From an uncultured Ignavibacteria bacterium (lineage in GTDB: Bacteria; Zixibacteria; MSB-5A5; SM1-73), in assembly GCA_964631815.1 (NCBI GenBank), contig CAZWAO010000002.1, positions 1-43,527 on the forward strand: 43,527 nucleotides of DNA, written 5' to 3'. The position numbers and the translations under genes were made by a program. Every line of letters starts with the position of its first letter. Within the stretch, counting starts at the first letter, position 1. Shown one piece after another: positions 1 to 43,527 of the stretch. The notes below the pieces were generated by a model. That model searched no databases, had not been told where the DNA came from, and was given only the letters and a program-made list of their open reading frames with translations.

Positions 1-73
1 TGTGAACCGTATGGTTCACACCAAGGAAGGGGAAAAAGGTAAACCCCAACCTCTCCCCTATCCCAAAAACATC

Positions 74-102
74 TTGACTTCACCAGAGGAAGACAATAAG
101 TT
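74..102 (+). promoter_or_regulatory. candidate sigma-70-type promoter (TTGACT-N17-TAAGTT) for the OmpA-like gene
   Basis: TTGACT at 74-79, a 17-nt spacer, then TAAGTT at 97-102. It lies about 155 nt upstream of ATG 259. The -10 element is weak. Confidence 0.25.
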
Positions 103-258
103 CCTTATCATGCGTAGTTTCGATCACCCTGGTTGATCCGACCGCAAAACCCAATTAGTCTCTGCGGTCGGCCGGACTTGGTGTGGTGAAACGCGAAACG
201 AGTTGTACTCAGAATGTGATTCGTCTATTTCTTCAAACGCTATAGCCTGGAGGTGGCA

Positions 259-1479
259 ATGAAATCGGTGTGGCGGATCAGTGTGATGCTGCTTTTGGCA
301 GTCGTGATGATTGCAGCAGCCATATCGGTACAAGCAGGGATACTCGACAAAGCCAAAAAGAAGGCCCAAGAAGCGGCGGAAAAGAAAGCCGAAGAAAAAG
401 TGGATCAAGCTATTGAGGGTGAGGAAGAGACAAAGACGGAAGAGGAACAGCAACCTGAGGCTTCGGCCACAGCTTCCAGCCAGGGAGAGACCAAATCCGA
501 TTCCGGAGCCGTGGCCGAGGACATGACCCTCTATACCAAGTACGACTTCGTCCCTGGTGATAAGGTCATCTTTTACGATGACATGAGCGGAGACGAGGTA
601 GGCGAATTTCCTCTTCGCTGGAAACTTGACCGAGGTGTCTATGAAGTAGTGAAGCTGGGAACCGGTTTCTGGATCATGTGCACCGATAATGGGTCCGTCC
701 GACCCAAAATGCCGGATGCACCTCTGCCACCCATGTATACCGTGGAAATGGAGTTTTACGACAACGGACCGGAGTATTCAGGAAACTACTTCTACATCCA
801 TTGGGTGGACAACGAAGGCGATAATATCGGTGAGTTTCTCATGTATGCCAACGACGATACCTACCTGGCTTTGAACAACAAGAGCTTAGCCGACAAAACA
901 TTGCCCAAGAAGCTCACCAAGGGTGTGCACACTATGCGCATCATGGCCACCAAGTCCTCCATCAAATGTTATGTGGATGAGGTGCGAGTGGCAAATGTGC
1001 CGAAAGTAGAGAACTTCAATCCGGTCGGTTTCCGTGTGCGGCACCGGCCTTACAACGACCCCGGCAATCCCACTCTGTTCCGGGGATTCCGTTTTGCCGA
1101 GGGCGGCAAGAGCATGCGGGAGCAGTTGGATGAGACCGGAAAAATCGTTACCCACGGCATCCTGTTCGACGTCAACTCGGCCAAGATCAAAGGTGAATCG
1201 TACAAGACGCTCAAGGATATCGGCCAGCTTCTGCAGGAAGACCCTCAGCTTCGATTGTCCATCGAAGGACATACCGACAGCGACGGAACCGACGAGCACA
1301 ACATGACCTTATCCCAGGACAGAGCCAATTCAGTGCGGGACTATCTGATATCGACCTATAAGCTTGACGCGGGCCGACTGGAAGCCAAAGGCTGGGGCGA
1401 GTCCAAGCCCATAGACTCAAACGAGACTGCCGAGGGAAAAGCCAACAACCGGCGGGTTGAGTTGATTAAGCTGCAGTAG
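259..1479 (+). CDS. OmpA/MotB-domain envelope protein with signal peptide
   Basis: ORF 253..1479; GGAGG at 249-253 sits 5 nt before ATG 259. It has an N-terminal hydrophobic signal (VMLLLAVVMIAAAISVQA), a Lys/Glu-rich linker and a central beta-rich domain of unknown family. The C-terminus is an OmpA-like peptidoglycan-binding block (GHTDSDGTDEHNMTLSQDRANSVRDYL...NRRVEL). Confidence 0.85.
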   Translation: MKSVWRISVMLLLAVVMIAAAISVQAGILDKAKKKAQEAAEKKAEEKVDQAIEGEEETKTEEEQQPEASATASSQGETKSDSGAVAEDMTLYTKYDFVPGDKVIFYDDMSGDEVGEFPLRWKLDRGVYEVVKLGTGFWIMCTDNGSVRPKMPDAPLPPMYTVEMEFYDNGPEYSGNYFYIHWVDNEGDNIGEFLMYANDDTYLALNNKSLADKTLPKKLTKGVHTMRIMATKSSIKCYVDEVRVANVPKVENFNPVGFRVRHRPYNDPGNPTLFRGFRFAEGGKSMREQLDETGKIVTHGILFDVNSAKIKGESYKTLKDIGQLLQEDPQLRLSIEGHTDSDGTDEHNMTLSQDRANSVRDYLISTYKLDAGRLEAKGWGESKPIDSNETAEGKANNRRVELIKLQ

Positions 1480-1509
1480 CCCGACCTGGATACATACAGG
1501 CATCGGGTA

Positions 1510-1540
1510 GGGGCGGAGTTTGATTCCGCCCCCTGCTTTT
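1510..1540 (+). terminator. intrinsic terminator after the OmpA-like gene
   Basis: GGGGCGGA (1510-1517) pairs with TCCGCCCC (1525-1532) to give an 8-bp GC stem with a 7-nt loop. It is followed by CTGCTTTT. Confidence 0.55.
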
Positions 1541-1556
1541 GGATGGAGAGCTCATA

Positions 1557-2489
1557 GTGAGACGAGACAAGGATCGAATCGACTGGTCCGACAAATGCTG
1601 GAAGGAGATGCTGGTTTACCAGCGAAAATCCCTGTGGCTGGAAGACACGCTGGACAGGCTGGCGGTATGGCTGGGTTTGAAACCCGGAATGACCGCGGTG
1701 GACGTGGGCTGTGGATTGGGCTATCTGGGTTATACCTACTGGCCCTATTTCGGCAAGGGCGGACGATACTTCGGCGTGGATATATCGCCGGAGTTGGTGA
1801 AGGACGCCCGAAGGGCAGCCCGGGATTGGGCCAAGGAGGGAGAAACTCATTTTGGAGTCGGCGACGCATACAAACTGCCCTTTCCCGACGATTTCGCTGA
1901 TCTGGTCATGTGCCACATCCTGTTGATACACCTGGAAAAACCGGAGCAGGCTCTGGCAGAGATGATCCGCGTGGCCAAATCAGGCGGGCTTGTCATGTGC
2001 CAGGAACCTGACAACGTTTCCACCATGATCACCATCCCCTATCCTTCCCTGCCGGAACTGCAGATAGAAGAACAGTTGTTGATCACGAAAATAGCCATAA
2101 TCTACAACAAGGGTCGAATCAAACTGGGATTGGGCGACTGGAGCATCGGCAGAAAGATACCCCGGATGATGAAAGAGCTGAGTCTCACCGATATCGCCGT
2201 GCGGATCAATGACCGGGCTTATTACATAGAGCCGCCCTACGAAGGCCCGCTCCAGCAGTACCATCTGGATCACGTAAAAAAACAGTGGTTGGATCAAAAG
2301 CGCCACAAGATACGGATAGACCGGTTAAAAGAGGGTTTTTTGGCGGGCGGTGGCGACCCCGAGGATTTTGAACGTTACCAGGCCCTGGACGATAGAATTA
2401 TGTCGATGATTCGGCGACAGGTCAAGGATGGCAAGTTCCACCAGTGCGGCTCAGGGGACATCTATGTGGTCAGGGGAAGAAAGCCGTAG
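1557..2489 (+). CDS. class I SAM-dependent methyltransferase (paralogue 1)
   Basis: ORF 1539..2489 carries SAM-binding motif I (VDVGCGLGYLG) and the acidic/post-I motifs of the Rossmann methyltransferase fold. I prefer the GTG start at 1557, which has GGAG at 1546-1549. That start gives MRRDKDRIDW, aligning residue for residue with the paralogue's MSQDKKRIDW, and it leaves the 1510-1540 terminator outside the CDS. Confidence 0.8.
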   Translation: MRRDKDRIDWSDKCWKEMLVYQRKSLWLEDTLDRLAVWLGLKPGMTAVDVGCGLGYLGYTYWPYFGKGGRYFGVDISPELVKDARRAARDWAKEGETHFGVGDAYKLPFPDDFADLVMCHILLIHLEKPEQALAEMIRVAKSGGLVMCQEPDNVSTMITIPYPSLPELQIEEQLLITKIAIIYNKGRIKLGLGDWSIGRKIPRMMKELSLTDIAVRINDRAYYIEPPYEGPLQQYHLDHVKKQWLDQKRHKIRIDRLKEGFLAGGGDPEDFERYQALDDRIMSMIRRQVKDGKFHQCGSGDIYVVRGRKP

Positions 2490-2599
2490 AAAGCGCGAGT
2501 CCGAAGATTCGCGTCCAAGCCGAGGAGCTATCGCACAGAGCTTGGTCATAGGTGATGACTTAGGCTTAACGGTTCTTGCGTTTCGGCAAGGAGGATGCC

Positions 2600-3535
2600 A
2601 TGAGTCAGGATAAGAAGCGAATAGACTGGTCCGAGAAGTGCTGGAGGGAAATGCTGGTCTACCAGCGCAAGACCTTGTGGCTGGAGGGCACGTTGGACAG
2701 GCTGGCAGCATGGCTGGGTTTGAAACCACGAATGACCGCGGTGGACGTGGGATGTGGATTGGGTTATCTGGGTTATACCTTCTGGCCTTATTTCGGCAAA
2801 GGCGGGCAATACATCGGCATTGACGCGTCGGAGAAACTGGTGAAACAAGCGCAGAAAGCGGCCAAACACTGGGCCAAGAGCGGTCAGGCCTCATTCAGAG
2901 TCGGAGACGCCTACCAGCTTCCGCTGGAGGACGACTTTGCCGACCTAGTCATGTGCCAGGCTTTGCTCATTCACTTGCAGCATCCGGAGAAAGCCCTCAA
3001 GGAGATGATCCGCATAGCTAAACCCGGCGGTCTGATAATGTGCCATGAGCCGGACAGCCTTTCGGTGCTTCTGGAAAACTGGTACCGCTCCCTTCCGGAG
3101 CTTGACATCGACGAACAGCTGCTGATCTCCAAAGTGGCCCTGGTGAGCAACAAAGGGAGGATCAAACTGGGACAAGGCGACGGCAGCTTCGGCAACAAAC
3201 TCCCCATCCTGATGGGCAAACTGGGTCTTGAGGAGATCGACATCCGACAAAGCGACGCCGTTTTCTATGTTCAACCGCCCTATCGCGGACCGCGCCAGAA
3301 AGACCTTTTGGACAACGTTAAGAAGCAGTGGCTGAATAAAGAAAGACGCAGGGCCTGGATGGCTCGCGAAAGGGGGTTCTTCCTGGCCGGCGGCGGCAAC
3401 CCGGATGAGTATCGGCGCTATCGACGAATCCAGGACAGATCCACAAGAGCATTCCAGAGGCAGGTAGAGAGAAAAGAGTATTCCGCTTGCGGCGCAGGCC
3501 ACGTGTACGTTTCCAAGGGACGCAAGCCAAAGTAG
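2600..3535 (+). CDS. class I SAM-dependent methyltransferase (paralogue 2, tandem duplicate)
   Basis: ORF 2576..3535. AAGGAGG at 2588-2594 sits 5 nt before ATG 2600. It has the same VDVGCGLGYLG motif and is colinear with the upstream gene over its full length. Confidence 0.8.
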   Translation: MSQDKKRIDWSEKCWREMLVYQRKTLWLEGTLDRLAAWLGLKPRMTAVDVGCGLGYLGYTFWPYFGKGGQYIGIDASEKLVKQAQKAAKHWAKSGQASFRVGDAYQLPLEDDFADLVMCQALLIHLQHPEKALKEMIRIAKPGGLIMCHEPDSLSVLLENWYRSLPELDIDEQLLISKVALVSNKGRIKLGQGDGSFGNKLPILMGKLGLEEIDIRQSDAVFYVQPPYRGPRQKDLLDNVKKQWLNKERRRAWMARERGFFLAGGGNPDEYRRYRRIQDRSTRAFQRQVERKEYSACGAGHVYVSKGRKPK

Positions 3536-3560
3536 ACACAAAGTCCCGGTTCATTTCATC

Positions 3561-3585
3561 TACACCGTCCCCAGGTGTATTTTTT
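3561..3585 (+). terminator. intrinsic terminator after methyltransferase 2
   Basis: TACACC (3561-3566) pairs with GGTGTA (3574-3579) around a 7-nt loop. A run of six T follows directly (3580-3585). Confidence 0.6.
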
Positions 3586-3587
3586 CC

Positions 3588-3616
3588 TTGATTTTCATAG
3601 CGGCTTCACATATGCT
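3588..3616 (+). promoter_or_regulatory. candidate sigma-70-type promoter for the GYD gene
   Basis: TTGATT at 3588-3593, a 17-nt spacer, then TATGCT at 3611-3616. Confidence 0.3.
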
Positions 3617-3732
3617 TCCATTATCCGGACTGACGACGGGGATCGTCGGTGCCCATATATGGTTTAGAAAACCGAATCTGGGGCGTTCTATCGAGTTCTC
3701 GGCTCGCTGCCGGAGAAAACAGGGAGGTTAGG

Positions 3733-4068
3733 ATGAAAACGTTCGTTTTGGTTACCAAGCTTGCGCCTCGGGACGCGCAATTGACCGAAATCGGCGCCAA
3801 GCTGGCCGATCGTTCCAGAACCGGCCGGGCCTGGCTTAATCAGATCAGCCAAAAATGCCCGGAGGTCAAGTTTCTGGCTCACTACGCTCTTATGGGCTAC
3901 TGGGACTCCATGCATATCTATGAGGCTCCGGACGAAGAGAGCGCAGCCAAGGTGTCCTTGTTGACCCGTCCTTATGCGGCGCAGGTGGAAAGCTGGCTGG
4001 CTTTGCCCTATGAGAAGCTCATCAAGATGAGCGAGGAGATGGGCGGAGAGGAAGCGGAGAAGAAGTAA
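3733..4068 (+). CDS. GYD-domain protein (small alpha/beta protein of unknown function)
   Basis: ORF 3649..4068. GGGAGG at 3722-3727 sits 5 nt before the internal ATG at 3733. The product is about 110 aa and shows the GYD-family pattern (LMGYWDSMHIYEAPDEESAAKVSL). Confidence 0.6.
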   Translation: MKTFVLVTKLAPRDAQLTEIGAKLADRSRTGRAWLNQISQKCPEVKFLAHYALMGYWDSMHIYEAPDEESAAKVSLLTRPYAAQVESWLALPYEKLIKMSEEMGGEEAEKK

Positions 4069-4208
4069 CAACAGGCGAGCGGACGGGGCACGAGCGATTG
4101 GCAAAACCAATCATATGCTGACCTTTGTCGGAGTTTTCATTTTACAACCTGAGCTTCTTGGTTAATTCGGTCTTTCCAGCTTGGAGTCGCCGTTTCCCCA
4201 AAAATCGC

Positions 4209-4237
4209 TTGACACGATACGAACTGTCCGTTATCCT
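4209..4237 (+). promoter_or_regulatory. candidate sigma-70 promoter for the lipoprotein pair
   Basis: A perfect TTGACA at 4209-4214, a 17-nt spacer, then TATCCT at 4232-4237. It lies 87 nt upstream of ATG 4324. Confidence 0.42.
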
Positions 4238-4323
4238 CCCACTCGAAATACCTAGAACCTCCGGCGGCAATTGCCGTACTGATATGCTGATAGAATCATA
4301 AATCATTGTGGAAAGGAGAATAG

Positions 4324-4920
4324 ATGAAGAAGTTATTGGTGCCGGCACTGGCATTCTGTTTGGTTCTGGCCTGCGGATCATCCAGAAAGGTCTATCGGAT
4401 CGAGCCTGATACCCAAACCGATCTTTCCGGCAAGTGGAACGACACCGACGCCCGTCTGGTGGCCGAGGAGATGATCTCCGATTGTCTTTCCCGGGTGTGG
4501 CTGACCGATTTCGCTGCTGCCATGGGACGCAAGCCCGTGGTGACCGTAGGAACCATCCAGAACCGGAGCGACGAACACATAGACACCGAGACTTTTACCT
4601 CGGACTTCGAGAGGGAGCTGACCAATTCCGGGCAGGTCAAGTTCGTGGCCAGCCCGGAGCAGAGAGAGGAGATTCGGGACGAGAGGATGGATCAGTCGGA
4701 GTGGGCTTCTCCCGAAACCATTAAGCGCATCCGGGCGGAAACCGGAGCGGACTTCATGCTGGTGGGAGGCATCAAGTCGATCACCGATCAGGCCGAGGGC
4801 GTGAAGGTGGTTTACTATCAGACCGATCTGCAGTTAATCAACATAGAGAACATGGAAAAGGCCTGGATCGGCACCAAGAAGATCAAAAAAGAGATATCCA
4901 AGAGCAAGACTAAGTGGTAA
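4324..4920 (+). CDS. LpoB-like (penicillin-binding-protein activator family) lipoprotein
   Basis: AGGAG at 4314-4318 precedes the start. The lipobox is LVLAC-GSS. The body matches the LpoB/COG3417 pattern (VTVGTIQNRSDEHIDTETFTSDFERELTNSGQVKFVA ... ADFMLVGGIKSI). Confidence 0.6.
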   Translation: MKKLLVPALAFCLVLACGSSRKVYRIEPDTQTDLSGKWNDTDARLVAEEMISDCLSRVWLTDFAAAMGRKPVVTVGTIQNRSDEHIDTETFTSDFERELTNSGQVKFVASPEQREEIRDERMDQSEWASPETIKRIRAETGADFMLVGGIKSITDQAEGVKVVYYQTDLQLINIENMEKAWIGTKKIKKEISKSKTKW

Positions 4921-6332
4921 TATCCCATCACCTGAAATCCTCAGGCACAAAAGCGGCGCTGTCTGCGCTGCTGCTGTGCCTGTTTCTTATCGCCGGCTGC
5001 GGCTCGGTGGCCACCAGGAAAGGATTCTATGAGCCCATCGCCGTCGATCTGAGAAGGAACGATTTCGACGCGGCCGTGGCCAAGATCGAAAAGGCCAAAT
5101 CGGAAGGAAAGTACGGCAAGAAAGACCGCTTCCTTTACTGGCTGGACTCCGGCCTGGCCTACCACTACGCTTCCCGTTTTCAAGAGAGCAATCAGAGACT
5201 CACCGATGCGGAGGATGCCGCGGATGAGCTTTTCACCAAAAGCATCTCCCGGGCCTCTGCCTCGCTGCTTTTGAACGATAACGTTCTGGAGTACGCAGGC
5301 GAGGACTATGAGGTGCTCTACACCAACCTGATAAAGGCTCTGAACTATGTGGCTTTCGATGACTTCGACGATGTCTTCGTGGAGATCAAACGAGCCAACG
5401 AAAAGCTGGATCTTCTGGAGCAGAAGTACCGCAAAGCGGCCGAGGAGTTCTCCCAAAACTCACAAGCAGACGACCAGGAAGTGAAGATCGACTATGACGT
5501 CAAGAAGGTCAGGTTCAACAACGATGCTTTTGCCCGCTATCTGAGCATGCACGCATACGCCGCCGAAGGCAAACTGGACGATGCCAGAATCGACTACGAC
5601 CTGCTGCATCGAGCCTTTCGCGAGCAGCCTTACGTCTATGATTTTAACGTTCCCGACGTGAAATATCATTCGCCGGACAAGGCCGTGCTGAGCATAGTCG
5701 GGCTGGCCGGCCTATCTCCGGTGAAAGAAGCTTTGGAACTGCGTATCCGAACGGACAAGGATCTGGATTTGGTCCAGGTCCTTTACACCGATCCTCAAAC
5801 CGGGGAATCCGAATACGGCCATCTTCCCATGCCGGTGTCCGAGGATTATTACTTCGACTTTTCCATCCCACAGATCGTTTCCCGGCCTTCGCTCATCAGC
5901 CAAATCAGGGTGATGTCCAACGGTGAGGCCATCGGTGAATTGCAGCTTTTGGAGGACGTGGGGGCGGTAGCCAAGGAGACCTTCGGGGCCAAGAAATCTC
6001 TGGTTTACCTGCGAACCTTGGCTCGCGCGATTGCCAAGGGCTTGGCGGCGCATAAGGCCAAGGAGAAAGTAGATACCGGAGGGCTGGGAGGATGGCTGAA
6101 GAAGGCGGCGGTGGATGTGGCCACCGACATTTCCGAGAATGCCGATCTCCGCTGTTCGCGTCTGCTTCCGGGGAAAATCTACGTAGGCGATTTCGAGATC
6201 GAGCCGGGGGTTTATGATCTGACCATTGAATTCTTAGACGAGAACGGGGATTTGGTCGGCGCTACGGACGTCTCCGGCTACCAGGTATTGAACAAGGGCC
6301 TGAACTTAGTGGAAGCCTTCTGCCTCAATTAG
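4914..6332 (+). CDS. lipoprotein of unknown function (COG3014-like helical-repeat N-terminus)
   Basis: The GTG start overlaps the preceding stop (GTGGTAA). The lipobox is FLIAGC-GS. It sits immediately downstream of the LpoB-like gene, the usual partner arrangement. No catalytic motif was recognised. Confidence 0.55.
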   Translation: MVISHHLKSSGTKAALSALLLCLFLIAGCGSVATRKGFYEPIAVDLRRNDFDAAVAKIEKAKSEGKYGKKDRFLYWLDSGLAYHYASRFQESNQRLTDAEDAADELFTKSISRASASLLLNDNVLEYAGEDYEVLYTNLIKALNYVAFDDFDDVFVEIKRANEKLDLLEQKYRKAAEEFSQNSQADDQEVKIDYDVKKVRFNNDAFARYLSMHAYAAEGKLDDARIDYDLLHRAFREQPYVYDFNVPDVKYHSPDKAVLSIVGLAGLSPVKEALELRIRTDKDLDLVQVLYTDPQTGESEYGHLPMPVSEDYYFDFSIPQIVSRPSLISQIRVMSNGEAIGELQLLEDVGAVAKETFGAKKSLVYLRTLARAIAKGLAAHKAKEKVDTGGLGGWLKKAAVDVATDISENADLRCSRLLPGKIYVGDFEIEPGVYDLTIEFLDENGDLVGATDVSGYQVLNKGLNLVEAFCLN

Positions 6333-6389
6333 TCCGACCTGCCTGGTTTTTTTTACAACCCGATCTACCGGACCTCAGCACATCATGAA

Positions 6390-6653
6390 TTATGGGGACT
6401 CGTCCTGATCGTCGAGTGTCGTCTCCGGCACATCATCTGTGCGGGCGTCTTTCTTCTGCTTTTCTTCTTCCCCGTCCATCACATATTCGATGGCATCCTG
6501 CTTGTCTTCGTTCAGCCAGTCGTGCACCACCGTCTGGCTGGTGAAGCTGCCTCTTCTGACGCCCTTGAACCATCCCCTGGCCCAGGCATAGATGATAAAG
6601 ACCAGACCGCCGATGAGCAGCAGAAGAGGTACTATCCTGAAATCGGTATCCAA
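6390..6653 (-). CDS. small single-pass membrane protein with acidic C-terminal tail
   Basis: An 87-aa ORF lying 54 nt downstream of the M28 peptidase gene on the same strand. It has one clear TM helix (IVPLLLLIGGLVFIIYAWA) and a Glu/Asp-rich tail. The start is TTG and the RBS is weak. Confidence 0.45.
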   Translation of the reverse strand: MDTDFRIVPLLLLIGGLVFIIYAWARGWFKGVRRGSFTSQTVVHDWLNEDKQDAIEYVMDGEEEKQKKDARTDDVPETTLDDQDESP

Positions 6654-6707
6654 ACGCTTCGCCTGCCTTCCTGAGGAAACGGTGCTACGCCATCTTACCG
6701 CAGAATC

Positions 6708-9659
6708 TTATTTTAGAAGAAGCATCTTATTGGTCTTGGTGAATTCCCCCGCCTCCATCCTGTAAAAGTATACGCCGCTGGCGACATCCTGGCCCCTTTG
6801 GTTTTTTCCATCCCATATCACCCTTTTATCGCCTGCCGTCTGTATCTCATCCACCAGAACCTTTACCTCCTGCCCCAGTATATTGTAGACCGTCAGTCGC
6901 ACGCTTCCGGCACGAGGAAGCGAATACTCTATTACAGTCTCGGCATTGAACGGATTTGGGAAGTTGTGCCCCAGGCGGAATGAAGTTATCACTCCCTCCT
7001 CTCCCTCTTCCACCGAAGAGGGAATCATTCCCAGGTCGCTCAAGGCCTGGTGTAATAGCTGGGTAGCTTGTGCCTCCTGAATGAAGTATAGCGGGAAATC
7101 GAAGAAGATAACCTGCTGGCCAGTTCCTAAGTAGCGGAAGGCGACGGGTTTGCCTTCGGAAGCTGAGGTATCGTAGGTCGAATGGAAGGTGTAGATAACC
7201 TCTCCGGCCATAAGGCTGTCGATGTAACCAACGCCGGGGACTCTTCCTAATAACTCCAGCCCCGGGGCTGCCTGGGCCACTCGCAGGCTGTCGACCTGAA
7301 GGTCCGGGTAACCGGAAATCCGGCTGTGCGCCCCAATGAACTCCTCCGAGCGCTCGTCGAGAGTGCTCCACGGCGGAACCAAAGCAGATTCGACGTGGAG
7401 CCGGTCATAACGGATATCGCCGGCTGAGAAATGCCTGATGGACCAATCGCCGTCATCTCCCTGGGAGAGATTGCGGCGGCCCTCGATGATAACCTTGCCG
7501 CCATAATCCAGATATTTCTTGAGAACCGAGTAAGTCGAATCCGTATCTGCTCCCAGCGACCGGTTTCCTCTGAAGTCCTCGGAGTGAACGATCACCACGC
7601 TGTAACGGCCGAGCTCAGGAAGGCGCAGCTGAGGATACGGGGGACAACTGGGACAACTGTGGTCCACATAGGCTCGCGTGTATTCCTGTAACGCACGCTC
7701 GTAAAAGGCATTTATGCTGTCGCCGTTCACCATGTTGTTGCCTATGTCTATATAGGTTTCGTCCACCACCAACAGGCCCTGATCCAAGGTAACGGCGAAG
7801 CCCCGGGCTTCGCTCGACATCTGGCTTTCGTTTCCGGTGGTATCCACTGCCGTTAAGGTGTAGTAATAATACTCCACGTCGCCTTGGACGGTCGAATCCA
7901 CAAAAGTCGTGTCGCTCCACTCATCCGCCAGAAGCTGGTAACCGGAGCCGGATTGTTCGCTTCTGAAGATTCTGTAGTGGTCGAAATCGGCTTCGCGGTT
8001 GGCGGCCCAGTCGAGTTTGATCTTGTATGTGCCGTATGGGTCAGCTATCAGTTCCGACGGTGCCCGCGGCGCCACTCTGGGTGCTAAGGAGACCTCCGGA
8101 TTGGCGAAGCTTTCGAATCCGGTCTGGTTGACGGCCGACACGGTGAAGAAGTATGTCGTGTTCTCGGTCAAAGCGGTGAGGGTATCGGTGTTACCGGCCA
8201 GTTGGCGGACGCTGTCGTAGTCTCCGCTGGAGGTGCCGAAGTACAGGTTGTAGTGGTCCACATCCTCCACCGGGTTATTATCTAACCAGTTCAAATACAA
8301 GGCGTCACCATCTCCAGCATCCACGGCAGTCAATCCCTCCACTGCCGAAGGGGAATTCCCCAAGGTCAGCACCGTGGCCAGGCACATCTTTGCGACTTCT
8401 CCCAGGTATGGAAAATTCAGGCTGTCGATCAGGTCATAATTCGTGTGCCAGCCGGCCGTGTGGAACTCGCCTTCCGAAGCCGCGACCACATCATAGCCAA
8501 ATTGGTAAAAAGAATTTTGATCGCTTGCGAAGTTCGGACCATCGTACACCGGGCGGAGGGAGGTGTACGTTTCCGCCGCATCCTTCATTGCTTCCACAAA
8601 TGGCATCTCTCCTGGCGGCGCATACAGCAGGACGTCGGGATCAGAATCCACGCTGTGTCCGATCATGTCGGAGTTGATCATCAGCTCCACGTTTGTTCCC
8701 CGATTATGCAGGTATTCCGCGAAGTGGTCGCTTCCTACAAGTCCTTGTTCTTCCTGAGCAAAGGGCACAAACATGACGGTTATGGGCAGCGGATTCTGAG
8801 AGATTATCCGGGCCAGCTCCAACGCGACCACCGTGCCGCTGGCGTTATCGTCGGCCCCGGGAGCAAAAACCATGGGGTTGACTCCGCTTCCGTTGACCAC
8901 GGAATCGTAATGTCCTCCCACGACCATCACCCTGTCCGGCTGAACCGTCCCTTCCACCGTAGCCACCACGTTCCACTGGTGGGAGACCCAGAAGTAGTGA
9001 TGAAGCCACAGGCTGTCGATGCCGAAGCCGGACATTTTCTGGTACAGCCAGTCTCTCGCCGCAATAATGGAATCGGAGTACGAGTACCTGGTGCGGAAGT
9101 CCTGAAGCCTCTGAATCCAGTCATGCAGCGAGTCCGCGGAAACCAGGTCGACTAAATCTCCAATGTCTTCGGAATAGCGCGGCGCGGCTGGGGGCCAGGT
9201 CATGGTTGGTTTGTATTCAAGCGGTATGGCCCGGCGACCAATCGGAACAACCATGTATCCGACCCTGGCCAGACCGGCAGCTTCTTCCTTCGAGCCTTTG
9301 ACGAATTGTCTGGCCTGGTCTTCGAATAAAACCCTACCGTAAGAAACCGGTGCCGGCTTGGCCAAGGTTTTGGGAGCGGAGATAAGGAAATAGTCTTCAG
9401 ACCAGGGCGACTCATCCACGATCCGGTATTTCAGGCCGGCTTGATCCAGCTCGCTCAACCTGTTCTTCTCGAACTCCGCTAATACGTAGCCTTCAAATCT
9501 GTGGTAGGCAATGACACCCAAGGATCGAGCGGCCAAAAAGTCTTTGGATTCCTTCAAATTGAGTTTGATCAGAACCGGATTAGCAACGGACGACGCAGAC
9601 ACGGAAAGCGAAACGGCAAGCGAAATAAGAAGGGCCAAAAGCGCTCTTCTTTGAATCAT
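6708..9659 (-). CDS. secreted M28-family metallopeptidase with FN3 domains, an unassigned ~250-aa module and a T9SS C-terminal sorting domain
   Basis: GGAGG sits 5 nt before ATG 9659; the track's GTG at 9665 is 2 codons upstream. A signal peptide is present. M28 zinc-ligand blocks are VVGGHYDSV, APGADDNASG, FAQEEQGLVGS and NSDMIGH. At least two FN3 repeats follow. The C-terminal T9SS/FlgD-like tail reads NFPNPFNAETVIEYSLP...GVYFYRMEAG...KMLLLK. Confidence 0.85.
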   Translation of the reverse strand: MIQRRALLALLISLAVSLSVSASSVANPVLIKLNLKESKDFLAARSLGVIAYHRFEGYVLAEFEKNRLSELDQAGLKYRIVDESPWSEDYFLISAPKTLAKPAPVSYGRVLFEDQARQFVKGSKEEAAGLARVGYMVVPIGRRAIPLEYKPTMTWPPAAPRYSEDIGDLVDLVSADSLHDWIQRLQDFRTRYSYSDSIIAARDWLYQKMSGFGIDSLWLHHYFWVSHQWNVVATVEGTVQPDRVMVVGGHYDSVVNGSGVNPMVFAPGADDNASGTVVALELARIISQNPLPITVMFVPFAQEEQGLVGSDHFAEYLHNRGTNVELMINSDMIGHSVDSDPDVLLYAPPGEMPFVEAMKDAAETYTSLRPVYDGPNFASDQNSFYQFGYDVVAASEGEFHTAGWHTNYDLIDSLNFPYLGEVAKMCLATVLTLGNSPSAVEGLTAVDAGDGDALYLNWLDNNPVEDVDHYNLYFGTSSGDYDSVRQLAGNTDTLTALTENTTYFFTVSAVNQTGFESFANPEVSLAPRVAPRAPSELIADPYGTYKIKLDWAANREADFDHYRIFRSEQSGSGYQLLADEWSDTTFVDSTVQGDVEYYYYTLTAVDTTGNESQMSSEARGFAVTLDQGLLVVDETYIDIGNNMVNGDSINAFYERALQEYTRAYVDHSCPSCPPYPQLRLPELGRYSVVIVHSEDFRGNRSLGADTDSTYSVLKKYLDYGGKVIIEGRRNLSQGDDGDWSIRHFSAGDIRYDRLHVESALVPPWSTLDERSEEFIGAHSRISGYPDLQVDSLRVAQAAPGLELLGRVPGVGYIDSLMAGEVIYTFHSTYDTSASEGKPVAFRYLGTGQQVIFFDFPLYFIQEAQATQLLHQALSDLGMIPSSVEEGEEGVITSFRLGHNFPNPFNAETVIEYSLPRAGSVRLTVYNILGQEVKVLVDEIQTAGDKRVIWDGKNQRGQDVASGVYFYRMEAGEFTKTNKMLLLK

Positions 9660-9800
9660 GGTCACCTCCAGGTTATACCCTGGCTTTCAACCCTATTTCC
9701 CACCTTAAGCTACGCATAAGCGACGGGGAAAATCGAATCAATCGCAGACCGAACCCATACAGCTTGCCGTGTCTGTGCCCGCAGATGGGTGAAAAAACGA

Positions 9801-9829
9801 TTGAAATCTACATTATGATGTTATATTAT
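9801..9829 (+). promoter_or_regulatory. candidate sigma-70 promoter for the kinase-EBP gene
   Basis: TTGAAA at 9801-9806, a 17-nt spacer, then TATTAT at 9824-9829. It lies 74 nt upstream of ATG 9903. Confidence 0.42.
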
Positions 9830-9902
9830 AGGTGACTCGATCAAGAGACACTTCGCCGCTTTAACTCGGCTCTCTCGGATCGGGCCTCCAATAGGGTGAC
9901 TC

Positions 9903-12900
9903 ATGATTGGCGGTCGTTATCGGATTCTGCAAGAGATCGGTTCCGGCGGAATCGGGAGAGTATTCAAAGCCGTAGACCAGTGGGGGGACAGGACGGTTGC
10001 GCTGAAAACCCTCTCCCTCACCGGGCCGGATCACACCGAGAGATTCAAAAAGGAGTTTCTCCTCCTTCGAGGGCTGCATCATCCTCATATCGTGCCGGTG
10101 TATGATTTCGGCTGGGCTGATGAAGGCCAGCCTTGCTTCAGCATGGAGTTCATAGAGGGGCAGGAATGGGGCACGCTCCTTCAATCGCTTGATTACTCCA
10201 GATTGTGGCCGGTCATCATAGACATCTGCGGCACCCTCGACTTTCTGCACTGCAAGGGAATCATCCACGGGGATATCAAGCCGTCCAACATCCTGGTATC
10301 CTCCGATCCCCAGGGCCAATTGATTCCCACCTTTACCGATTTCGGCTTTGCCGAGCCGGGCAAGCCGGAGGACTCCACTTGGTGGAAGGGCACCCCCTCC
10401 TACCTGGCGCCGGAGATCATTCGGGGTGAAAGATACACTCATCAAGCGGACCTTTACTCCCTGGGCGTTTTGCTGTATGAGAGTATCTTCGGGAAACCAC
10501 CGTTTCAGGAGCAGGAGTTGGGCCGGCTGGCCAGGAGCCACCTGGAAAAAGAGGTGACGATTCCTGCTGAGCCGGCAATTCCTCAAGGACTGGAAGACCT
10601 CATCCTGAAGCTGCTGGAAAAGGACCCCATGGATCGCTGCTATTCAGCATCCGAGGTGCGGGCCAGGCTGGAAGAGATATCGGGGATGAGGCACCCCGAC
10701 TATGACCGTTCGCTTGCCGAAAATTTGATCTCCTCGGCCGACTTTGTGGGCAGGGAAAAAGAGCTGTCCCTGTTGAACCAAGCCTTCCGTCAAGCCCAAG
10801 AGAATGGGAACCCGGTGGTGCTGATCTCCGGTGAGCCGGGAATGGGCAAGACCGGGCTGCTGAAGGAGTTTGTGAGCCGGATCGAATTGGAGCAGGGCCT
10901 GGTCCTTAATCTGCGCCTGTCAGAGAGGAAATCTCTCGAGACACATCGCCGGGAGATAACCCGCTTGCTTGAATATAAAACCCTTACCAAGGTTCTGATT
11001 GTGGAAAACTTGGAGCAAGCGGCCGACTCGCCGGAGGAATTTCTCGGCAGTCTGCTCGGTCAGCCGGAACTCCACAGGTTGCTGCTCTGTCTCACCGTCA
11101 ACAACAGCCTCTCCCGCTCGGACAAAGACGCCAGAGCGACGCAAACCGAAGAGGCACTCAAATCGCTGCTGGGGGACAGACTCGTCCATTTAGAACTGGA
11201 GAGATTAACCGAGCTTGAGGAGAAAGATCTGGTCTGCTCCATGTTCGCCTGGGAGCAGAAACAAGCGAAAATAGTATCCGCAGTTTACCAGAAGGCGCAA
11301 GGGCATCCGATGCTGGTGCGGCAGACACTCCGGCAATTGGCTGAGAGCGGACATTTTGGCAGACGGGAAGATGGCTGCTGGATGCTCGATCCAAAGCAGG
11401 TGGAGCAAGCACAAGCACCGCCAGCTTTGGCCCAGGATATGACTGATCGACTGAGTCGTCTTGGTCCGGATGAGTTGCATCTCCTGGGTTTGGCCTCTGT
11501 ATTGGGCCTGCGATTTCGCTCCCAGACGCTAAGCGATTTGCTGGGAGGAACGTCGGAGGGCTTCCGAAAGCAGTTCCAGGGCATTCTGGCCGAAGGAATT
11601 CTGTTGCCCGGCCCGGATGGCTCCTCAGAGGACGGTTTTTGCTTCAATAGCGGCTTTGTCCGGGATCTCATCTTGTCACAGATGGAGGACCAGGAGGTCA
11701 GGGAGCTTCACTCTATGGTAGCCGGCTACCTGGAAGAAAAACAGTCGGCGGGAGTGGAGGACCATCTGGAGGAGTTAGCCGAGCATTACTACCTGGCCGG
11801 CAGCGCAGAGCCGGCTTTACGATATTCTCTTTTGGCCGCCCGTCGTGCCCGAGACTCGGGCCAAGCCGGACAGGCTGTGATCCATTATCTGCGGGTCCTG
11901 GAACTCTGGGATGAATCGCCTGCGCCTCCGGAGGGGACCAAAAACGAGATTCTGCGCGATTTGGCAAGTCAGTACGAGTGCGACGGGCGTTATCAGGAGA
12001 GCATAGAATATTACCAGAAAAGCCTGGATCTGGCAGCTAACGAAAGTCCGCAGAACACGGACGTCCTGCGGATTCAACAGAAAATCGCCGGTATCTACAG
12101 CAAGATGGGGCAGCATGACAGAGCCACCAAGTTGCTCGATCGAACGCTGCCGCTGGCTGATCCCAAGTTGTTGCCGGTGGAGCATGCATCCCTGCTCATC
12201 GACCTGGCCCGGGAGAGAAGGGTAACCTCAGAATACGACCAGGCCGCGGGATACCTGCAGGAGGCCATCGGGCTGCTCCAGGGATTGGGACCTTCCAAGG
12301 AGATGGGCATCGGCTTGAACTCGCTGGCGGGAGTTTGGTGGGCACTGGGCGATTATGACCGGGCATTGGATAACCTCTCGCGGAGTCTGGACGTATTCGG
12401 CAAACTGGGAGAGACCCGGGAGATGGTCGACTGCTACATCGCCAGAGCGCTCCTTTTGAGGAGCAAGGGACTTCCCGGGGAAGCCCTGCAAGATTCGGAA
12501 GAAGCCGGAGAGCTTTTGAGGAAGCTTTCCGACCCCTATCGAACCTCGGTACTGGAACACAACCTGGGCATAATCTTGACGGACCTCAACCGGTGGGATG
12601 AAGCTCTGGACTGTTTCAAGAGAAACCTTCAGCTGAAGACGCAGTTGCGCGACGTGAAGGGAGTGGCCCTAAGCCATAACAGCATGGGGCACGTCTATCT
12701 CAGAAAGGGCCGGTTTGCGGCAAGCGGCGATCAGTTGTTTTCCGCTCTGAAGATGTTCCAGGAGGCTCGCGACAGAAGCGGCGCTGCCCTGGTGTATTAC
12801 AACCTGGCCGATCTTTTCCGGTGCAAGGAAAACTATCAGATGGCTCGCCACTATCTGGACAGGAGCATGAGGATCGCCCGGCAGATCGGAGAGGAAAGCA

Positions 12901-14927
12901 GGACCGCAGACTGTCTCTTGCTGTCCGGAAAACTACATCTGGATCAGAGCGACTGGCCGAAGGCCGACCAGAGTCTATCTCAAGCAGCCCGTATCCTGAA
13001 AAACGGCAGGAACCTTCCGGCAGAGGCGGAGCTGGCTTTGGCTCAAGCCGAGTTGTGCGTTGGAACCGAAGATCTCCCCGGGGCCGAACAACACCTAAAG
13101 CAAGTTGGGCAGTTTGCGGAGTCCTCCGGCAGCGCCTGGCTGGAAGCGCTCCTATGCCGGGTGTGGGCCGAACTTTACAGGCTCAGCGGCGACGAAAGCG
13201 CCTGCCTGGATCGACTGCTGCACAGCCTGGCCACTTTCAAATCACTGGGAGCCAGGTACGAGCTGGGCAAAACTTATCTGAAGCTGGGCCGGCTCAAGCT
13301 GAAGATGAGGAGGGTGAAAGAGGGGCAGGCTTGCCTGAGGGAGGCGCTGAGCATTCTGGACAAACTGGAAGTGGAGAACAGCAGAAAGGAGGCGAAAGCT
13401 TTGCTTGACCAGACAAAGGAAATGCCCCATTTGGAGAAAGAGAGGATTCTCACCTTCTATCGACTGGCGGATTTGCTGAACAACGTCTGGGATACCGACG
13501 AGCTGCTGAACAAGGCCCTGGACTTGGTCATCGAGCTGTTGGACGCCGAGAGGGGAGCCATAATCCTGTACTCCGAAAAGGACAAGAGCTTCCGGGTTAA
13601 AGTCTCACGGAAACTGGAGCTGGAGACCTCCAAAGACGCCGTGGCCATATCCCGACGGGTGGTGAATGACGTCATCGAAAGCGATTCCCCCCTGATCGTG
13701 GACAATGCCACCAGCAACCCACAGTTCGCCGCCAGCAAGAGCGTAATCGCCTACAACATACTTTCCATATTGTGCGTTCCGCTGCGGACCCAAAATCGGC
13801 TCATCGGCACGGTTTACTTAGATCATCGCAGCCTGCCGGCGGTGTTCTCCTCGGAGGATATCGATTTTCTGAAGGCCTTTGCCAGTCTGATCGCCACGGC
13901 CATAGAAAAAAGCGAGCTGTATGCCAAGGTCCACGAAGAGGTATTCCAGCTCAAAGAGACCTTTCACCGGTACTATGAGTATCCTCATCTGGTGGGAAGG
14001 AGCGCAAAGCTGCAGGAGGTCTTCGGTCTGGTGGAAAAGGTGGCCCCTGCCAAAACCAGCGTCTTGATTCTGGGCGAGCCGGGCACCGGAAAGGAGCTTA
14101 TCGCTCACCTCCTACACGAGAGAAGTCCCAGAAGAGCCGGCCCATTCATACGGGTGAACTGCGCCGCCCTGGCGGAAAGCATGTTGGAGGGCGAGCTGTT
14201 CGGCGTAGAGGATAAGGCGGCCACCGGCGTGGGCTTCAGAAAAGGAAAATTCGAGTTGGCCGACGGAGGCACCATTTTCTTAGACGAAGTCGGAGACATG
14301 AGCCTGTCACTGCAGGCCAAGGTGCTCCGGGTTTTGCAGGAGAAAGAGTTCGAGAGGGTGGGGGGACAGCAATCCATAAAGGTGGATATCCGGATAATCT
14401 CGGCCACCAACCAGGATCTGCAAAAGAAGGTGCAGGATGGCGACTTCAGGTTGGATCTCTTCTATCGCCTGAATACCATTGTGATCACCATTCCTCCACT
14501 CCGCGAGAGAAGGGAGGATATACCCCTGTTGGTACAGCACTTCGTACAGAGGTCTGCTCAGGAGAACAACAAACCAGAGGTGAAGTTGACCAAGAGAATC
14601 ATGGCGGCCTTGCAGGCTCATAGATGGAGTGAGAGCAACGTCAGGGAGCTGAAAAATCTCATTGAAAGGGCTACGTTGCTAAGCGAGAATGGAGAATTTC
14701 CTTCGGACCTGCTCAGTAGCTTAAGCGTGATACGGGAGTCGGCTGATATGGACGGGCCGGGCAAACTCCAAAGCCTGCTGGATTGGGTCGAAAAGCACAG
14801 AATAGTCCAAGCCCTGCAGAGAAACGGGTGGAACCAGGTAAAGGCTGCCGAGGAATTGGGCTTGAATGAGACCACCCTGAGAAGGCGAATGAAGAAACAC
14901 AAAATCAAGAAACCTCTTCGATTGTAG
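9903..14927 (+). CDS. 1674-aa multidomain regulator: Hanks Ser/Thr kinase - STAND/AAA P-loop NTPase - TPR array - GAF - sigma-54 interaction AAA+ domain - Fis-type HTH
   Basis: Kinase motifs: GSGGIGRVF, VALKTL, HGDIKPSNIL (non-RD), TDFGFA, YLAPE. The STAND Walker A is GEPGMGKTG (nt 10830-10856), preceded by FVGREKEL. A long TPR-like helical repeat region follows, then a GAF domain (AERGAIILYS...LCVPL...LIGTVYLDHR). The sigma-54 activator domain has GEPGTGKE (14073-14096), GGTIFLDEVGDM, VDIRIISATN, FRLDLFYRLN, PPLRERREDIP and NVRELKN. The C-terminal HTH_8 reads NQVKAAEELGLNETTLRRRMKKH. Confidence 0.9.
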   Translation: MIGGRYRILQEIGSGGIGRVFKAVDQWGDRTVALKTLSLTGPDHTERFKKEFLLLRGLHHPHIVPVYDFGWADEGQPCFSMEFIEGQEWGTLLQSLDYSRLWPVIIDICGTLDFLHCKGIIHGDIKPSNILVSSDPQGQLIPTFTDFGFAEPGKPEDSTWWKGTPSYLAPEIIRGERYTHQADLYSLGVLLYESIFGKPPFQEQELGRLARSHLEKEVTIPAEPAIPQGLEDLILKLLEKDPMDRCYSASEVRARLEEISGMRHPDYDRSLAENLISSADFVGREKELSLLNQAFRQAQENGNPVVLISGEPGMGKTGLLKEFVSRIELEQGLVLNLRLSERKSLETHRREITRLLEYKTLTKVLIVENLEQAADSPEEFLGSLLGQPELHRLLLCLTVNNSLSRSDKDARATQTEEALKSLLGDRLVHLELERLTELEEKDLVCSMFAWEQKQAKIVSAVYQKAQGHPMLVRQTLRQLAESGHFGRREDGCWMLDPKQVEQAQAPPALAQDMTDRLSRLGPDELHLLGLASVLGLRFRSQTLSDLLGGTSEGFRKQFQGILAEGILLPGPDGSSEDGFCFNSGFVRDLILSQMEDQEVRELHSMVAGYLEEKQSAGVEDHLEELAEHYYLAGSAEPALRYSLLAARRARDSGQAGQAVIHYLRVLELWDESPAPPEGTKNEILRDLASQYECDGRYQESIEYYQKSLDLAANESPQNTDVLRIQQKIAGIYSKMGQHDRATKLLDRTLPLADPKLLPVEHASLLIDLARERRVTSEYDQAAGYLQEAIGLLQGLGPSKEMGIGLNSLAGVWWALGDYDRALDNLSRSLDVFGKLGETREMVDCYIARALLLRSKGLPGEALQDSEEAGELLRKLSDPYRTSVLEHNLGIILTDLNRWDEALDCFKRNLQLKTQLRDVKGVALSHNSMGHVYLRKGRFAASGDQLFSALKMFQEARDRSGAALVYYNLADLFRCKENYQMARHYLDRSMRIARQIGEESRTADCLLLSGKLHLDQSDWPKADQSLSQAARILKNGRNLPAEAELALAQAELCVGTEDLPGAEQHLKQVGQFAESSGSAWLEALLCRVWAELYRLSGDESACLDRLLHSLATFKSLGARYELGKTYLKLGRLKLKMRRVKEGQACLREALSILDKLEVENSRKEAKALLDQTKEMPHLEKERILTFYRLADLLNNVWDTDELLNKALDLVIELLDAERGAIILYSEKDKSFRVKVSRKLELETSKDAVAISRRVVNDVIESDSPLIVDNATSNPQFAASKSVIAYNILSILCVPLRTQNRLIGTVYLDHRSLPAVFSSEDIDFLKAFASLIATAIEKSELYAKVHEEVFQLKETFHRYYEYPHLVGRSAKLQEVFGLVEKVAPAKTSVLILGEPGTGKELIAHLLHERSPRRAGPFIRVNCAALAESMLEGELFGVEDKAATGVGFRKGKFELADGGTIFLDEVGDMSLSLQAKVLRVLQEKEFERVGGQQSIKVDIRIISATNQDLQKKVQDGDFRLDLFYRLNTIVITIPPLRERREDIPLLVQHFVQRSAQENNKPEVKLTKRIMAALQAHRWSESNVRELKNLIERATLLSENGEFPSDLLSSLSVIRESADMDGPGKLQSLLDWVEKHRIVQALQRNGWNQVKAAEELGLNETTLRRRMKKHKIKKPLRL

Positions 14928-14943
14928 TCGTCATAACTGACGA
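14928..14943. promoter_or_regulatory. enhancer-like site 1: perfect inverted repeat TCGTCA-TAAC-TGACGA
   Basis: It begins on the base after the TAG stop of the kinase-EBP gene. The arms are 6 bp with a 4-nt spacer. Confidence 0.5.
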
Positions 14944-15013
14944 GCTATACCTTTAATATATTGATTATAAATAATTTAGCGACACAAACAAACAAAGGGG
15001 CGACAAAAGAGAA

Positions 15014-15029
15014 TCGGCATAACTGACGA
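15014..15029. promoter_or_regulatory. enhancer-like site 2: TCGGCATAACTGACGA (15/16 identical to site 1)
   Basis: Read directly from the sequence. The centre lies 86 bp from the centre of site 1. Confidence 0.5.
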
Positions 15030-15079
15030 TGGAGTTAACTCTATAATTCTACGTGAGTTATAAGTTGCAATGTCAGATC

Positions 15080-15095
15080 TCGTCAGTTTTGATCC
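15080..15095. promoter_or_regulatory. enhancer-like site 3 (inverted orientation, 12/16 match; TCGTCAGTT = reverse complement of AACTGACGA)
   Basis: Read directly from the sequence. The centre lies about 100 nt upstream of the -24/-12 element. Confidence 0.4.
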
Positions 15096-15182
15096 CCTCT
15101 TCTTTGCCTTCCTTCCCATCAGTACACTTTACCGCAAAGCTAAGCGTTTGTAAACCATAGCGTAACGCGGCCTACTGCGTTC

Positions 15183-15199
15183 CGGCATTGGGTTTGCAA
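15183..15199 (+). promoter_or_regulatory. sigma-54 (-24/-12) promoter CGGCATTGGGTTTGCAA
   Basis: GG at 15184-15185 and GC at 15196-15197 are separated by exactly 10 nt. The sequence matches the consensus TGGCACG-N4-TTGCW at GGCA and TTGCA. It lies about 50 nt upstream of the small ORF start. Confidence 0.55.
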
Positions 15200-15246
15200 T
15201 ACTGTGCAGTCGCAGAGAAAGCAAACCCCTAAACGCGGAGGTCGTG

Positions 15247-15465
15247 ATGCTTTCCAAATTCAATTCACACAGTGTCTCCATTTTGACCATAGCAGTTCTT
15301 CTGCTGTTGGTCGTCGGCTTCTCAGCCAGTGTAGTCTTGGCGGACGGCCAAGGTGGCCAGTGGCCCCTCGAACCCCCACCTGCGACCACCGGTGGCGATG
15401 ACGGAGGAAGCGAGGGAATCCAGACGCTGGTGACGGTCATGACACTGATGGAACTGATTCTTTAG
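15247..15465 (+). CDS. small secreted/membrane-anchored peptide (72 aa) of unknown function
   Basis: GGAGG at 15237-15241 sits 5 nt before ATG 15247. The N-terminal signal-like segment is ILTIAVLLLLVVGFSASVVLA-DG. The mature part is Gly/Pro/Asp-rich and ends in a hydrophobic tail (IQTLVTVMTLMELIL). Its stop abuts the next gene. Confidence 0.55.
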   Translation: MLSKFNSHSVSILTIAVLLLLVVGFSASVVLADGQGGQWPLEPPPATTGGDDGGSEGIQTLVTVMTLMELIL

Positions 15466-15483
15466 TTGCAGCTGAGGGAACGT

Positions 15484-16233
15484 ATGCCACGCATAGTTAG
15501 CGAGACCAAGGAGACTTACGGGGAGCTCAGCAAGGCGGTTCAATCTCCCTTCAATCTGATTCTGGAGGGGGAAAGCGAGGTGGGAAAGGAACACTTCGCT
15601 CGCCTGATCCATCAGGAGAGAAACTGGGGGGGGCGTTTCGTGGTGTACGACTGCGAGCAGACGGGGCAAGAGCAGTCAGACATAGCTGGAAGGCTAACCT
15701 CGGAGGCCTTCCTGCAGAGGCTCAAGCAATCCCACAAGAAGGACACCTTCTTTGTGAGGAGGATCGATCTGCTTAAAGGAATCCTGCATGCACAACTCTC
15801 TGATTTCTTTGAGCAGCTGGCCGAGAGCGGGCGATTCAGCAGAAAAGAACTCCTTAGCCTGGGCATCATCGGATCGGTTCAGCCCGAGAGGAACAGGTTT
15901 TCCTTGGAGAGCGTCCAGTTGAACAGACTGCTGGACATTCTCTTCTGTCTGAGGATTAGAATCCTGCCTCTCAGGGAGCGGAAGGCGGAGATCCCCAGGT
16001 TGGTGGAGCGGTTCGTCCGTTTATTCAATCGCGAACATAAAAAAGAAGTGGAGGGGGTTTCAGCGGAGGCGCTGCAGATCCTGATCCGACACGATTGGCC
16101 CAATAACGTGTGCCAGTTGAGGACCGAGATCGAACGCGCCATAACCTTAACCCAAGATCATCATGCAATAACGCCGGATGCTCTGTCGGACGACTTAGTC
16201 GGATCCGCATCCAGAACGCGTTCGCTTGACTGA
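15484..16233 (+). CDS. stand-alone, degenerate sigma-54-activator-type AAA+ domain protein (no receiver, no GAFTGA, no HTH)
   Basis: GAGG at 15474-15477 precedes ATG 15484; an alternative TTG lies at 15466. EBP blocks that are retained: GESEVGKE, ARLIHQ, RILPLRERKAEIPRLVERFV and HDWPNNVCQLRTEIERA. Walker B hhhhDE is replaced by FFVRR, and the GAFTGA region is absent. Confidence 0.75.
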   Translation: MPRIVSETKETYGELSKAVQSPFNLILEGESEVGKEHFARLIHQERNWGGRFVVYDCEQTGQEQSDIAGRLTSEAFLQRLKQSHKKDTFFVRRIDLLKGILHAQLSDFFEQLAESGRFSRKELLSLGIIGSVQPERNRFSLESVQLNRLLDILFCLRIRILPLRERKAEIPRLVERFVRLFNREHKKEVEGVSAEALQILIRHDWPNNVCQLRTEIERAITLTQDHHAITPDALSDDLVGSASRTRSLD

Positions 16234-16235
16234 AA

Positions 16236-16850
16236 ATGGCAAAGCAAAACCGGTTGTCTTTCATCGTGGGCCTTCTCGAGCGCAACGGAACCATGACCGC
16301 GTCCGATCTGGCCGATAAATGCGGAGTCTCCAAAACCACCATCCAGAGTGACATCCGGGTCCTTTCGGATGCCCGGCTGGCGGTGCGTGCCGATGGAGGT
16401 TACAAACTGCACCATAAGGAGACCCGGCTCGGTCTGCATCTGACGGCGGAAGAGATGTTGAGTCTGTATCTGGGGCTCAACTCCCATCCGGTTCAGTCCA
16501 TCTCTTGTTTCCGCGAGGCAGCCAAACGCGCGCTCTCCAAAATCGAAGCGCACGTGTCGGAAGATGTCAACGGCGACTACGAGGTAGCCAAAAGACACCT
16601 GGCGATTCAGCCGGGGAAAAACCGTCCGCATGAAGGCGCCGCTCTCATATTCGAGCTCATGCGGCAAGCCATCTGGCCCAGGCAAAAGGTGGAACTGCAC
16701 TACGTTTCACCGTCCGGCTCCGAGCGCGCAAAGCTCGTGCCTCAGGGTTTGATCTATAAAAAGGACGGTTGGCATTTGGTGGGGTTGGTGCGCAAAAGCA
16801 AGAGATACTTTCGGCTGGACTTTATCAAAAGCGTGAGCCTCTGCAAGTAA
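16236..16850 (+). CDS. HTH (DeoR/HTH_11-type) - WYL domain transcriptional regulator
   Basis: The ATG lies 2 nt after the preceding TGA. The N-terminal wHTH is GTMTASDLADKCGVSKTTIQSDIRVL. The C-terminal WYL signature is KVELHYVSPSG...LIYKKDGWHLVGL...RYFRLDFIKSV. At 204 aa it has no C-terminal extension domain. Confidence 0.8.
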   Translation: MAKQNRLSFIVGLLERNGTMTASDLADKCGVSKTTIQSDIRVLSDARLAVRADGGYKLHHKETRLGLHLTAEEMLSLYLGLNSHPVQSISCFREAAKRALSKIEAHVSEDVNGDYEVAKRHLAIQPGKNRPHEGAALIFELMRQAIWPRQKVELHYVSPSGSERAKLVPQGLIYKKDGWHLVGLVRKSKRYFRLDFIKSVSLCK

Positions 16851-17323
16851 CGGCCGAGCCACAAGTAAGAGTGGACTGCACAGCTTACGCTAAGACGCTG
16901 CTCATGGATCTGTCCGTGTTGACGGCAAGGAGTATCCTGCTGCCGCCAGCAAGACGCATTCATGTGCCCACAACTGTCTAAGCCCGCCCTCGTTGCCCCT
17001 CGCCTCGGGGGCAGTAATTACATGTTTTGCGTTTTGTCCTGCCAAGCGAGGGAGAATTCGATTGAAGGTCCGCTCTACATGTCGATTGGTAAGTGGATGT
17101 AAGCCCGGGTGGAGATACTCTTCCCCCATTCGTCTGAAGCAAAACCGAGGTGATCCCGAGACACGGCACATTTGTGATAAGCCTCTCGGATACCCACACC
17201 GCCCATTCAATGCGGCAAGCAAATTGTCGCAGACCTGACAGTTTAGCTGGTTATGGAGGACGATCTTTACTTTGCGGGAGGGAGCCGACCCAAGGATATG
17301 GGCACAGGCTTAAGCGATTTCCA

Positions 17324-18259
17324 CTAAAAGCGGAACGTCAAAGAAATGGCGTGGGAGTCGCCCAGGTCATCCACCGGAATAAAGCAGTAGTCCAGACAAT
17401 AGGTATGGGTTTTGGCGAAGATCAGGCCCATCCCCCAGCTCAGTTTCGAGTTGGAGTTGAACTCGGAACCGCCGCTATATCCCATTCGAATGGCGATCAT
17501 ATTTCCATAAACGAATTCGGCGCCGGCGCGCAGGCTGTTTCCGTTGTCGGATGAAGCATAGAAATCAGCAACGGCGTTTATAGCGCCCCGGCCCAGAGTA
17601 TCATTCAAAGCCAGGCCCAACTTGATCACGCTGGGCAGCTCGAAAGATTCCGAGATGAACTTGACGTCATGTCCCAGGTTTTGCACGGCCCCGCCCAGGC
17701 GTAGCTTGCTCCAGGGCGTTTTGTACAACCAGCCCAGGTCAAAAGCCACAGTGTGGGCCGTGTAATCCTCGATGGTCTCGCTAAGATATTTGATGCTCGC
17801 CCCCAGAAAAAGGTTGGGGCCCGCTTTAGCACCTAGACCCAGAGCAAGGTTTATGTCACTGCAACCAAACTCCGAGGTGGGTTCCCCCAGTTGGTCTCTT
17901 CCCTCCAGCCGATCCATGTGCAGGTAGTTTAAGTCTCCTGCCAGAACCCCGACTCCCGGTAAAGGTCGTGCGAAGGCTGCGGATTCATAGGAGACATCTG
18001 ATAGCAGGGATTGATGCATGAAGGTCAGCTCCCAACCCTGGATGCCAGCCAGTCCTGCCGGATTCCAATGGATGGCCGTCACGTCGTCCGCCAAACCGGA
18101 AAAAGCCCCTCCCAGAGCCAGAGCACGGGCGCCCAAGCCCAGTTTGAGAACCTGAGCAGCGGAGGTGCCCACGTCGTCGCTGGAAGCCCAACATCCGGCA
18201 ACATGAAAACCACTCAGCAGTAGGAGCACTACAATTGCAATAAGACCCGTGTTCTTCAT
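17324..18259 (-). CDS. PorV/PorQ-family outer-membrane beta-barrel (T9SS-associated)
   Basis: A signal peptide is present. The family-typical N-terminal block is GTSAAQVLKLGLGARALALGGAFSGLADDVTAIHWNPAGLA. The alternating beta-strand pattern ends in an aromatic residue (LTFRF). The gene starts 13 nt after the stop of the S8 protease gene. Confidence 0.75.
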   Translation of the reverse strand: MKNTGLIAIVVLLLLSGFHVAGCWASSDDVGTSAAQVLKLGLGARALALGGAFSGLADDVTAIHWNPAGLAGIQGWELTFMHQSLLSDVSYESAAFARPLPGVGVLAGDLNYLHMDRLEGRDQLGEPTSEFGCSDINLALGLGAKAGPNLFLGASIKYLSETIEDYTAHTVAFDLGWLYKTPWSKLRLGGAVQNLGHDVKFISESFELPSVIKLGLALNDTLGRGAINAVADFYASSDNGNSLRAGAEFVYGNMIAIRMGYSGGSEFNSNSKLSWGMGLIFAKTHTYCLDYCFIPVDDLGDSHAISLTFRF

Positions 18260-18272
18260 TTTCCAGACCGTT

Positions 18273-21200
18273 TTATCGGATTACAGCCAGCTTCGAAATC
18301 TTCTCCTGCCCCTGGTCGTTGCTGACTCTGTATATATAAACCCCGCTGGCCAACTTCCGGCCCTGAGCATTAGTGACGTCCCAAGACACCTGCCCGTCTC
18401 CATCAGTCTCCTGAATGGTGCAAACCTTCTCACCGACCAAGGTGAACACCTCTATCTGAGCCTGAGCGGTGAGCCCGTCAAAGGTCACATGGGTATGACC
18501 CAGGTGCGGTTTGAACGGATTGGGATATACCGACGCGCTGGCCAAACCATCTGCGGCAAACCCCGATCGGCCCGGTCGATTGGCGAACCCGACCAGTTCA
18601 TCCAAAGCCGTGTGGAGAATCCGAGCGGCGGTTTCCTCCTCCACAAAATAAAGAGGAAAACCGAAGTAGATCACTCCGCAGTCTTTGGTGAAATATCTGA
18701 GCGCAACGGCTTTCCCATCGGAAGCGGACGTATCGTAAGCCGAATTGAAGGTGTAGATTACCTCGGAGCGATCCACAGGCGTAAAATAACCCACGCCGGG
18801 GAGCTTACCTCCCGGCCCGACGAAGAGGGGATCAAAGGCATGATTCACCCTCAGCGTGTCCAGCTTCACGATTTGAGGATAGTCCGGGGTCTGGGCCGCG
18901 CCGTTGGCTCCCACAAACTCCGGTTGGGTGGTGTTCCCACCCCAATATGCGGGCATCCAGGCCGAATCGATGTGGAGATCGTCTCGTCTGAAGTCACCGG
19001 CCTCAAAGACCGCAAACTCCTCGGAACAGCGGGATTCGCAGGATGACAGGATTCTCCTCCCCTCGATCAACAGGGCGCCGCCCGCAGCCAGATACTGCTG
19101 GAGAACGGGGTACCATTTCGAAAATCCCGTTGCCTCGTCCTCGTAATGAACCACCGTCACCCGGTGACGACTTAAGTCGAGAAGGCGGAGCGGCGATTCG
19201 TCGCCCCTTTCGATGGTATCATAAGAGTAGTTCTCCAAGGCCCGCCGGTAAAAGGCATTCACGCTGTCACCGTTAACCCCGTCGGCGGACTCAGACCCCC
19301 GGGTTAAATCCACCAGCAGTATCCCCGGTTCCAAGTACATCAAGCAGGCTTCCTTCTCGCTGGAAGGATAGCTTTCCAGCCCCAGCATATCCACGGCTGT
19401 CACGCTGTAAACATAGTCTCGGCCGGCGACCACCCGCGAATCGACGTACACCGTATCCCGCCAAAGCGACTCCAGCACACGCGACTGTTGGTCGGGCTCC
19501 CGGCGGAGGATCTTGTATCCCTTTATGTCCGTATCCCGTGAGGACATGTGCAAGGTAATACTGCTCGACCCGATGCTCACCGCCAGGCAGGGACTATGCG
19601 GCATTCCCACCAGAGCCGTGTCCTCAAGGGGTTGGCAATCCGATTCGGAACAGATGTATCGTTCAGATTCCAGTCCACAGACGTTTACGCTGGTCACCGT
19701 GTAGTAGTAGGTGAGGCCCTGCTGCACGTCTAAGTCGGTGTAGCTGGCCCAGCCTGTGCTGTCGTATTGGACCAGGTTGCCGTTGATCGGGTTCCGGCCC
19801 AGGTAGCTGCCCGATACCGGAGTCCGGTAAACGTTGGATCCGGCTATCTCCGTCCCCCAAAACTGGGCCTGCCATTTGAGGGTCACGCTGGTATCTGTAA
19901 CTTCCGTTACATCCAGCAGAGTGGGCATGGAGGGAGAATCTATGTACATGATCACCTTCTGCCCCAGAGAGCTCTCCAGACCGATCGTATCCACTGCCGT
20001 TATGGCGTATGAGTAAGGGGTCAGGACGGAGAAATTGGTATCCACATAGACTGTGTCCGGGGCTTGTACCGAATCTATTATTCCGTAGTCGGTCCAGCGA
20101 CCGGACAGATACTTGCACCGGTAGACATTGTACTTGGCCAGGTCACCTTCTGTATTGGGGGGCCAACTCAGGACGATGCGACATTCGTCACCCAACTCCG
20201 CGACCAGGCCGTCCACTCGTTCCGGCCGTCCCGGTACAAACGACCTCTCGTTTCCCGGGGTCATCCCGCTCTCCGACACGCCGCATTCTCCCTCTCGGAC
20301 GCAGGTGGCGTTGAAAAAGTAGGTTTGCCCTTCCATCAGGTCCGCAAAAACGAGAGTGTACTGCTGGGGAAAGGCATCCGGCAGCGGGGTGGAATTGATT
20401 GGGGGTTGCTGATAAACGCCCGAAGTGGTGCTGCGATATACGTTGTAGCCATGAGCCTCCTCGCTGTAGCACTTGAAGATCAGACTGGTATCGGTGTGGG
20501 CGATGATCTTAAACTCGGAGGGTGGTTCCGGCGGGTACAATGGGCCGGTTACCCGGACCGGTCCCGTCGGCAGGTGAGGAGGCGGTATGCCCTCCAGGCC
20601 CAGTGAATCCAGGGCGGTAACCCAAAAGTAATGCTCCAGCGAATCGTCCACGGCCGGATCGACCCACATGGTATCGTGTTCCACCCAGGTCACCAACGGT
20701 ATGCTACCGCTGTGCCCGGTCCCGTCATAGATGTTGTAGCGGACCACGTCGCTCTCACTGCTGGGATTCCAGTGAACCACAACATGACAGTCCCTGATTT
20801 CGCCGCCTATGCTGACCACCGGCTGCGGCCGGCCGGCCAGAAAATCCGCTCTGTTCGATGGGGAGGTGCCGTTGCCTCCCGTACCCTGGGTGACCACGTA
20901 GTAATAGGTGACGCCCTCTATCAAACCCGAATCCTGATAGCTGAGGTCCCGCCCTACCGGGTCCTCCAGGGGCTGGGCGTTTAAGGGTGGATCGGGGTAC
21001 ACGCCGGGAATGGTGGAACGAAACACCCAGCAACCCCGGTTTCCCTGAGCCACTCTCCAGCTCAGGGTCGGTTTTGTCCCTAACCACTCCGACACCTTAA
21101 GGCTGTAAGGCGGTGAGCCGAATGCCACGATTTCCGCCTGGGCCGCTTCAGAGGGAGGACTCTCCAATCCGGAGGAGTCAACCGCGCTGACTTGGTAGAG

Positions 21201-24200
21201 ACAAGTTCCGACCTCCTTGATTGACGAATCCACGAAGGTCGTCTCCGAGGCCGACGAACCCAACAGGCGGTATTCTCCGTAGCCGGGAGGATTATAGTAT
21301 ATCAAGTAATGGTCCACCTTCTGCTCGGCCGGGCTGGCAGGCCAAGTCAGGGTTACCTGGACCCCTTCTATGGTTGTCGACGGTCGGGCCGGTGCTGTCG
21401 GCCCGCCCGGTGTGATGCTTATCTCCGGCGACCGGCTGCTCTCCACTAACTGGTTGTCAACGCTGGTGATGGTGTAATAGTACCTCTGTCCCGGCATGAG
21501 GCTCTCATCCAGCCACTGGCTGTCCGGCTGGGGAATGGGATAGGGGTTTACCCTCTCTCCGGCTTGCCCCGAAAGAATAGACCGGTAGATGTTGTATCCT
21601 GCGGCCACCGAAGGCGCCCTGGGCGACCAACCCAGCGTAACGCTGGAATCGCTCCAGGCAATGACGTGGAAATCGGCCGGAGGGTAGTTGTGAGTCTCCG
21701 TGGCCGGGGGCTCGAAGCCCCAACGGCCGCTGTTCCAGCCGTCGTGCATGTACTTGGGCCAGGGTTCGGAGTCTGGATGGTAGTCGATGTCCAACTCCCA
21801 GGAGATCAATTTGGATTGGACATAAATGTTGTAGTCGGTGGGCAGAACCAGATCGATTTTTCCGTCCTTATCCAGATCATCGACCAGCGGCGTATAGGGG
21901 CTGTAAGTATACAGAGTAGGCTCGGCCGTGGCATACAGGGGGAAACCGGGCAAAAGCATGCCTTCGTGATCCCAGGCGTAGATTCCTTCGTAGCCGCTGC
22001 CCAGGAATTGCCCCGTCCGGACCATTATGTCGGCGCTTGCGTCTCCATCCACGTCCGCCAATACGGGACTGCCGAAAGTCTCTCCTCCGGTTGCGAACGC
22101 GTTCCCGTCCCCAGCTAATCCCCGGGCAGTTAACTCTTCCTTTTCCATGCCGCGACAACGGAATACAATCTCTCCTATGCTGCTGCCCAAGCCGGATGCC
22201 GCCTCCCTGATCCTCTTCGAGTCGGGAGTTTTATGAGAAACCAAAGTGCCACTCGGAACCAAGGGGGTCCCGTCCGCATGCCAGGCGTAAACGCGAGCTT
22301 CTCCCAGCGTCCACAGGCTGACCGCTATTTCCAGAGTTCCGTCACCATCCAAATCTCCCACCGCGGGGTGGTTCCCGAACCACCAGCCGGAGATCAGATC
22401 CGGTAATAGTATGGGGTAACCGGCGGCCTGAGTGCCATCCTTCTTAAAGGCACAGAGGGCGTGGTGGTTTCCGTTGGCGCCCAGCACCAAAACTTCCAGA
22501 TCCGGGCTTTCATCCACGTCGGCCACTGCGATCCCGAAAATGTAAACGAACTGAAAAGGATAGTCTCCCGGGCCCAACAATTGGTTTACGTCGTTATCCC
22601 AGATATAGATACCTCCCACCCCCTGGTAGTTGCCGTATTCTCCCGAAACCGCATGAGCCGCTCCGGCGATGATCTCGTTTTGGCCATCCTGGTCCAAGTC
22701 GGCCACGGTCAGACAAGGAAAGGCCATGTCCTCGGCGCTGCCCGCGGTCGAGACCAGCGCGCCCTGGGAGCCGGTAACGATCGGGAGCCCGTCGTTCCTC
22801 CAGCCATAAACCTGACCATTGCTGCTGATGGTGAGCACCTCCGGAACCCCATCCCCCTCCAGGTCGGCGACCACGGGCGTAGCCAGGCCCCAGAATTCGT
22901 TTCCCGCGGTGGCGGCGGGGGCAAACCAGTCGGATGAGGATGAGCAATAGGCGTGCACGCCCTGATCGGAGCAGATGATGATGTCCTGGATCCCGTCCCC
23001 GTCCAAATCTCCCAGGGCGGGTGAGGACATCATGTTTCTGTCCGTATCCTTGGGCCACCCCGACTCGCGCCGGCCGTTAGGACCGAAGACCTCAACTCCC
23101 CCCACCCTTCCGGTTGAGGGCGGGCCTCCCACTCCGATTACGATCTCATCGTATCCGTCACCGTCTATGTCCCCCACGGCCGGCGACAACGAGCCGTTGG
23201 AAGAGAGCTCCTGTGTCCAACCACCGGTGGCGATGCTCTTCACCGCTACTGCTACCGTGTCCGCGTATATCTGACCACCGGCAGTCTCCACCCATAGACG
23301 CAGGGCGTATTCCGTCACATCCAGAAAACTCACCAGCCACCGGCCCAAAACCCCGTCCGCCACCATCCGAGAGGACGAGTTTATCTCAATCCAGGTATGG
23401 GGCGATTGTCCGTATCCGTATTCCAGCTTGTAACCGGCGAAGTCCGGCGCTATAGTGTAGCCTGTGATCTCGGCAAATCCGGCTATGGTGTCCCCCGCCG
23501 CAGGAGAAGTTATCTTTACGTAATTCCGGTCGTTGGCGATCACGCGCACCACGGCTTGGTTTTGTTCTCCCACGGTCAATCTCAGAGTGAAAAGACCTGA
23601 CAGGCCGGAGCTGTTCCACAAGCCTAAGGTATCGCTCTTCACCGGAATGGTCGAGCTGGCGATGGTGGTCCAACTCTGGGGCCGGGGACCCTCTCCATAT
23701 TCCAGCAGATAGCCCGAGAACCCGGGTCCGTCTGCCGTCCCTATCACGGCCACCTCTCCGGAGACCTGACCGTTTTCTGTGGGATAGTCTATCTTCGCCA
23801 TCCTGCCGGAGACCAGCTGCAAAGCGGAAGCCAAATTCACTCTCCCGTAACCGCTGTAGACATCCTTCCCCGGAGAGTACAGGCTGTCGCCTCCGTAAGG
23901 ATAGATCAAGTCGTCTGCCGATTGTTCTATGATCTCCACTGTCTTAGCTGCAGTCATTCCCGGCGATACGGCCAACAGGTAAGCCGCTACTCCCACCACA
24001 CACGGTGCAGCCATGCTGGTTCCGTCTGCCAGGTAGTACTTCTCATTCACTATGTGAACCCCCGGGAATCCGTTCTCGGCGTACATGTCCGTGCCTGCAG
24101 CTCTCAAGGACAGGATATCCTCTCCCGGGGCCACAATCTCCACGTGATCGCCGTAACTGGAAAAAGGCGTGACCCGGTCCCTGCTGTTGGAGGCCCCTAC

Positions 24201-25340
24201 GGTCAGGACCCCATCGTAGGCTGCGGGATAGTTGGGCGTCTCGCTGCTGTCGTTGCCTGCCGCCGCCACCGGCAGAACACCCCGGTAGGCAGCATAGTCC
24301 AGCGCGTCCCGGAGGACCTTGGAAGGATAGGCGCTTCCCCAGCTCATGTTGATCACGTTGCATCCCATGTCGGCCGCATACACTATTCCCGCCGCGCCCA
24401 CGGAACTGAAAGCATAGGGAAATATTTTGATGGCCATTATCCGGCAGGGGGTGACGATGCCGGATATTCCGGTTCCATTGTCTCTCGCTGCTGCCACGAT
24501 GCCCGCGCAGTGCGTTCCGTGCCCGTGGGTGTCGGTGGGATCGTCATCTTCACATATCTCGGTGGAATCCCCGGAAAAATCCCATCCCCAAACATCGTCC
24601 ACGTAGCCGTTGTGATCATCGTCAATGCCATTGTCCGGGACTTCGCCCTGGTTGATCCAAATCTCACCGGTCAGATCCTCGTGGTACCTGTCTACGCCGG
24701 TGTCGATGATGCCAACCAGAGGCGTGGTAGCTTGGTCGTTACGCTGGAACGCCTCCAGGGCATCTATGTCCGCATCTTGGCTGCCGAACTTCATCACCAG
24801 TTGATGTCCGTGATTTCTGTCGGTTCCGAAATACCCCTGGCCGCCGTTTTGTGCGGCACCCAGATTGTTCAGAAACCACTGGTGCGGAAACAAAGGATCG
24901 TTTGGCTCCTGGTACAACGCCAGCCTGTAATCCGGCTCCGCATAATCCACTTCCGGCCGGCTTTGGTACTCGGTTCTCATCTGCTCCAAATCCGTCCCGG
25001 CAGGTACTTCCAGAACGTAGACCCCGGATAGATTCTCCGGCGCGCCGGATATGCTTGGAGACCCCCCGAAGAGCTTCTTCTGCCCGATGATCCTGAACTT
25101 GAGATTGAGACTGTCCAAAGCTGTCAGACCGGTGGTCACCTGTCCCTGGATTTTGCCCAAAGTGACCCTGCCGTTTGCCTCCGGTTTCAGCTTGACGATC
25201 AGGCGATTATCCGCAAACTGCCTTGCCATCGGATTTGTCGATCCCGACAAGGGCTGCGCCCAAGCGGCCGGCTGCAGCGCGGAGCATATGCAGACAGACA
25301 GAAGCAGGCTAATGCCTAAAACCAACTTCCTTTCTCTCAC
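18273..25340 (-). CDS. 2355-aa secreted S8 (subtilisin-like) serine protease with beta-sandwich repeats, FG-GAP propeller, FN3 array, unassigned module and T9SS C-terminal sorting domain
   Basis: The start is GTG, followed by a signal peptide (MRERKLVLGISLLLSVCICSALQPAAWA). Catalytic triad blocks are IIDTGVD (D213), HGHGTHCAG (H274) and GTSMAAP (S442). Eight Ca-binding FG-GAP-type motifs occur (GDIDGDGYDEIV, GDLDGDGIQDII, ADLEGDGVPEVL, ADLDQDGQNEII, ADVDESPDLEVL, GDLDGDGTLEIA, ADVDGDASADIM, DDLDKDGKIDLV). Many FN3 repeats follow. The C-terminal tail is VYPNPFKP...GVYIYRV...KLAVIR. Confidence 0.9.
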   Translation of the reverse strand: MRERKLVLGISLLLSVCICSALQPAAWAQPLSGSTNPMARQFADNRLIVKLKPEANGRVTLGKIQGQVTTGLTALDSLNLKFRIIGQKKLFGGSPSISGAPENLSGVYVLEVPAGTDLEQMRTEYQSRPEVDYAEPDYRLALYQEPNDPLFPHQWFLNNLGAAQNGGQGYFGTDRNHGHQLVMKFGSQDADIDALEAFQRNDQATTPLVGIIDTGVDRYHEDLTGEIWINQGEVPDNGIDDDHNGYVDDVWGWDFSGDSTEICEDDDPTDTHGHGTHCAGIVAAARDNGTGISGIVTPCRIMAIKIFPYAFSSVGAAGIVYAADMGCNVINMSWGSAYPSKVLRDALDYAAYRGVLPVAAAGNDSSETPNYPAAYDGVLTVGASNSRDRVTPFSSYGDHVEIVAPGEDILSLRAAGTDMYAENGFPGVHIVNEKYYLADGTSMAAPCVVGVAAYLLAVSPGMTAAKTVEIIEQSADDLIYPYGGDSLYSPGKDVYSGYGRVNLASALQLVSGRMAKIDYPTENGQVSGEVAVIGTADGPGFSGYLLEYGEGPRPQSWTTIASSTIPVKSDTLGLWNSSGLSGLFTLRLTVGEQNQAVVRVIANDRNYVKITSPAAGDTIAGFAEITGYTIAPDFAGYKLEYGYGQSPHTWIEINSSSRMVADGVLGRWLVSFLDVTEYALRLWVETAGGQIYADTVAVAVKSIATGGWTQELSSNGSLSPAVGDIDGDGYDEIVIGVGGPPSTGRVGGVEVFGPNGRRESGWPKDTDRNMMSSPALGDLDGDGIQDIIICSDQGVHAYCSSSSDWFAPAATAGNEFWGLATPVVADLEGDGVPEVLTISSNGQVYGWRNDGLPIVTGSQGALVSTAGSAEDMAFPCLTVADLDQDGQNEIIAGAAHAVSGEYGNYQGVGGIYIWDNDVNQLLGPGDYPFQFVYIFGIAVADVDESPDLEVLVLGANGNHHALCAFKKDGTQAAGYPILLPDLISGWWFGNHPAVGDLDGDGTLEIAVSLWTLGEARVYAWHADGTPLVPSGTLVSHKTPDSKRIREAASGLGSSIGEIVFRCRGMEKEELTARGLAGDGNAFATGGETFGSPVLADVDGDASADIMVRTGQFLGSGYEGIYAWDHEGMLLPGFPLYATAEPTLYTYSPYTPLVDDLDKDGKIDLVLPTDYNIYVQSKLISWELDIDYHPDSEPWPKYMHDGWNSGRWGFEPPATETHNYPPADFHVIAWSDSSVTLGWSPRAPSVAAGYNIYRSILSGQAGERVNPYPIPQPDSQWLDESLMPGQRYYYTITSVDNQLVESSRSPEISITPGGPTAPARPSTTIEGVQVTLTWPASPAEQKVDHYLIYYNPPGYGEYRLLGSSASETTFVDSSIKEVGTCLYQVSAVDSSGLESPPSEAAQAEIVAFGSPPYSLKVSEWLGTKPTLSWRVAQGNRGCWVFRSTIPGVYPDPPLNAQPLEDPVGRDLSYQDSGLIEGVTYYYVVTQGTGGNGTSPSNRADFLAGRPQPVVSIGGEIRDCHVVVHWNPSSESDVVRYNIYDGTGHSGSIPLVTWVEHDTMWVDPAVDDSLEHYFWVTALDSLGLEGIPPPHLPTGPVRVTGPLYPPEPPSEFKIIAHTDTSLIFKCYSEEAHGYNVYRSTTSGVYQQPPINSTPLPDAFPQQYTLVFADLMEGQTYFFNATCVREGECGVSESGMTPGNERSFVPGRPERVDGLVAELGDECRIVLSWPPNTEGDLAKYNVYRCKYLSGRWTDYGIIDSVQAPDTVYVDTNFSVLTPYSYAITAVDTIGLESSLGQKVIMYIDSPSMPTLLDVTEVTDTSVTLKWQAQFWGTEIAGSNVYRTPVSGSYLGRNPINGNLVQYDSTGWASYTDLDVQQGLTYYYTVTSVNVCGLESERYICSESDCQPLEDTALVGMPHSPCLAVSIGSSSITLHMSSRDTDIKGYKILRREPDQQSRVLESLWRDTVYVDSRVVAGRDYVYSVTAVDMLGLESYPSSEKEACLMYLEPGILLVDLTRGSESADGVNGDSVNAFYRRALENYSYDTIERGDESPLRLLDLSRHRVTVVHYEDEATGFSKWYPVLQQYLAAGGALLIEGRRILSSCESRCSEEFAVFEAGDFRRDDLHIDSAWMPAYWGGNTTQPEFVGANGAAQTPDYPQIVKLDTLRVNHAFDPLFVGPGGKLPGVGYFTPVDRSEVIYTFNSAYDTSASDGKAVALRYFTKDCGVIYFGFPLYFVEEETAARILHTALDELVGFANRPGRSGFAADGLASASVYPNPFKPHLGHTHVTFDGLTAQAQIEVFTLVGEKVCTIQETDGDGQVSWDVTNAQGRKLASGVYIYRVSNDQGQEKISKLAVIR

Positions 25341-25386
25341 TGGTCTGTTCTCTCAAATCTATGGCGTTATTCTGAGCAAAAAGTGA

Positions 25387-25402
25387 TGCAAACATCGTTC
25401 CA
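25387..25402 (-). promoter_or_regulatory. sigma-54 (-24/-12) promoter TGGAACGATGTTTGCA for the S8 protease / PorV operon
   Basis: The minus strand reads TTGGAACGATGTTTGCATCA. It matches TGGCACG-N4-TTGCW at every defined position except one (C to A). The GG-N10-GC spacing is exact. It lies 47-62 nt upstream of the GTG start at 25340. Confidence 0.55.
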
Positions 25403-26080
25403 AAGACTCTAAACGCCGGGGCCGATCCCCAATCCGTTGACTGCGAATCGGATGGGATCCACCTCAGATCACCCGCTGCCTGCGAGAAACGCAGAATTTG
25501 ACGACACCCACGCGGTCAAAGTCAGCCTCCCAGACATAATACGATCTTAATTAATGAGTTACTGATTCGCAGTGAACTCCGAATAGTATTGGGTATCGGT
25601 AATTCGCAGCATCAGGTGCGTGAATCTCCCCTGCTCAAGCCCGGTACATCATGCATTTGGATTTTGTGGGCGCCATACCACAACCGACCCCGGCGAATGA
25701 TCTGCGGCTTCTTGGTATTCGCCACGTGCGGAAAAGGACAAGGGAGCCCGGATTATTACGACCAGAGGCGGTAGATAAAGGTCGTTTCCGTACCGTTGGA
25801 TTTTACCCAGGCTCCCTCTTCAGATCATCTTTCGGCTCTTCAAGCGCACACAACGCCCTTTTCCTCCATGGCCTTCGGGAACAAAAGGGAATCGCAGCAA
25901 GGCCTTGTTGTGTGCAACTCGATTAGTATTATAATGTAGTCAAACGACTGGAAAGAGTCAAGAGGAAAAAGTGCCTGCATATAGGGCAGGAGCAGTACCC
26001 ATACCCGGCGAGACACTAAGGTATTGTCAGGATCACCCTATTTATGTGCATTTCTTGAACACCGGGCATTACGGGGCTCT

Positions 26081-27496
26081 TCATTCTACCTTCTGAAAGC
26101 TGTAGCCCACGACGACATCCCTTAAGAAACTTCTTCCTTTGTAGCAAGGACACCAGACAATTCCAGTGCTTGTAAGTCTCACCTTTTTCCATTTACCAAG
26201 ATCGAGGTTGGCTTTATGGGAAATGATCTTAAGCCACAGGAGCTCGGCTATCTCTCTTGCGTCATCCTCGGAGATAAAGACACCTTCCAGGTTTTCCTCC
26301 CTCACCGCCTCGGTCACCAGCTCCGGCTGCGTCCGGACGTAGGCCAAGGCAATATCTCCTACCTTCTTGAGGTTGGGCAGCTCGAACGCGGGAACATAGA
26401 AGAGAAAAGGCCGGGATTTGTTTCTCACGTTGAACAGGCCGATCTCCGAGGGCAAGAGCTTGAAGATATCCTCAATCGACGACCTTTTCTTTCGTCGTAG
26501 GCCGGCTTCAAAAATCCAGAACGGAAAGTATCCGGAAGGCTGAGTCCCGTCCGAGTCTATTTCCTCTCTTGCCTTGGCCACTCGACCCTCCACCTCACTA
26601 TAGCCTCCTTGTTCTATCTTCCACATTTTTCTGCAGTTTGTGCAGGGGAAGAGCAGGTGAAATGGACTGACCGGCAAATCCCAGCCGCAGTTGGGACACC
26701 TATGCGGCATTATCTGAAGAGGGGAGAAAGTCTCGACATCGCCGGATCGACTCTTTTTCTGCTTGAAGCTCCCAGGGCCCTGTTTTAGGACCCTGCCGGT
26801 TATGCCGTCGATTACATGGAAGTACTTGCCTTCGGGAGCAACGAAGTCCACTATCCACAAGGGAAAATAGATTAGAGAGAGACGCTCTTCGATAAGACTG
26901 AATACCAGTTCATCCCCGCCTCTTTTCTTCTCCTGAAGATAGAAATCCAGTGATTGGCACCCGCTTTTCCTTGCCTTCTTGGAATCGACCTCCAAGCTCA
27001 AAACCTCCCCCTCTCGGGTCAACCGGTTCATATCTGTTAGGATCCTCAAATCCAGCCACTCCGGCCTCATACCGAGTGTCGCGATTCCCAAATCGTTGGA
27101 GCGGTGTGCGGGGAAACTCACATCCCAATCCCTGGTCAGGATATGCTCGGGTTCCTCTTCCTCATTAGGGATGGCCCCAAAAGGAGAAAGCTGCAATTGG
27201 CTGAAGGTGATATAGAAAGCCTGAGTGGTGAATCGCCAAAAAGGAAGGAAAAACAGTCGGGGCTTCTCTACCCTTCGGGTTAACGTTTCTCCTTCCACTT
27301 TCCGATGCCGGTCGACCAAAAAGGAAATCGACCTGCTTTGGACCTTCGGCTTTAGGGAGTACCTCAGAATGTTCTTTTGTGATCGGAAAAGGAGAGGGAG
27401 ATTACAGTAGGGACACCTGGCCACATTGGCGCCCTCCAGCAATTCGAAGGGCGCACCACACGAGGGGCAGGAAGCAGTCGCTTTCAGCCTTTGCAT
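26081..27496 (-). CDS. zinc-ribbon repeat protein of unknown function (partner of the SPFH protein)
   Basis: The junction with the upstream SPFH gene reads TAA-GCC-ATG. There are two CxxC...CxxC ribbons (CPSCG...CPYCN and CPNCG...CTNCRK). Three aromatic motifs are present: FLPFWRF, YFPLWIV and YFPFWIF. Confidence 0.7.
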   Translation of the reverse strand: MQRLKATASCPSCGAPFELLEGANVARCPYCNLPLLFRSQKNILRYSLKPKVQSRSISFLVDRHRKVEGETLTRRVEKPRLFFLPFWRFTTQAFYITFSQLQLSPFGAIPNEEEEPEHILTRDWDVSFPAHRSNDLGIATLGMRPEWLDLRILTDMNRLTREGEVLSLEVDSKKARKSGCQSLDFYLQEKKRGGDELVFSLIEERLSLIYFPLWIVDFVAPEGKYFHVIDGITGRVLKQGPGSFKQKKSRSGDVETFSPLQIMPHRCPNCGWDLPVSPFHLLFPCTNCRKMWKIEQGGYSEVEGRVAKAREEIDSDGTQPSGYFPFWIFEAGLRRKKRSSIEDIFKLLPSEIGLFNVRNKSRPFLFYVPAFELPNLKKVGDIALAYVRTQPELVTEAVREENLEGVFISEDDAREIAELLWLKIISHKANLDLGKWKKVRLTSTGIVWCPCYKGRSFLRDVVVGYSFQKVE

Positions 27497-27499
27497 GGC

Positions 27500-28618
27500 T
27501 TATTCCACTTTCTCGCCGCAGTTGAAGCAGAACTTGGTTCCCGGCGGCAAAACCTGCCCGCACTTGCCGCATTTGATCTTCTGTGCCAGATTAAAACCGC
27601 ATACCATGCAGAAGTTGGCCTCGGCCGGTAGATCCTTCCCGCATTTAGGGCATCGGTTGATAACCACCAGTTGGTGTCCGCACTTGTAGCAGAATCGGGA
27701 GTGTTCCGGAGTGTCCGCTCCGCACTTAGGGCAGGTAATGGTAGGCAAGGGGTCATACTTGAGATCCTTTTGATCGGGACCCAGTGCTTTGGACACAAGA
27801 CTCGGAACCAGTACGCCCACCCCCACGCCCGTGCCCATTCCCACCCCTGCCTGGGCGTAACCTCCGGAGCCGGACTCGGCCAGGGCCTTGGCCATTCCGA
27901 ACTTCAGGAATTTGTCCAGATCGCCCACGGCCTTCATCCCGGATCGCTGGTCTATCATCTTCTGAACTTCATCCGGGGGAGTGATGGACGAAATATAGAA
28001 GTCGATAAGCTCCATTCCGTATTTTGCAAATTCGTTCTTGATCCTCTCCTTGGCCTCCTCGGCCAGCTTCAGGTACCTTTGAGGGAGCTCCAGAATGGTT
28101 TCCAACTTCTCCCCGAAGAGGTCGTTGACCCGGGACAGGATCACTTGCCGAAGATAATCCTCGATCTGATCGGTGGTGTAAGCCTCTTCCCTGCCCACTA
28201 GGGTATTCAGAAAAAGCAGCGGCTCGACGATCTTGGCAGTATAGGCGCCAAAGGCGCGCAGCCGGACCAAACCCAGCTCGCTGTCCCGAAAGGCCACCGG
28301 GTCCTTGGTTCCCCACCTTAGATTGGTGAAGGTTTTGAGGTTGACGAAATACACCTCCACCCTGAAAGGAGATTTGAAACCCCAGGGAAGTGACAGGATT
28401 TTCGTCAGTATGGGCAGGTTCAGCGTGGTCAGTGTATGCCTGCCCGTTCCCAATATGTCGTAAGCCTTGCCGTCCCGGAAGAAGACCGCCGACTGGCTGT
28501 CTCTGATAATGCACTGGGCCCCCAGTTTTATCTCCGCCGAGCCTTTCTCCGGAATCCTGTGGATCATCTCGTTTTCCTTGGGATTCATCCACTCGATTAC
28601 TTCCATGAACACGGACAT
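27500..28618 (-). CDS. SPFH/band-7 domain protein (COG4260, YdjI-like) with three C-terminal zinc ribbons
   Basis: GAGGGG sits 4 nt before ATG 28618. The N-terminal block is typical of the family (IEWMNPKENEMIHRIPEKGSAEIKLGAQCIIRDSQSAVFFRDGK...). The last ~79 aa (nt 27503-27739) carry CPKCG..CYKCG, CPKCG..CMVCG and CGKCG..CFNCG. Confidence 0.82.
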   Translation of the reverse strand: MSVFMEVIEWMNPKENEMIHRIPEKGSAEIKLGAQCIIRDSQSAVFFRDGKAYDILGTGRHTLTTLNLPILTKILSLPWGFKSPFRVEVYFVNLKTFTNLRWGTKDPVAFRDSELGLVRLRAFGAYTAKIVEPLLFLNTLVGREEAYTTDQIEDYLRQVILSRVNDLFGEKLETILELPQRYLKLAEEAKERIKNEFAKYGMELIDFYISSITPPDEVQKMIDQRSGMKAVGDLDKFLKFGMAKALAESGSGGYAQAGVGMGTGVGVGVLVPSLVSKALGPDQKDLKYDPLPTITCPKCGADTPEHSRFCYKCGHQLVVINRCPKCGKDLPAEANFCMVCGFNLAQKIKCGKCGQVLPPGTKFCFNCGEKVE

Positions 28619-29004
28619 GACGCCCCTCTGCGTTAAGGTTGGAGTTTGGCAGTCTTTTTGGATTTATCGGCAAGTAACCGCAACTCCTTCATCCAGGTCG
28701 ATGCGATGCGGAGAGGCCGATAGCTGAGGACCAGACAAGCATGCGGCGATTTCGGCAGCATCCTTGACCTCAGCCTCTCAAACAATCCCGGTCGAGGGTA
28801 AGATTCGAAAAGAACCACAACCTCGACGCACACTGCTGGCAGAAAGAGGGAGGAAGGAGGGCTCTCTGGATTCCGGAGAAGCCCGCCTGGAAATGATCTT
28901 CAACGGCGATCAGACATGTACTTGCGGGCCGGAGCGTGACGCCGAAGAACGCCACACCACGCTACATATGGCTGCGGTTTGCTTCACCTACACAGACGAA
29001 TTCT

Positions 29005-29032
29005 AAAAAAGGCGTACAGGCTATCGCCTGTC
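29005..29032 (-). terminator. probable intrinsic terminator after the LRR gene
   Basis: The minus strand reads GGACAGGCGATAGCCTGTACGCCTTTTTT. The stem is ACAGGC/GCCTGT (alternative GGCG/CGCC), followed by a T6 run. It lies 9 nt after the stop. Confidence 0.45.
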
Positions 29033-29040
29033 CATCGAGA

Positions 29041-31239
29041 CTAAGGATCGTAGTAGACCGTCACGCCTCGGGTCTGCAGGGTGGGAATGTATACGTTCTT
29101 CGAATCATCGGACAGAGGATTCTGATTGAGGCCCAGTTTGTCTCCGCTTCCCAAGCCCGAATTGAGCAGCAGAGGACTGATGTCGGATATATTGTTGGAG
29201 CGCAAATAGAGCTGCTCCAATGCCGTTAAGCCCGAAAACGGGCTCAGGTCGCTCACGTCGTTGAACTCCACGTACACCACCTTCAGTTTGGTCAGGCCAG
29301 CCAACGGCGTTACGTCGCTTATGTCTTCGCCCCATATGAAGAGGAATTGGAGGTTGGTCAGTCCCGATAAGGGACCGATGTCGCTGATCAGGTTGTTCAT
29401 CAATTCCAGATTCACTAACTTAGTCAGGCCGGCAAGCGGCTCGATGTCGCTGAAGGGATTGCTGGAGCAGAACAGGTACTGAAGATCAGTCAATCCGGAA
29501 AGGGGATCGATGTCGCCGATCTGGTTGTCCCTCAGGTTCAAATTCCACAGACCGGTCAAGTCTGCCAGCGCATCGATTTCGCTGATTTGGTTTTGAGACA
29601 GATTCAGATCCTCCAGCTTGGTCAAGGAGGCCAGCGCCCCAATATCAGCGATCTGATTGTTCACTAGGCTCAGAGTTAGAATGTTGACGCACTGCTCAAG
29701 TCCGGTCAGGTCGACGATTCCCATGCTGTCAGCCCTAAGCTCCTGAAGACTGAGAAGCTCGCTCTTGTGAATCTCCTGGCCGGGCTTGCCGAGCTGGGCT
29801 TCGATTGCCGACTCAAGACCTGTGTCGGGGAAGGTGAAGACCACGTCTGCAAACGGCGTGGCATTGACCACATTGGACCGGACGGACCAGTTCGCCGACT
29901 CGTCTTCCGTCTTCAGCGCAAAATAGTAAGTGGAATCGGTCTCCAAACCCGTCACCTCGAAGGTCTCGGTCGACCCCGCCGAATGGCATGTGACCGAGTC
30001 GGCGATGGCGGCCCCGCTCCAGCCGGCTACCACGGACGAGTCCGAGGCGTATCTGATTTCGTATTGATATGCCTTTCCCGAGATTCCGTCGTCGCCGGGT
30101 GCGGTCCAGACCAGGGTGGCCGAGGATGTCGATACGCTCTGAACCCACAGGTCGGTCACGGCAGCCGGCGGCGTAACGTCCACGTCCCAATGCACCGTGG
30201 CACCCCGGGCCACCAGAGCCGGTATATACACGTTCACGGATTGAAAGGAGAGCTGGTTGTAGGTGAGCCACACTTCATCTCCGCTTCCCAGACCCGTATT
30301 GGAGACCAGCGGCGCGATGTCGGCAACGTTGTTTCCCGTCAAATCCAAAGAACTGAGGTTCACCAGACCGGAGAGCGGGTTCAAATCCTCTACCTGATTC
30401 CAGCGCAGATCCAGCTTCTGCAGGTTGCTCAATCCGGCCAGCGGAGTGATGTCCTGGATTTGGTTCTGGCTCAGGTATAGCTGCTCCAGGGTGGTCAAGT
30501 CAGACAGTGGGTCAAGATCCGTTACTTGGTTGATCCCCAGGTTCAAAGTTTTCAACTTGCTCAGGCTGGACAACTCGCTGACGTCGCTGATGTCGTTATC
30601 TATCAAAGTCAGCGCGGTCAAGTTGGTGCATTGCCCCAGTCCGGACAAGTCGACTATTCCCTTGGCTTCGACCCAAAGGTCGACTATGGCCTGCAGGTCC
30701 AATCTGTGGATATCGCCCGAGGGCTGGTTGAGCTGATCCCTGATGGCCTTCTCAAGATTCGTGTCGGGAAAGGTCACCACCATGTCCTGAATACAGGTGG
30801 CGCTTGCCACGTTGGAGATGAACGACCAATTGTCCGCCTCGTCTGCTGCCCGAAGAGCGAAATAGTAAGTGCTGTCTTCCATCAACCCGCTAATGGTCAT
30901 GCTCTCCGCCGATCCGGCGGACTTGGGAGACGGCTCCCCGGTCACTTGCGTGGCCGAATCCCACTCCGACCAGAGGTTGTTGGTTTTGGAATATCTGATA
31001 TCATAAAGCGCCGCCGTCCCGGAGGTGGTATCGTCACCGGGGGCGGTCCAGCCGAGGGTGACCGAGCTTGGGGTAACGTTCTTGACGGCCAGGTCTGACA
31101 CGGTTGAGGGGGCGATGCCGTCGCCGGTTTCCTCATCATCGTCAACTCCCGTCGATTTCTTCGAGCACGAAAGAGTCAGAAGCAGCATAGCTGCTGCGAT
31201 ACAGAGAATGCACGCCAGACGGCCGAATCTCGATGACAT
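29041..31239 (-). CDS. surface lipoprotein with duplicated [FN3 + internalin-type leucine-rich repeat] architecture
   Basis: AAGGAG precedes the internal ATG at 31239; the track ORF extends to 31299. The signal and lipobox are AAAMLLLTLSC-SKK. There are two FN3 domains (LGWTAPGDD..YDIRYS and LVWTAPGDDG..YEIRYA). Each is followed by 22-residue LRRs of the form L..L.L..N.I.DI.PL.GL. Confidence 0.85.
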   Translation of the reverse strand: MSSRFGRLACILCIAAAMLLLTLSCSKKSTGVDDDEETGDGIAPSTVSDLAVKNVTPSSVTLGWTAPGDDTTSGTAALYDIRYSKTNNLWSEWDSATQVTGEPSPKSAGSAESMTISGLMEDSTYYFALRAADEADNWSFISNVASATCIQDMVVTFPDTNLEKAIRDQLNQPSGDIHRLDLQAIVDLWVEAKGIVDLSGLGQCTNLTALTLIDNDISDVSELSSLSKLKTLNLGINQVTDLDPLSDLTTLEQLYLSQNQIQDITPLAGLSNLQKLDLRWNQVEDLNPLSGLVNLSSLDLTGNNVADIAPLVSNTGLGSGDEVWLTYNQLSFQSVNVYIPALVARGATVHWDVDVTPPAAVTDLWVQSVSTSSATLVWTAPGDDGISGKAYQYEIRYASDSSVVAGWSGAAIADSVTCHSAGSTETFEVTGLETDSTYYFALKTEDESANWSVRSNVVNATPFADVVFTFPDTGLESAIEAQLGKPGQEIHKSELLSLQELRADSMGIVDLTGLEQCVNILTLSLVNNQIADIGALASLTKLEDLNLSQNQISEIDALADLTGLWNLNLRDNQIGDIDPLSGLTDLQYLFCSSNPFSDIEPLAGLTKLVNLELMNNLISDIGPLSGLTNLQFLFIWGEDISDVTPLAGLTKLKVVYVEFNDVSDLSPFSGLTALEQLYLRSNNISDISPLLLNSGLGSGDKLGLNQNPLSDDSKNVYIPTLQTRGVTVYYDP
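29110..29757 (-). repeat. tandem 66-nt (22-aa) LRR coding repeats, C-terminal array (about 9-10 units)
   Basis: A periodic LxxLxLxxNxIxDIxxLxxLT pattern in the translation. The nucleotide copies are diverged. Confidence 0.7.
30250..30702 (-). repeat. tandem 66-nt (22-aa) LRR coding repeats, N-terminal array (about 6-7 units)
   Basis: The same periodic pattern as the C-terminal array. Confidence 0.7.
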
Positions 31240-31374
31240 TGATCCTTGCTCCTTTCTACGCGACAGATCTTCTGCCGGGACGCCGAGCCAGAGCTGCAAG
31301 AGACGATTGGCTGGGTTGATGCTGTTTTTCCGGCGGACCTGCGTTCTCTTCTCCGTCGGAAGACTATTTCAATT

Positions 31375-31403
31375 AATCTACGATCCTGAATACGCATAGT
31401 CAA
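31375..31403 (-). promoter_or_regulatory. candidate sigma-70 promoter for the LRR gene
   Basis: On the minus strand: TTGACT (31403-31398), a 17-nt spacer, then TAGATT (31380-31375). Confidence 0.3.
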
Positions 31404-31476
31404 GCCCGGATTCGCTCTTAGCCTCCGTTTTCGTTACTCTTTTGCTGGTCTTTCAGCGACAGGAAAGCAGTACTCC

Positions 31477-32709
31477 TCAACCAATCTGGCCCCAGGGGAA
31501 CCCTATGAGAACCAGAAGCACTGCACAGAGCAGGAGGAAAAGAGAAGCCGGTAGCAGTACCCTATAGATTTCGGAGAAGCTAACTTTGAAATAATTCTTC
31601 GTCACCACCAAACAGAGATGCACCGGCGACAGCATGACGCCCATGAACCCCGCGCCATACGCCAGCATCATGTAGCCGTAATCCACGCCCTGGGGCGCCA
31701 GAAAGGAAAGAAGAACAGGATAGGAGATGGCGATGAAGGCCGATGTCATGCCGGTCAGGATTCCCACGGCGAAGGGAACCATAAGTACGGCGAAAATGGG
31801 GGATATTCCGGCCTGTGCCAAAGAACCGGGTATGGTCTGAATGGCCCCGGACACGGTGATCAGCTTCTTGAAGATCATCACCGCCAAGATCAGTGTCACG
31901 ATCTCCGGGCTTATGGCGCATTTTATCATCTGAAGCCATCTTCCGGCTCGGAGCCGCTTGATGAGGCCAAAGACGAGCAAGGCCAAAAACAGCGCCAAAG
32001 CGATGTCCACCCCAGCGAGCAGATTCAATCCCACCACGGCCAGAACCGGCAGTATTCCTACCAGGGTCAGCTTGAGGTTCTTCGCCCAAGCTTCTGAGGT
32101 TTGACTTTCGTCTCCGTGGACCTTGATCCGTGGGGTCAGGAAGATGACTCCCCCCAGAATCATGGCCAAACTCAAAGGCAATTGTGCGAGGATCACCTGC
32201 CGCAGGCTGATGTGCAGAAGAGAGGCGGACAACACCACTCCCAGATACAGCGGCCAGGTGAACTCCAGGATGTGCCTGAACCAGTAGTTCACCGTCATCA
32301 TCACGTTGGCGGGGACATTCTTCCTCTTTCCCACCTGCTCCACCATGGGGGCGGACATCATGGCTCCGGCGGGCATGGGAAGAAGTCCCACCAGCGCCGG
32401 CAGAAACATCAGAAGAAGCTTAGTGCTCTTAAACAACCCCTCCAGACCGGCGCTCAGACTCTCCAGGCTCTTGACGGCCTTGAGAAAATCACCGAAGACC
32501 AGGATCAGAAGCACTATGATCAGGAGGTGGATAGTCGGCCATTCTACTGCGGCCATTCCGGAGTTCTTCAGGATTTGGATAGGCGAGAGTCGAAAAAGCA
32601 AGCCCAGAAAAAAACCGCCGGCCAGGATGCTCAAACCCAAAGGTACGCGTTTTCTCACCAGCAAGAGTATCAGAAGAAAAACCAACAGCAGTTTTAGTAA
32701 CTCGAACAT
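31477..32709 (-). CDS. multi-pass inner-membrane protein (DUF401-like, putative transporter)
   Basis: 410 aa, almost entirely hydrophobic, with at least 10 predicted TM segments. The N-terminus (MFELLKLLLVFLLILLLVRKRVPLGL) and the size resemble the DUF401/COG1906 family. The family assignment is from memory only. Confidence 0.6.
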   Translation of the reverse strand: MFELLKLLLVFLLILLLVRKRVPLGLSILAGGFFLGLLFRLSPIQILKNSGMAAVEWPTIHLLIIVLLILVFGDFLKAVKSLESLSAGLEGLFKSTKLLLMFLPALVGLLPMPAGAMMSAPMVEQVGKRKNVPANVMMTVNYWFRHILEFTWPLYLGVVLSASLLHISLRQVILAQLPLSLAMILGGVIFLTPRIKVHGDESQTSEAWAKNLKLTLVGILPVLAVVGLNLLAGVDIALALFLALLVFGLIKRLRAGRWLQMIKCAISPEIVTLILAVMIFKKLITVSGAIQTIPGSLAQAGISPIFAVLMVPFAVGILTGMTSAFIAISYPVLLSFLAPQGVDYGYMMLAYGAGFMGVMLSPVHLCLVVTKNYFKVSFSEIYRVLLPASLFLLLCAVLLVLIGFPWGQIG

Positions 32710-32975
32710 GGGTGCCCTTTCAATTGATCACCATGCTAATACATGCGATCCGAAAATCAATGGTTTTTTCAGGAACTCCTCAATTTCGTTACTCTCTGGC
32801 GTTCCCTCGAAACACCACAACCACCTCTTGCAGAGGAAATAGCCACCCAGGCAACAGGAAAAAGACTGTTCGTGAGGACATGAGACGGCAAAGTACTGCC
32901 GTACGGTATCTACCGACGCTACGGTCACTACCACAGCGCAATACCCCCCACCTACCGATGATGTCGGGCTAAAAG

Positions 32976-33061
32976 TGCCGGAGGTCGGAATCGAACCGAC
33001 ACGAGGTTTGAGCCTCACCGGATTTTGAGTCCGGCGCGTCTACCAGTTTCACCACTCCGGC
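32976..33061 (-). tRNA. tRNA-Leu (anticodon CAA), class II with long variable arm, CCA not encoded
   Basis: The reverse complement is GCCGGAGTGGTGAAACTGGTAGACGCGCCGGACTCAAAATCCGGTGAGGCTCAAACCTCGTGTCGGTTCGATTCCGACCTCCGGCA. The acceptor is GCCGGAG/CTCCGGC. The anticodon stem is CCGGA/TCCGG with loop CTCAAAA. The T arm is GTCGG-TTCGATT-CCGAC. It is very close to E. coli tRNA-Leu(CAA). Confidence 0.93.
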
Positions 33062-33071
33062 TCCGGGTGAG

Positions 33072-33100
33072 ATTATACGTCCGCTCGAAGTCAAAGTCAA
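33072..33100 (-). promoter_or_regulatory. sigma-70 promoter of tRNA-Leu (TTGACT-N17-TATAAT)
   Basis: On the minus strand: TTGACT (33100-33095), an exact 17-nt spacer, then a perfect TATAAT (33077-33072). The -10 element ends 10 nt before the mature tRNA 5' end. Confidence 0.65.
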
Positions 33101-33213
33101 GCGAAAACGGCCTTCAGAATAAACCTCGGGAAGGGGCTTAAGACACTACTCAACAAACCAACCTTATTGCCTTATGAGGACTCGTCTTGAGGGTAATGGA
33201 AATCGGGAAGGGA

Positions 33214-35712
33214 TTAGATGCGGATGCTGCGGGTCACTACGAAGCTGGAGACGAACTCTTTCATCACTCTGGTGATCTCTTCTGCGTCCTGGTATCTGTC
33301 CTCGGGGTTCTTGGCCATGGCCCTGGAAACCACCCGGTCGAAGATAACAGGACTCTTGTCGTCCACGCTGGAAGGAGGAACAGGCTCCTGGTTTACGATA
33401 CGGTACATAAGTGAGCTTATGTTCTCTCCCTGGAAGGGTTTCTGCCCGGTGAGAAGCTCGTAGATCACCACTCCCAGAGAGAAGATGTCCGATCTCTTGT
33501 CCGCCGGCTTTCCCTCCAACTGTTCCGGCGAGATGTAGTGAGGAGTTCCCATGGCCACGTTGCTCTTGGTCAGCGAGGTGGACTCCAGCCTGGCTATCCC
33601 GAAGTCCATCACCTTGACGTGAAAATCCTCCAACAGCATGATGTTGGCCGGCTTGATGTCCCGATGCACTATGCCGTGCTGGTGAGCGTAGCTTAGAGCC
33701 TCGCAGGTCTGCATGATGATCTTGGCCACTATCCGGTAGTTGAGCACTCCCCTCTTCTGAATGAAATCCTCCAGGGTATAGCCGGAGAGGTACTCCATGG
33801 CGATATAGTGCAATCCGGCCTCCTCGCCTACGTCATAGATGGTGACGATGTTCGGATGGGACAGCTTTCCCGCCGCCTTGGCCTCTTGCATCAGCCGCTG
33901 TTTCAGCTCTGACATCTCTGACGGGGAGAATGCGAAATCCAGCCGAAGGGTTTTAAGAGCCACCGGCCTGTCCAGGACCGGATCCAGCCCTTTGTACACC
34001 GTCCCCATCCCGCCCTTGCCCAAAACCTCTATGATCTTGTACCGGCCGAATTGTGAGACGGAGGAACCCTCCCCCAGGGATAGAGGCGTGGCGTTTGTAG
34101 GAGTGGAGGTGTCGAGCTTTGGCGTCTCCGGAAGCTTCATGGTTTGCTCGGCTGACGATTCCGACTGACCGGTGGGCGACGGAGTCTGTCTTCTGCCGCC
34201 GGTCTCTTCAAAATTCGGCTGGCGGACGTGTGAGTCGGAGTCGCTTCCCGCCTGCTCCGCCGGCTCCTCGATCACCACCGGGGTGGAGGTCTGATTCTTG
34301 ACTTCCACCTGTTGTTCGGAGTCGTCCGAAACGACTGTCGGTTCGGGATGAGACTCGCGGTCCTCCGCTTCGGAGGGAATCATCTCGGGCGTCTCTCTTG
34401 CTGAACGTTTGGGCTTGATGGCCGGCGAAGCCAACAGGAACAAAACCAGCTCCAGAAGGGGATAAATCGGTTTGGTCAGTATACCGAATGAGGAAAAAAG
34501 GATGTAACTGAAGTTGAAGACCACGAAAAGGAACACCAGCAGGATCACGATTCGGTAAGTCAACGACACGTTGGGGAGGACCAGAGCACAGAATACACCG
34601 ATAGCTACCAGCGTCAGGAGGGCCCATATGGCCGAAAGGTGCGTCAGGAAGTCACGCTGGATGATGTTCTCGGCCACCGTGGCGATCCGCTCCACCTCGT
34701 TTATCTCTCCGAAGGCCGGTATCTTTATCCAGGTCTTGGACTCGGTGGAGGTCAAACCCACCAGCACGATTTTGTTCTTGAACGTACGCGGATTGACCTC
34801 GCCGTTGAACAACTTCAGAGCCGAGACTCTCTCGAAGCTGGTGTTGGGACCGCGATAGTCCACCAGCATCTGCCCGCCCTTGTCGGTGGGGATCAGGGTC
34901 TTCCCCAACGCCAAACCGTTATCCTCCGACAAGCTGATTTGATCGGGCTTCACGTCCAAGTAAGCCCCTGCCACCTGCAGTCCGAACGACGGGTACAGTT
35001 GACCGTCGTAGTCGATTAAAAGTTGTTCTCTTCTCACCAACTGGTCATTATCATACTGGATGTTGATGTGTCCGAAACCATATGCTGCTTCCGCTAAGGC
35101 CGGGCTGGGGTAGTATACCTGTCTGGCGGAAACCGGCCAGGAGCTGCTTTTTCCCGAGTCCTTGCCGCCGGCAATGGCCGACCTGGTTATCCAGGCTGGA
35201 GCGGATTCGGGGGCCATTCCCACGTCGGAGAGACTGAAATAGATGGGAAGGATAACGTTGCCCGTGGCGTAGATCTCGTCCGCCAGGATGCCGGTGCGAC
35301 CGGAGGTATCCTCATCCACCTGTTCCGGCAAAAAGACGTCCAGGCCAATGGCCCTGGGCGATCCCCGCGATACCAGGAAAACCAATTGAGCCAGAAGATC
35401 CCGATTCCAGGGCCAGCGCGCTATGTTGTCAACCGACTGGTCGTCGATGCCCACCACCACGATCTCCGAGGGAGTGGCTTCCATTTTTCCCCGAAACTTG
35501 AACATCCCGTCCTGCATGCGGGTGGCCGTCCTCTCCAGAAACCCGTATTTTCCGGCATATAAGGAGAGCACCAGAATGGTGATGAGAACGTACAGAATCA
35601 GCCCGGAGAACCTACCCCGCAGTTGAGCGGAAATGGATTTCAAGTCGCCCATCCCCTTTCCGGCAGCTTGCCTATCCTGTCGACTTCGGCCCTGTAATCG
35701 CAATCTGAACAT
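33214..35712 (-). CDS. CHASE2 sensor domain - transmembrane - Hanks-type Ser/Thr protein kinase
   Basis: One N-terminal TM segment is followed by a CHASE2 block (VVVGIDDQSVDNIARWPWNRDLLAQLV) and then three TM helices. A Ser/Thr/Pro/Glu-rich linker leads to the kinase, whose motifs are GKGGMGTVY, VALKTL, HRDIKPANIM, MDFGIA and GTPHYISPE. The start is uncertain: ATG 35712 or ATG 35652. Confidence 0.85.
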   Translation of the reverse strand: MFRLRLQGRSRQDRQAAGKGMGDLKSISAQLRGRFSGLILYVLITILVLSLYAGKYGFLERTATRMQDGMFKFRGKMEATPSEIVVVGIDDQSVDNIARWPWNRDLLAQLVFLVSRGSPRAIGLDVFLPEQVDEDTSGRTGILADEIYATGNVILPIYFSLSDVGMAPESAPAWITRSAIAGGKDSGKSSSWPVSARQVYYPSPALAEAAYGFGHINIQYDNDQLVRREQLLIDYDGQLYPSFGLQVAGAYLDVKPDQISLSEDNGLALGKTLIPTDKGGQMLVDYRGPNTSFERVSALKLFNGEVNPRTFKNKIVLVGLTSTESKTWIKIPAFGEINEVERIATVAENIIQRDFLTHLSAIWALLTLVAIGVFCALVLPNVSLTYRIVILLVFLFVVFNFSYILFSSFGILTKPIYPLLELVLFLLASPAIKPKRSARETPEMIPSEAEDRESHPEPTVVSDDSEQQVEVKNQTSTPVVIEEPAEQAGSDSDSHVRQPNFEETGGRRQTPSPTGQSESSAEQTMKLPETPKLDTSTPTNATPLSLGEGSSVSQFGRYKIIEVLGKGGMGTVYKGLDPVLDRPVALKTLRLDFAFSPSEMSELKQRLMQEAKAAGKLSHPNIVTIYDVGEEAGLHYIAMEYLSGYTLEDFIQKRGVLNYRIVAKIIMQTCEALSYAHQHGIVHRDIKPANIMLLEDFHVKVMDFGIARLESTSLTKSNVAMGTPHYISPEQLEGKPADKRSDIFSLGVVIYELLTGQKPFQGENISSLMYRIVNQEPVPPSSVDDKSPVIFDRVVSRAMAKNPEDRYQDAEEITRVMKEFVSSFVVTRSIRI

Positions 35713-35852
35713 AATGGGTTATCCGGTCCTTCTGGTGTGAAGCGCCCAGAGGTCCCCTGAGCCGCCCCTTCACCGCCTATCGGCTGCACAGAATGGATAA
35801 TCTGATTTGCCGCCCCTTGCGAAAAGTCATGGAAGCTGCCCCCTGCGGCCGG

Positions 35853-36581
35853 CTAACGTCCCACTGCCAGCCTGTCGATGAGAAACTGCGGCAGCCCCCG
35901 CTTTTTCATCTTCTCCTGAGTCTTCTTAAAATCGTAATCCAGCCTCTTCAGCGTGACCGTTTTTTTGTCTGCATCGTAGATCATAAAGCACGCCTTGTTG
36001 GACCCGTCCCGCGGCTGTCCCACCGATCCGATGTTCACAATGTACCTGAAATCCTTGGCGATCTCGCTCTGGTTATCCTCATGCAAGAAGCAGTGCCGGC
36101 CGTTGAACTTTTTTATGATGGCGGGAAAGTGAGAGTGCCCGATTATACACATCTGTTTGCCGAAGAAGCCGAAGTTCTCCTCGGCATCGTCCAGATCGAA
36201 GATGTAGTTCCATTGGTTCGGCTCCTTGGGAGTCGAATGTACCAGATGAGCTTGATCGAATTCGTGTTCCATCGAGAAGCCGGAGAGGATCTTCAGACTC
36301 TTCTCGGTCAGGACGCTCCTGGTCCATTCCATGGCCTGCTGGGCGTATTCGTTGAACAAGGTGGTCTCGATCAGCCCCAGAGCGGCGTAATCATGGTTGC
36401 CCATCAGCTTGACGTCGGTCAAACCGTCGATGAGCGAGACGCACTCGTTGGGATCCGGCCCATAGCCTACCGCATCTCCCAAGAAGAACATCCGGTCCAG
36501 CTTCTCTTTGCGAAAATCCTGGACCACCGCCTCCAGAGCTTCCAGATTGGAATGCACGTCTGAGAAAAATCCATATCTCAT
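35853..36581 (-). CDS. calcineurin-like metallophosphoesterase (probable partner phosphatase)
   Basis: Motifs present are SDVHSN, LGDAVGYGPDP, GNHD and GHSH. The start overlaps the FHA gene stop by 1 nt (TAATG). Confidence 0.78.
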   Translation of the reverse strand: MRYGFFSDVHSNLEALEAVVQDFRKEKLDRMFFLGDAVGYGPDPNECVSLIDGLTDVKLMGNHDYAALGLIETTLFNEYAQQAMEWTRSVLTEKSLKILSGFSMEHEFDQAHLVHSTPKEPNQWNYIFDLDDAEENFGFFGKQMCIIGHSHFPAIIKKFNGRHCFLHEDNQSEIAKDFRYIVNIGSVGQPRDGSNKACFMIYDADKKTVTLKRLDYDFKKTQEKMKKRGLPQFLIDRLAVGR

Positions 36582-37273
36582 TATGTCTGTCCCTGGACGA
36601 AGCGGAACACCGATTTGCCCACCTCGATCAAATCGTCGTTTCTCAGCCTTTGTCTCTGAACGCCCTCACCGTTAATCCGCACCTTGCCCTTGCGTCCCAG
36701 GTTCACCAGCAGAAAAGCGTCCTTGTCCTTTACGATCTTGGCCTGCATCCGGGAGACCAAAAATCCCTTTACCGGCACGTTCACGAACCTGGCCTTGCCG
36801 AAGGTGGTCACCGGGCCCTCCAAAGCATACTGCTTCTGCTCGGCCCCCTCTTCCCCCAAAAGTACCGGGCCGCCGGCGGTTCGCGCTATCTCCCTGGCCT
36901 GCTTGTCCTTCTCCAAAAGCTCCCGCTGTCGGCGGGTCTTGAGCACCATGGTCCCGTCCATGTCCACCAGCTGTGCCTCTTTGGGCGCATCCCGGTGATA
37001 TATCAGGTCGAACTTGCCGATGGTGATCCGATCGTCATCCTTGAGGATTTCCTCGGTGACCTTGCGGCTGTTGACGAAGGTTCCGTTGAGGCTTTCATTG
37101 TCCATGATCAGCGCGGAGTCTCCGTCGAACTCCAGCAGGGCGTGCTTTCTGGAAACCCCCTTGTTGTCCAAAACGATGTCGTTGTCCGGGGTTCTCCCGA
37201 TGCTGATTCTCTTTTTCTCGGTAACCACCCTTTCGATCACCCTGTCTTCGAATTTCACCACGATCTCAGGCAT
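36581..37273 (-). CDS. FHA-domain protein (canonical N-terminal FHA plus a degenerate C-terminal FHA-like domain)
   Basis: The N-terminal FHA reads ISIGRTPDNDIVLDNKGVSRKHALLEF...NESLNGTFVN...ITIG. A second beta-rich domain ends in VRINGEGV...DLIEVGKSVFRF. Confidence 0.85.
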   Translation of the reverse strand: MPEIVVKFEDRVIERVVTEKKRISIGRTPDNDIVLDNKGVSRKHALLEFDGDSALIMDNESLNGTFVNSRKVTEEILKDDDRITIGKFDLIYHRDAPKEAQLVDMDGTMVLKTRRQRELLEKDKQAREIARTAGGPVLLGEEGAEQKQYALEGPVTTFGKARFVNVPVKGFLVSRMQAKIVKDKDAFLLVNLGRKGKVRINGEGVQRQRLRNDDLIEVGKSVFRFVQGQT

Positions 37274-37306
37274 GCTCCCCCCCTTTCCTTACCCTCTTGG
37301 GGTAAA

Positions 37307-37335
37307 ACGATAAGGTCTGCCGATTGGTTTGTCAA
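37307..37335 (-). promoter_or_regulatory. candidate sigma-70 promoter for the FHA/phosphatase/kinase operon
   Basis: On the minus strand: a perfect TTGACA (37335-37330), a 17-nt spacer, then TATCGT (37312-37307). It lies 34 nt upstream of ATG 37273. Confidence 0.45.
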
Positions 37336-37398
37336 TCTTTTTGTCGGGACGGTCGTCTTCCCGGTGGCAAGGGTTCCAGTCGCTTCTCTCGGAACCGT

Positions 37399-37427
37399 TT
37401 GCATCCTGTTTCGACTCTTCTTATATT
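37399..37427 (+). promoter_or_regulatory. candidate promoter for dusB (TTGCAT-N17-TATATT), geometry compatible with a leaderless mRNA
   Basis: TTGCAT at 37399-37404, a 17-nt spacer, then TATATT at 37422-37427. The ATG at 37434 begins 7 nt after the -10 element, and no SD sequence precedes it. Confidence 0.3.
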
Positions 37428-37433
37428 GTCGAC

Positions 37434-38432
37434 ATGAATGTGGGAAACTTGATTTTAGAGGGAAAGGTGATCTTAGCTCCCCTGGCGGGAGTGGCCGACG
37501 CGGCTTTTCGTCTGATGGCCAAACGATTCGGTGCGGCTTTAGTTTACACCGAGATGATATCCGCCGAGGGGGTATTGCGTGGTAACCCCGGCACCCGCGA
37601 GCTGCTGGATTTCGCCCCGGAGGAAAGGCCTATCGGCGTCCAACTCTTCGGTTCCGATCCGATCAGCATGGGTTCGGCCTGCAAGAAAGTCAACCAGATC
37701 AAACCTGAACTCATCGACCTAAACTGCGGCTGCCCGGTGAGAAAAGTGGTGGGGAAAAACGGCGGAGCTGCTTTGTTGAAGGATCTTAATCTGCTGGAGA
37801 AGATGCTCTCGGCAATGGTGGCCTCTGCGGAGTCTCCGGTCACGGTGAAAACCAGAAGCGGGTGGGACAAAGACCGCCTGGTGGCGGTCGAAGTGGCCCG
37901 GATGGCTCAGGATTGTGGTGCCGCTGCCGTCACGGTCCATCCCCGCACCCAGAGGGATGGGTTCTCCAACCGGGCGGACTGGGAGGTGATAGCCCAGGTG
38001 AAGCAGTCGGTCAACATACCGGTGATAGGCTCGGGCGACGTTTTCTCCCCTCAAGACGTCAAAGACATGCTGGATCGCACCGGCTGCGACGCGGTGATGA
38101 TAGGTAGAGGCTCTTTCGGCAATCCCTGGATATTCTCCCGCACCAATCACTTCCTGAAGCACGGTCAATTGCCGCCCGAACCGTCCATCCGGGAGAGGAT
38201 CGAAACCTGCCTGGCGCACGTCGAACTATCAACCAAACGACACGGGGAGAAGTTCGGGGTGATAAGAATGCGGAAACACATGGCCTGGTATACCTCGGGC
38301 ATGCCCAAAGCCAGGGAGTTAAGGCAGCAGCTGTTCAGCCTGGAAACGCTCCGGCAAGTTCAGCAGGTTTTTCACCGGTATCTGGTCGAAATCCAGGGGG
38401 CGAGCGAGCTGGCACCCGATGGGGGTCGGTGA
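37434..38432 (+). CDS. dusB: tRNA-dihydrouridine synthase
   Basis: I prefer the internal ATG at 37434 of ORF 37329..38432. The product is a Dus-family TIM barrel with LAPLAGVADAAFR, DLNCGCP (catalytic Cys), VTVKTRSGW, VTVHPRT and GSGD. Confidence 0.87.
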   Translation: MNVGNLILEGKVILAPLAGVADAAFRLMAKRFGAALVYTEMISAEGVLRGNPGTRELLDFAPEERPIGVQLFGSDPISMGSACKKVNQIKPELIDLNCGCPVRKVVGKNGGAALLKDLNLLEKMLSAMVASAESPVTVKTRSGWDKDRLVAVEVARMAQDCGAAAVTVHPRTQRDGFSNRADWEVIAQVKQSVNIPVIGSGDVFSPQDVKDMLDRTGCDAVMIGRGSFGNPWIFSRTNHFLKHGQLPPEPSIRERIETCLAHVELSTKRHGEKFGVIRMRKHMAWYTSGMPKARELRQQLFSLETLRQVQQVFHRYLVEIQGASELAPDGGR

Positions 38433-38543
38433 CCCCATGGTGGGCGGAGACGGTCCCGCCTGCAACGCTTAGTCTTTCCATGGGCAAAACTCCGGAGCAG
38501 GTCTACGGCGAGGGCCGAAGGGTCGGGACCACAGCTTTTTTCT

Positions 38544-38571
38544 TTGACTTTTCGTGGATGGCACGTATATT
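38544..38571 (+). promoter_or_regulatory. candidate sigma-70 promoter for the polyprenyl synthase gene
   Basis: TTGACT at 38544-38549, a 16-nt spacer, then TATATT at 38566-38571. A T-rich tract precedes it. Confidence 0.38.
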
Positions 38572-38588
38572 GGAGAACTTGAGTCGAC

Positions 38589-39623
38589 ATGCTATTCGAC
38601 CTTAAAACACAAGAGGTTAGCTTGTCCCCTGATTTGGACGTGAACTCCATTCTTCTGCCGGTCAGAAAAGATCTGACTGAATTCGAACGGATGCTGAAGG
38701 AGAATCTGGAATCCGACTCCGGTCTCATCTCGCGCGTGGCCGGGCATCTGGCGAATCGCAAGGGCAAGAGGTTAAGACCGGCGACGGTCTTCCTTTCCTA
38801 TCGCTTGTGCAGGGATTCCGAGGACCAGATCGAACTTGATCCCAGGATTATGAACGTGGCCCTGGCCATAGAGTGCATACATACCGCCACCCTGCTGCAC
38901 GATGATGTGGTGGATCAGTCCAAGGTGAGAAGGGGGCAGATGTCGGTCAATCACAAGTGGAGCAATCTGATCTCGGTGCTGATGGGGGACTTCCTGCTGG
39001 CCAAGTCCCTGCGGCTGATTGTGCAGACCAAATCCCCTTCGCTCCTTTCCACCATATCCCACGCCACTGAGAACTTGAGCATCGGGGAGATGAACGAGGT
39101 GCAGGAAAGCGACAATTTCGGGCTAGATGAGGCCACCTACTTGCGGATTATCTCCGAGAAAACCGCCTCGCTTTTCACCGCCTCGTGCGAATCCGGAGCA
39201 AAGGCCGCAGGAGCCGGCCGCCGGTTGCGATCCAGGTTGAAAGCTTACGGAGAGAATCTGGGCATGGCTTTTCAGATAACCGACGACCTGCTGGATTGGG
39301 TGGGGGAAAGCAAAAAGACCGGTAAGGCGTTGGGAAACGATCTGAGGGAAGGTAAGATCACCCTGCCGTTGATACACACCCTCAGAGAGTGTGAGCCAGC
39401 CTCCCGGAAAAAGATCTTGCGGCTTCTGGAGAACGACTTCAATACGCACGACTTCCGAAAGATCCTGTCCATGATAAAGGGAAACGGAGGAGTGGAATAT
39501 GCCCGTGGGAAGGCCAAGCACTTCGGCCAGATGGCGCTGGCTTGTCTTTCCGGCATAAGAGACTGCAAATACAAGAAATCCCTTGCGGATTTGGTTCACT
39601 TCGTGATCCGGAGAGAGAAATAG
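38589..39623 (+). CDS. long-chain trans-polyprenyl diphosphate synthase (IspB/HepT-like)
   Basis: The first Asp-rich motif is LLHDDVVDQSKVRRG and the second is FQITDDLLDW. A conserved GKxxGxDLxEGKxTLP block is also present. Confidence 0.85.
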   Translation: MLFDLKTQEVSLSPDLDVNSILLPVRKDLTEFERMLKENLESDSGLISRVAGHLANRKGKRLRPATVFLSYRLCRDSEDQIELDPRIMNVALAIECIHTATLLHDDVVDQSKVRRGQMSVNHKWSNLISVLMGDFLLAKSLRLIVQTKSPSLLSTISHATENLSIGEMNEVQESDNFGLDEATYLRIISEKTASLFTASCESGAKAAGAGRRLRSRLKAYGENLGMAFQITDDLLDWVGESKKTGKALGNDLREGKITLPLIHTLRECEPASRKKILRLLENDFNTHDFRKILSMIKGNGGVEYARGKAKHFGQMALACLSGIRDCKYKKSLADLVHFVIRREK

Positions 39624-39786
39624 GATTCCCTCTCTTCACCTTCCACTACATCGAATCCACCAGGCCAAGCTTCAACAGGTTCGACTTCATAACCTGGTTC
39701 ATCGCTGAAAGCTCCCTGTCATTGTTAAAACGGCGCGTCCACTTCTGCGTATGTTTGTATAAGTGTTTGAATAGGAGTGGAATGTT

Positions 39787-41976
39787 TTGTCCGACATAGG
39801 CAAATTGACTCTTAGTCTTCAACTGGGCCATCTGGGGCTGGTGATAGTTATCTTCCTTTTGGCCGTGGCTCTGGCCGTCTTCACCTATCGGCGCACCTTT
39901 CCTCCCCTGCCGAGAAAGAAAAAGGCGCTGCTTCTGACTTTAAGGATACTGGCCCTGTTTTCGCTGTTTCTGGTACTCTCCGAACCCATACTGGGCATTG
40001 CCAAACGCTACGTCCACCGGCCAATCGTGGCTTTGCTTCTGGATGGCTCCAAGAGCATGAACCTGAAAGGGCGCGACGCCACCAGGCTGGAGGAGCTTAC
40101 GGATTTGGCAGCCAGCCGCACGTTCGATGATATCTCATCGCGGGCCAGCCTGGAGGCCTTCGCCTTCGCCGATTCTCTTACTTCCCTGGACTCCAGGGAA
40201 AAGCTCCCCGATTCCCTGGGAGATGCCACCTCTATGGGAGAAGCCATCAACTCGGTTGTGCAGAAATTCAAGGACGAGAATTTAGCAGCCATCGTCATCG
40301 CCAGCGACGGGGCCAATAATCTGGGAGAGGATCCGGTGCTGGCGGCCCGGTCCGCGGGCGTTCCCGTTTATTCCTGCGGCGTAGGCGACTATCTACCGCC
40401 CCGGGACCTTTCCGTGGAAAAGATAAACTACCCCGACGTGGGCTACGTCGGAGACCAGATAGCCATCCAGGTGGATGTTTCCCAGACCGGATTCGACCAA
40501 ATCAAAGTTCCCGTCTCCATCCGGGAAAAGAAAACCACCTTGTCCGAACAGAATCTGATGTTGGGCAAATCCGGCGGCACCCAGACTGTGGAACTGGCCA
40601 TTACTCCGGAGGAAGCGGGTTTGCATCAGTATCAGCTTAGCCTTCCGGTCATGGAGGGCGAGTCGGTTAAGGAAAACAACCAGCGAACCTTCGCCATCAA
40701 GGTGCTCAAAAGCAAAATCAACCTGCTCTTGGTCTCGGGAAGCTTGAATTGGGAATACACTTTCCTGAAGCGGGACCTGGAGAAGGATCAGAACGTGAAG
40801 TTGGAGACCGTGGTCTATGGAGGCGAACAACAGCCCCTAGCGGGAAGATTTCCTCAAGGGACAACTGGTCACGAATCTTTCGACATTCTCCTGTTTGTCG
40901 ATCCCCCCAGATTTATCCTGCGCGACCATGCAAGCGAGATCAATGATTTTCTAACCACCCAGGGCGGCTCGGTCCTGTTCCTGTTGGGCAAGGAGTTCAT
41001 GGACAGCCAGGGCTTCCTGGAGATTTCGTCCATTCTACCCTTCGATCCCGCAGGCGCCGGCATCACCTTCTCCCCGGCCAGCGTGAACCTGGAGTTGACC
41101 GAGGAAGGGAAGCTGCATCCGGTGACCCGGCTGGCCGACAACCTGGAGGATAACGCCAAGATATGGTCCGACCTTCCCCCATTTCTGGGCGTGGTTACCC
41201 TGGGAGCAGCCACCAAAGATGCCACCACCCTGGCGCAGTTTACGAATCCTTTGCGCTCAACTTATCCGGCCCCCGCCATTGCGGTGAGAAATCAGGGAAA
41301 AGGCAAGGTGCTGGCCATAACGGTGACGCCTTTCTGGCGGTGGGATTTTCTGCTGTGGGGAATAGGAGAGAACGACTTAACCTACCGTAAGTTCTGGAAC
41401 AACTGCGTGAGATGGCTGGCGGTCAGGGAGGACATGGATTTGGTCAACGTCTACCCGGATAAGAGAATCTACATGGGCGGGGAAGGCATCCAGTTTGCGG
41501 CCAAGATATTCGACCAGAATTACCAGAAGCTAAGTGACGCCTCGGTGGTGGTGACCATCAAAGGCCCGGCCCTGCCCGACTCCCAGTTGGTGAGCCTCAG
41601 CTTAAACCAGGCTGGAGACTACCAAGCCATGCTGGGAGCGCTTCCTCCGGGTGACTACTCTTATGAAGGGCAGGTTTTTAGAGACGGAGAGAAAATCGGC
41701 AGCAAGAAGGGGGAATTCTTAGTGGAGCAATACAGCATGGAGGACTCCGATCTGAAGACCGACTTCGATCTTCTCAAGAGAATGGCCGAGGTCTCCGGCG
41801 GGAAGTATTATCAGAAGGAAGACATCGGAAACTTGAGCCGGGATCTGAACGTCTCGCAGAAGGAAGAGGTGCGACAAAGGGAAATCCGGCTCTGGAACAG
41901 CCCGCTGCTTTTGGCCATATTCGTCCTCTGCCTTTCCATCGAGTGGGCCATAAGAAAGAGATCACAGCTTCTTTAG
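39787..41976 (+). CDS. membrane protein with BatA-like N-terminal double-TM segment, VWA domain and C-terminal TM anchor
   Basis: The start is TTG, with AGGAG at 39773-39777. Two N-terminal TM helices flank the basic loop RRTFPPLPRKKK. The MIDAS-type DxSxS motif is LLDGSKSM, followed by IASDGANN. The last ~25 aa are hydrophobic (LLLAIFVLCLSIEWAI). Confidence 0.6.
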   Translation: MSDIGKLTLSLQLGHLGLVIVIFLLAVALAVFTYRRTFPPLPRKKKALLLTLRILALFSLFLVLSEPILGIAKRYVHRPIVALLLDGSKSMNLKGRDATRLEELTDLAASRTFDDISSRASLEAFAFADSLTSLDSREKLPDSLGDATSMGEAINSVVQKFKDENLAAIVIASDGANNLGEDPVLAARSAGVPVYSCGVGDYLPPRDLSVEKINYPDVGYVGDQIAIQVDVSQTGFDQIKVPVSIREKKTTLSEQNLMLGKSGGTQTVELAITPEEAGLHQYQLSLPVMEGESVKENNQRTFAIKVLKSKINLLLVSGSLNWEYTFLKRDLEKDQNVKLETVVYGGEQQPLAGRFPQGTTGHESFDILLFVDPPRFILRDHASEINDFLTTQGGSVLFLLGKEFMDSQGFLEISSILPFDPAGAGITFSPASVNLELTEEGKLHPVTRLADNLEDNAKIWSDLPPFLGVVTLGAATKDATTLAQFTNPLRSTYPAPAIAVRNQGKGKVLAITVTPFWRWDFLLWGIGENDLTYRKFWNNCVRWLAVREDMDLVNVYPDKRIYMGGEGIQFAAKIFDQNYQKLSDASVVVTIKGPALPDSQLVSLSLNQAGDYQAMLGALPPGDYSYEGQVFRDGEKIGSKKGEFLVEQYSMEDSDLKTDFDLLKRMAEVSGGKYYQKEDIGNLSRDLNVSQKEEVRQREIRLWNSPLLLAIFVLCLSIEWAIRKRSQLL

Positions 41977-42010
41977 ATATGTCGACGTCGGCGTGGTAAC
42001 GGCTCTGGGC

Positions 42011-43527
<1,517 letters not shown>

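What the first reader, a model, noticed from the sequence alone, without database searches (positions are those of the whole stretch)
9903..16850. Kinase-STAND-TPR-GAF-sigma54 activator wired to an adjacent sigma-54 operon (secreted peptide / dead AAA+ paralogue / WYL regulator): candidate undescribed signalling or conflict module
Four consecutive same-strand genes look like one functional unit.
- The 1674-aa protein combines a eukaryote-like kinase, a STAND NTPase with TPR sensor repeats, a GAF domain and a full bacterial enhancer-binding protein (EBP) output. The kinase, NTPase and TPR part is the architecture of MalT/PknK-type regulators and of NLR-like immune sensors.
- Its stop codon is followed directly by three copies of a 16-bp near-palindrome and a -24/-12 promoter.
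- That promoter drives three tightly packed genes with gaps of 18 nt and 2 nt: a 72-aa peptide with a signal sequence, a stand-alone sigma-54-type AAA+ domain that has lost Walker B and GAFTGA, and a short HTH-WYL protein.

WYL regulators are recurrently attached to defence and stress islands. A dead AAA+ paralogue could poison or scaffold the EBP hexamer. I know of no described system with this gene set.
Basis: partly seen in the sequence, partly recalled or inferred. Interest (0 to 1): 0.85.

Follow-up and report, generated by a model that had tools for sequence, protein, structure and literature searches.

The report
Giant sensor-activator with sigma-54 operon
A giant sensor protein of uncultured Zixibacteria sits next to its own sigma-54 target operon (an exported peptide, a catalytically dead copy of its ATPase motor, and a WYL regulator); this four-gene set is conserved and undescribed, but nothing shows it is an immune system.

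Summary

**What is there**
- The 1674-aa Pkinase/STAND/TPR/GAF/sigma-54 AAA+/HTH_8 protein is followed by TCGTCA-N4-TGACGA palindromes, a -24/-12 element and three packed genes.
- The order giant, peptide, dead AAA+ ("pEBP"), HTH-WYL recurs in all 21 related loci examined. These are Zixibacteria and other FCB-group MAGs, with giant identity from 87% down to 35%.
- The promoter lies at a fixed 41-60 nt from the peptide start. The palindrome is about 165-fold enriched in that spacer.

**New points**
- The giant is not a "full" EBP. Its GAFTGA loop is [KR]xATGV (KAATGV here) in every module-linked orthologue. Same-architecture homologues without a pEBP keep GAFTGA.
- pEBP is a small, constrained family: P-loop and lid kept, Walker B DE replaced by RR, L1 deleted.
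- The giant has its own conserved sigma-70-type promoter.

**Reading**
- This is a lineage-specific one-component sigma-54 circuit. Its induced dead paralogue probably modulates the activator ring, as FleT does for FleQ.
- The defence/conflict reading is not supported: flanks are variable and mostly housekeeping, no known effector is present, and PADLOC finds no system.
- Peptide function and rpoN presence remain untested.

Verdict: new variant of a known kind.

The parts
9801..9829 (+). Conserved sigma-70-type promoter of the giant gene (TTGAAA-17 nt-TATTAT, preceded by an A-tract)
   Evidence: 10 of 12 consensus match. The block AAAAAACGATTGAAAT...GTTATATTAT recurs about 100 nt upstream of the giant ATG in the loci examined: TAATATAA is shared by 11 of 13 and near-identical versions are visible in the other two.
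9903..14927 (+). Giant one-component regulator, 1674 aa. Domains: non-RD Ser/Thr kinase (aa 6-247), STAND NTPase AAA_16 (281-392 and beyond), TPR/MalT-like sensor (about 590-1150), GAF (1197-1335), sigma-54 AAA+ (1363-1604), Fis-type HTH_8 (1629-1666)
   Evidence: Pfam. Kinase K, D, N, DFG and APE are intact, with HGD in place of HRD. GAF, AAA+ and HTH are the most conserved parts and STAND/TPR the least. 58 orthologue clusters at 35% identity or more.
14214..14231 (+). Non-canonical L1 loop KAATGV in place of GAFTGA
   Evidence: Translation. [KR]xATGV occurs in every module-linked orthologue, whereas distant same-architecture homologues have G[AS]F[TS]GA.
14928..14943 (.). Enhancer-like palindrome 1, TCGTCATAACTGACGA, abutting the giant's stop codon
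   Evidence: A site at -12 to +9 relative to the giant's stop is present in 17 of 19 loci.
15014..15029 (.). Enhancer-like palindrome 2, TCGGCATAACTGACGA
15079..15094 (.). Degenerate palindrome 3 (TCGTCAGTTTTGATCC; good left half-site only)
   Evidence: Inverted-repeat arms I1 and I2. Equivalent sites at +132 to +155 in other loci.
15183..15198 (+). -24/-12 (sigma-54-type) promoter CGGCATTGGGTTTGCA, 48 nt upstream of the peptide ATG
   Evidence: Conserved position and GG/GC dinucleotides in 17 of 19 loci.
15247..15465 (+). 72-aa pre-peptide: Sec-type signal (predicted cleavage VLA|DG), GGQWP-PPP motif, acidic and Gly-rich linker, hydrophobic C-terminus ...LMELIL
   Evidence: The same architecture is present in 18 loci, plus L034 and L035. 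Against L007 there are 17 synonymous and 11 non-synonymous codon changes. A GGAGG Shine-Dalgarno sequence is present. No family match.
15484..16233 (+). pEBP: stand-alone degenerate sigma-54-type AAA+ domain of 249 aa, with no DNA-binding domain. P-loop GESEVGK is kept. Walker B DE is replaced by RR (nt 15757-15762). L1/GAFTGA is deleted. The lid (PLRER, WPxNV) is kept.
   Evidence: AF2 model pLDDT 85, with top Foldseek matches to ZraR, NtrC1, LuxO, DmpR, FleQ and VpsR. The family is small and consists of stand-alone proteins.
16236..16850 (+). Short wHTH-WYL regulator of 204 aa, without a WCX domain, probably translationally coupled to pEBP (2-nt gap)
   Evidence: Pfam HTH_11 plus WYL. The nearest structures to the AF2 model are DriD, CapW, BrxR and PafBC, but the model is of low confidence (pLDDT 66). 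13 orthologue clusters, all of 202-206 aa.

Best explanation
This is a lineage-specific, vertically inherited sigma-54 signalling circuit of Zixibacteria and related FCB-group bacteria.

**Shown**
- The four genes, the palindromes and the -24/-12 element form one conserved unit.
- The giant has a separate conserved sigma-70-type promoter.

**Inferred mechanism**
1. The giant is made constitutively.
2. It binds through its Fis-type HTH to two or three TCGTCA-N4-TGACGA sites, which start at its own stop codon.
3. A cue is read by the STAND-TPR arm and/or the GAF domain, possibly with kinase autophosphorylation. This drives oligomerisation of the AAA+ domain.
4. Sigma-54 RNA polymerase then opens the promoter at 15183-15198 and transcribes peptide, pEBP and WYL.
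5. The peptide is exported by Sec and cleaved after VLA. This leaves a product of about 40 aa with a hydrophobic C-terminus, which is the envelope or extracellular output.
6. pEBP can probably bind nucleotide, but it cannot hydrolyse it or touch sigma-54. It joins or caps the giant's AAA+ assembly, either damping it (negative feedback) or retargeting it, as FleT does for FleQ.
7. The WYL protein is a second-tier transcription factor.

**My confidence by step**
- Adjacent operon is the giant's sigma-54 target: about 0.8.
- pEBP acts on the giant's ring: about 0.4.
- Exported peptide as primary output: about 0.5.
For: - Strict synteny in 21 loci across 35-87% giant identity.
- Promoter at a fixed distance, and the palindrome about 165-fold enriched in the spacer.
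- The three downstream proteins co-diverge with the giant.
- pEBP has an EBP AAA+ fold, with invariant P-loop and lid but RR at Walker B and no L1.
- There is a clean split. Giants with the [KR]xATGV loop always have a pEBP. Giants with GAFTGA in L029, L030 and L036 have none.
- A distant GAFTGA-type giant (L030) is likewise followed by a -24/-12 element, a small ORF and a radical SAM gene. Control of an adjacent small-peptide operon may therefore not be peculiar to this module (one locus).
- Precedents: FleT lacks a DNA-binding domain, is expressed through FleQ and RpoN, and then forms hetero-oligomers with FleQ (PMC11999139). Inactive L1 subunits mix into PspF hexamers and lower their output (PMC3467059).
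- A canonical EBP (GAFTDA) on a Zixibacteria contig and a second conserved -24/-12 element upstream of the S8 peptidase gene suggest that sigma-54 is in use in these organisms.
Against: - The giant lacks the conserved Phe of GAFTGA. That Phe contacts sigma-54 region I in PspF, and most GAFTGA mutants are inactive. EBPs without GAFTGA are known to work with sigma-70.
- rpoN was not seen; it could not be searched for in the parent genome.
- There are no expression data.
- No test of pEBP-giant contact was possible.
- The tight coupling of pEBP to the WYL gene fits a pEBP-WYL complex just as well.
- In L015 and L035 the -12 GC is not intact, and L016 lacks the -24 GG. L028 and L034 lack the TCGTCA-type palindrome.
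- The signal peptide is inferred from hydrophobicity and an AxA-like site only.
Confidence: 0.6

Rival explanations
1. pEBP and the HTH-WYL protein work together as a split regulator, with no action on the giant's ring. pEBP would be a nucleotide- or ligand-binding AAA+ module, and the WYL protein would supply DNA and ligand binding. The pair would resemble RtcR or TyrR in logic and act on other, probably sigma-70, promoters.
For: - A 2-nt gap here and overlaps of 14-40 nt in L003, L028 and L031 suggest translational coupling.
- A WYL-family gene follows pEBP in every locus, as a full HTH-WYL-WCX protein in L035.
- pEBP has no DNA-binding domain.
- EBP-type AAA+ domains without GAFTGA act at sigma-70 promoters.
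- VpsR is among the closest structures.
Against: - In the L015-L017 clade the WYL half is truncated or degenerate while pEBP is intact.
- This reading does not explain why the giant's own L1 loop changed only in lineages that have a pEBP.
Confidence: 0.2
2. A peptide-pheromone (quorum-sensing-like) loop. The exported peptide, or a processed C-terminal fragment, is re-sensed by the giant's TPR arm. This gives autoinduction, as in RRNPP and Rgg-SHP systems, with pEBP acting as the brake.
For: - A TPR receptor gene lies next to a small secreted-peptide gene that it activates.
- The peptide C-terminus is conserved (...LQLIL).
- L030 shows a related giant next to a small ORF plus a radical SAM gene.
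- NCBIfam lists a kinase-STAND fusion tied to TOMM peptide clusters; the match was far below cutoff.
Against: - No processing protease, exporter or importer is conserved in the module. An OPT transporter gene occurs in L001 and in L002/L009, which are the same contig of a second assembly and carry the same genes, but in no other lineage.
- RRNPP-type systems are, to my knowledge, not established in diderm bacteria.
- The TPR region is long and MalT-like rather than RRNPP-like.
Confidence: 0.12
3. An NLR-like defence (abortive-infection) module. The STAND-TPR arm detects an invader protein, and the transcriptional output is a membrane-disrupting peptide. The WYL protein acts as the usual defence-island regulator.
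For: - STAND plus TPR plus a non-RD kinase. PADLOC kinase models (mad6, PD-T4-6) match the kinase domain.
- The WYL fold is closest to CapW and BrxR.
- Some loci lie near CBASS, a type IIG restriction-modification system, a HEPN/MNT pair or integrases.
Against: - No system-level PADLOC match.
- Most flanks are housekeeping genes or T9SS proteases: the window and L032 (M28 and S8 peptidases), L031 (permease, C25), L033 (AMP-binding), L035 (hyp genes).
- Module proteins co-diverge in an orthologue-like way.
- The TPR region is only moderately variable.
- The peptide has a cleavable-looking signal and no holin-like charged tail.
Confidence: 0.08
4. The giant does not use sigma-54. With its altered L1 loop it would act at a sigma-70 promoter, and the -24/-12 match would be incidental.
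For: - Loss of GAFTGA correlates with sigma-70 use in NtrC of Rhodobacter and Caulobacter and in VpsR.
- The single-window promoter match has 2 mismatches and is not significant alone.
Against: - GG-N10-GC is kept at a constant 41-60 nt from the start codon in 17 of 19 loci, in spacers that are otherwise diverged.
- The giant keeps Walker A, Walker B, sensor and R-finger motifs, and the Thr-Gly of L1.
- No conserved -35/-10 pair was seen in that spacer.
Confidence: 0.05

Closest known systems
FleQ/FleT of Cereibacter (Rhodobacter) sphaeroides
   Same: A master EBP activates, through sigma-54, the gene for a second AAA+ protein that lacks a DNA-binding domain. That protein then forms hetero-oligomers with the master EBP and changes its output (PMC11999139).
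   Different: - From my own knowledge, not tested here, FleT is a competent EBP-type ATPase.
- pEBP has RR in place of Walker B DE and no L1 loop, and both Arg-finger columns are non-Arg in two alignments.
- The master EBP here is a 1674-aa kinase-STAND-TPR-GAF fusion with an altered L1 loop.
GAF-AAA+-HTH enhancer-binding proteins (NifA, NorR, FhlA)
   Same: The C-terminal 480 aa match NifA, NorR and FhlA models end to end: GAF, Sigma54_activat, lid and HTH_8. Palindromic sites lie upstream of a -24/-12 promoter.
   Different: - All scores are below the equivalog cutoffs.
- GAFTGA is replaced by [KR]xATGV.
- There is an N-terminal kinase-STAND-TPR extension of 1150 aa.
MalT/PknK/AfsR-type STAND (LAL) regulators
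   Same: A P-loop STAND NTPase followed by a MalT-like TPR sensor (PF17874 match). PknK also carries an N-terminal Ser/Thr kinase (my own knowledge).
   Different: The output is a sigma-54 AAA+ motor plus a Fis-type HTH, not a LuxR-type HTH acting with sigma-70.
WYL transcription factors DriD, CapW, BrxR, PafBC
   Same: wHTH, linker and WYL beta-barrel. These are the top Foldseek matches, and the WYL domain aligns locally to the DriD C-domain (rmsd 3.2 over 84 columns, 25% identity).
   Different: - The protein is about 204 aa with no WCX dimerisation domain.
- Sequence similarity is marginal (E = 0.005 to PafBC).
- It is encoded downstream of a dead AAA+ gene, not beside a defence or DNA-damage regulon.
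- The model confidence is low (pLDDT 66).
Protein anti-activators of EBPs (PspA-PspF, NifL-NifA, HrpV-HrpS, FleN-FleQ)
   Same: A partner protein, encoded with or near the EBP, controls AAA+ ring activity (PspF/PspA and NifL/NifA are named; the remainder is my own knowledge).
   Different: None of those partners is itself a degenerate EBP AAA+ domain.
Same-architecture giants in other phyla (for example L030, L036, L029)
   Same: Pkinase-AAA_16-TPR-GAF-Sigma54_activat-HTH_8 proteins of about 1600-1800 aa. L030 also has a -24/-12 element and a small ORF directly downstream.
   Different: They keep canonical GAFTGA and have no pEBP or WYL gene. Their downstream genes are a radical SAM enzyme plus a glycosyltransferase, a T9SS cargo protein, or a TIR protein on the opposite strand.

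Membership tests
Bacterial enhancer-binding protein (sigma-54 activator): giant protein | AAA+ domain of the Sigma54_activat family with Walker A, Walker B, sensor and Arg-finger motifs | tested here: met
   PF00158 at 216 bits over positions 1-167 of 168. GEPGTGKE, FLDEV, SATN and FRLDLFYRL are present and conserved.
Bacterial enhancer-binding protein (sigma-54 activator): giant protein | GAFTGA motif in loop L1 that contacts sigma-54 region I | tested here: not met
   KAATGV at aa 1438-1443. [KR]xATGV occurs in all module-linked orthologues. Only the Ala-x-Thr-Gly core is kept and the Phe is lost.
Bacterial enhancer-binding protein (sigma-54 activator): giant protein | C-terminal HTH with cognate upstream activator sites and a -24/-12 promoter at the target | tested here: met
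   HTH_8. Palindromes and GG-N10-GC are conserved across loci. Binding itself was not tested.
Bacterial enhancer-binding protein (sigma-54 activator): giant protein | rpoN present in the genome; transcription depends on sigma-54 | not testable with these tools
   No rpoN was found in the window or in the 600 kb of fetched loci. The evidence is indirect only.
Bacterial enhancer-binding protein: pEBP (15484-16233) | Catalytic Walker B (hhhhDE) and GAFTGA loop | tested here: not met
   FFVRRIDLL, with RR invariant in 34 sequences. There is a five-residue deletion where L1 lies. Distant members have RR, KD or KN.
Bacterial enhancer-binding protein: pEBP (15484-16233) | EBP-type AAA+ fold with P-loop and lid | tested here: met
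   - Profile against PDB: E = 1e-25 to CapR/DmpR.
- Foldseek probability 1.0 to ZraR, NtrC1 and LuxO.
- G29, G34 and K35 are invariant; PLRER and WPxNV are kept.
Bacterial enhancer-binding protein: pEBP (15484-16233) | Trans-acting arginine fingers | tested here: inconclusive
   MAFFT and HMMER alignments both place non-Arg residues (Q/L and L/S) at the two finger columns. However, a conserved R/K lies two residues away, in a region that aligns poorly.
STAND NTPase regulator (MalT/PknK type) | P-loop NTPase (AAA_16/NACHT-like) followed by a repeat sensor arm | tested here: met
   AAA_16 at 70 bits and TPR_MalT at 53 bits, above cutoff. Walker A is GxxGxGK, but the following Thr varies (T, A, K or R) among orthologues.
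STAND NTPase regulator (MalT/PknK type) | LuxR-type HTH output | tested here: not met
   The output is Sigma54_activat plus HTH_8.
WYL-domain transcription factor (PafBC/DriD/CapW/BrxR type) | N-terminal wHTH plus WYL beta-barrel | tested here: met
   HTH_11 (33.5 bits) and WYL (45 bits), both above cutoff. Foldseek top matches are DriD, CapW, BrxR and PafBC.
WYL-domain transcription factor (PafBC/DriD/CapW/BrxR type) | C-terminal WCX extension domain | tested here: not met
   The protein ends at aa 204, directly after the WYL barrel. WCX is present only in the L028 and L035 variants.
Known anti-phage defence system (PADLOC-DB) | System-level set of marker proteins; location in defence islands | tested here: not met
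   Only domain-level matches were found: kinase to mad6 and PD-T4-6, AAA+ to RtcR, WYL to the CRISPR-associated WYL model. Flanks are mostly not defence genes.

The most novel reading that the evidence does not exclude
The L1-variant giant and the L1-less, hydrolysis-dead pEBP may form an obligate asymmetric hetero-ring. This would be a new kind of sigma-54 activator assembly.

The induced pseudo-subunit would act as a stator and specificity switch. It would move the giant from its own operon to a second promoter class, for example the conserved -24/-12 promoter of the 2355-aa T9SS S8 peptidase at 25387-25402. The whole assembly would be gated by an NLR-like STAND-TPR sensor.

The only evidence that bears on this is the perfect co-occurrence of the altered L1 loop with pEBP, and the FleQ/FleT precedent.
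Probability: 0.12. Interest if true: 0.85.

Novelty: new variant of a known kind. Interest (0 to 1): 0.58.

Why it matters
Sigma-54 activators are textbook homo-hexameric AAA+ motors whose GAFTGA loop is treated as indispensable. Here a whole clade of activators has replaced that loop. Each of its members is paired with a conserved, catalytically dead copy of the motor domain that the activator itself appears to induce.

If the two interact, this would be a natural case of a pseudo-subunit tuning an EBP ring. That has so far been explored mainly with engineered mixed PspF hexamers.

The module also joins three signalling logics in one protein: a eukaryote-like kinase, a STAND/NLR-like switch and an enhancer-dependent motor. 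It offers compact, clearly defined parts for testing how STAND oligomerisation could drive AAA+ ring assembly: two or three palindromes, one promoter and three small genes.

It is also one of the few specific regulatory circuits that can be read out of Zixibacteria, a phylum without cultured members.

Tried and rejected
- **PADLOC and NCBIfam scans** of all four proteins and of the convergent ORF gave domain-level matches only, with no system or equivalog.
- **Rfam scan of 9500-17500** found nothing near threshold.
- **Terminator scan** found no convincing terminator between the giant and the operon or after the WYL gene, and no more sites than in shuffled sequence.
- **Convergent 164-194-aa ORF** downstream of the WYL gene in L001, L003, L005, L011 and L018 was considered as a fifth member. 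I rejected it because it is absent from the window, L007, L008, L012-L016 and L032, and it has no family match.
- **Defence-island hypothesis.** Defence genes or an integrase lie within 10 kb in four lineages only (L001, L003, L005, L034). The other flanks hold housekeeping genes.
- **Lipoprotein reading of the peptide.** A lipobox-like Cys is present in only a few orthologues, so I rejected it.
- **PEP-CTERM or GlyGly-CTERM sorting signal.** The hydrophobic tail lacks the terminal basic cluster. I judged this by eye from the sequences and rejected it.
- **Further giant-regulated sites in the window.** Only 2 additional palindrome matches with up to 2 mismatches were found, both at chance level.
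- **Search for rpoN** by the RpoN-box motif in all fetched DNA found none.
- **WYL protein homologue search** returned only close orthologues, because of the word-index limit. The WYL AF2 model was of low confidence.
- **Literature searches** for Zixibacteria plus sigma-54 or rpoN, for Pkinase plus Sigma54_activat, and for WYL plus sigma54 found no description of the module.

Full report

Yes. The window has four consecutive + strand ORFs at 9903-14927 (1674 aa), 15247-15465 (72 aa), 15484-16233 (249 aa) and 16236-16850 (204 aa). The gaps are 18 nt and 2 nt.

Pfam places these domains in the giant protein:
- Pkinase (aa 6-247)
- AAA_16 (281-392)
- TPR_12 and TPR_MalT (about 590-1150)
- GAF (1197-1335)
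- Sigma54_activat (1363-1528, 216 bits)
- AAA_lid_14
- HTH_8 (1629-1666)

The 249-aa protein keeps only the first 60 positions of Sigma54_activat (26 bits) and the lid. The 204-aa protein is HTH_11 plus WYL. The peptide has no match.

The 319-nt spacer holds three elements:
- TCGTCATAACTGACGA directly after the stop codon
- TCGGCATAACTGACGA 86 nt further on, followed by a degenerate third copy
- CGGCATTGGGTTTGCA at 15183-15198

Taken alone, the promoter match is not significant: 29 two-mismatch matches in the window against 18 expected.

**2. Comparative evidence**

The 249-aa protein, here called pEBP, has 59 homologue clusters. All are about 250 aa and 49-90% identical.

I recovered gene neighbourhoods for representatives spanning this range, and for 12 species-level genomes. 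The records are labelled Candidatus Zixiibacteriota or "uncultured Ignavibacteria", both in the FCB group.

Every locus has the same order: giant, small ORF, pEBP, HTH-WYL. More diverged versions keep the order:
- L028 (giant 36% identical)
- L034 (pEBP about 30% identical)
- L035 (giant 35% identical)

These variants carry either an extra or a full-length HTH-WYL-WCX gene.

Identities of the three proteins (giant / pEBP / WYL) fall together from locus to locus:

| Locus | Giant | pEBP | WYL |
|---|---|---|---|
| L007 | 80% | 88% | 83% |
| L013 | 64% | 71% | 69% |
| L001 | 55% | 56% | 46% |
| L015 | 40% | 38% | 36% |

This is the pattern expected for a unit inherited vertically.

In 19 tabulated loci a GG-N10-GC element lies 41-60 nt upstream of the peptide start, and GG and GC are intact in 17. 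The palindrome TCGTCA-N4-TGACGA (up to 2 mismatches) occurs 33 times in 6.7 kb of spacer against 10 times in 339 kb elsewhere. One copy nearly always overlaps the giant's stop codon.

This is strong phylogenetic footprinting for an enhancer plus a sigma-54 promoter.

**3.

(a) *The giant is not a canonical EBP.* Its L1 loop reads ELFGVEDKAATGV (nt 14193-14231), so GAFTGA is replaced by KAATGV.
- All orthologues at 35% identity or more (P0061-P0118) have [KR]xATGV.
- More distant proteins of the same architecture (P0121-P0180) have G[AS]F[TS]GA.
- Where context is known, variant-loop giants always have a pEBP downstream (21 loci).
- Three canonical-loop giants (L029, L030, L036) do not.
- Another EBP on a Zixibacteria contig has GAFTDA, so the change is specific to this clade.
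- In PspF, the Phe and Thr of GAFTGA contact sigma-54 region I, and most GAFTGA mutants are inactive (PMC3467059; PMC7175178).

(b) *pEBP is a constrained family, not a decaying gene.*
- P-loop G29, G34 and K35 are invariant, as are the lid motifs PLRER and WPxNV.
- R92 and R93 replace Walker B Asp-Glu in all 34 aligned members. The L1 insertion is missing.
- A profile search of 1.84 billion representatives found only 18 clusters at E of 1e-30 or better. The short stand-alone members show hhhRR(h)D, or KD/KN, at the Walker B position.
- Its AF2 model (pLDDT 85) matches the ZraR, NtrC1, LuxO, DmpR, FleQ and VpsR AAA+ domains.

(c) *The giant has its own conserved sigma-70-type promoter.* It reads A-tract, TTGAAA, 17 nt, TATTAT at 9801-9829, and it recurs in all 13 loci checked.

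(d) *The peptide family is real.*
- Basic N-region, an 18-20-residue hydrophobic core, and an A-x-A-like site before a conserved DGGGQWP / PP motif.
- An acidic, Gly-rich linker, then a hydrophobic C-terminus of 13-15 residues ending ...LQLIL.
- Against the closest relative there are 17 synonymous and 11 non-synonymous codon changes.

(e) *The kinase looks active.* It is non-RD (HGD), but the catalytic Lys, Asp, Asn, DFG and APE are intact. GAF, AAA+ and HTH are the most conserved parts, and STAND and TPR the least.

**4. How it most likely works**

What is shown is a conserved cis-trans unit. The mechanism below is inferred.
1. The giant is made from its sigma-70 promoter. It sits on the palindromes through HTH_8.
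2. An unknown cue acts on the STAND-TPR switch and/or the GAF domain, and the AAA+ motor assembles.
3. Sigma-54 RNA polymerase initiates near 15209-15212.
4. The operon then yields three products: an exported peptide of about 40 aa; pEBP; and the WYL factor.

pEBP can probably hold nucleotide but cannot hydrolyse it. It has no sigma-54 loop, and it lacks aligned Arg fingers.

The closest precedent is FleT. It is an EBP without a DNA-binding domain, its expression depends on FleQ and RpoN, and it then hetero-oligomerises with FleQ to change promoter class (PMC11999139). Engineered mixed PspF hexamers show that inactive L1 subunits enter the ring and lower its output.

I therefore favour pEBP as a feedback or retargeting subunit of the giant. 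The link between the giant's altered loop and the presence of pEBP is the main argument for a direct functional relation.

The main rival is a pEBP-WYL complex. The gene coupling supports it. The degenerate WYL half in the L015-L017 clade weakens it.

**5. Signalling or conflict?**

I found no support for a defence role.
- PADLOC matches only single domains.
- Flanks vary widely. In the window and L032 they are M28 and S8 T9SS peptidases. Elsewhere they are a permease and a C25 peptidase (L031), an AMP-binding enzyme (L033) and hyp genes (L035).
- Defence genes or an integrase lie within 10 kb in four lineages only.
- No nuclease, TIR, pore-forming or other known effector is part of the unit.

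A pheromone-like loop cannot be excluded, but it lacks a conserved transporter or protease.

A related giant in L030 is followed by a -24/-12 element, a 67-aa ORF and a radical SAM gene. This one case suggests that an adjacent small-peptide operon is not peculiar to this module.

**6. Comparison with known systems, and novelty**

The parts belong to known families: EBP, STAND/MalT-PknK, GAF and WYL. The giant's architecture is common in several phyla.

What I could not find described is the following combination:
- a clade-specific replacement of GAFTGA;
- an always-linked, induced, catalytically dead AAA+ paralogue;
- a short WCX-less WYL factor and a conserved exported peptide.

I rate it a new variant of a known kind (sigma-54 EBP circuits with partner proteins), not a new category.

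**7. Limits**
- rpoN could not be searched for in the parent genome.
- No expression or interaction data exist.
- The signal peptide and its cleavage site are inferred by eye.
- The WYL model is of low confidence.
- The palindrome is absent in L028 and L034. The -12 GC is not intact in L015 and L035, and L016 lacks the -24 GG.
- The genome scan relied on two peptide patterns, so the true spread of the module is probably wider than the 12 species found.

Noticed in passing
window 25387-25402 (- strand) and about 25480-25505: The 2355-aa T9SS S8 peptidase gene (18273-25340, - strand) has a -24/-12-like element, TGGAACGATGTTTGCA, about 47 nt upstream of its start. The element is conserved in L032 (TGGAATGATCTTTGCA) within an otherwise diverged spacer. 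A conserved block, TGTCGTCAAATTCTGCGTTTCTCGCAG, about 80-105 nt upstream of that element contains a TCGTCA half-site. It may be a second sigma-54 target, perhaps of the same regulator.
   Followed up: partly
window 9801-9829: A near-consensus sigma-70-type promoter (A-tract, TTGAAA-17-TATTAT) lies about 75-100 nt upstream of the giant gene. It is conserved in 13 loci. Zixibacteria therefore seem to use classical -35/-10 promoters rather than the Bacteroidota type.
   Followed up: yes
L030 10863-12928: In a 5.9-Mb genome, a distant giant homologue with canonical GAFTGA is followed by TGGCATGCCAATTGCT, a 67-aa ORF, a 493-aa radical SAM protein and a glycosyltransferase. This looks like a RiPP-type cluster under a kinase-STAND-EBP.
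   Followed up: partly
L029 11571-12563; L036 10390-12681: Other canonical-loop giants have different neighbours. One lies beside a TIR-domain protein on the opposite strand (Acidobacteria). Another is followed 185 nt downstream by a T9SS cargo protein.
   Followed up: no
L016/L033 about 9100-9700; L015 10752-11117: In the L015-L017 clade the gene after pEBP encodes only the HTH half (132 aa). The WYL-like sequence continues in another frame with in-frame stops. This is either pseudogenisation or assembly error.
   Followed up: partly
P0205, P0206 (the L028 pEBP), P0211: Diverged pEBP family members end in Cys-rich tails (…ACCSYYS, …CCTFCS) that are absent from the window's protein.
   Followed up: no
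L001 11342-11836 (-), L005 11379-11963 (-), and L003, L011, L018: A conserved basic ORF of 164-194 aa with no family match lies convergent to, and slightly overlapping, the WYL gene in a subset of lineages. It is absent from the window.
   Followed up: yes
window 33214-35712 (-) and 36581-37273 (-): The same window encodes a CHASE2-Pkinase membrane sensor and, nearby, a protein with two FHA domains. This points to further Ser/Thr-phosphorylation signalling in this organism.
   Followed up: no
window 6708-9665 (-), 18273-25340 (-), 29041-31299 (-): Several very large secreted proteins surround the module: an M28 peptidase and an S8 peptidase, both with Por_Secre_tail, and an LRR/fn3 protein. 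These indicate a T9SS-bearing, protein-degrading lifestyle.
   Followed up: no
giant aa about 305-312 across orthologues: The residue after the STAND Walker A Lys is not conserved (T, A, K or R). In some lineages the NTPase may therefore bind nucleotide without normal Mg coordination.
   Followed up: no

Follow-up and report, generated by a model that had tools for sequence, protein, structure and literature searches.

The spacer between the gene for a 1674-aa regulator and the small operon that follows it is probably an enhancer-dependent promoter, to which the regulator binds and which sigma-54 serves. Three palindromic sites and a -24/-12 element lie in this spacer, and comparison with related loci has shown strong purifying selection, acting on the DNA itself, on the sites, on the promoter elements, on the distances between them and on the order of the genes. 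The joint occurrence of palindromes and promoter is far beyond chance. As a regulatory module the locus is of a familiar type, and its cis-element is mechanistically ordinary; what is unusual is the regulator. The window referred to below is the whole stretch of 43,527 nucleotides (43.5 kb) that was analysed. The genes of the module are as follows.

9903-14927, + strand: regulator gene, 1674 aa, with Ser/Thr Pkinase, AAA_16 STAND NTPase, TPR (MalT-like), GAF, Sigma54_activat, AAA lid and HTH_8 domains (Pfam scan)
15247-15465, + strand: first operon gene, encoding 72 aa; the protein has a signal peptide, a hydrophobic C-terminus and an invariant ADG-GGQWP (alignment A4)
15484-16233, + strand: 249-aa degenerate paralogue of the bEBP AAA+ domain, with Walker A kept, the Walker B acidic pair and L1 lost, and no HTH
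16236-16850, + strand: 204-aa HTH-WYL regulator, the rival candidate binder of the palindromes

The 72-aa protein matched no Pfam or NCBIfam family. The 249-aa protein is, though degenerate, a full-length copy of the bEBP AAA+ domain. The neighbours of the locus on its flanks are a PorV/PorQ-like protein and cargo proteins of type IX secretion.

Palindromic sites in the spacer

Three 16-bp sites and a possible additional half-site were located upstream of the operon, with centres counted from the predicted transcription start.

14928-14943, no strand: site 1 (S1), perfect palindrome TCGTCA-TAAC-TGACGA (TCGTCATAACTGACGA), centre at about -273
15014-15029, no strand: site 2 (S2), TCGGCA-TAAC-TGACGA (TCGGCATAACTGACGA), centre at about -187, 15/16 identical to S1
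15080-15095, no strand: site 3 (S3), TCGTCA-GTTT-TGATCC (TCGTCAGTTTTGATCC), centre at about -121
15071-15076, no strand: TGTCAG, possibly a further half-site, 10 bp upstream of CGTCAG in S3, partly conserved in alignment A1

Re-reading of positions 14700-15500 found the coordinates and sequences of S1 to S3 in the first-pass annotation, and its centre-to-centre spacings of 86 bp (S1-S2) and 66 bp (S2-S3), to be exact. S1 starts one base past the TAG stop (14925-14927) of the ORF at 9903-14927. The G at position 4 of S2 is a conserved asymmetry, the mismatch being kept in 7 of 8 aligned sequences. On its minus strand S3 contains AACTGACGA, and when inverted it agrees with S1 at 12 of 16 positions; its orientation is inverted relative to S1 and S2, as the strand of the A-rich spacer flips, and the strong halves of S2 and S3 face one another.

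Measured to the GG of the promoter, the site centres lie 96.5 bp (S3), 162.5 bp (S2) and 248.5 bp (S1) upstream, and the distance of about 100 bp given earlier for the proximal site agrees with the first of these. The half-sites within each palindrome are centred 10 bp apart, that is, one helical turn. The earlier description of the three sites as phased did not hold at the level of the helix: the distances of 86, 66 and 152 bp amount to 8.2, 6.3 and 14.5 turns, so that the spacing is fixed and the sites share no helical face.

The 9-mer AACTGACGA occurs three times in the 43.5 kb, each time at one of S1 to S3, against an expectation of 0.31, and none of 100 shuffled sequences reached three. 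When the window was searched with the 16-mer at up to 3 mismatches, S1 and S2 were the sole matches, and no palindrome site was found upstream of the regulator gene itself. The sites have what is expected of upstream activating sequences (UASs): they are dyad-symmetric, lie more than about 80 bp upstream of a promoter, and adjoin an EBP gene, which ends at 14927.

The sigma-54-type promoter and its surroundings

Downstream of S3 a sigma-54-type promoter was recognised, and two further stretches of the spacer were distinguished.

15184-15200, + strand: sigma-54-type promoter GGCA-TTGGGT-TTGCAAT (GGCATTGGGTTTGCAAT), GG at 15184-85 (-25/-24) and GC at 15196-97 (-13/-12)
15235-15241, + strand: strong ribosome-binding site GCGGAGG, invariant in A1
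14954-14979, no strand: AT-rich DNA lying between S1 and S2, in which TAAT (14954-57) is conserved and a TAAATAAGTT-like element lies at 14966-79
15141-15165, no strand: block TAA-N4-TTGT.A.AC...TAAC at about -68 to -44, downstream of S3 and ahead of the promoter, conserved in part, the letters being invariant A1 columns

Both the sequence and the coordinates of the GG-N10-GC element reported at 15183-15199 (CGGCATTGGGTTTGCAA) were confirmed, with GG and GC exactly N10 apart. The stretch CGGCAT-TGGGT-TTGCA (15183-15198) has 2 mismatches to the 16-nt consensus TGGCAC-N5-TTGCW and reads as a -24/-12 sequence. Transcription is predicted to start near 15209, which would give a 38-nt leader. A loose sigma-54 pattern matched the window 29 times against 18 expected, which is not significant alone; the core GGCA-N6-TTGCA matched twice against 0.43 expected, the second match lying inside an ORF at 42647-61. 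No sigma-70-like promoter was found on the + strand of the region, and rpoN was not found within the 43.5-kb window.

An IHF-like site had been proposed at 14954-14966. The window does contain a perfect E. coli consensus there; its WATCAA core is not kept in the orthologues, in which TAAT alone survives. The named IHF site was therefore rejected because its core is lost in alignment A1, and we count the region as AT-rich DNA only. TAAGTT, part of the TAAATAAGTT-like element, is present in 13 of 15 spacers. In the block at 15141-15165, the pattern YAANNNNTTG (the E. coli IHF core read from its reverse strand) matches at 15141-50 in 5 of 8 loci. By its position, which is where one would be expected, this block may be a candidate site for a DNA-bending protein. 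Bending sites between UAS and promoter, for IHF or another protein, are common in such systems without being obligatory.

Conservation across related loci

Eight loci were fetched by exact-protein look-up and 17 more were obtained by scanning metagenomes with an alignment built on the 249-aa protein. The footprint counts given below refer to 15 non-redundant related loci with regulator identities from 100% to about 40%, and alignment A1 comprises 8 sequences. In the 15 loci, conserved blocks of the intergenic region are confined to the half-sites, GGCA at -24, TTGCAAT at -12 and the ribosome-binding site. Homology search found relatives of the regulator over its full length at identities between 87% and about 35%; the sources of the orthologues at 87-40% give their names as Zixibacteria, which places the locus in that group. 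The scan of species-representative genomes gave domain-level matches only and no close orthologues, and exact-protein look-up with the window's own regulator gave no match. DNA of the locus was found in salt-marsh metagenomes, and a search of RNA-seq runs gave none that contains it.

The order of regulator, spacer of about 310 bp (about 320 bp in the window), small ORF, 249-aa AAA+ protein and WYL gene is kept at 87-54% regulator identity, and also in a distant clade in which the 249-aa protein is 36-38% identical. In the A1 spacers conserved columns form runs only in five of the six half-sites, in TAAT at 14954-57, in GGCA at 15184-87, in TTTGCAAT at 15193-15200, in AACCC at 15224-28 and in the ribosome-binding site. 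Mean column identity is 0.93 in the half-sites versus 0.60 in the rest of the spacer, and among 10,000 random triples of 16-bp windows one reached the identity of the half-sites. Within S3 the left half is invariant (1.00) and the right half weaker (0.81).

The promoter columns of the eight aligned loci showed the same pattern more sharply, GGCA and TTGCAAT both having an identity of 1.00 and the 6-nt spacer between them 0.60. Invariant elements around a drifting spacer are a hallmark of -24/-12 recognition, as sigma-54 predicts. GGCA-N6-TTGCA matched once in each orthologous locus, always at the promoter position. Across nine loci of the window's clade the distances are 84-86 bp for S1-S2, 66 bp for S2-S3 and 96.5-98.5 bp from the centre of S3 to GG.

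S1 is present in all 15 related loci. An unbiased census of hexamers in the 15 non-redundant spacers ranked TCGTCA/TGACGA first, with 50 copies and at least one in every spacer. Over the 226 kb of window and loci, 43 matches reached 11/12 or better, and 42 of them fall inside the spacer between regulator and operon; the sole outlier lies inside an ORF at 37032 and matches the chance expectation for the window plus about 180 kb of flanks. The first-pass reading would have been refuted by absence of the motif from orthologous loci; on this point it was clearly not refuted, the motif having been found in all 15.

In the distant clade (L041-L048), S1 is again perfect, TCGTCAAAA(A/G)TGACGA, a second site follows 142-144 bp downstream of S1, and GG-N10-G(C/A) lies about 126 bp further. 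The -12 element in four distant-clade loci is TTGA and not TTGC.

Constraint on DNA rather than RNA

S1 overlaps the stop of the regulator gene in two different frames in two clades, as TCG TCA TAA (SS*) and as T CGT CAA AAA TGA (RQK*), and in the closest relatives of the window it lies just past the stop codon. Since the frame of the overlap differs between clades, the constraint on S1 acts on the DNA and not on the protein.

A site directly after a stop codon, able to form a 6-bp stem with a 4-nt loop, could also be read as an RNA hairpin in a read-through transcript, where it would terminate the regulator mRNA or mark it for processing. This is exceedingly improbable. Among 18 base pairs in 8 sequences there were no compensatory changes, and the covariation score was not above that of shuffles. 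The mismatch in S2 persists in 7 of the 8 sequences, and S3 is only half palindromic. There is no U-tract, no terminator was called on the + strand, and no Rfam match was obtained. The intrinsic terminator or hairpin was therefore discarded on three counts, namely compensatory pairs, + strand terminators and Rfam families, and the lack of compensatory changes indicates that the palindromes are protein-binding sites.

The regulator and its L1 loop

The first-pass annotation placed an HTH-bearing EBP immediately upstream of the sites. Pfam scan bore this out, finding a PF00158 (Sigma54_activat) AAA+ domain at 216 bits and a Fis-type HTH at the C-terminus. Two parts of the protein bear directly on the reading of the locus.

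14214-14231, + strand: L1 loop codons K-A-A-T-G-V in the GAFTGA position (HMMER alignments to the NifA, ZraR and FlrA structures)
14787-14900, + strand: HTH_8 (PF02954) DNA-binding domain, residues 1629-1666, E = 1.4e-14, recognition helix LNETTLRRRM

The ATPase motifs are invariant: Walker A GEPGTGKE, Walker B FLDEVG, sensor SATN and the R residues of the arginine finger. The L1 loop departs from the canonical form. In its context, E-D-K-A-A-T-G-V, alanine stands where GAFTGA has phenylalanine, and there are differences at two flanking residues as well; down to 35% identity the clade keeps the invariant pattern E-[DE]-K-[ATVI]-A-T-G-V. Neither the regulator nor any clade member has the GAFTGA expected of sigma-54 activators, while proteins of the same architecture from other phyla carry GAFTGA or mild variants of it. 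KAATGV is thus a derived, clade-wide feature.

Reviews describe GAFTGA as the contact to sigma-54, most mutants of which fail to activate, and one survey used it as an invariant filter for true activators (PMC7175178, PMC12316311). The first-pass description of a textbook EBP UAS geometry must be qualified accordingly: the anatomy of enhancer and -24/-12 element is indeed conserved, and "textbook" is an overstatement for a protein whose L1 is KAATGV and not GAFTGA. Because of this loop, the regulator is not classed here as a proven sigma-54 activator; we infer that it is a component of the module which works like one, and that sigma-54 may be activated by a KAATGV protein.

It might instead be that the regulator binds the palindromes and, having lost the L1 phenylalanine, does not activate sigma-54. 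It would then be a repressor or anti-activator, an architectural protein, or a sigma-70 activator like VpsR, TyrR and GAFTGA-less NtrC, and either some other activator would serve the -24/-12 element or sigma-54 would not use it. The replacement of GAFTGA by KAATGV in every clade member is in keeping with this, as are reports that bEBP homologues lacking GAFTGA work with sigma-70, among them VpsR (PMC6158489) and Caulobacter NtrC, which act at sigma-70 promoters. PexR, moreover, is a precedent for a bEBP that is both repressor and activator (PMC12754779). We nevertheless consider such a role unlikely. The invariance of GGCA at -24 and TTGCAAT at -12, at exactly N10 and around a drifting spacer, is hard to explain without sigma-54, and the region offers no sigma-70-like promoter on the + strand. 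Strong purifying selection acts on the variant loop too, and its T-G is kept, which speaks for a contact loop that works and against one in decay; all the ATPase motifs are intact. In addition, DVUA0100, whose loop is GVATGV, is located with predicted sigma-54 promoters.

The conserved variant loop beside a perfectly conserved -24/-12 element thus appears to favour a functional, non-canonical contact over a dead loop. Somewhat short of an even chance, in our estimate, is the fuller proposal that this clade of giant kinase-STAND-GAF EBPs activates sigma-54 without the phenylalanine, and that it may use the degenerate AAA+ paralogue of the operon as a feedback subunit of the ring.

The binder of the palindromes

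The Fis-type HTH of the regulator is, with good probability, the domain that binds the palindromes, as judged from the comparison of recognition helices. The HTH_8 helix is invariant (LNETTLRRRM) in all 8 loci and nearly unchanged (SEATLRRKM) in the distant clade, a constancy that matches that of the half-site. The predicted recognition helix of the WYL protein, unlike it, varies between clades (SERTIYRD, SESTIQKD, SKTTIQSD) while the half-site stays TCGTCA; from SERTIYRD to SKTTIQSD the changes fall at three positions expected to face bases. FleQ, an HTH_8 activator of Pseudomonas, recognises GTCA-N6-TGAC (PMC6120874), so that a GTCA/TGAC half-site is within the repertoire of the HTH_8 fold.

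The HTH-WYL protein could also be the binder, the palindromes then being operators through which it regulates its own operon, with the large regulator acting from solution or from other DNA. WYL-HTH regulators such as BrxR, CapW and PafBC typically act as dimers on inverted repeats close to the operons that encode them, and the WYL gene accompanies the sites in all loci that are long enough, the distant clade included. An attempt to exclude the WYL protein by absence of its gene from the distant clade failed for that reason, the gene being present there. A WYL repressor usually acts where its repeat overlaps the promoter; the sites here lie 96-250 bp upstream of -24, none of them nearer than 96 bp. 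The WYL helix varies, while the half-site that it would have to recognise is constant. S1 keeps its place at the 3' end of the regulator gene, and three sites correspond to the three dimers needed for an AAA+ hexamer. Autoregulation by the WYL protein therefore seems to us quite unlikely, a shade more so than a regulator that binds without activating sigma-54, and the HTH of the large regulator remains the preferred binder.

Proposed mechanism and significance

The preferred reading, in which the large regulator binds and sigma-54 serves the promoter, can be set out as a sequence of steps. We infer from conservation and protein similarity the identity of the binder, the use of sigma-54, the position of the start and the engagement of sigma-54 by KAATGV. 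Dimers of the regulator would bind the three TCGTCA-N4-TGACGA sites through the C-terminal Fis-type HTH, and three dimers would supply the six AAA+ subunits of the active ring. Control of activity would presumably lie with the GAF domain, the N-terminal kinase-STAND-TPR module or both, a signal freeing the AAA+ domains for ring formation. The AT-rich DNA and the block at about -60 would permit bending, so that the ring could reach the closed complex of RNA polymerase and sigma-54 at GGCA-N6-TTGCAAT. ATP hydrolysis would then open the promoter, and transcription from near 15209 would proceed into the operon of the small exported peptide, the degenerate AAA+ paralogue and the HTH-WYL protein. 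The spacings of 86 and 66 bp tell against this model, as they are unusually wide for nucleating one hexamer and are not whole helical turns; the non-canonical L1 loop and the TTGA at -12 in four distant-clade loci tell against it too. We further speculate that the degenerate AAA+ paralogue and the WYL regulator encoded by the operon may feed back on the system.

To our knowledge, Zixibacteria is a phylum without cultured members. A literature search found no paper pairing "Zixibacteria" with "sigma-54", and none on the architecture kinase-STAND-TPR-GAF-AAA+-HTH. The locus supplies a defined 16-bp operator together with its promoter and its regulator, and links a eukaryote-like Ser/Thr kinase and a STAND sensor directly to enhancer-dependent transcription. 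A phenylalanine-less L1 beside a conserved -24/-12 promoter makes the indispensability of the GAFTGA phenylalanine a testable question. If sigma-54 is activated without the phenylalanine, this would count as evidence from nature against a universal GAFTGA rule, and regulon surveys filtered by GAFTGA would be missing a class of activators. If another protein activates, or if sigma-54 compensates for the loop, the locus would be a routine example of a known mechanism.

Comparison with known systems

The N-terminal two-thirds of the regulator, with Pkinase, AAA_16 and MalT-like TPR, resembles the large ATP-binding regulators of the PknK/MalT type. Those proteins end in a LuxR-type DNA-binding domain or in none and have no sigma-54 AAA+ module, in which they differ from the regulator described here.

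The GAF-type bEBPs NorR and PexR use three dyad UASs (PMC12754779). The locus shares with NorR-norVW and PexR-katB/ahpC a regulator of GAF, AAA+ and Fis-type HTH encoded beside its target, and three dyad sites, one for each dimer of the hexamer, upstream of a -24/-12 promoter (PMC12754779). It differs from them in that its sites are 86 and 66 bp apart whereas theirs are closely packed, in the sequence of the half-site, and in the regulator, which has an extra kinase-STAND-TPR module of about 1200 aa and the L1 loop KAATGV.

A single-component bEBP of D. vulgaris, DVUA0100, has the L1 loop GVATGV and has been computationally predicted to activate sigma-54 type III secretion operons (PMC4641369). 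The two proteins have in common an x-x-A-T-G-V loop, in which phenylalanine is replaced by alanine, and a location near predicted sigma-54 promoters with conserved upstream sites (PMC4641369). Their N-terminal regions, target genes and phyla are unrelated, and the regulon of DVUA0100 is itself computational. The AAA+ core of the regulator is nearest to NifA and AtoC (50-56% identity), and pDV1, the plasmid that carries DVUA0100, was not among the best 30 plasmid matches to this core; kinship with DVUA0100 thus found no support in the plasmid search. These results, read from the 30 best plasmid matches, hint that the L1 variant arose independently.

FleQ offers a parallel to the DNA sites, its boxes (GTCaNTAAAtTGAC) having GTCA/TGAC half-sites around an A-rich spacer and being bound, as is proposed here, by an HTH_8 activator (PMC6120874). 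The spacer is 4 nt at the present locus versus 6 nt in the FleQ boxes, the half-site here extends to TCGTCA, and FleQ differs from the regulator described here in its sensory domain and in having a contact loop of canonical form.

Spacer elements and promoter-like matches

Outside the spacer between the regulator gene and the target operon, searching 226 kb (the window and the related loci) found a single 11/12 match to the site consensus, TCGTCATCCTTGAGGA, located within an ORF of the window (37032-37047); this is the number expected by chance. A second exact match to GGCA-N6-TTGCA was found in the window at 42647-42661 on the minus strand, within the ORF 42550-42987, with no palindromes upstream of it, and is probably a chance match. 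In the spacer itself, a partially conserved TGTCAG at 15071-15076 may be an extra half-site; it lies upstream of site 3, at a distance of 10 bp from that site's CGTCAG.

The regulator stop codon overlaps site 1 in two different reading frames depending on the clade, reading SS* versus RQK* (window 14925-14943; loci L028, L030, L031 and the distant clade L041-L048). In the closest relatives of the window, an earlier TAG stop was found ahead of site 1.

Products of the target operon

The ORF at 15247-15465 encodes a conserved protein of 68-73 aa that carries a signal peptide and an invariant ADG-GGQWP. It also has a linker rich in Pro, Gly and Asp, and its C-terminus is hydrophobic and ends in LIL; no family match was obtained in Pfam and NCBIfam. 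The operon also encodes a 249-aa paralogue of the bEBP AAA+ domain (window 15484-16233; L041 4562-5317), present in two copies in one distant locus. This paralogue has lost its L1 loop together with the acidic pair of Walker B, and it has no HTH. It may act as an anti-activator or as a ring subunit without catalytic function. In three contigs of one sub-clade its gene is seemingly split by a frameshift at residue ~135-142:

L046, L047 and L048 (matches at about 3001-3706 or 1085-1790): degenerate AAA+ gene, seemingly split

The gene is intact in the near-identical locus L045, and the split form may reflect either an error of assembly or a pseudogene.

Genomic neighbourhood

The regulatory locus is flanked by genes that place it in a type IX secretion context, and a second Ser/Thr kinase gene is also found in the window:

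6708-9665, minus strand: type IX secretion context
17324-18259, minus strand: type IX secretion context
18273-25340, minus strand: type IX secretion context
33214-35712, minus strand: Ser/Thr kinase that carries a CHASE2 sensor domain at its N-terminus

The flanking genes encode two enzymes with a Por_Secre_tail sorting domain, namely an M28 peptidase and an S8 protease of 2355 aa, as well as a PorV/PorQ-family outer-membrane protein. Their synteny with the regulatory locus is partially conserved among orthologous loci.

Sigma-54 contact loop of the regulator

The sigma-54 contact loop of the regulator reads KAATGV in place of GAFTGA (window 14214-14231, residues about 1438-1443). All members of the clade, down to 35% identity, keep E[DE]K[ATVI]ATGV at this position, whereas proteins of the same architecture from other phyla retain GAFTGA.

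Follow-up and report, generated by a model that had tools for sequence, protein, structure and literature searches.

Sigma-54 activators (EBPs) are textbook homo-oligomeric AAA+ activators, and natural hetero-oligomers among them are rare (FleQ/FleT, HrpR/HrpS and RedR1/RedR2). What can a stand-alone protein of this clade do once the residues for catalysis and sigma-54 contact have gone? We addressed this question for a 249-aa protein encoded in the window, by which we mean the whole stretch of 43,527 nt analysed here (contig CAZWAO010000002.1 of an uncultured Ignavibacteria bacterium). A first-pass annotation had described the gene as a degenerate paralogue of sigma-54 activators encoded under the control of an EBP, and had suggested feedback by mixed-ring formation or a new non-ATPase function of the fold. 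We refer to its product as the dead AAA+ protein:

15484..16233, + strand: gene for the dead AAA+ protein, 249 aa, stand-alone, with an EBP-type AAA+ core, a lid and a short C-terminal helix

The open reading frame (15466/15484..16233, + strand) contains no interruption, and the ATG at 15484, which has a Shine-Dalgarno-like GAGGGA 6 nt to its 5' side, gives 249 aa. All of the EBP landmark strings quoted in the annotation were found in the translation, namely GESEVGKE (aa 29-36), LPLRERKAEIPRLVERFV (aa 161-178) and HDWPNNVCQLRTEIERA (aa 203-219), as was the string TFFVRRIDLL of the Walker B region (aa 88-97). Pfam placed AAA_lid_14 at aa 164-245 (E=5.6e-20) and Sigma54_activat (PF00158) at aa 8-60 with 26.2 bits (cut-off 20.2), the latter match spanning profile positions 8-61 of 168, that is, the first third alone. 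In agreement with the description of a protein with neither a sensory nor a DNA-binding domain, the Pfam scan returned the AAA+ core and lid and no further domain, be it sensory, HTH_8 or another DNA-binding domain; the protein ends 30 residues past the lid. NCBIfam gave sub-threshold matches to many EBP equivalogs, mostly across the lid.

A sequence search of the PDB returned EBP AAA+ domains only, the best match being CapR/DmpR (6iy8, 2e-16), followed by NtrC1 (1ny6), ZraR (1ojl), NifA, VpsR, FleQ and PspF. From a family alignment of 33 sequences, AlphaFold2 gave a model (pLDDT 87, pTM 0.79) that consists of a five-stranded AAA+ core, a four-helix lid and an extra C-terminal helix; the top Foldseek matches of this model in the PDB were all EBP AAA+ domains (E ~1e-10, TM 0.60-0.66). 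The protein is an EBP homologue by descent that keeps the alpha/beta core, the lid and the intact P-loop of EBP-clade AAA+ domains and departs from the EBP family in five functional respects.

We aligned 70 family members with 30 EBP AAA+ domains from the fetched loci and tabulated the motif states. The Walker A motif GxxxxGK, present in EBPs, is intact throughout the family (G29, G34 and K35 in 70/70). The annotation had stressed a Glu in place of the fourth P-loop residue (position 32), which is G in EBPs. This Glu is present in the window's protein, but it is limited to the window's subclade (E in 15/70, G in 55/70), and members outside that subclade have the P-loop GESGVGK. The reported change of the Walker B acidic pair to Arg-Arg holds across the family: where 30/30 EBPs have DE, the Asp position is R in 67/70 members and K in 3/70, and the Glu position is R in 68/70. 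The Gly that follows Walker B in EBPs is D95 (66/70), the glutamate-switch Asn of strand 2 is D56 (70/70) and the Ala two positions after that Asn is E58 (65/70). Sensor I Asn (133) is Q or E, the first Arg of FRxDLYYRL is L146 (67/70), the second (152) is S, I or E, and sensor II Arg (210) is C in 49/70 and is kept in 5/70. These replacements of both arginine fingers, both sensors and the glutamate-switch Asn were absent from the annotation. The lid signature, on the other side, is retained (W205, N208, L212, E217, R218 and PLRER). The GAFTGA segment is missing, as had been claimed: the columns of the ELFG...GAFTGA L1 hairpin are empty in all members, with ~15 columns lost and a net shortening of 8-9 residues, and the AlphaFold2 model has helices 61-71 and 74-80 where this hairpin would be (pLDDT 83-92). 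Overall, alignment to Sigma54_activat and tabulation of the motifs, the check that the annotation had proposed, upheld motif degeneracy in the family.

From the motif table it follows that all residues for hydrolysis, inter-subunit catalysis and sigma-54 contact are gone from the family. With Walker B changed to RR and the arginine fingers and the sensor I and II residues replaced, the catalytic degeneracy of the protein is borne out as far as its residues can predict it, and ATP hydrolysis would be ruled out. Sigma-54 contact is impossible because the GAFTGA loop is missing, and DNA binding is impossible because there is no HTH. Nucleotide binding may persist, since the canonical GxxxxGK is kept and the P-loop Glu is specific to one subclade. 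Four of the replacements (D56, R92, R93 and D95) are near-invariant; they are conserved in the way that catalytic residues usually are, which argues for a remodelled pocket rather than decay. That the replacements are themselves conserved speaks for design, and within the remodelled pocket D56, E58 and D95 possibly form a salt-bridge network with R92 and R93.

The missing sigma-54-contact motif is shared with TyrR, VpsR and Rhodobacter capsulatus NtrC, and the dead AAA+ protein might be read as an autonomous GAFTGA-less sigma-70 regulator of their kind. We consider this very improbable: the three regulators keep their DNA-binding domains whereas the 249-aa protein is without any, and it has lost ATPase residues that several such regulators retain. 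VpsR (PMC6158489) and Caulobacter NtrC (PMC10274813) have been described as carrying an EBP-type AAA+ domain that has lost its contact with sigma-54. All four proteins, VpsR, Caulobacter NtrC, TyrR and R. capsulatus NtrC, keep DNA-binding and sensory domains and are conventional transcription factors, in contrast to the 249-aa protein, which has neither domain.

A partial match to the Sigma54_activat profile could also be expected of a decaying pseudogene or of an annotation artefact such as a frameshifted EBP. A search of 5.8 billion proteins gave 59 clusters of 235-295 aa with 49-90% identity to the 249-aa protein, and an exhaustive search of 50%-identity representatives gave 47,800 EBP-like matches, only five of them below 1e-30. 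A short tail of stand-alone relatives lies at 25-43% identity (P0061-P0067, P0072-P0074 and P0077), in most of which F[FL]RR[LIF]D[LF]L is kept. There are ~70 relatives in all, down to 25% identity. The dN/dS of the gene was 0.10 and 0.13 against the orthologues in loci L001 and L007, and the gene is under purifying selection. The annotation had itself named a frameshift or a decaying, unconserved gene as grounds for giving up its interpretation; the intact reading frame, the colinear orthologues and the dN/dS of 0.10-0.13 rule this out. Together with the confident fold and the ~70 relatives of the same length that carry the same substitutions, they leave decay or artefact scarcely conceivable.

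Upstream of the dead AAA+ gene lies the gene for a very large EBP, to which the annotation had looked as the possible partner:

9903..14927, + strand: cognate activator, 1674 aa, with a Ser/Thr kinase, an AAA_16 (STAND) NTPase, TPR, GAF, a Sigma54_activat AAA+ domain and HTH_8 (Pfam)

Walker A, Walker B, the arginine fingers and the sensors of this activator are intact in the alignment. Its L1 motif is KAATGV in place of GAFTGA, and K[ATV]ATGV is found in 25/25 orthologues. The 249-aa protein has 24-28% identity to the activator's AAA+ domain, which spans aa ~1340-1620 of the 1674, and is no closer to it than to unrelated EBPs. Similarly, the family HMM gave unrelated GAFTGA-type EBPs a median of 93 bits and ATGV-type EBPs 84 bits. 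These values rule out a recent duplication of the neighbouring AAA+ domain, and the term paralogue does not hold if it is taken to mean a recent copy of the 1674-aa protein. Two proteins with the same giant-EBP architecture and a canonical GAFTGA (P0161 and P0142) have no dead AAA+ gene downstream, so the partner is not a general requirement of this architecture; some other G[AVI]ATGV EBPs likewise lack a dead AAA+ gene.

We then have to ask with which genes the dead AAA+ gene keeps company. Two obligatory or near-obligatory partners that the annotation did not contain are found on either side of it:

15247..15465, + strand: putative small exported or membrane protein, 72 aa, conserved at this place throughout the loci, also in the distant ones
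16236..16850, + strand: regulator with an HTH_11/DeoR-type wHTH and a WYL domain, 204 aa, starting 3 nt after the AAA+ stop codon

The 72-aa protein has a signal-peptide-like N-terminus, an ADGQGGQWP motif, a middle rich in Pro, Gly, Asp and Ser and a hydrophobic C-terminus of ~15 residues that ends in LIL; its Pfam scan gave no family match. Across its homologues the motif reads (A/G)DG-GGQ(W)P, and the dN/dS of the small ORF is 0.19-0.21. The 204-aa regulator matches Pfam WYL (1.1e-11) and HTH_11 (3.7e-8) and the PADLOC WYL profile (4e-27), with a dN/dS of 0.14-0.19 for its gene; the 249-aa protein itself contains no WYL domain. Membership of a defence system was considered and rejected, as PADLOC gave only generic RtcR/PspF-like and WYL profiles. 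On sequence grounds, the dead AAA+ gene is the predicted second member of a three-gene operon that encodes the small exported peptide, the dead AAA+ protein and the HTH-WYL protein.

A search for orthologues and their genomic partners, as the annotation had advised, placed the dead AAA+ gene in a conserved module beside the EBP gene. A scan of species-representative genomes identified 12 loci (34-88% identity), all in Zixibacteria MAGs or in MAGs labelled 'uncultured Ignavibacteria'. The order in 12/12 is an orthologue of the 1674-aa EBP gene, the small ORF, the dead AAA+ gene and the HTH-WYL gene, with the activator orthologue directly upstream, as it also is in the metagenome loci with long enough contigs. 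The metagenome loci L026-L045 show the same gene order wherever the contig reaches far enough. Among the more distant relatives, P0066, P0067, P0072 and P0074 have the order small ORF, dead AAA+ and HTH-WYL(-WCX); loci L022 and L025 have the HTH_8 tail of an EBP upstream of the small ORF/dead AAA+ operon, and the distant L045 has a full kinase-EBP upstream (36-40% EBP identity). In total the module was seen in ~30 loci, mostly from Zixibacteria. The window itself was matched only in salt-marsh and sediment DNA metagenomes, with no RNA run among the matches.

A few loci depart from this order. L037/L038 have no WYL gene; an RND pump gene on the other strand comes next, and an insertion of a transposase and a lipoprotein gene separates the operon from the EBP gene. 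L040 has a duplicated dead AAA+ gene and a WYL gene that looks degraded. From these exceptions, the constant set consists of the EBP gene, the small ORF and the dead AAA+ gene. Lineages that lose the WYL gene still have the activator, the peptide and the dead AAA+ protein, so that WYL is dispensable and the EBP is the one cytoplasmic partner that stays constant.

The position of the HTH-WYL gene nevertheless bears on a second way of reading the 249-aa protein, as one half of a split regulator. Here the dead AAA+ protein would be a non-catalytic module for oligomerisation or for binding a ligand, possibly a nucleotide, docked on the co-translated HTH-WYL protein. The pair would rebuild an AAA+ plus HTH protein that acts as a repressor or a decoy at the DNA, independently of the EBP ring. 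The two genes are tightly coupled, with 3 nt between them in the window and an overlap in L022 and L023; an AAA+/WYL complex would account for this as well as the ring described below. Down to 25-30% identity, most loci have an HTH-WYL(-WCX) gene downstream. Ligand sensing would agree with the invariant P-loop, and the conserved C-terminal helix (S235...RSL) differs in the WYL-less L037 lineage, where the tail is longer. Against this reading, loss (L037/L038) or degradation (L040) of the WYL gene has left the dead AAA+ gene in place, and in L040 even in duplicate. Furthermore, among the homologues of either protein we found no Rosetta-stone fusion that joins the dead AAA+ protein to WYL or to another domain: the WYL homologues are all ~205 aa, and four longer matches that were considered as fusions (P0068, P0069, P0079 and P0080) proved to be ordinary EBPs that have active AAA+ domains in tandem. 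We regard the split regulator as rather unlikely.

Whether the activator controls the operon can be approached through the region between them, in which we identified the following elements:

14928..14943, no strand assigned: enhancer-like palindrome, site 1 TCGTCATAACTGACGA, ~-320 from the start of the small ORF
15014..15029, no strand assigned: enhancer-like palindrome, site 2 TCGGCATAACTGACGA, ~-234 from the start of the small ORF
15079..15092, no strand assigned: degenerate third site, half-site CTCGTCAGTTTTGA, ~-168, an inverted repeat with sites 1 and 2
15183..15198, + strand: sigma-54-type -24/-12 element CGGCATtgggtTTGCA, 64 nt upstream of the small ORF

The element GGCA[CT]-N5-TTGCA is found at -63 to -74 from the small ORF in 22/24 loci examined, and the distant L022 and L045 have TGGCAT-N5-TTGCA at -65; no sigma-70-like promoter was found by the small ORF on the + strand. 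The 16-bp palindrome TCGTCA-N4-TGACGA is present at ~-320 and at ~-170 or ~-235 in 21/25 loci, where the background is 0.086 hits per 400 nt, and no other convincing copies were found elsewhere in the window. At the position of the third site (-163 to -174), six loci have a full palindrome (L002, L003, L004, L007, L008 and L039). The palindromes are retained in the WYL-less L037 and L044, and in L037, where promoter and EBP gene are now apart, it is the promoter that they remain beside. Since they follow the promoter and persist without the WYL gene, they behave as an enhancer of the promoter of the dead AAA+ operon, and the EBP is more likely than the WYL protein to bind them. The earlier proposal that the gene is encoded under the control of an EBP thus gains support from phylogenetic footprinting of a conserved -24/-12 element and palindromes beside the EBP gene, which make such control probable.

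In the window's clade the module is surrounded by very large secreted proteases. A giant subtilase gene in the window has a sigma-54-like promoter of its own with different upstream repeats, and we could not assign it as a target of the 1674-aa EBP.

Taken together, an inert protein that is blind to both DNA and sigma-54 can act only through protein-protein contact, perhaps with binding of a ligand at the P-loop, and the 249-aa protein most likely regulates the neighbouring activator rather than activating transcription. By analogy with known EBP circuits, we tentatively favour, at somewhat below even chances, a pseudo-ATPase subunit that is induced by the neighbouring activator and co-assembles with the activator's AAA+ ring. 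The giant EBP would bind the palindromes and switch on the operon, and the dead AAA+ protein would then enter the EBP's ring through ordinary AAA+ subunit interfaces. Each dead copy in the ring would silence two ATP sites, because it lacks both a catalytic site and an arginine finger to offer to the neighbouring subunit, and would remove one sigma-54-contact loop. The activator would thereby be damped or re-tuned, either by negative feedback of the PspA/FleN type or by a switch of promoter class of the FleQ/FleT type, and in most lineages the HTH-WYL protein would be an accessory to this circuit, as output or as input. For incorporation of a dead subunit, negative feedback such as that exerted by PspA, FleN and HrpV would be the simplest prediction.

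Mixed-ring feedback of this kind would fit the conserved synteny and the FleQ/FleT precedent. The 24-28% identity to the cognate AAA+ domain, being no higher than to unrelated EBPs, gives no sign of interface co-conservation. It also speaks against such feedback that P0161 and P0142, giant EBPs of like architecture, do without the partner. In addition, the invariance of the P-loop suggests a ligand-dependent function, which simple poisoning of a ring would not need. The remodelled pocket, in which the invariant P-loop is joined by D56, E58, R92, R93 and D95 in place of Asn, Ala, Asp, Glu and Gly, might be a new ligand site. ATP or a signalling nucleotide would be bound there with neither Mg2+ nor turnover and would gate assembly of the ring of the giant kinase-STAND-EBP, and the co-expressed exported peptide would close the loop. 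We think this more elaborate reading improbable.

The small exported protein allows a further variant. PspA, the anti-activator of PspF, is encoded together with two small membrane proteins, PspB and PspC, in the psp operon, which has a sigma-54 promoter; by this parallel the module could be an envelope circuit of the Psp kind. In such a circuit the dead AAA+ protein would serve as an anti-activator, and the product of the small ORF would set its availability by tethering it at the membrane or releasing it. The reading is a sub-variant of the ring explanation that differs in its input, the peptide being a sensor and not an output. The small ORF and the dead AAA+ gene are neighbours in all loci, also in those without WYL; the small product, however, has a signal-peptide-like N-terminus and only ~15 hydrophobic residues at the C-terminus, which leaves its topology uncertain. 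We consider a membrane-tethered anti-activator quite unlikely.

Mixed rings and self-limiting circuits both have precedents among EBPs. PspA (on PspF), FleN (on FleQ) and HrpV (on HrpS) are products of sigma-54 operons that act back on the AAA+ domain of their own activator. The circuit logic proposed for the dead AAA+ protein is the same, but none of the three is known to be an AAA+ homologue of its EBP. The anti-activator roles of FleN towards FleQ (PMC8528422) and of HrpV towards HrpS (PMC4145663) are described in the literature. FleT of Cereibacter sphaeroides, with which we would compare the mode of action of the 249-aa protein most closely, is without an N-terminal domain and HTH and is made from a FleQ/sigma-54-dependent promoter, and its hetero-oligomers with FleQ change the promoter class (PMC10084136, PMC11999139, PMC7277832). 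Both proteins consist of a central AAA+ domain only; FleT, which is inactive alone, is encoded in an operon behind a sigma-54 promoter activated by the partner EBP, and such control is predicted from sequence for the dead AAA+ protein. They differ in that FleT is described as a sigma-54 activator that with FleQ activates class III promoters, whereas the 249-aa protein, its catalytic and GAFTGA residues gone, cannot add ATPase activity or sigma-54 contact. HrpR and HrpS of Pseudomonas syringae form heterohexamers and are reported to function only as a mixed ring (PMC3105312; PMC10084136). Both are close paralogues that keep an HTH and active AAA+ motifs, whereas the 249-aa protein is inert and shares just 24-28% identity with the 1674-aa EBP.

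Outside the EBPs, the clamp-loader delta-prime subunit, the Torsin cofactors LAP1/LULL1 and Pex6 D1 have an AAA+ fold without catalysis and act via active AAA+ partners. They belong to other AAA+ clades and several donate an arginine finger, whereas both finger positions of the dead AAA+ family are non-basic. MphX of Acinetobacter was considered as a precedent for a truncated-EBP repressor and set aside, as its paper does not describe AAA+ homology. Unlike FleT, HrpR/S, TyrR/VpsR and PspA, the 249-aa protein is a stand-alone, constitutively dead AAA+ protein with a conserved, charge-reversed active site. Our literature search found no description of the family or of the four-gene module; what is new is the family and the module, and what is known is the principle of a hetero-oligomeric or self-limiting EBP circuit.

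If correct, mixed-ring regulation would make the dead AAA+ protein a conserved dead partner inside the activator's own sigma-54 regulon, that is, a natural 'poison subunit'. It would add a pseudo-enzyme class to bacterial transcription control, for which pseudokinases and inert clamp-loader subunits are the nearest analogies. Should the pocket be a ligand site, a nucleotide-sensing pseudo-EBP would be central to a peptide-based form of cell-cell or envelope signalling specific to Zixibacteria and their relatives. With its enhancer palindromes, sigma-54 promoter, exported peptide, pseudo-EBP and WYL regulator, the locus offers a compact and readily testable module in the little-studied Zixibacteria.

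The giant EBP, the 1674-aa kinase-STAND-TPR-GAF sigma-54 activator encoded upstream of the dead AAA+ gene (the 249-aa catalytically degenerate EBP-type protein), departs from the family in its own sigma-54-contact motif.

14085-14102 (approximate), within the giant EBP gene (9903-14927): L1 motif

At this position K[ATV]ATGV replaces GAFTGA in the giant EBP and in 25 of 25 orthologues adjoining a dead AAA+ gene (loci L001-L012 from representative genomes and metagenome loci L026-L045), and because it stands there instead, the Phe of GAFTGA is lost from all of these proteins. GAFTGA is kept in P0161 and P0142, two EBPs of the same architecture without a dead AAA+ partner. EBPs carrying G[AVI]ATGV form a broader set, seen in further metagenome loci. 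The representative search also returned four EBPs of 580-773 aa (P0068, P0069, P0079 and P0080) with two tandem Sigma54_activat plus lid units per polypeptide, both apparently intact; this architecture is unusual and bears no relation to the dead AAA+ finding.

Between the giant EBP gene and the operon that contains the dead AAA+ gene, TCGTCA-N4-TGACGA palindromes lie upstream of the sigma-54 promoter.

14928-14943: first palindrome, beginning immediately 3' of the giant EBP stop codon
15014-15029: second palindrome
15079-15092: third, degenerate site

The sites are conserved across Zixibacteria loci, each at a fixed distance from the promoter, and they probably constitute its enhancer. The first gene of the operon (15247-15465 in the window) invariably encodes a conserved exported or membrane peptide of 60-98 aa with a signal peptide and an (A/G)DG-GGQ(W)P motif; its middle is rich in Pro, Gly and Asp, and its C-terminus is hydrophobic. 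The peptide had no match among known families, and it may serve in signalling or as a sensor at the membrane.

Several loci carry altered versions of the operon. In L037 and L038 the WYL gene is absent, and lipoprotein and REP-associated tyrosine-transposase-like genes separate the EBP gene from the operon.

L037, 6363-7362: the two inserted genes
L040, 5541-7896: two tandem dead AAA+ genes with a degraded HTH gene between the copies

Further features were noted elsewhere in the window.

6708-9665 (-): M28 peptidase, 985 aa, with fn3 and an FlgD_ig-type tail
17324-18259 (-): PorV/FadL-like outer-membrane beta-barrel (UPF0164 match)
18273-25340 (-): S8 subtilase, 2355 aa; it contains FG-GAP repeats and fn3 repeats, and its C-terminal tail is of T9SS type
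25388-25402 (-): sigma-54-like element TGGAACgatgtTTGCA; the subtilase start lies about 50 nt downstream
25430-25640: several TGCGAAT/ATTCGCA repeats, farther upstream
33214-37273 (-): separate signalling cluster encoding an 832-aa Ser/Thr kinase with a CHASE2 domain, a metallophosphoesterase and a protein with two FHA domains

The beta-barrel and M28 peptidase genes flank the module, and this synteny holds in the closest relatives (L001, L002 and L007) but not at greater evolutionary distance. The placement of the module among large secreted proteases is therefore a feature of the window's clade. TGGAACgatgtTTGCA is a good sigma-54-like element. The repeats beyond it are unlike the TCGTCA palindrome of the dead-AAA+ operon, and the subtilase gene may be sigma-54-dependent through a different activator or a different DNA-binding partner.
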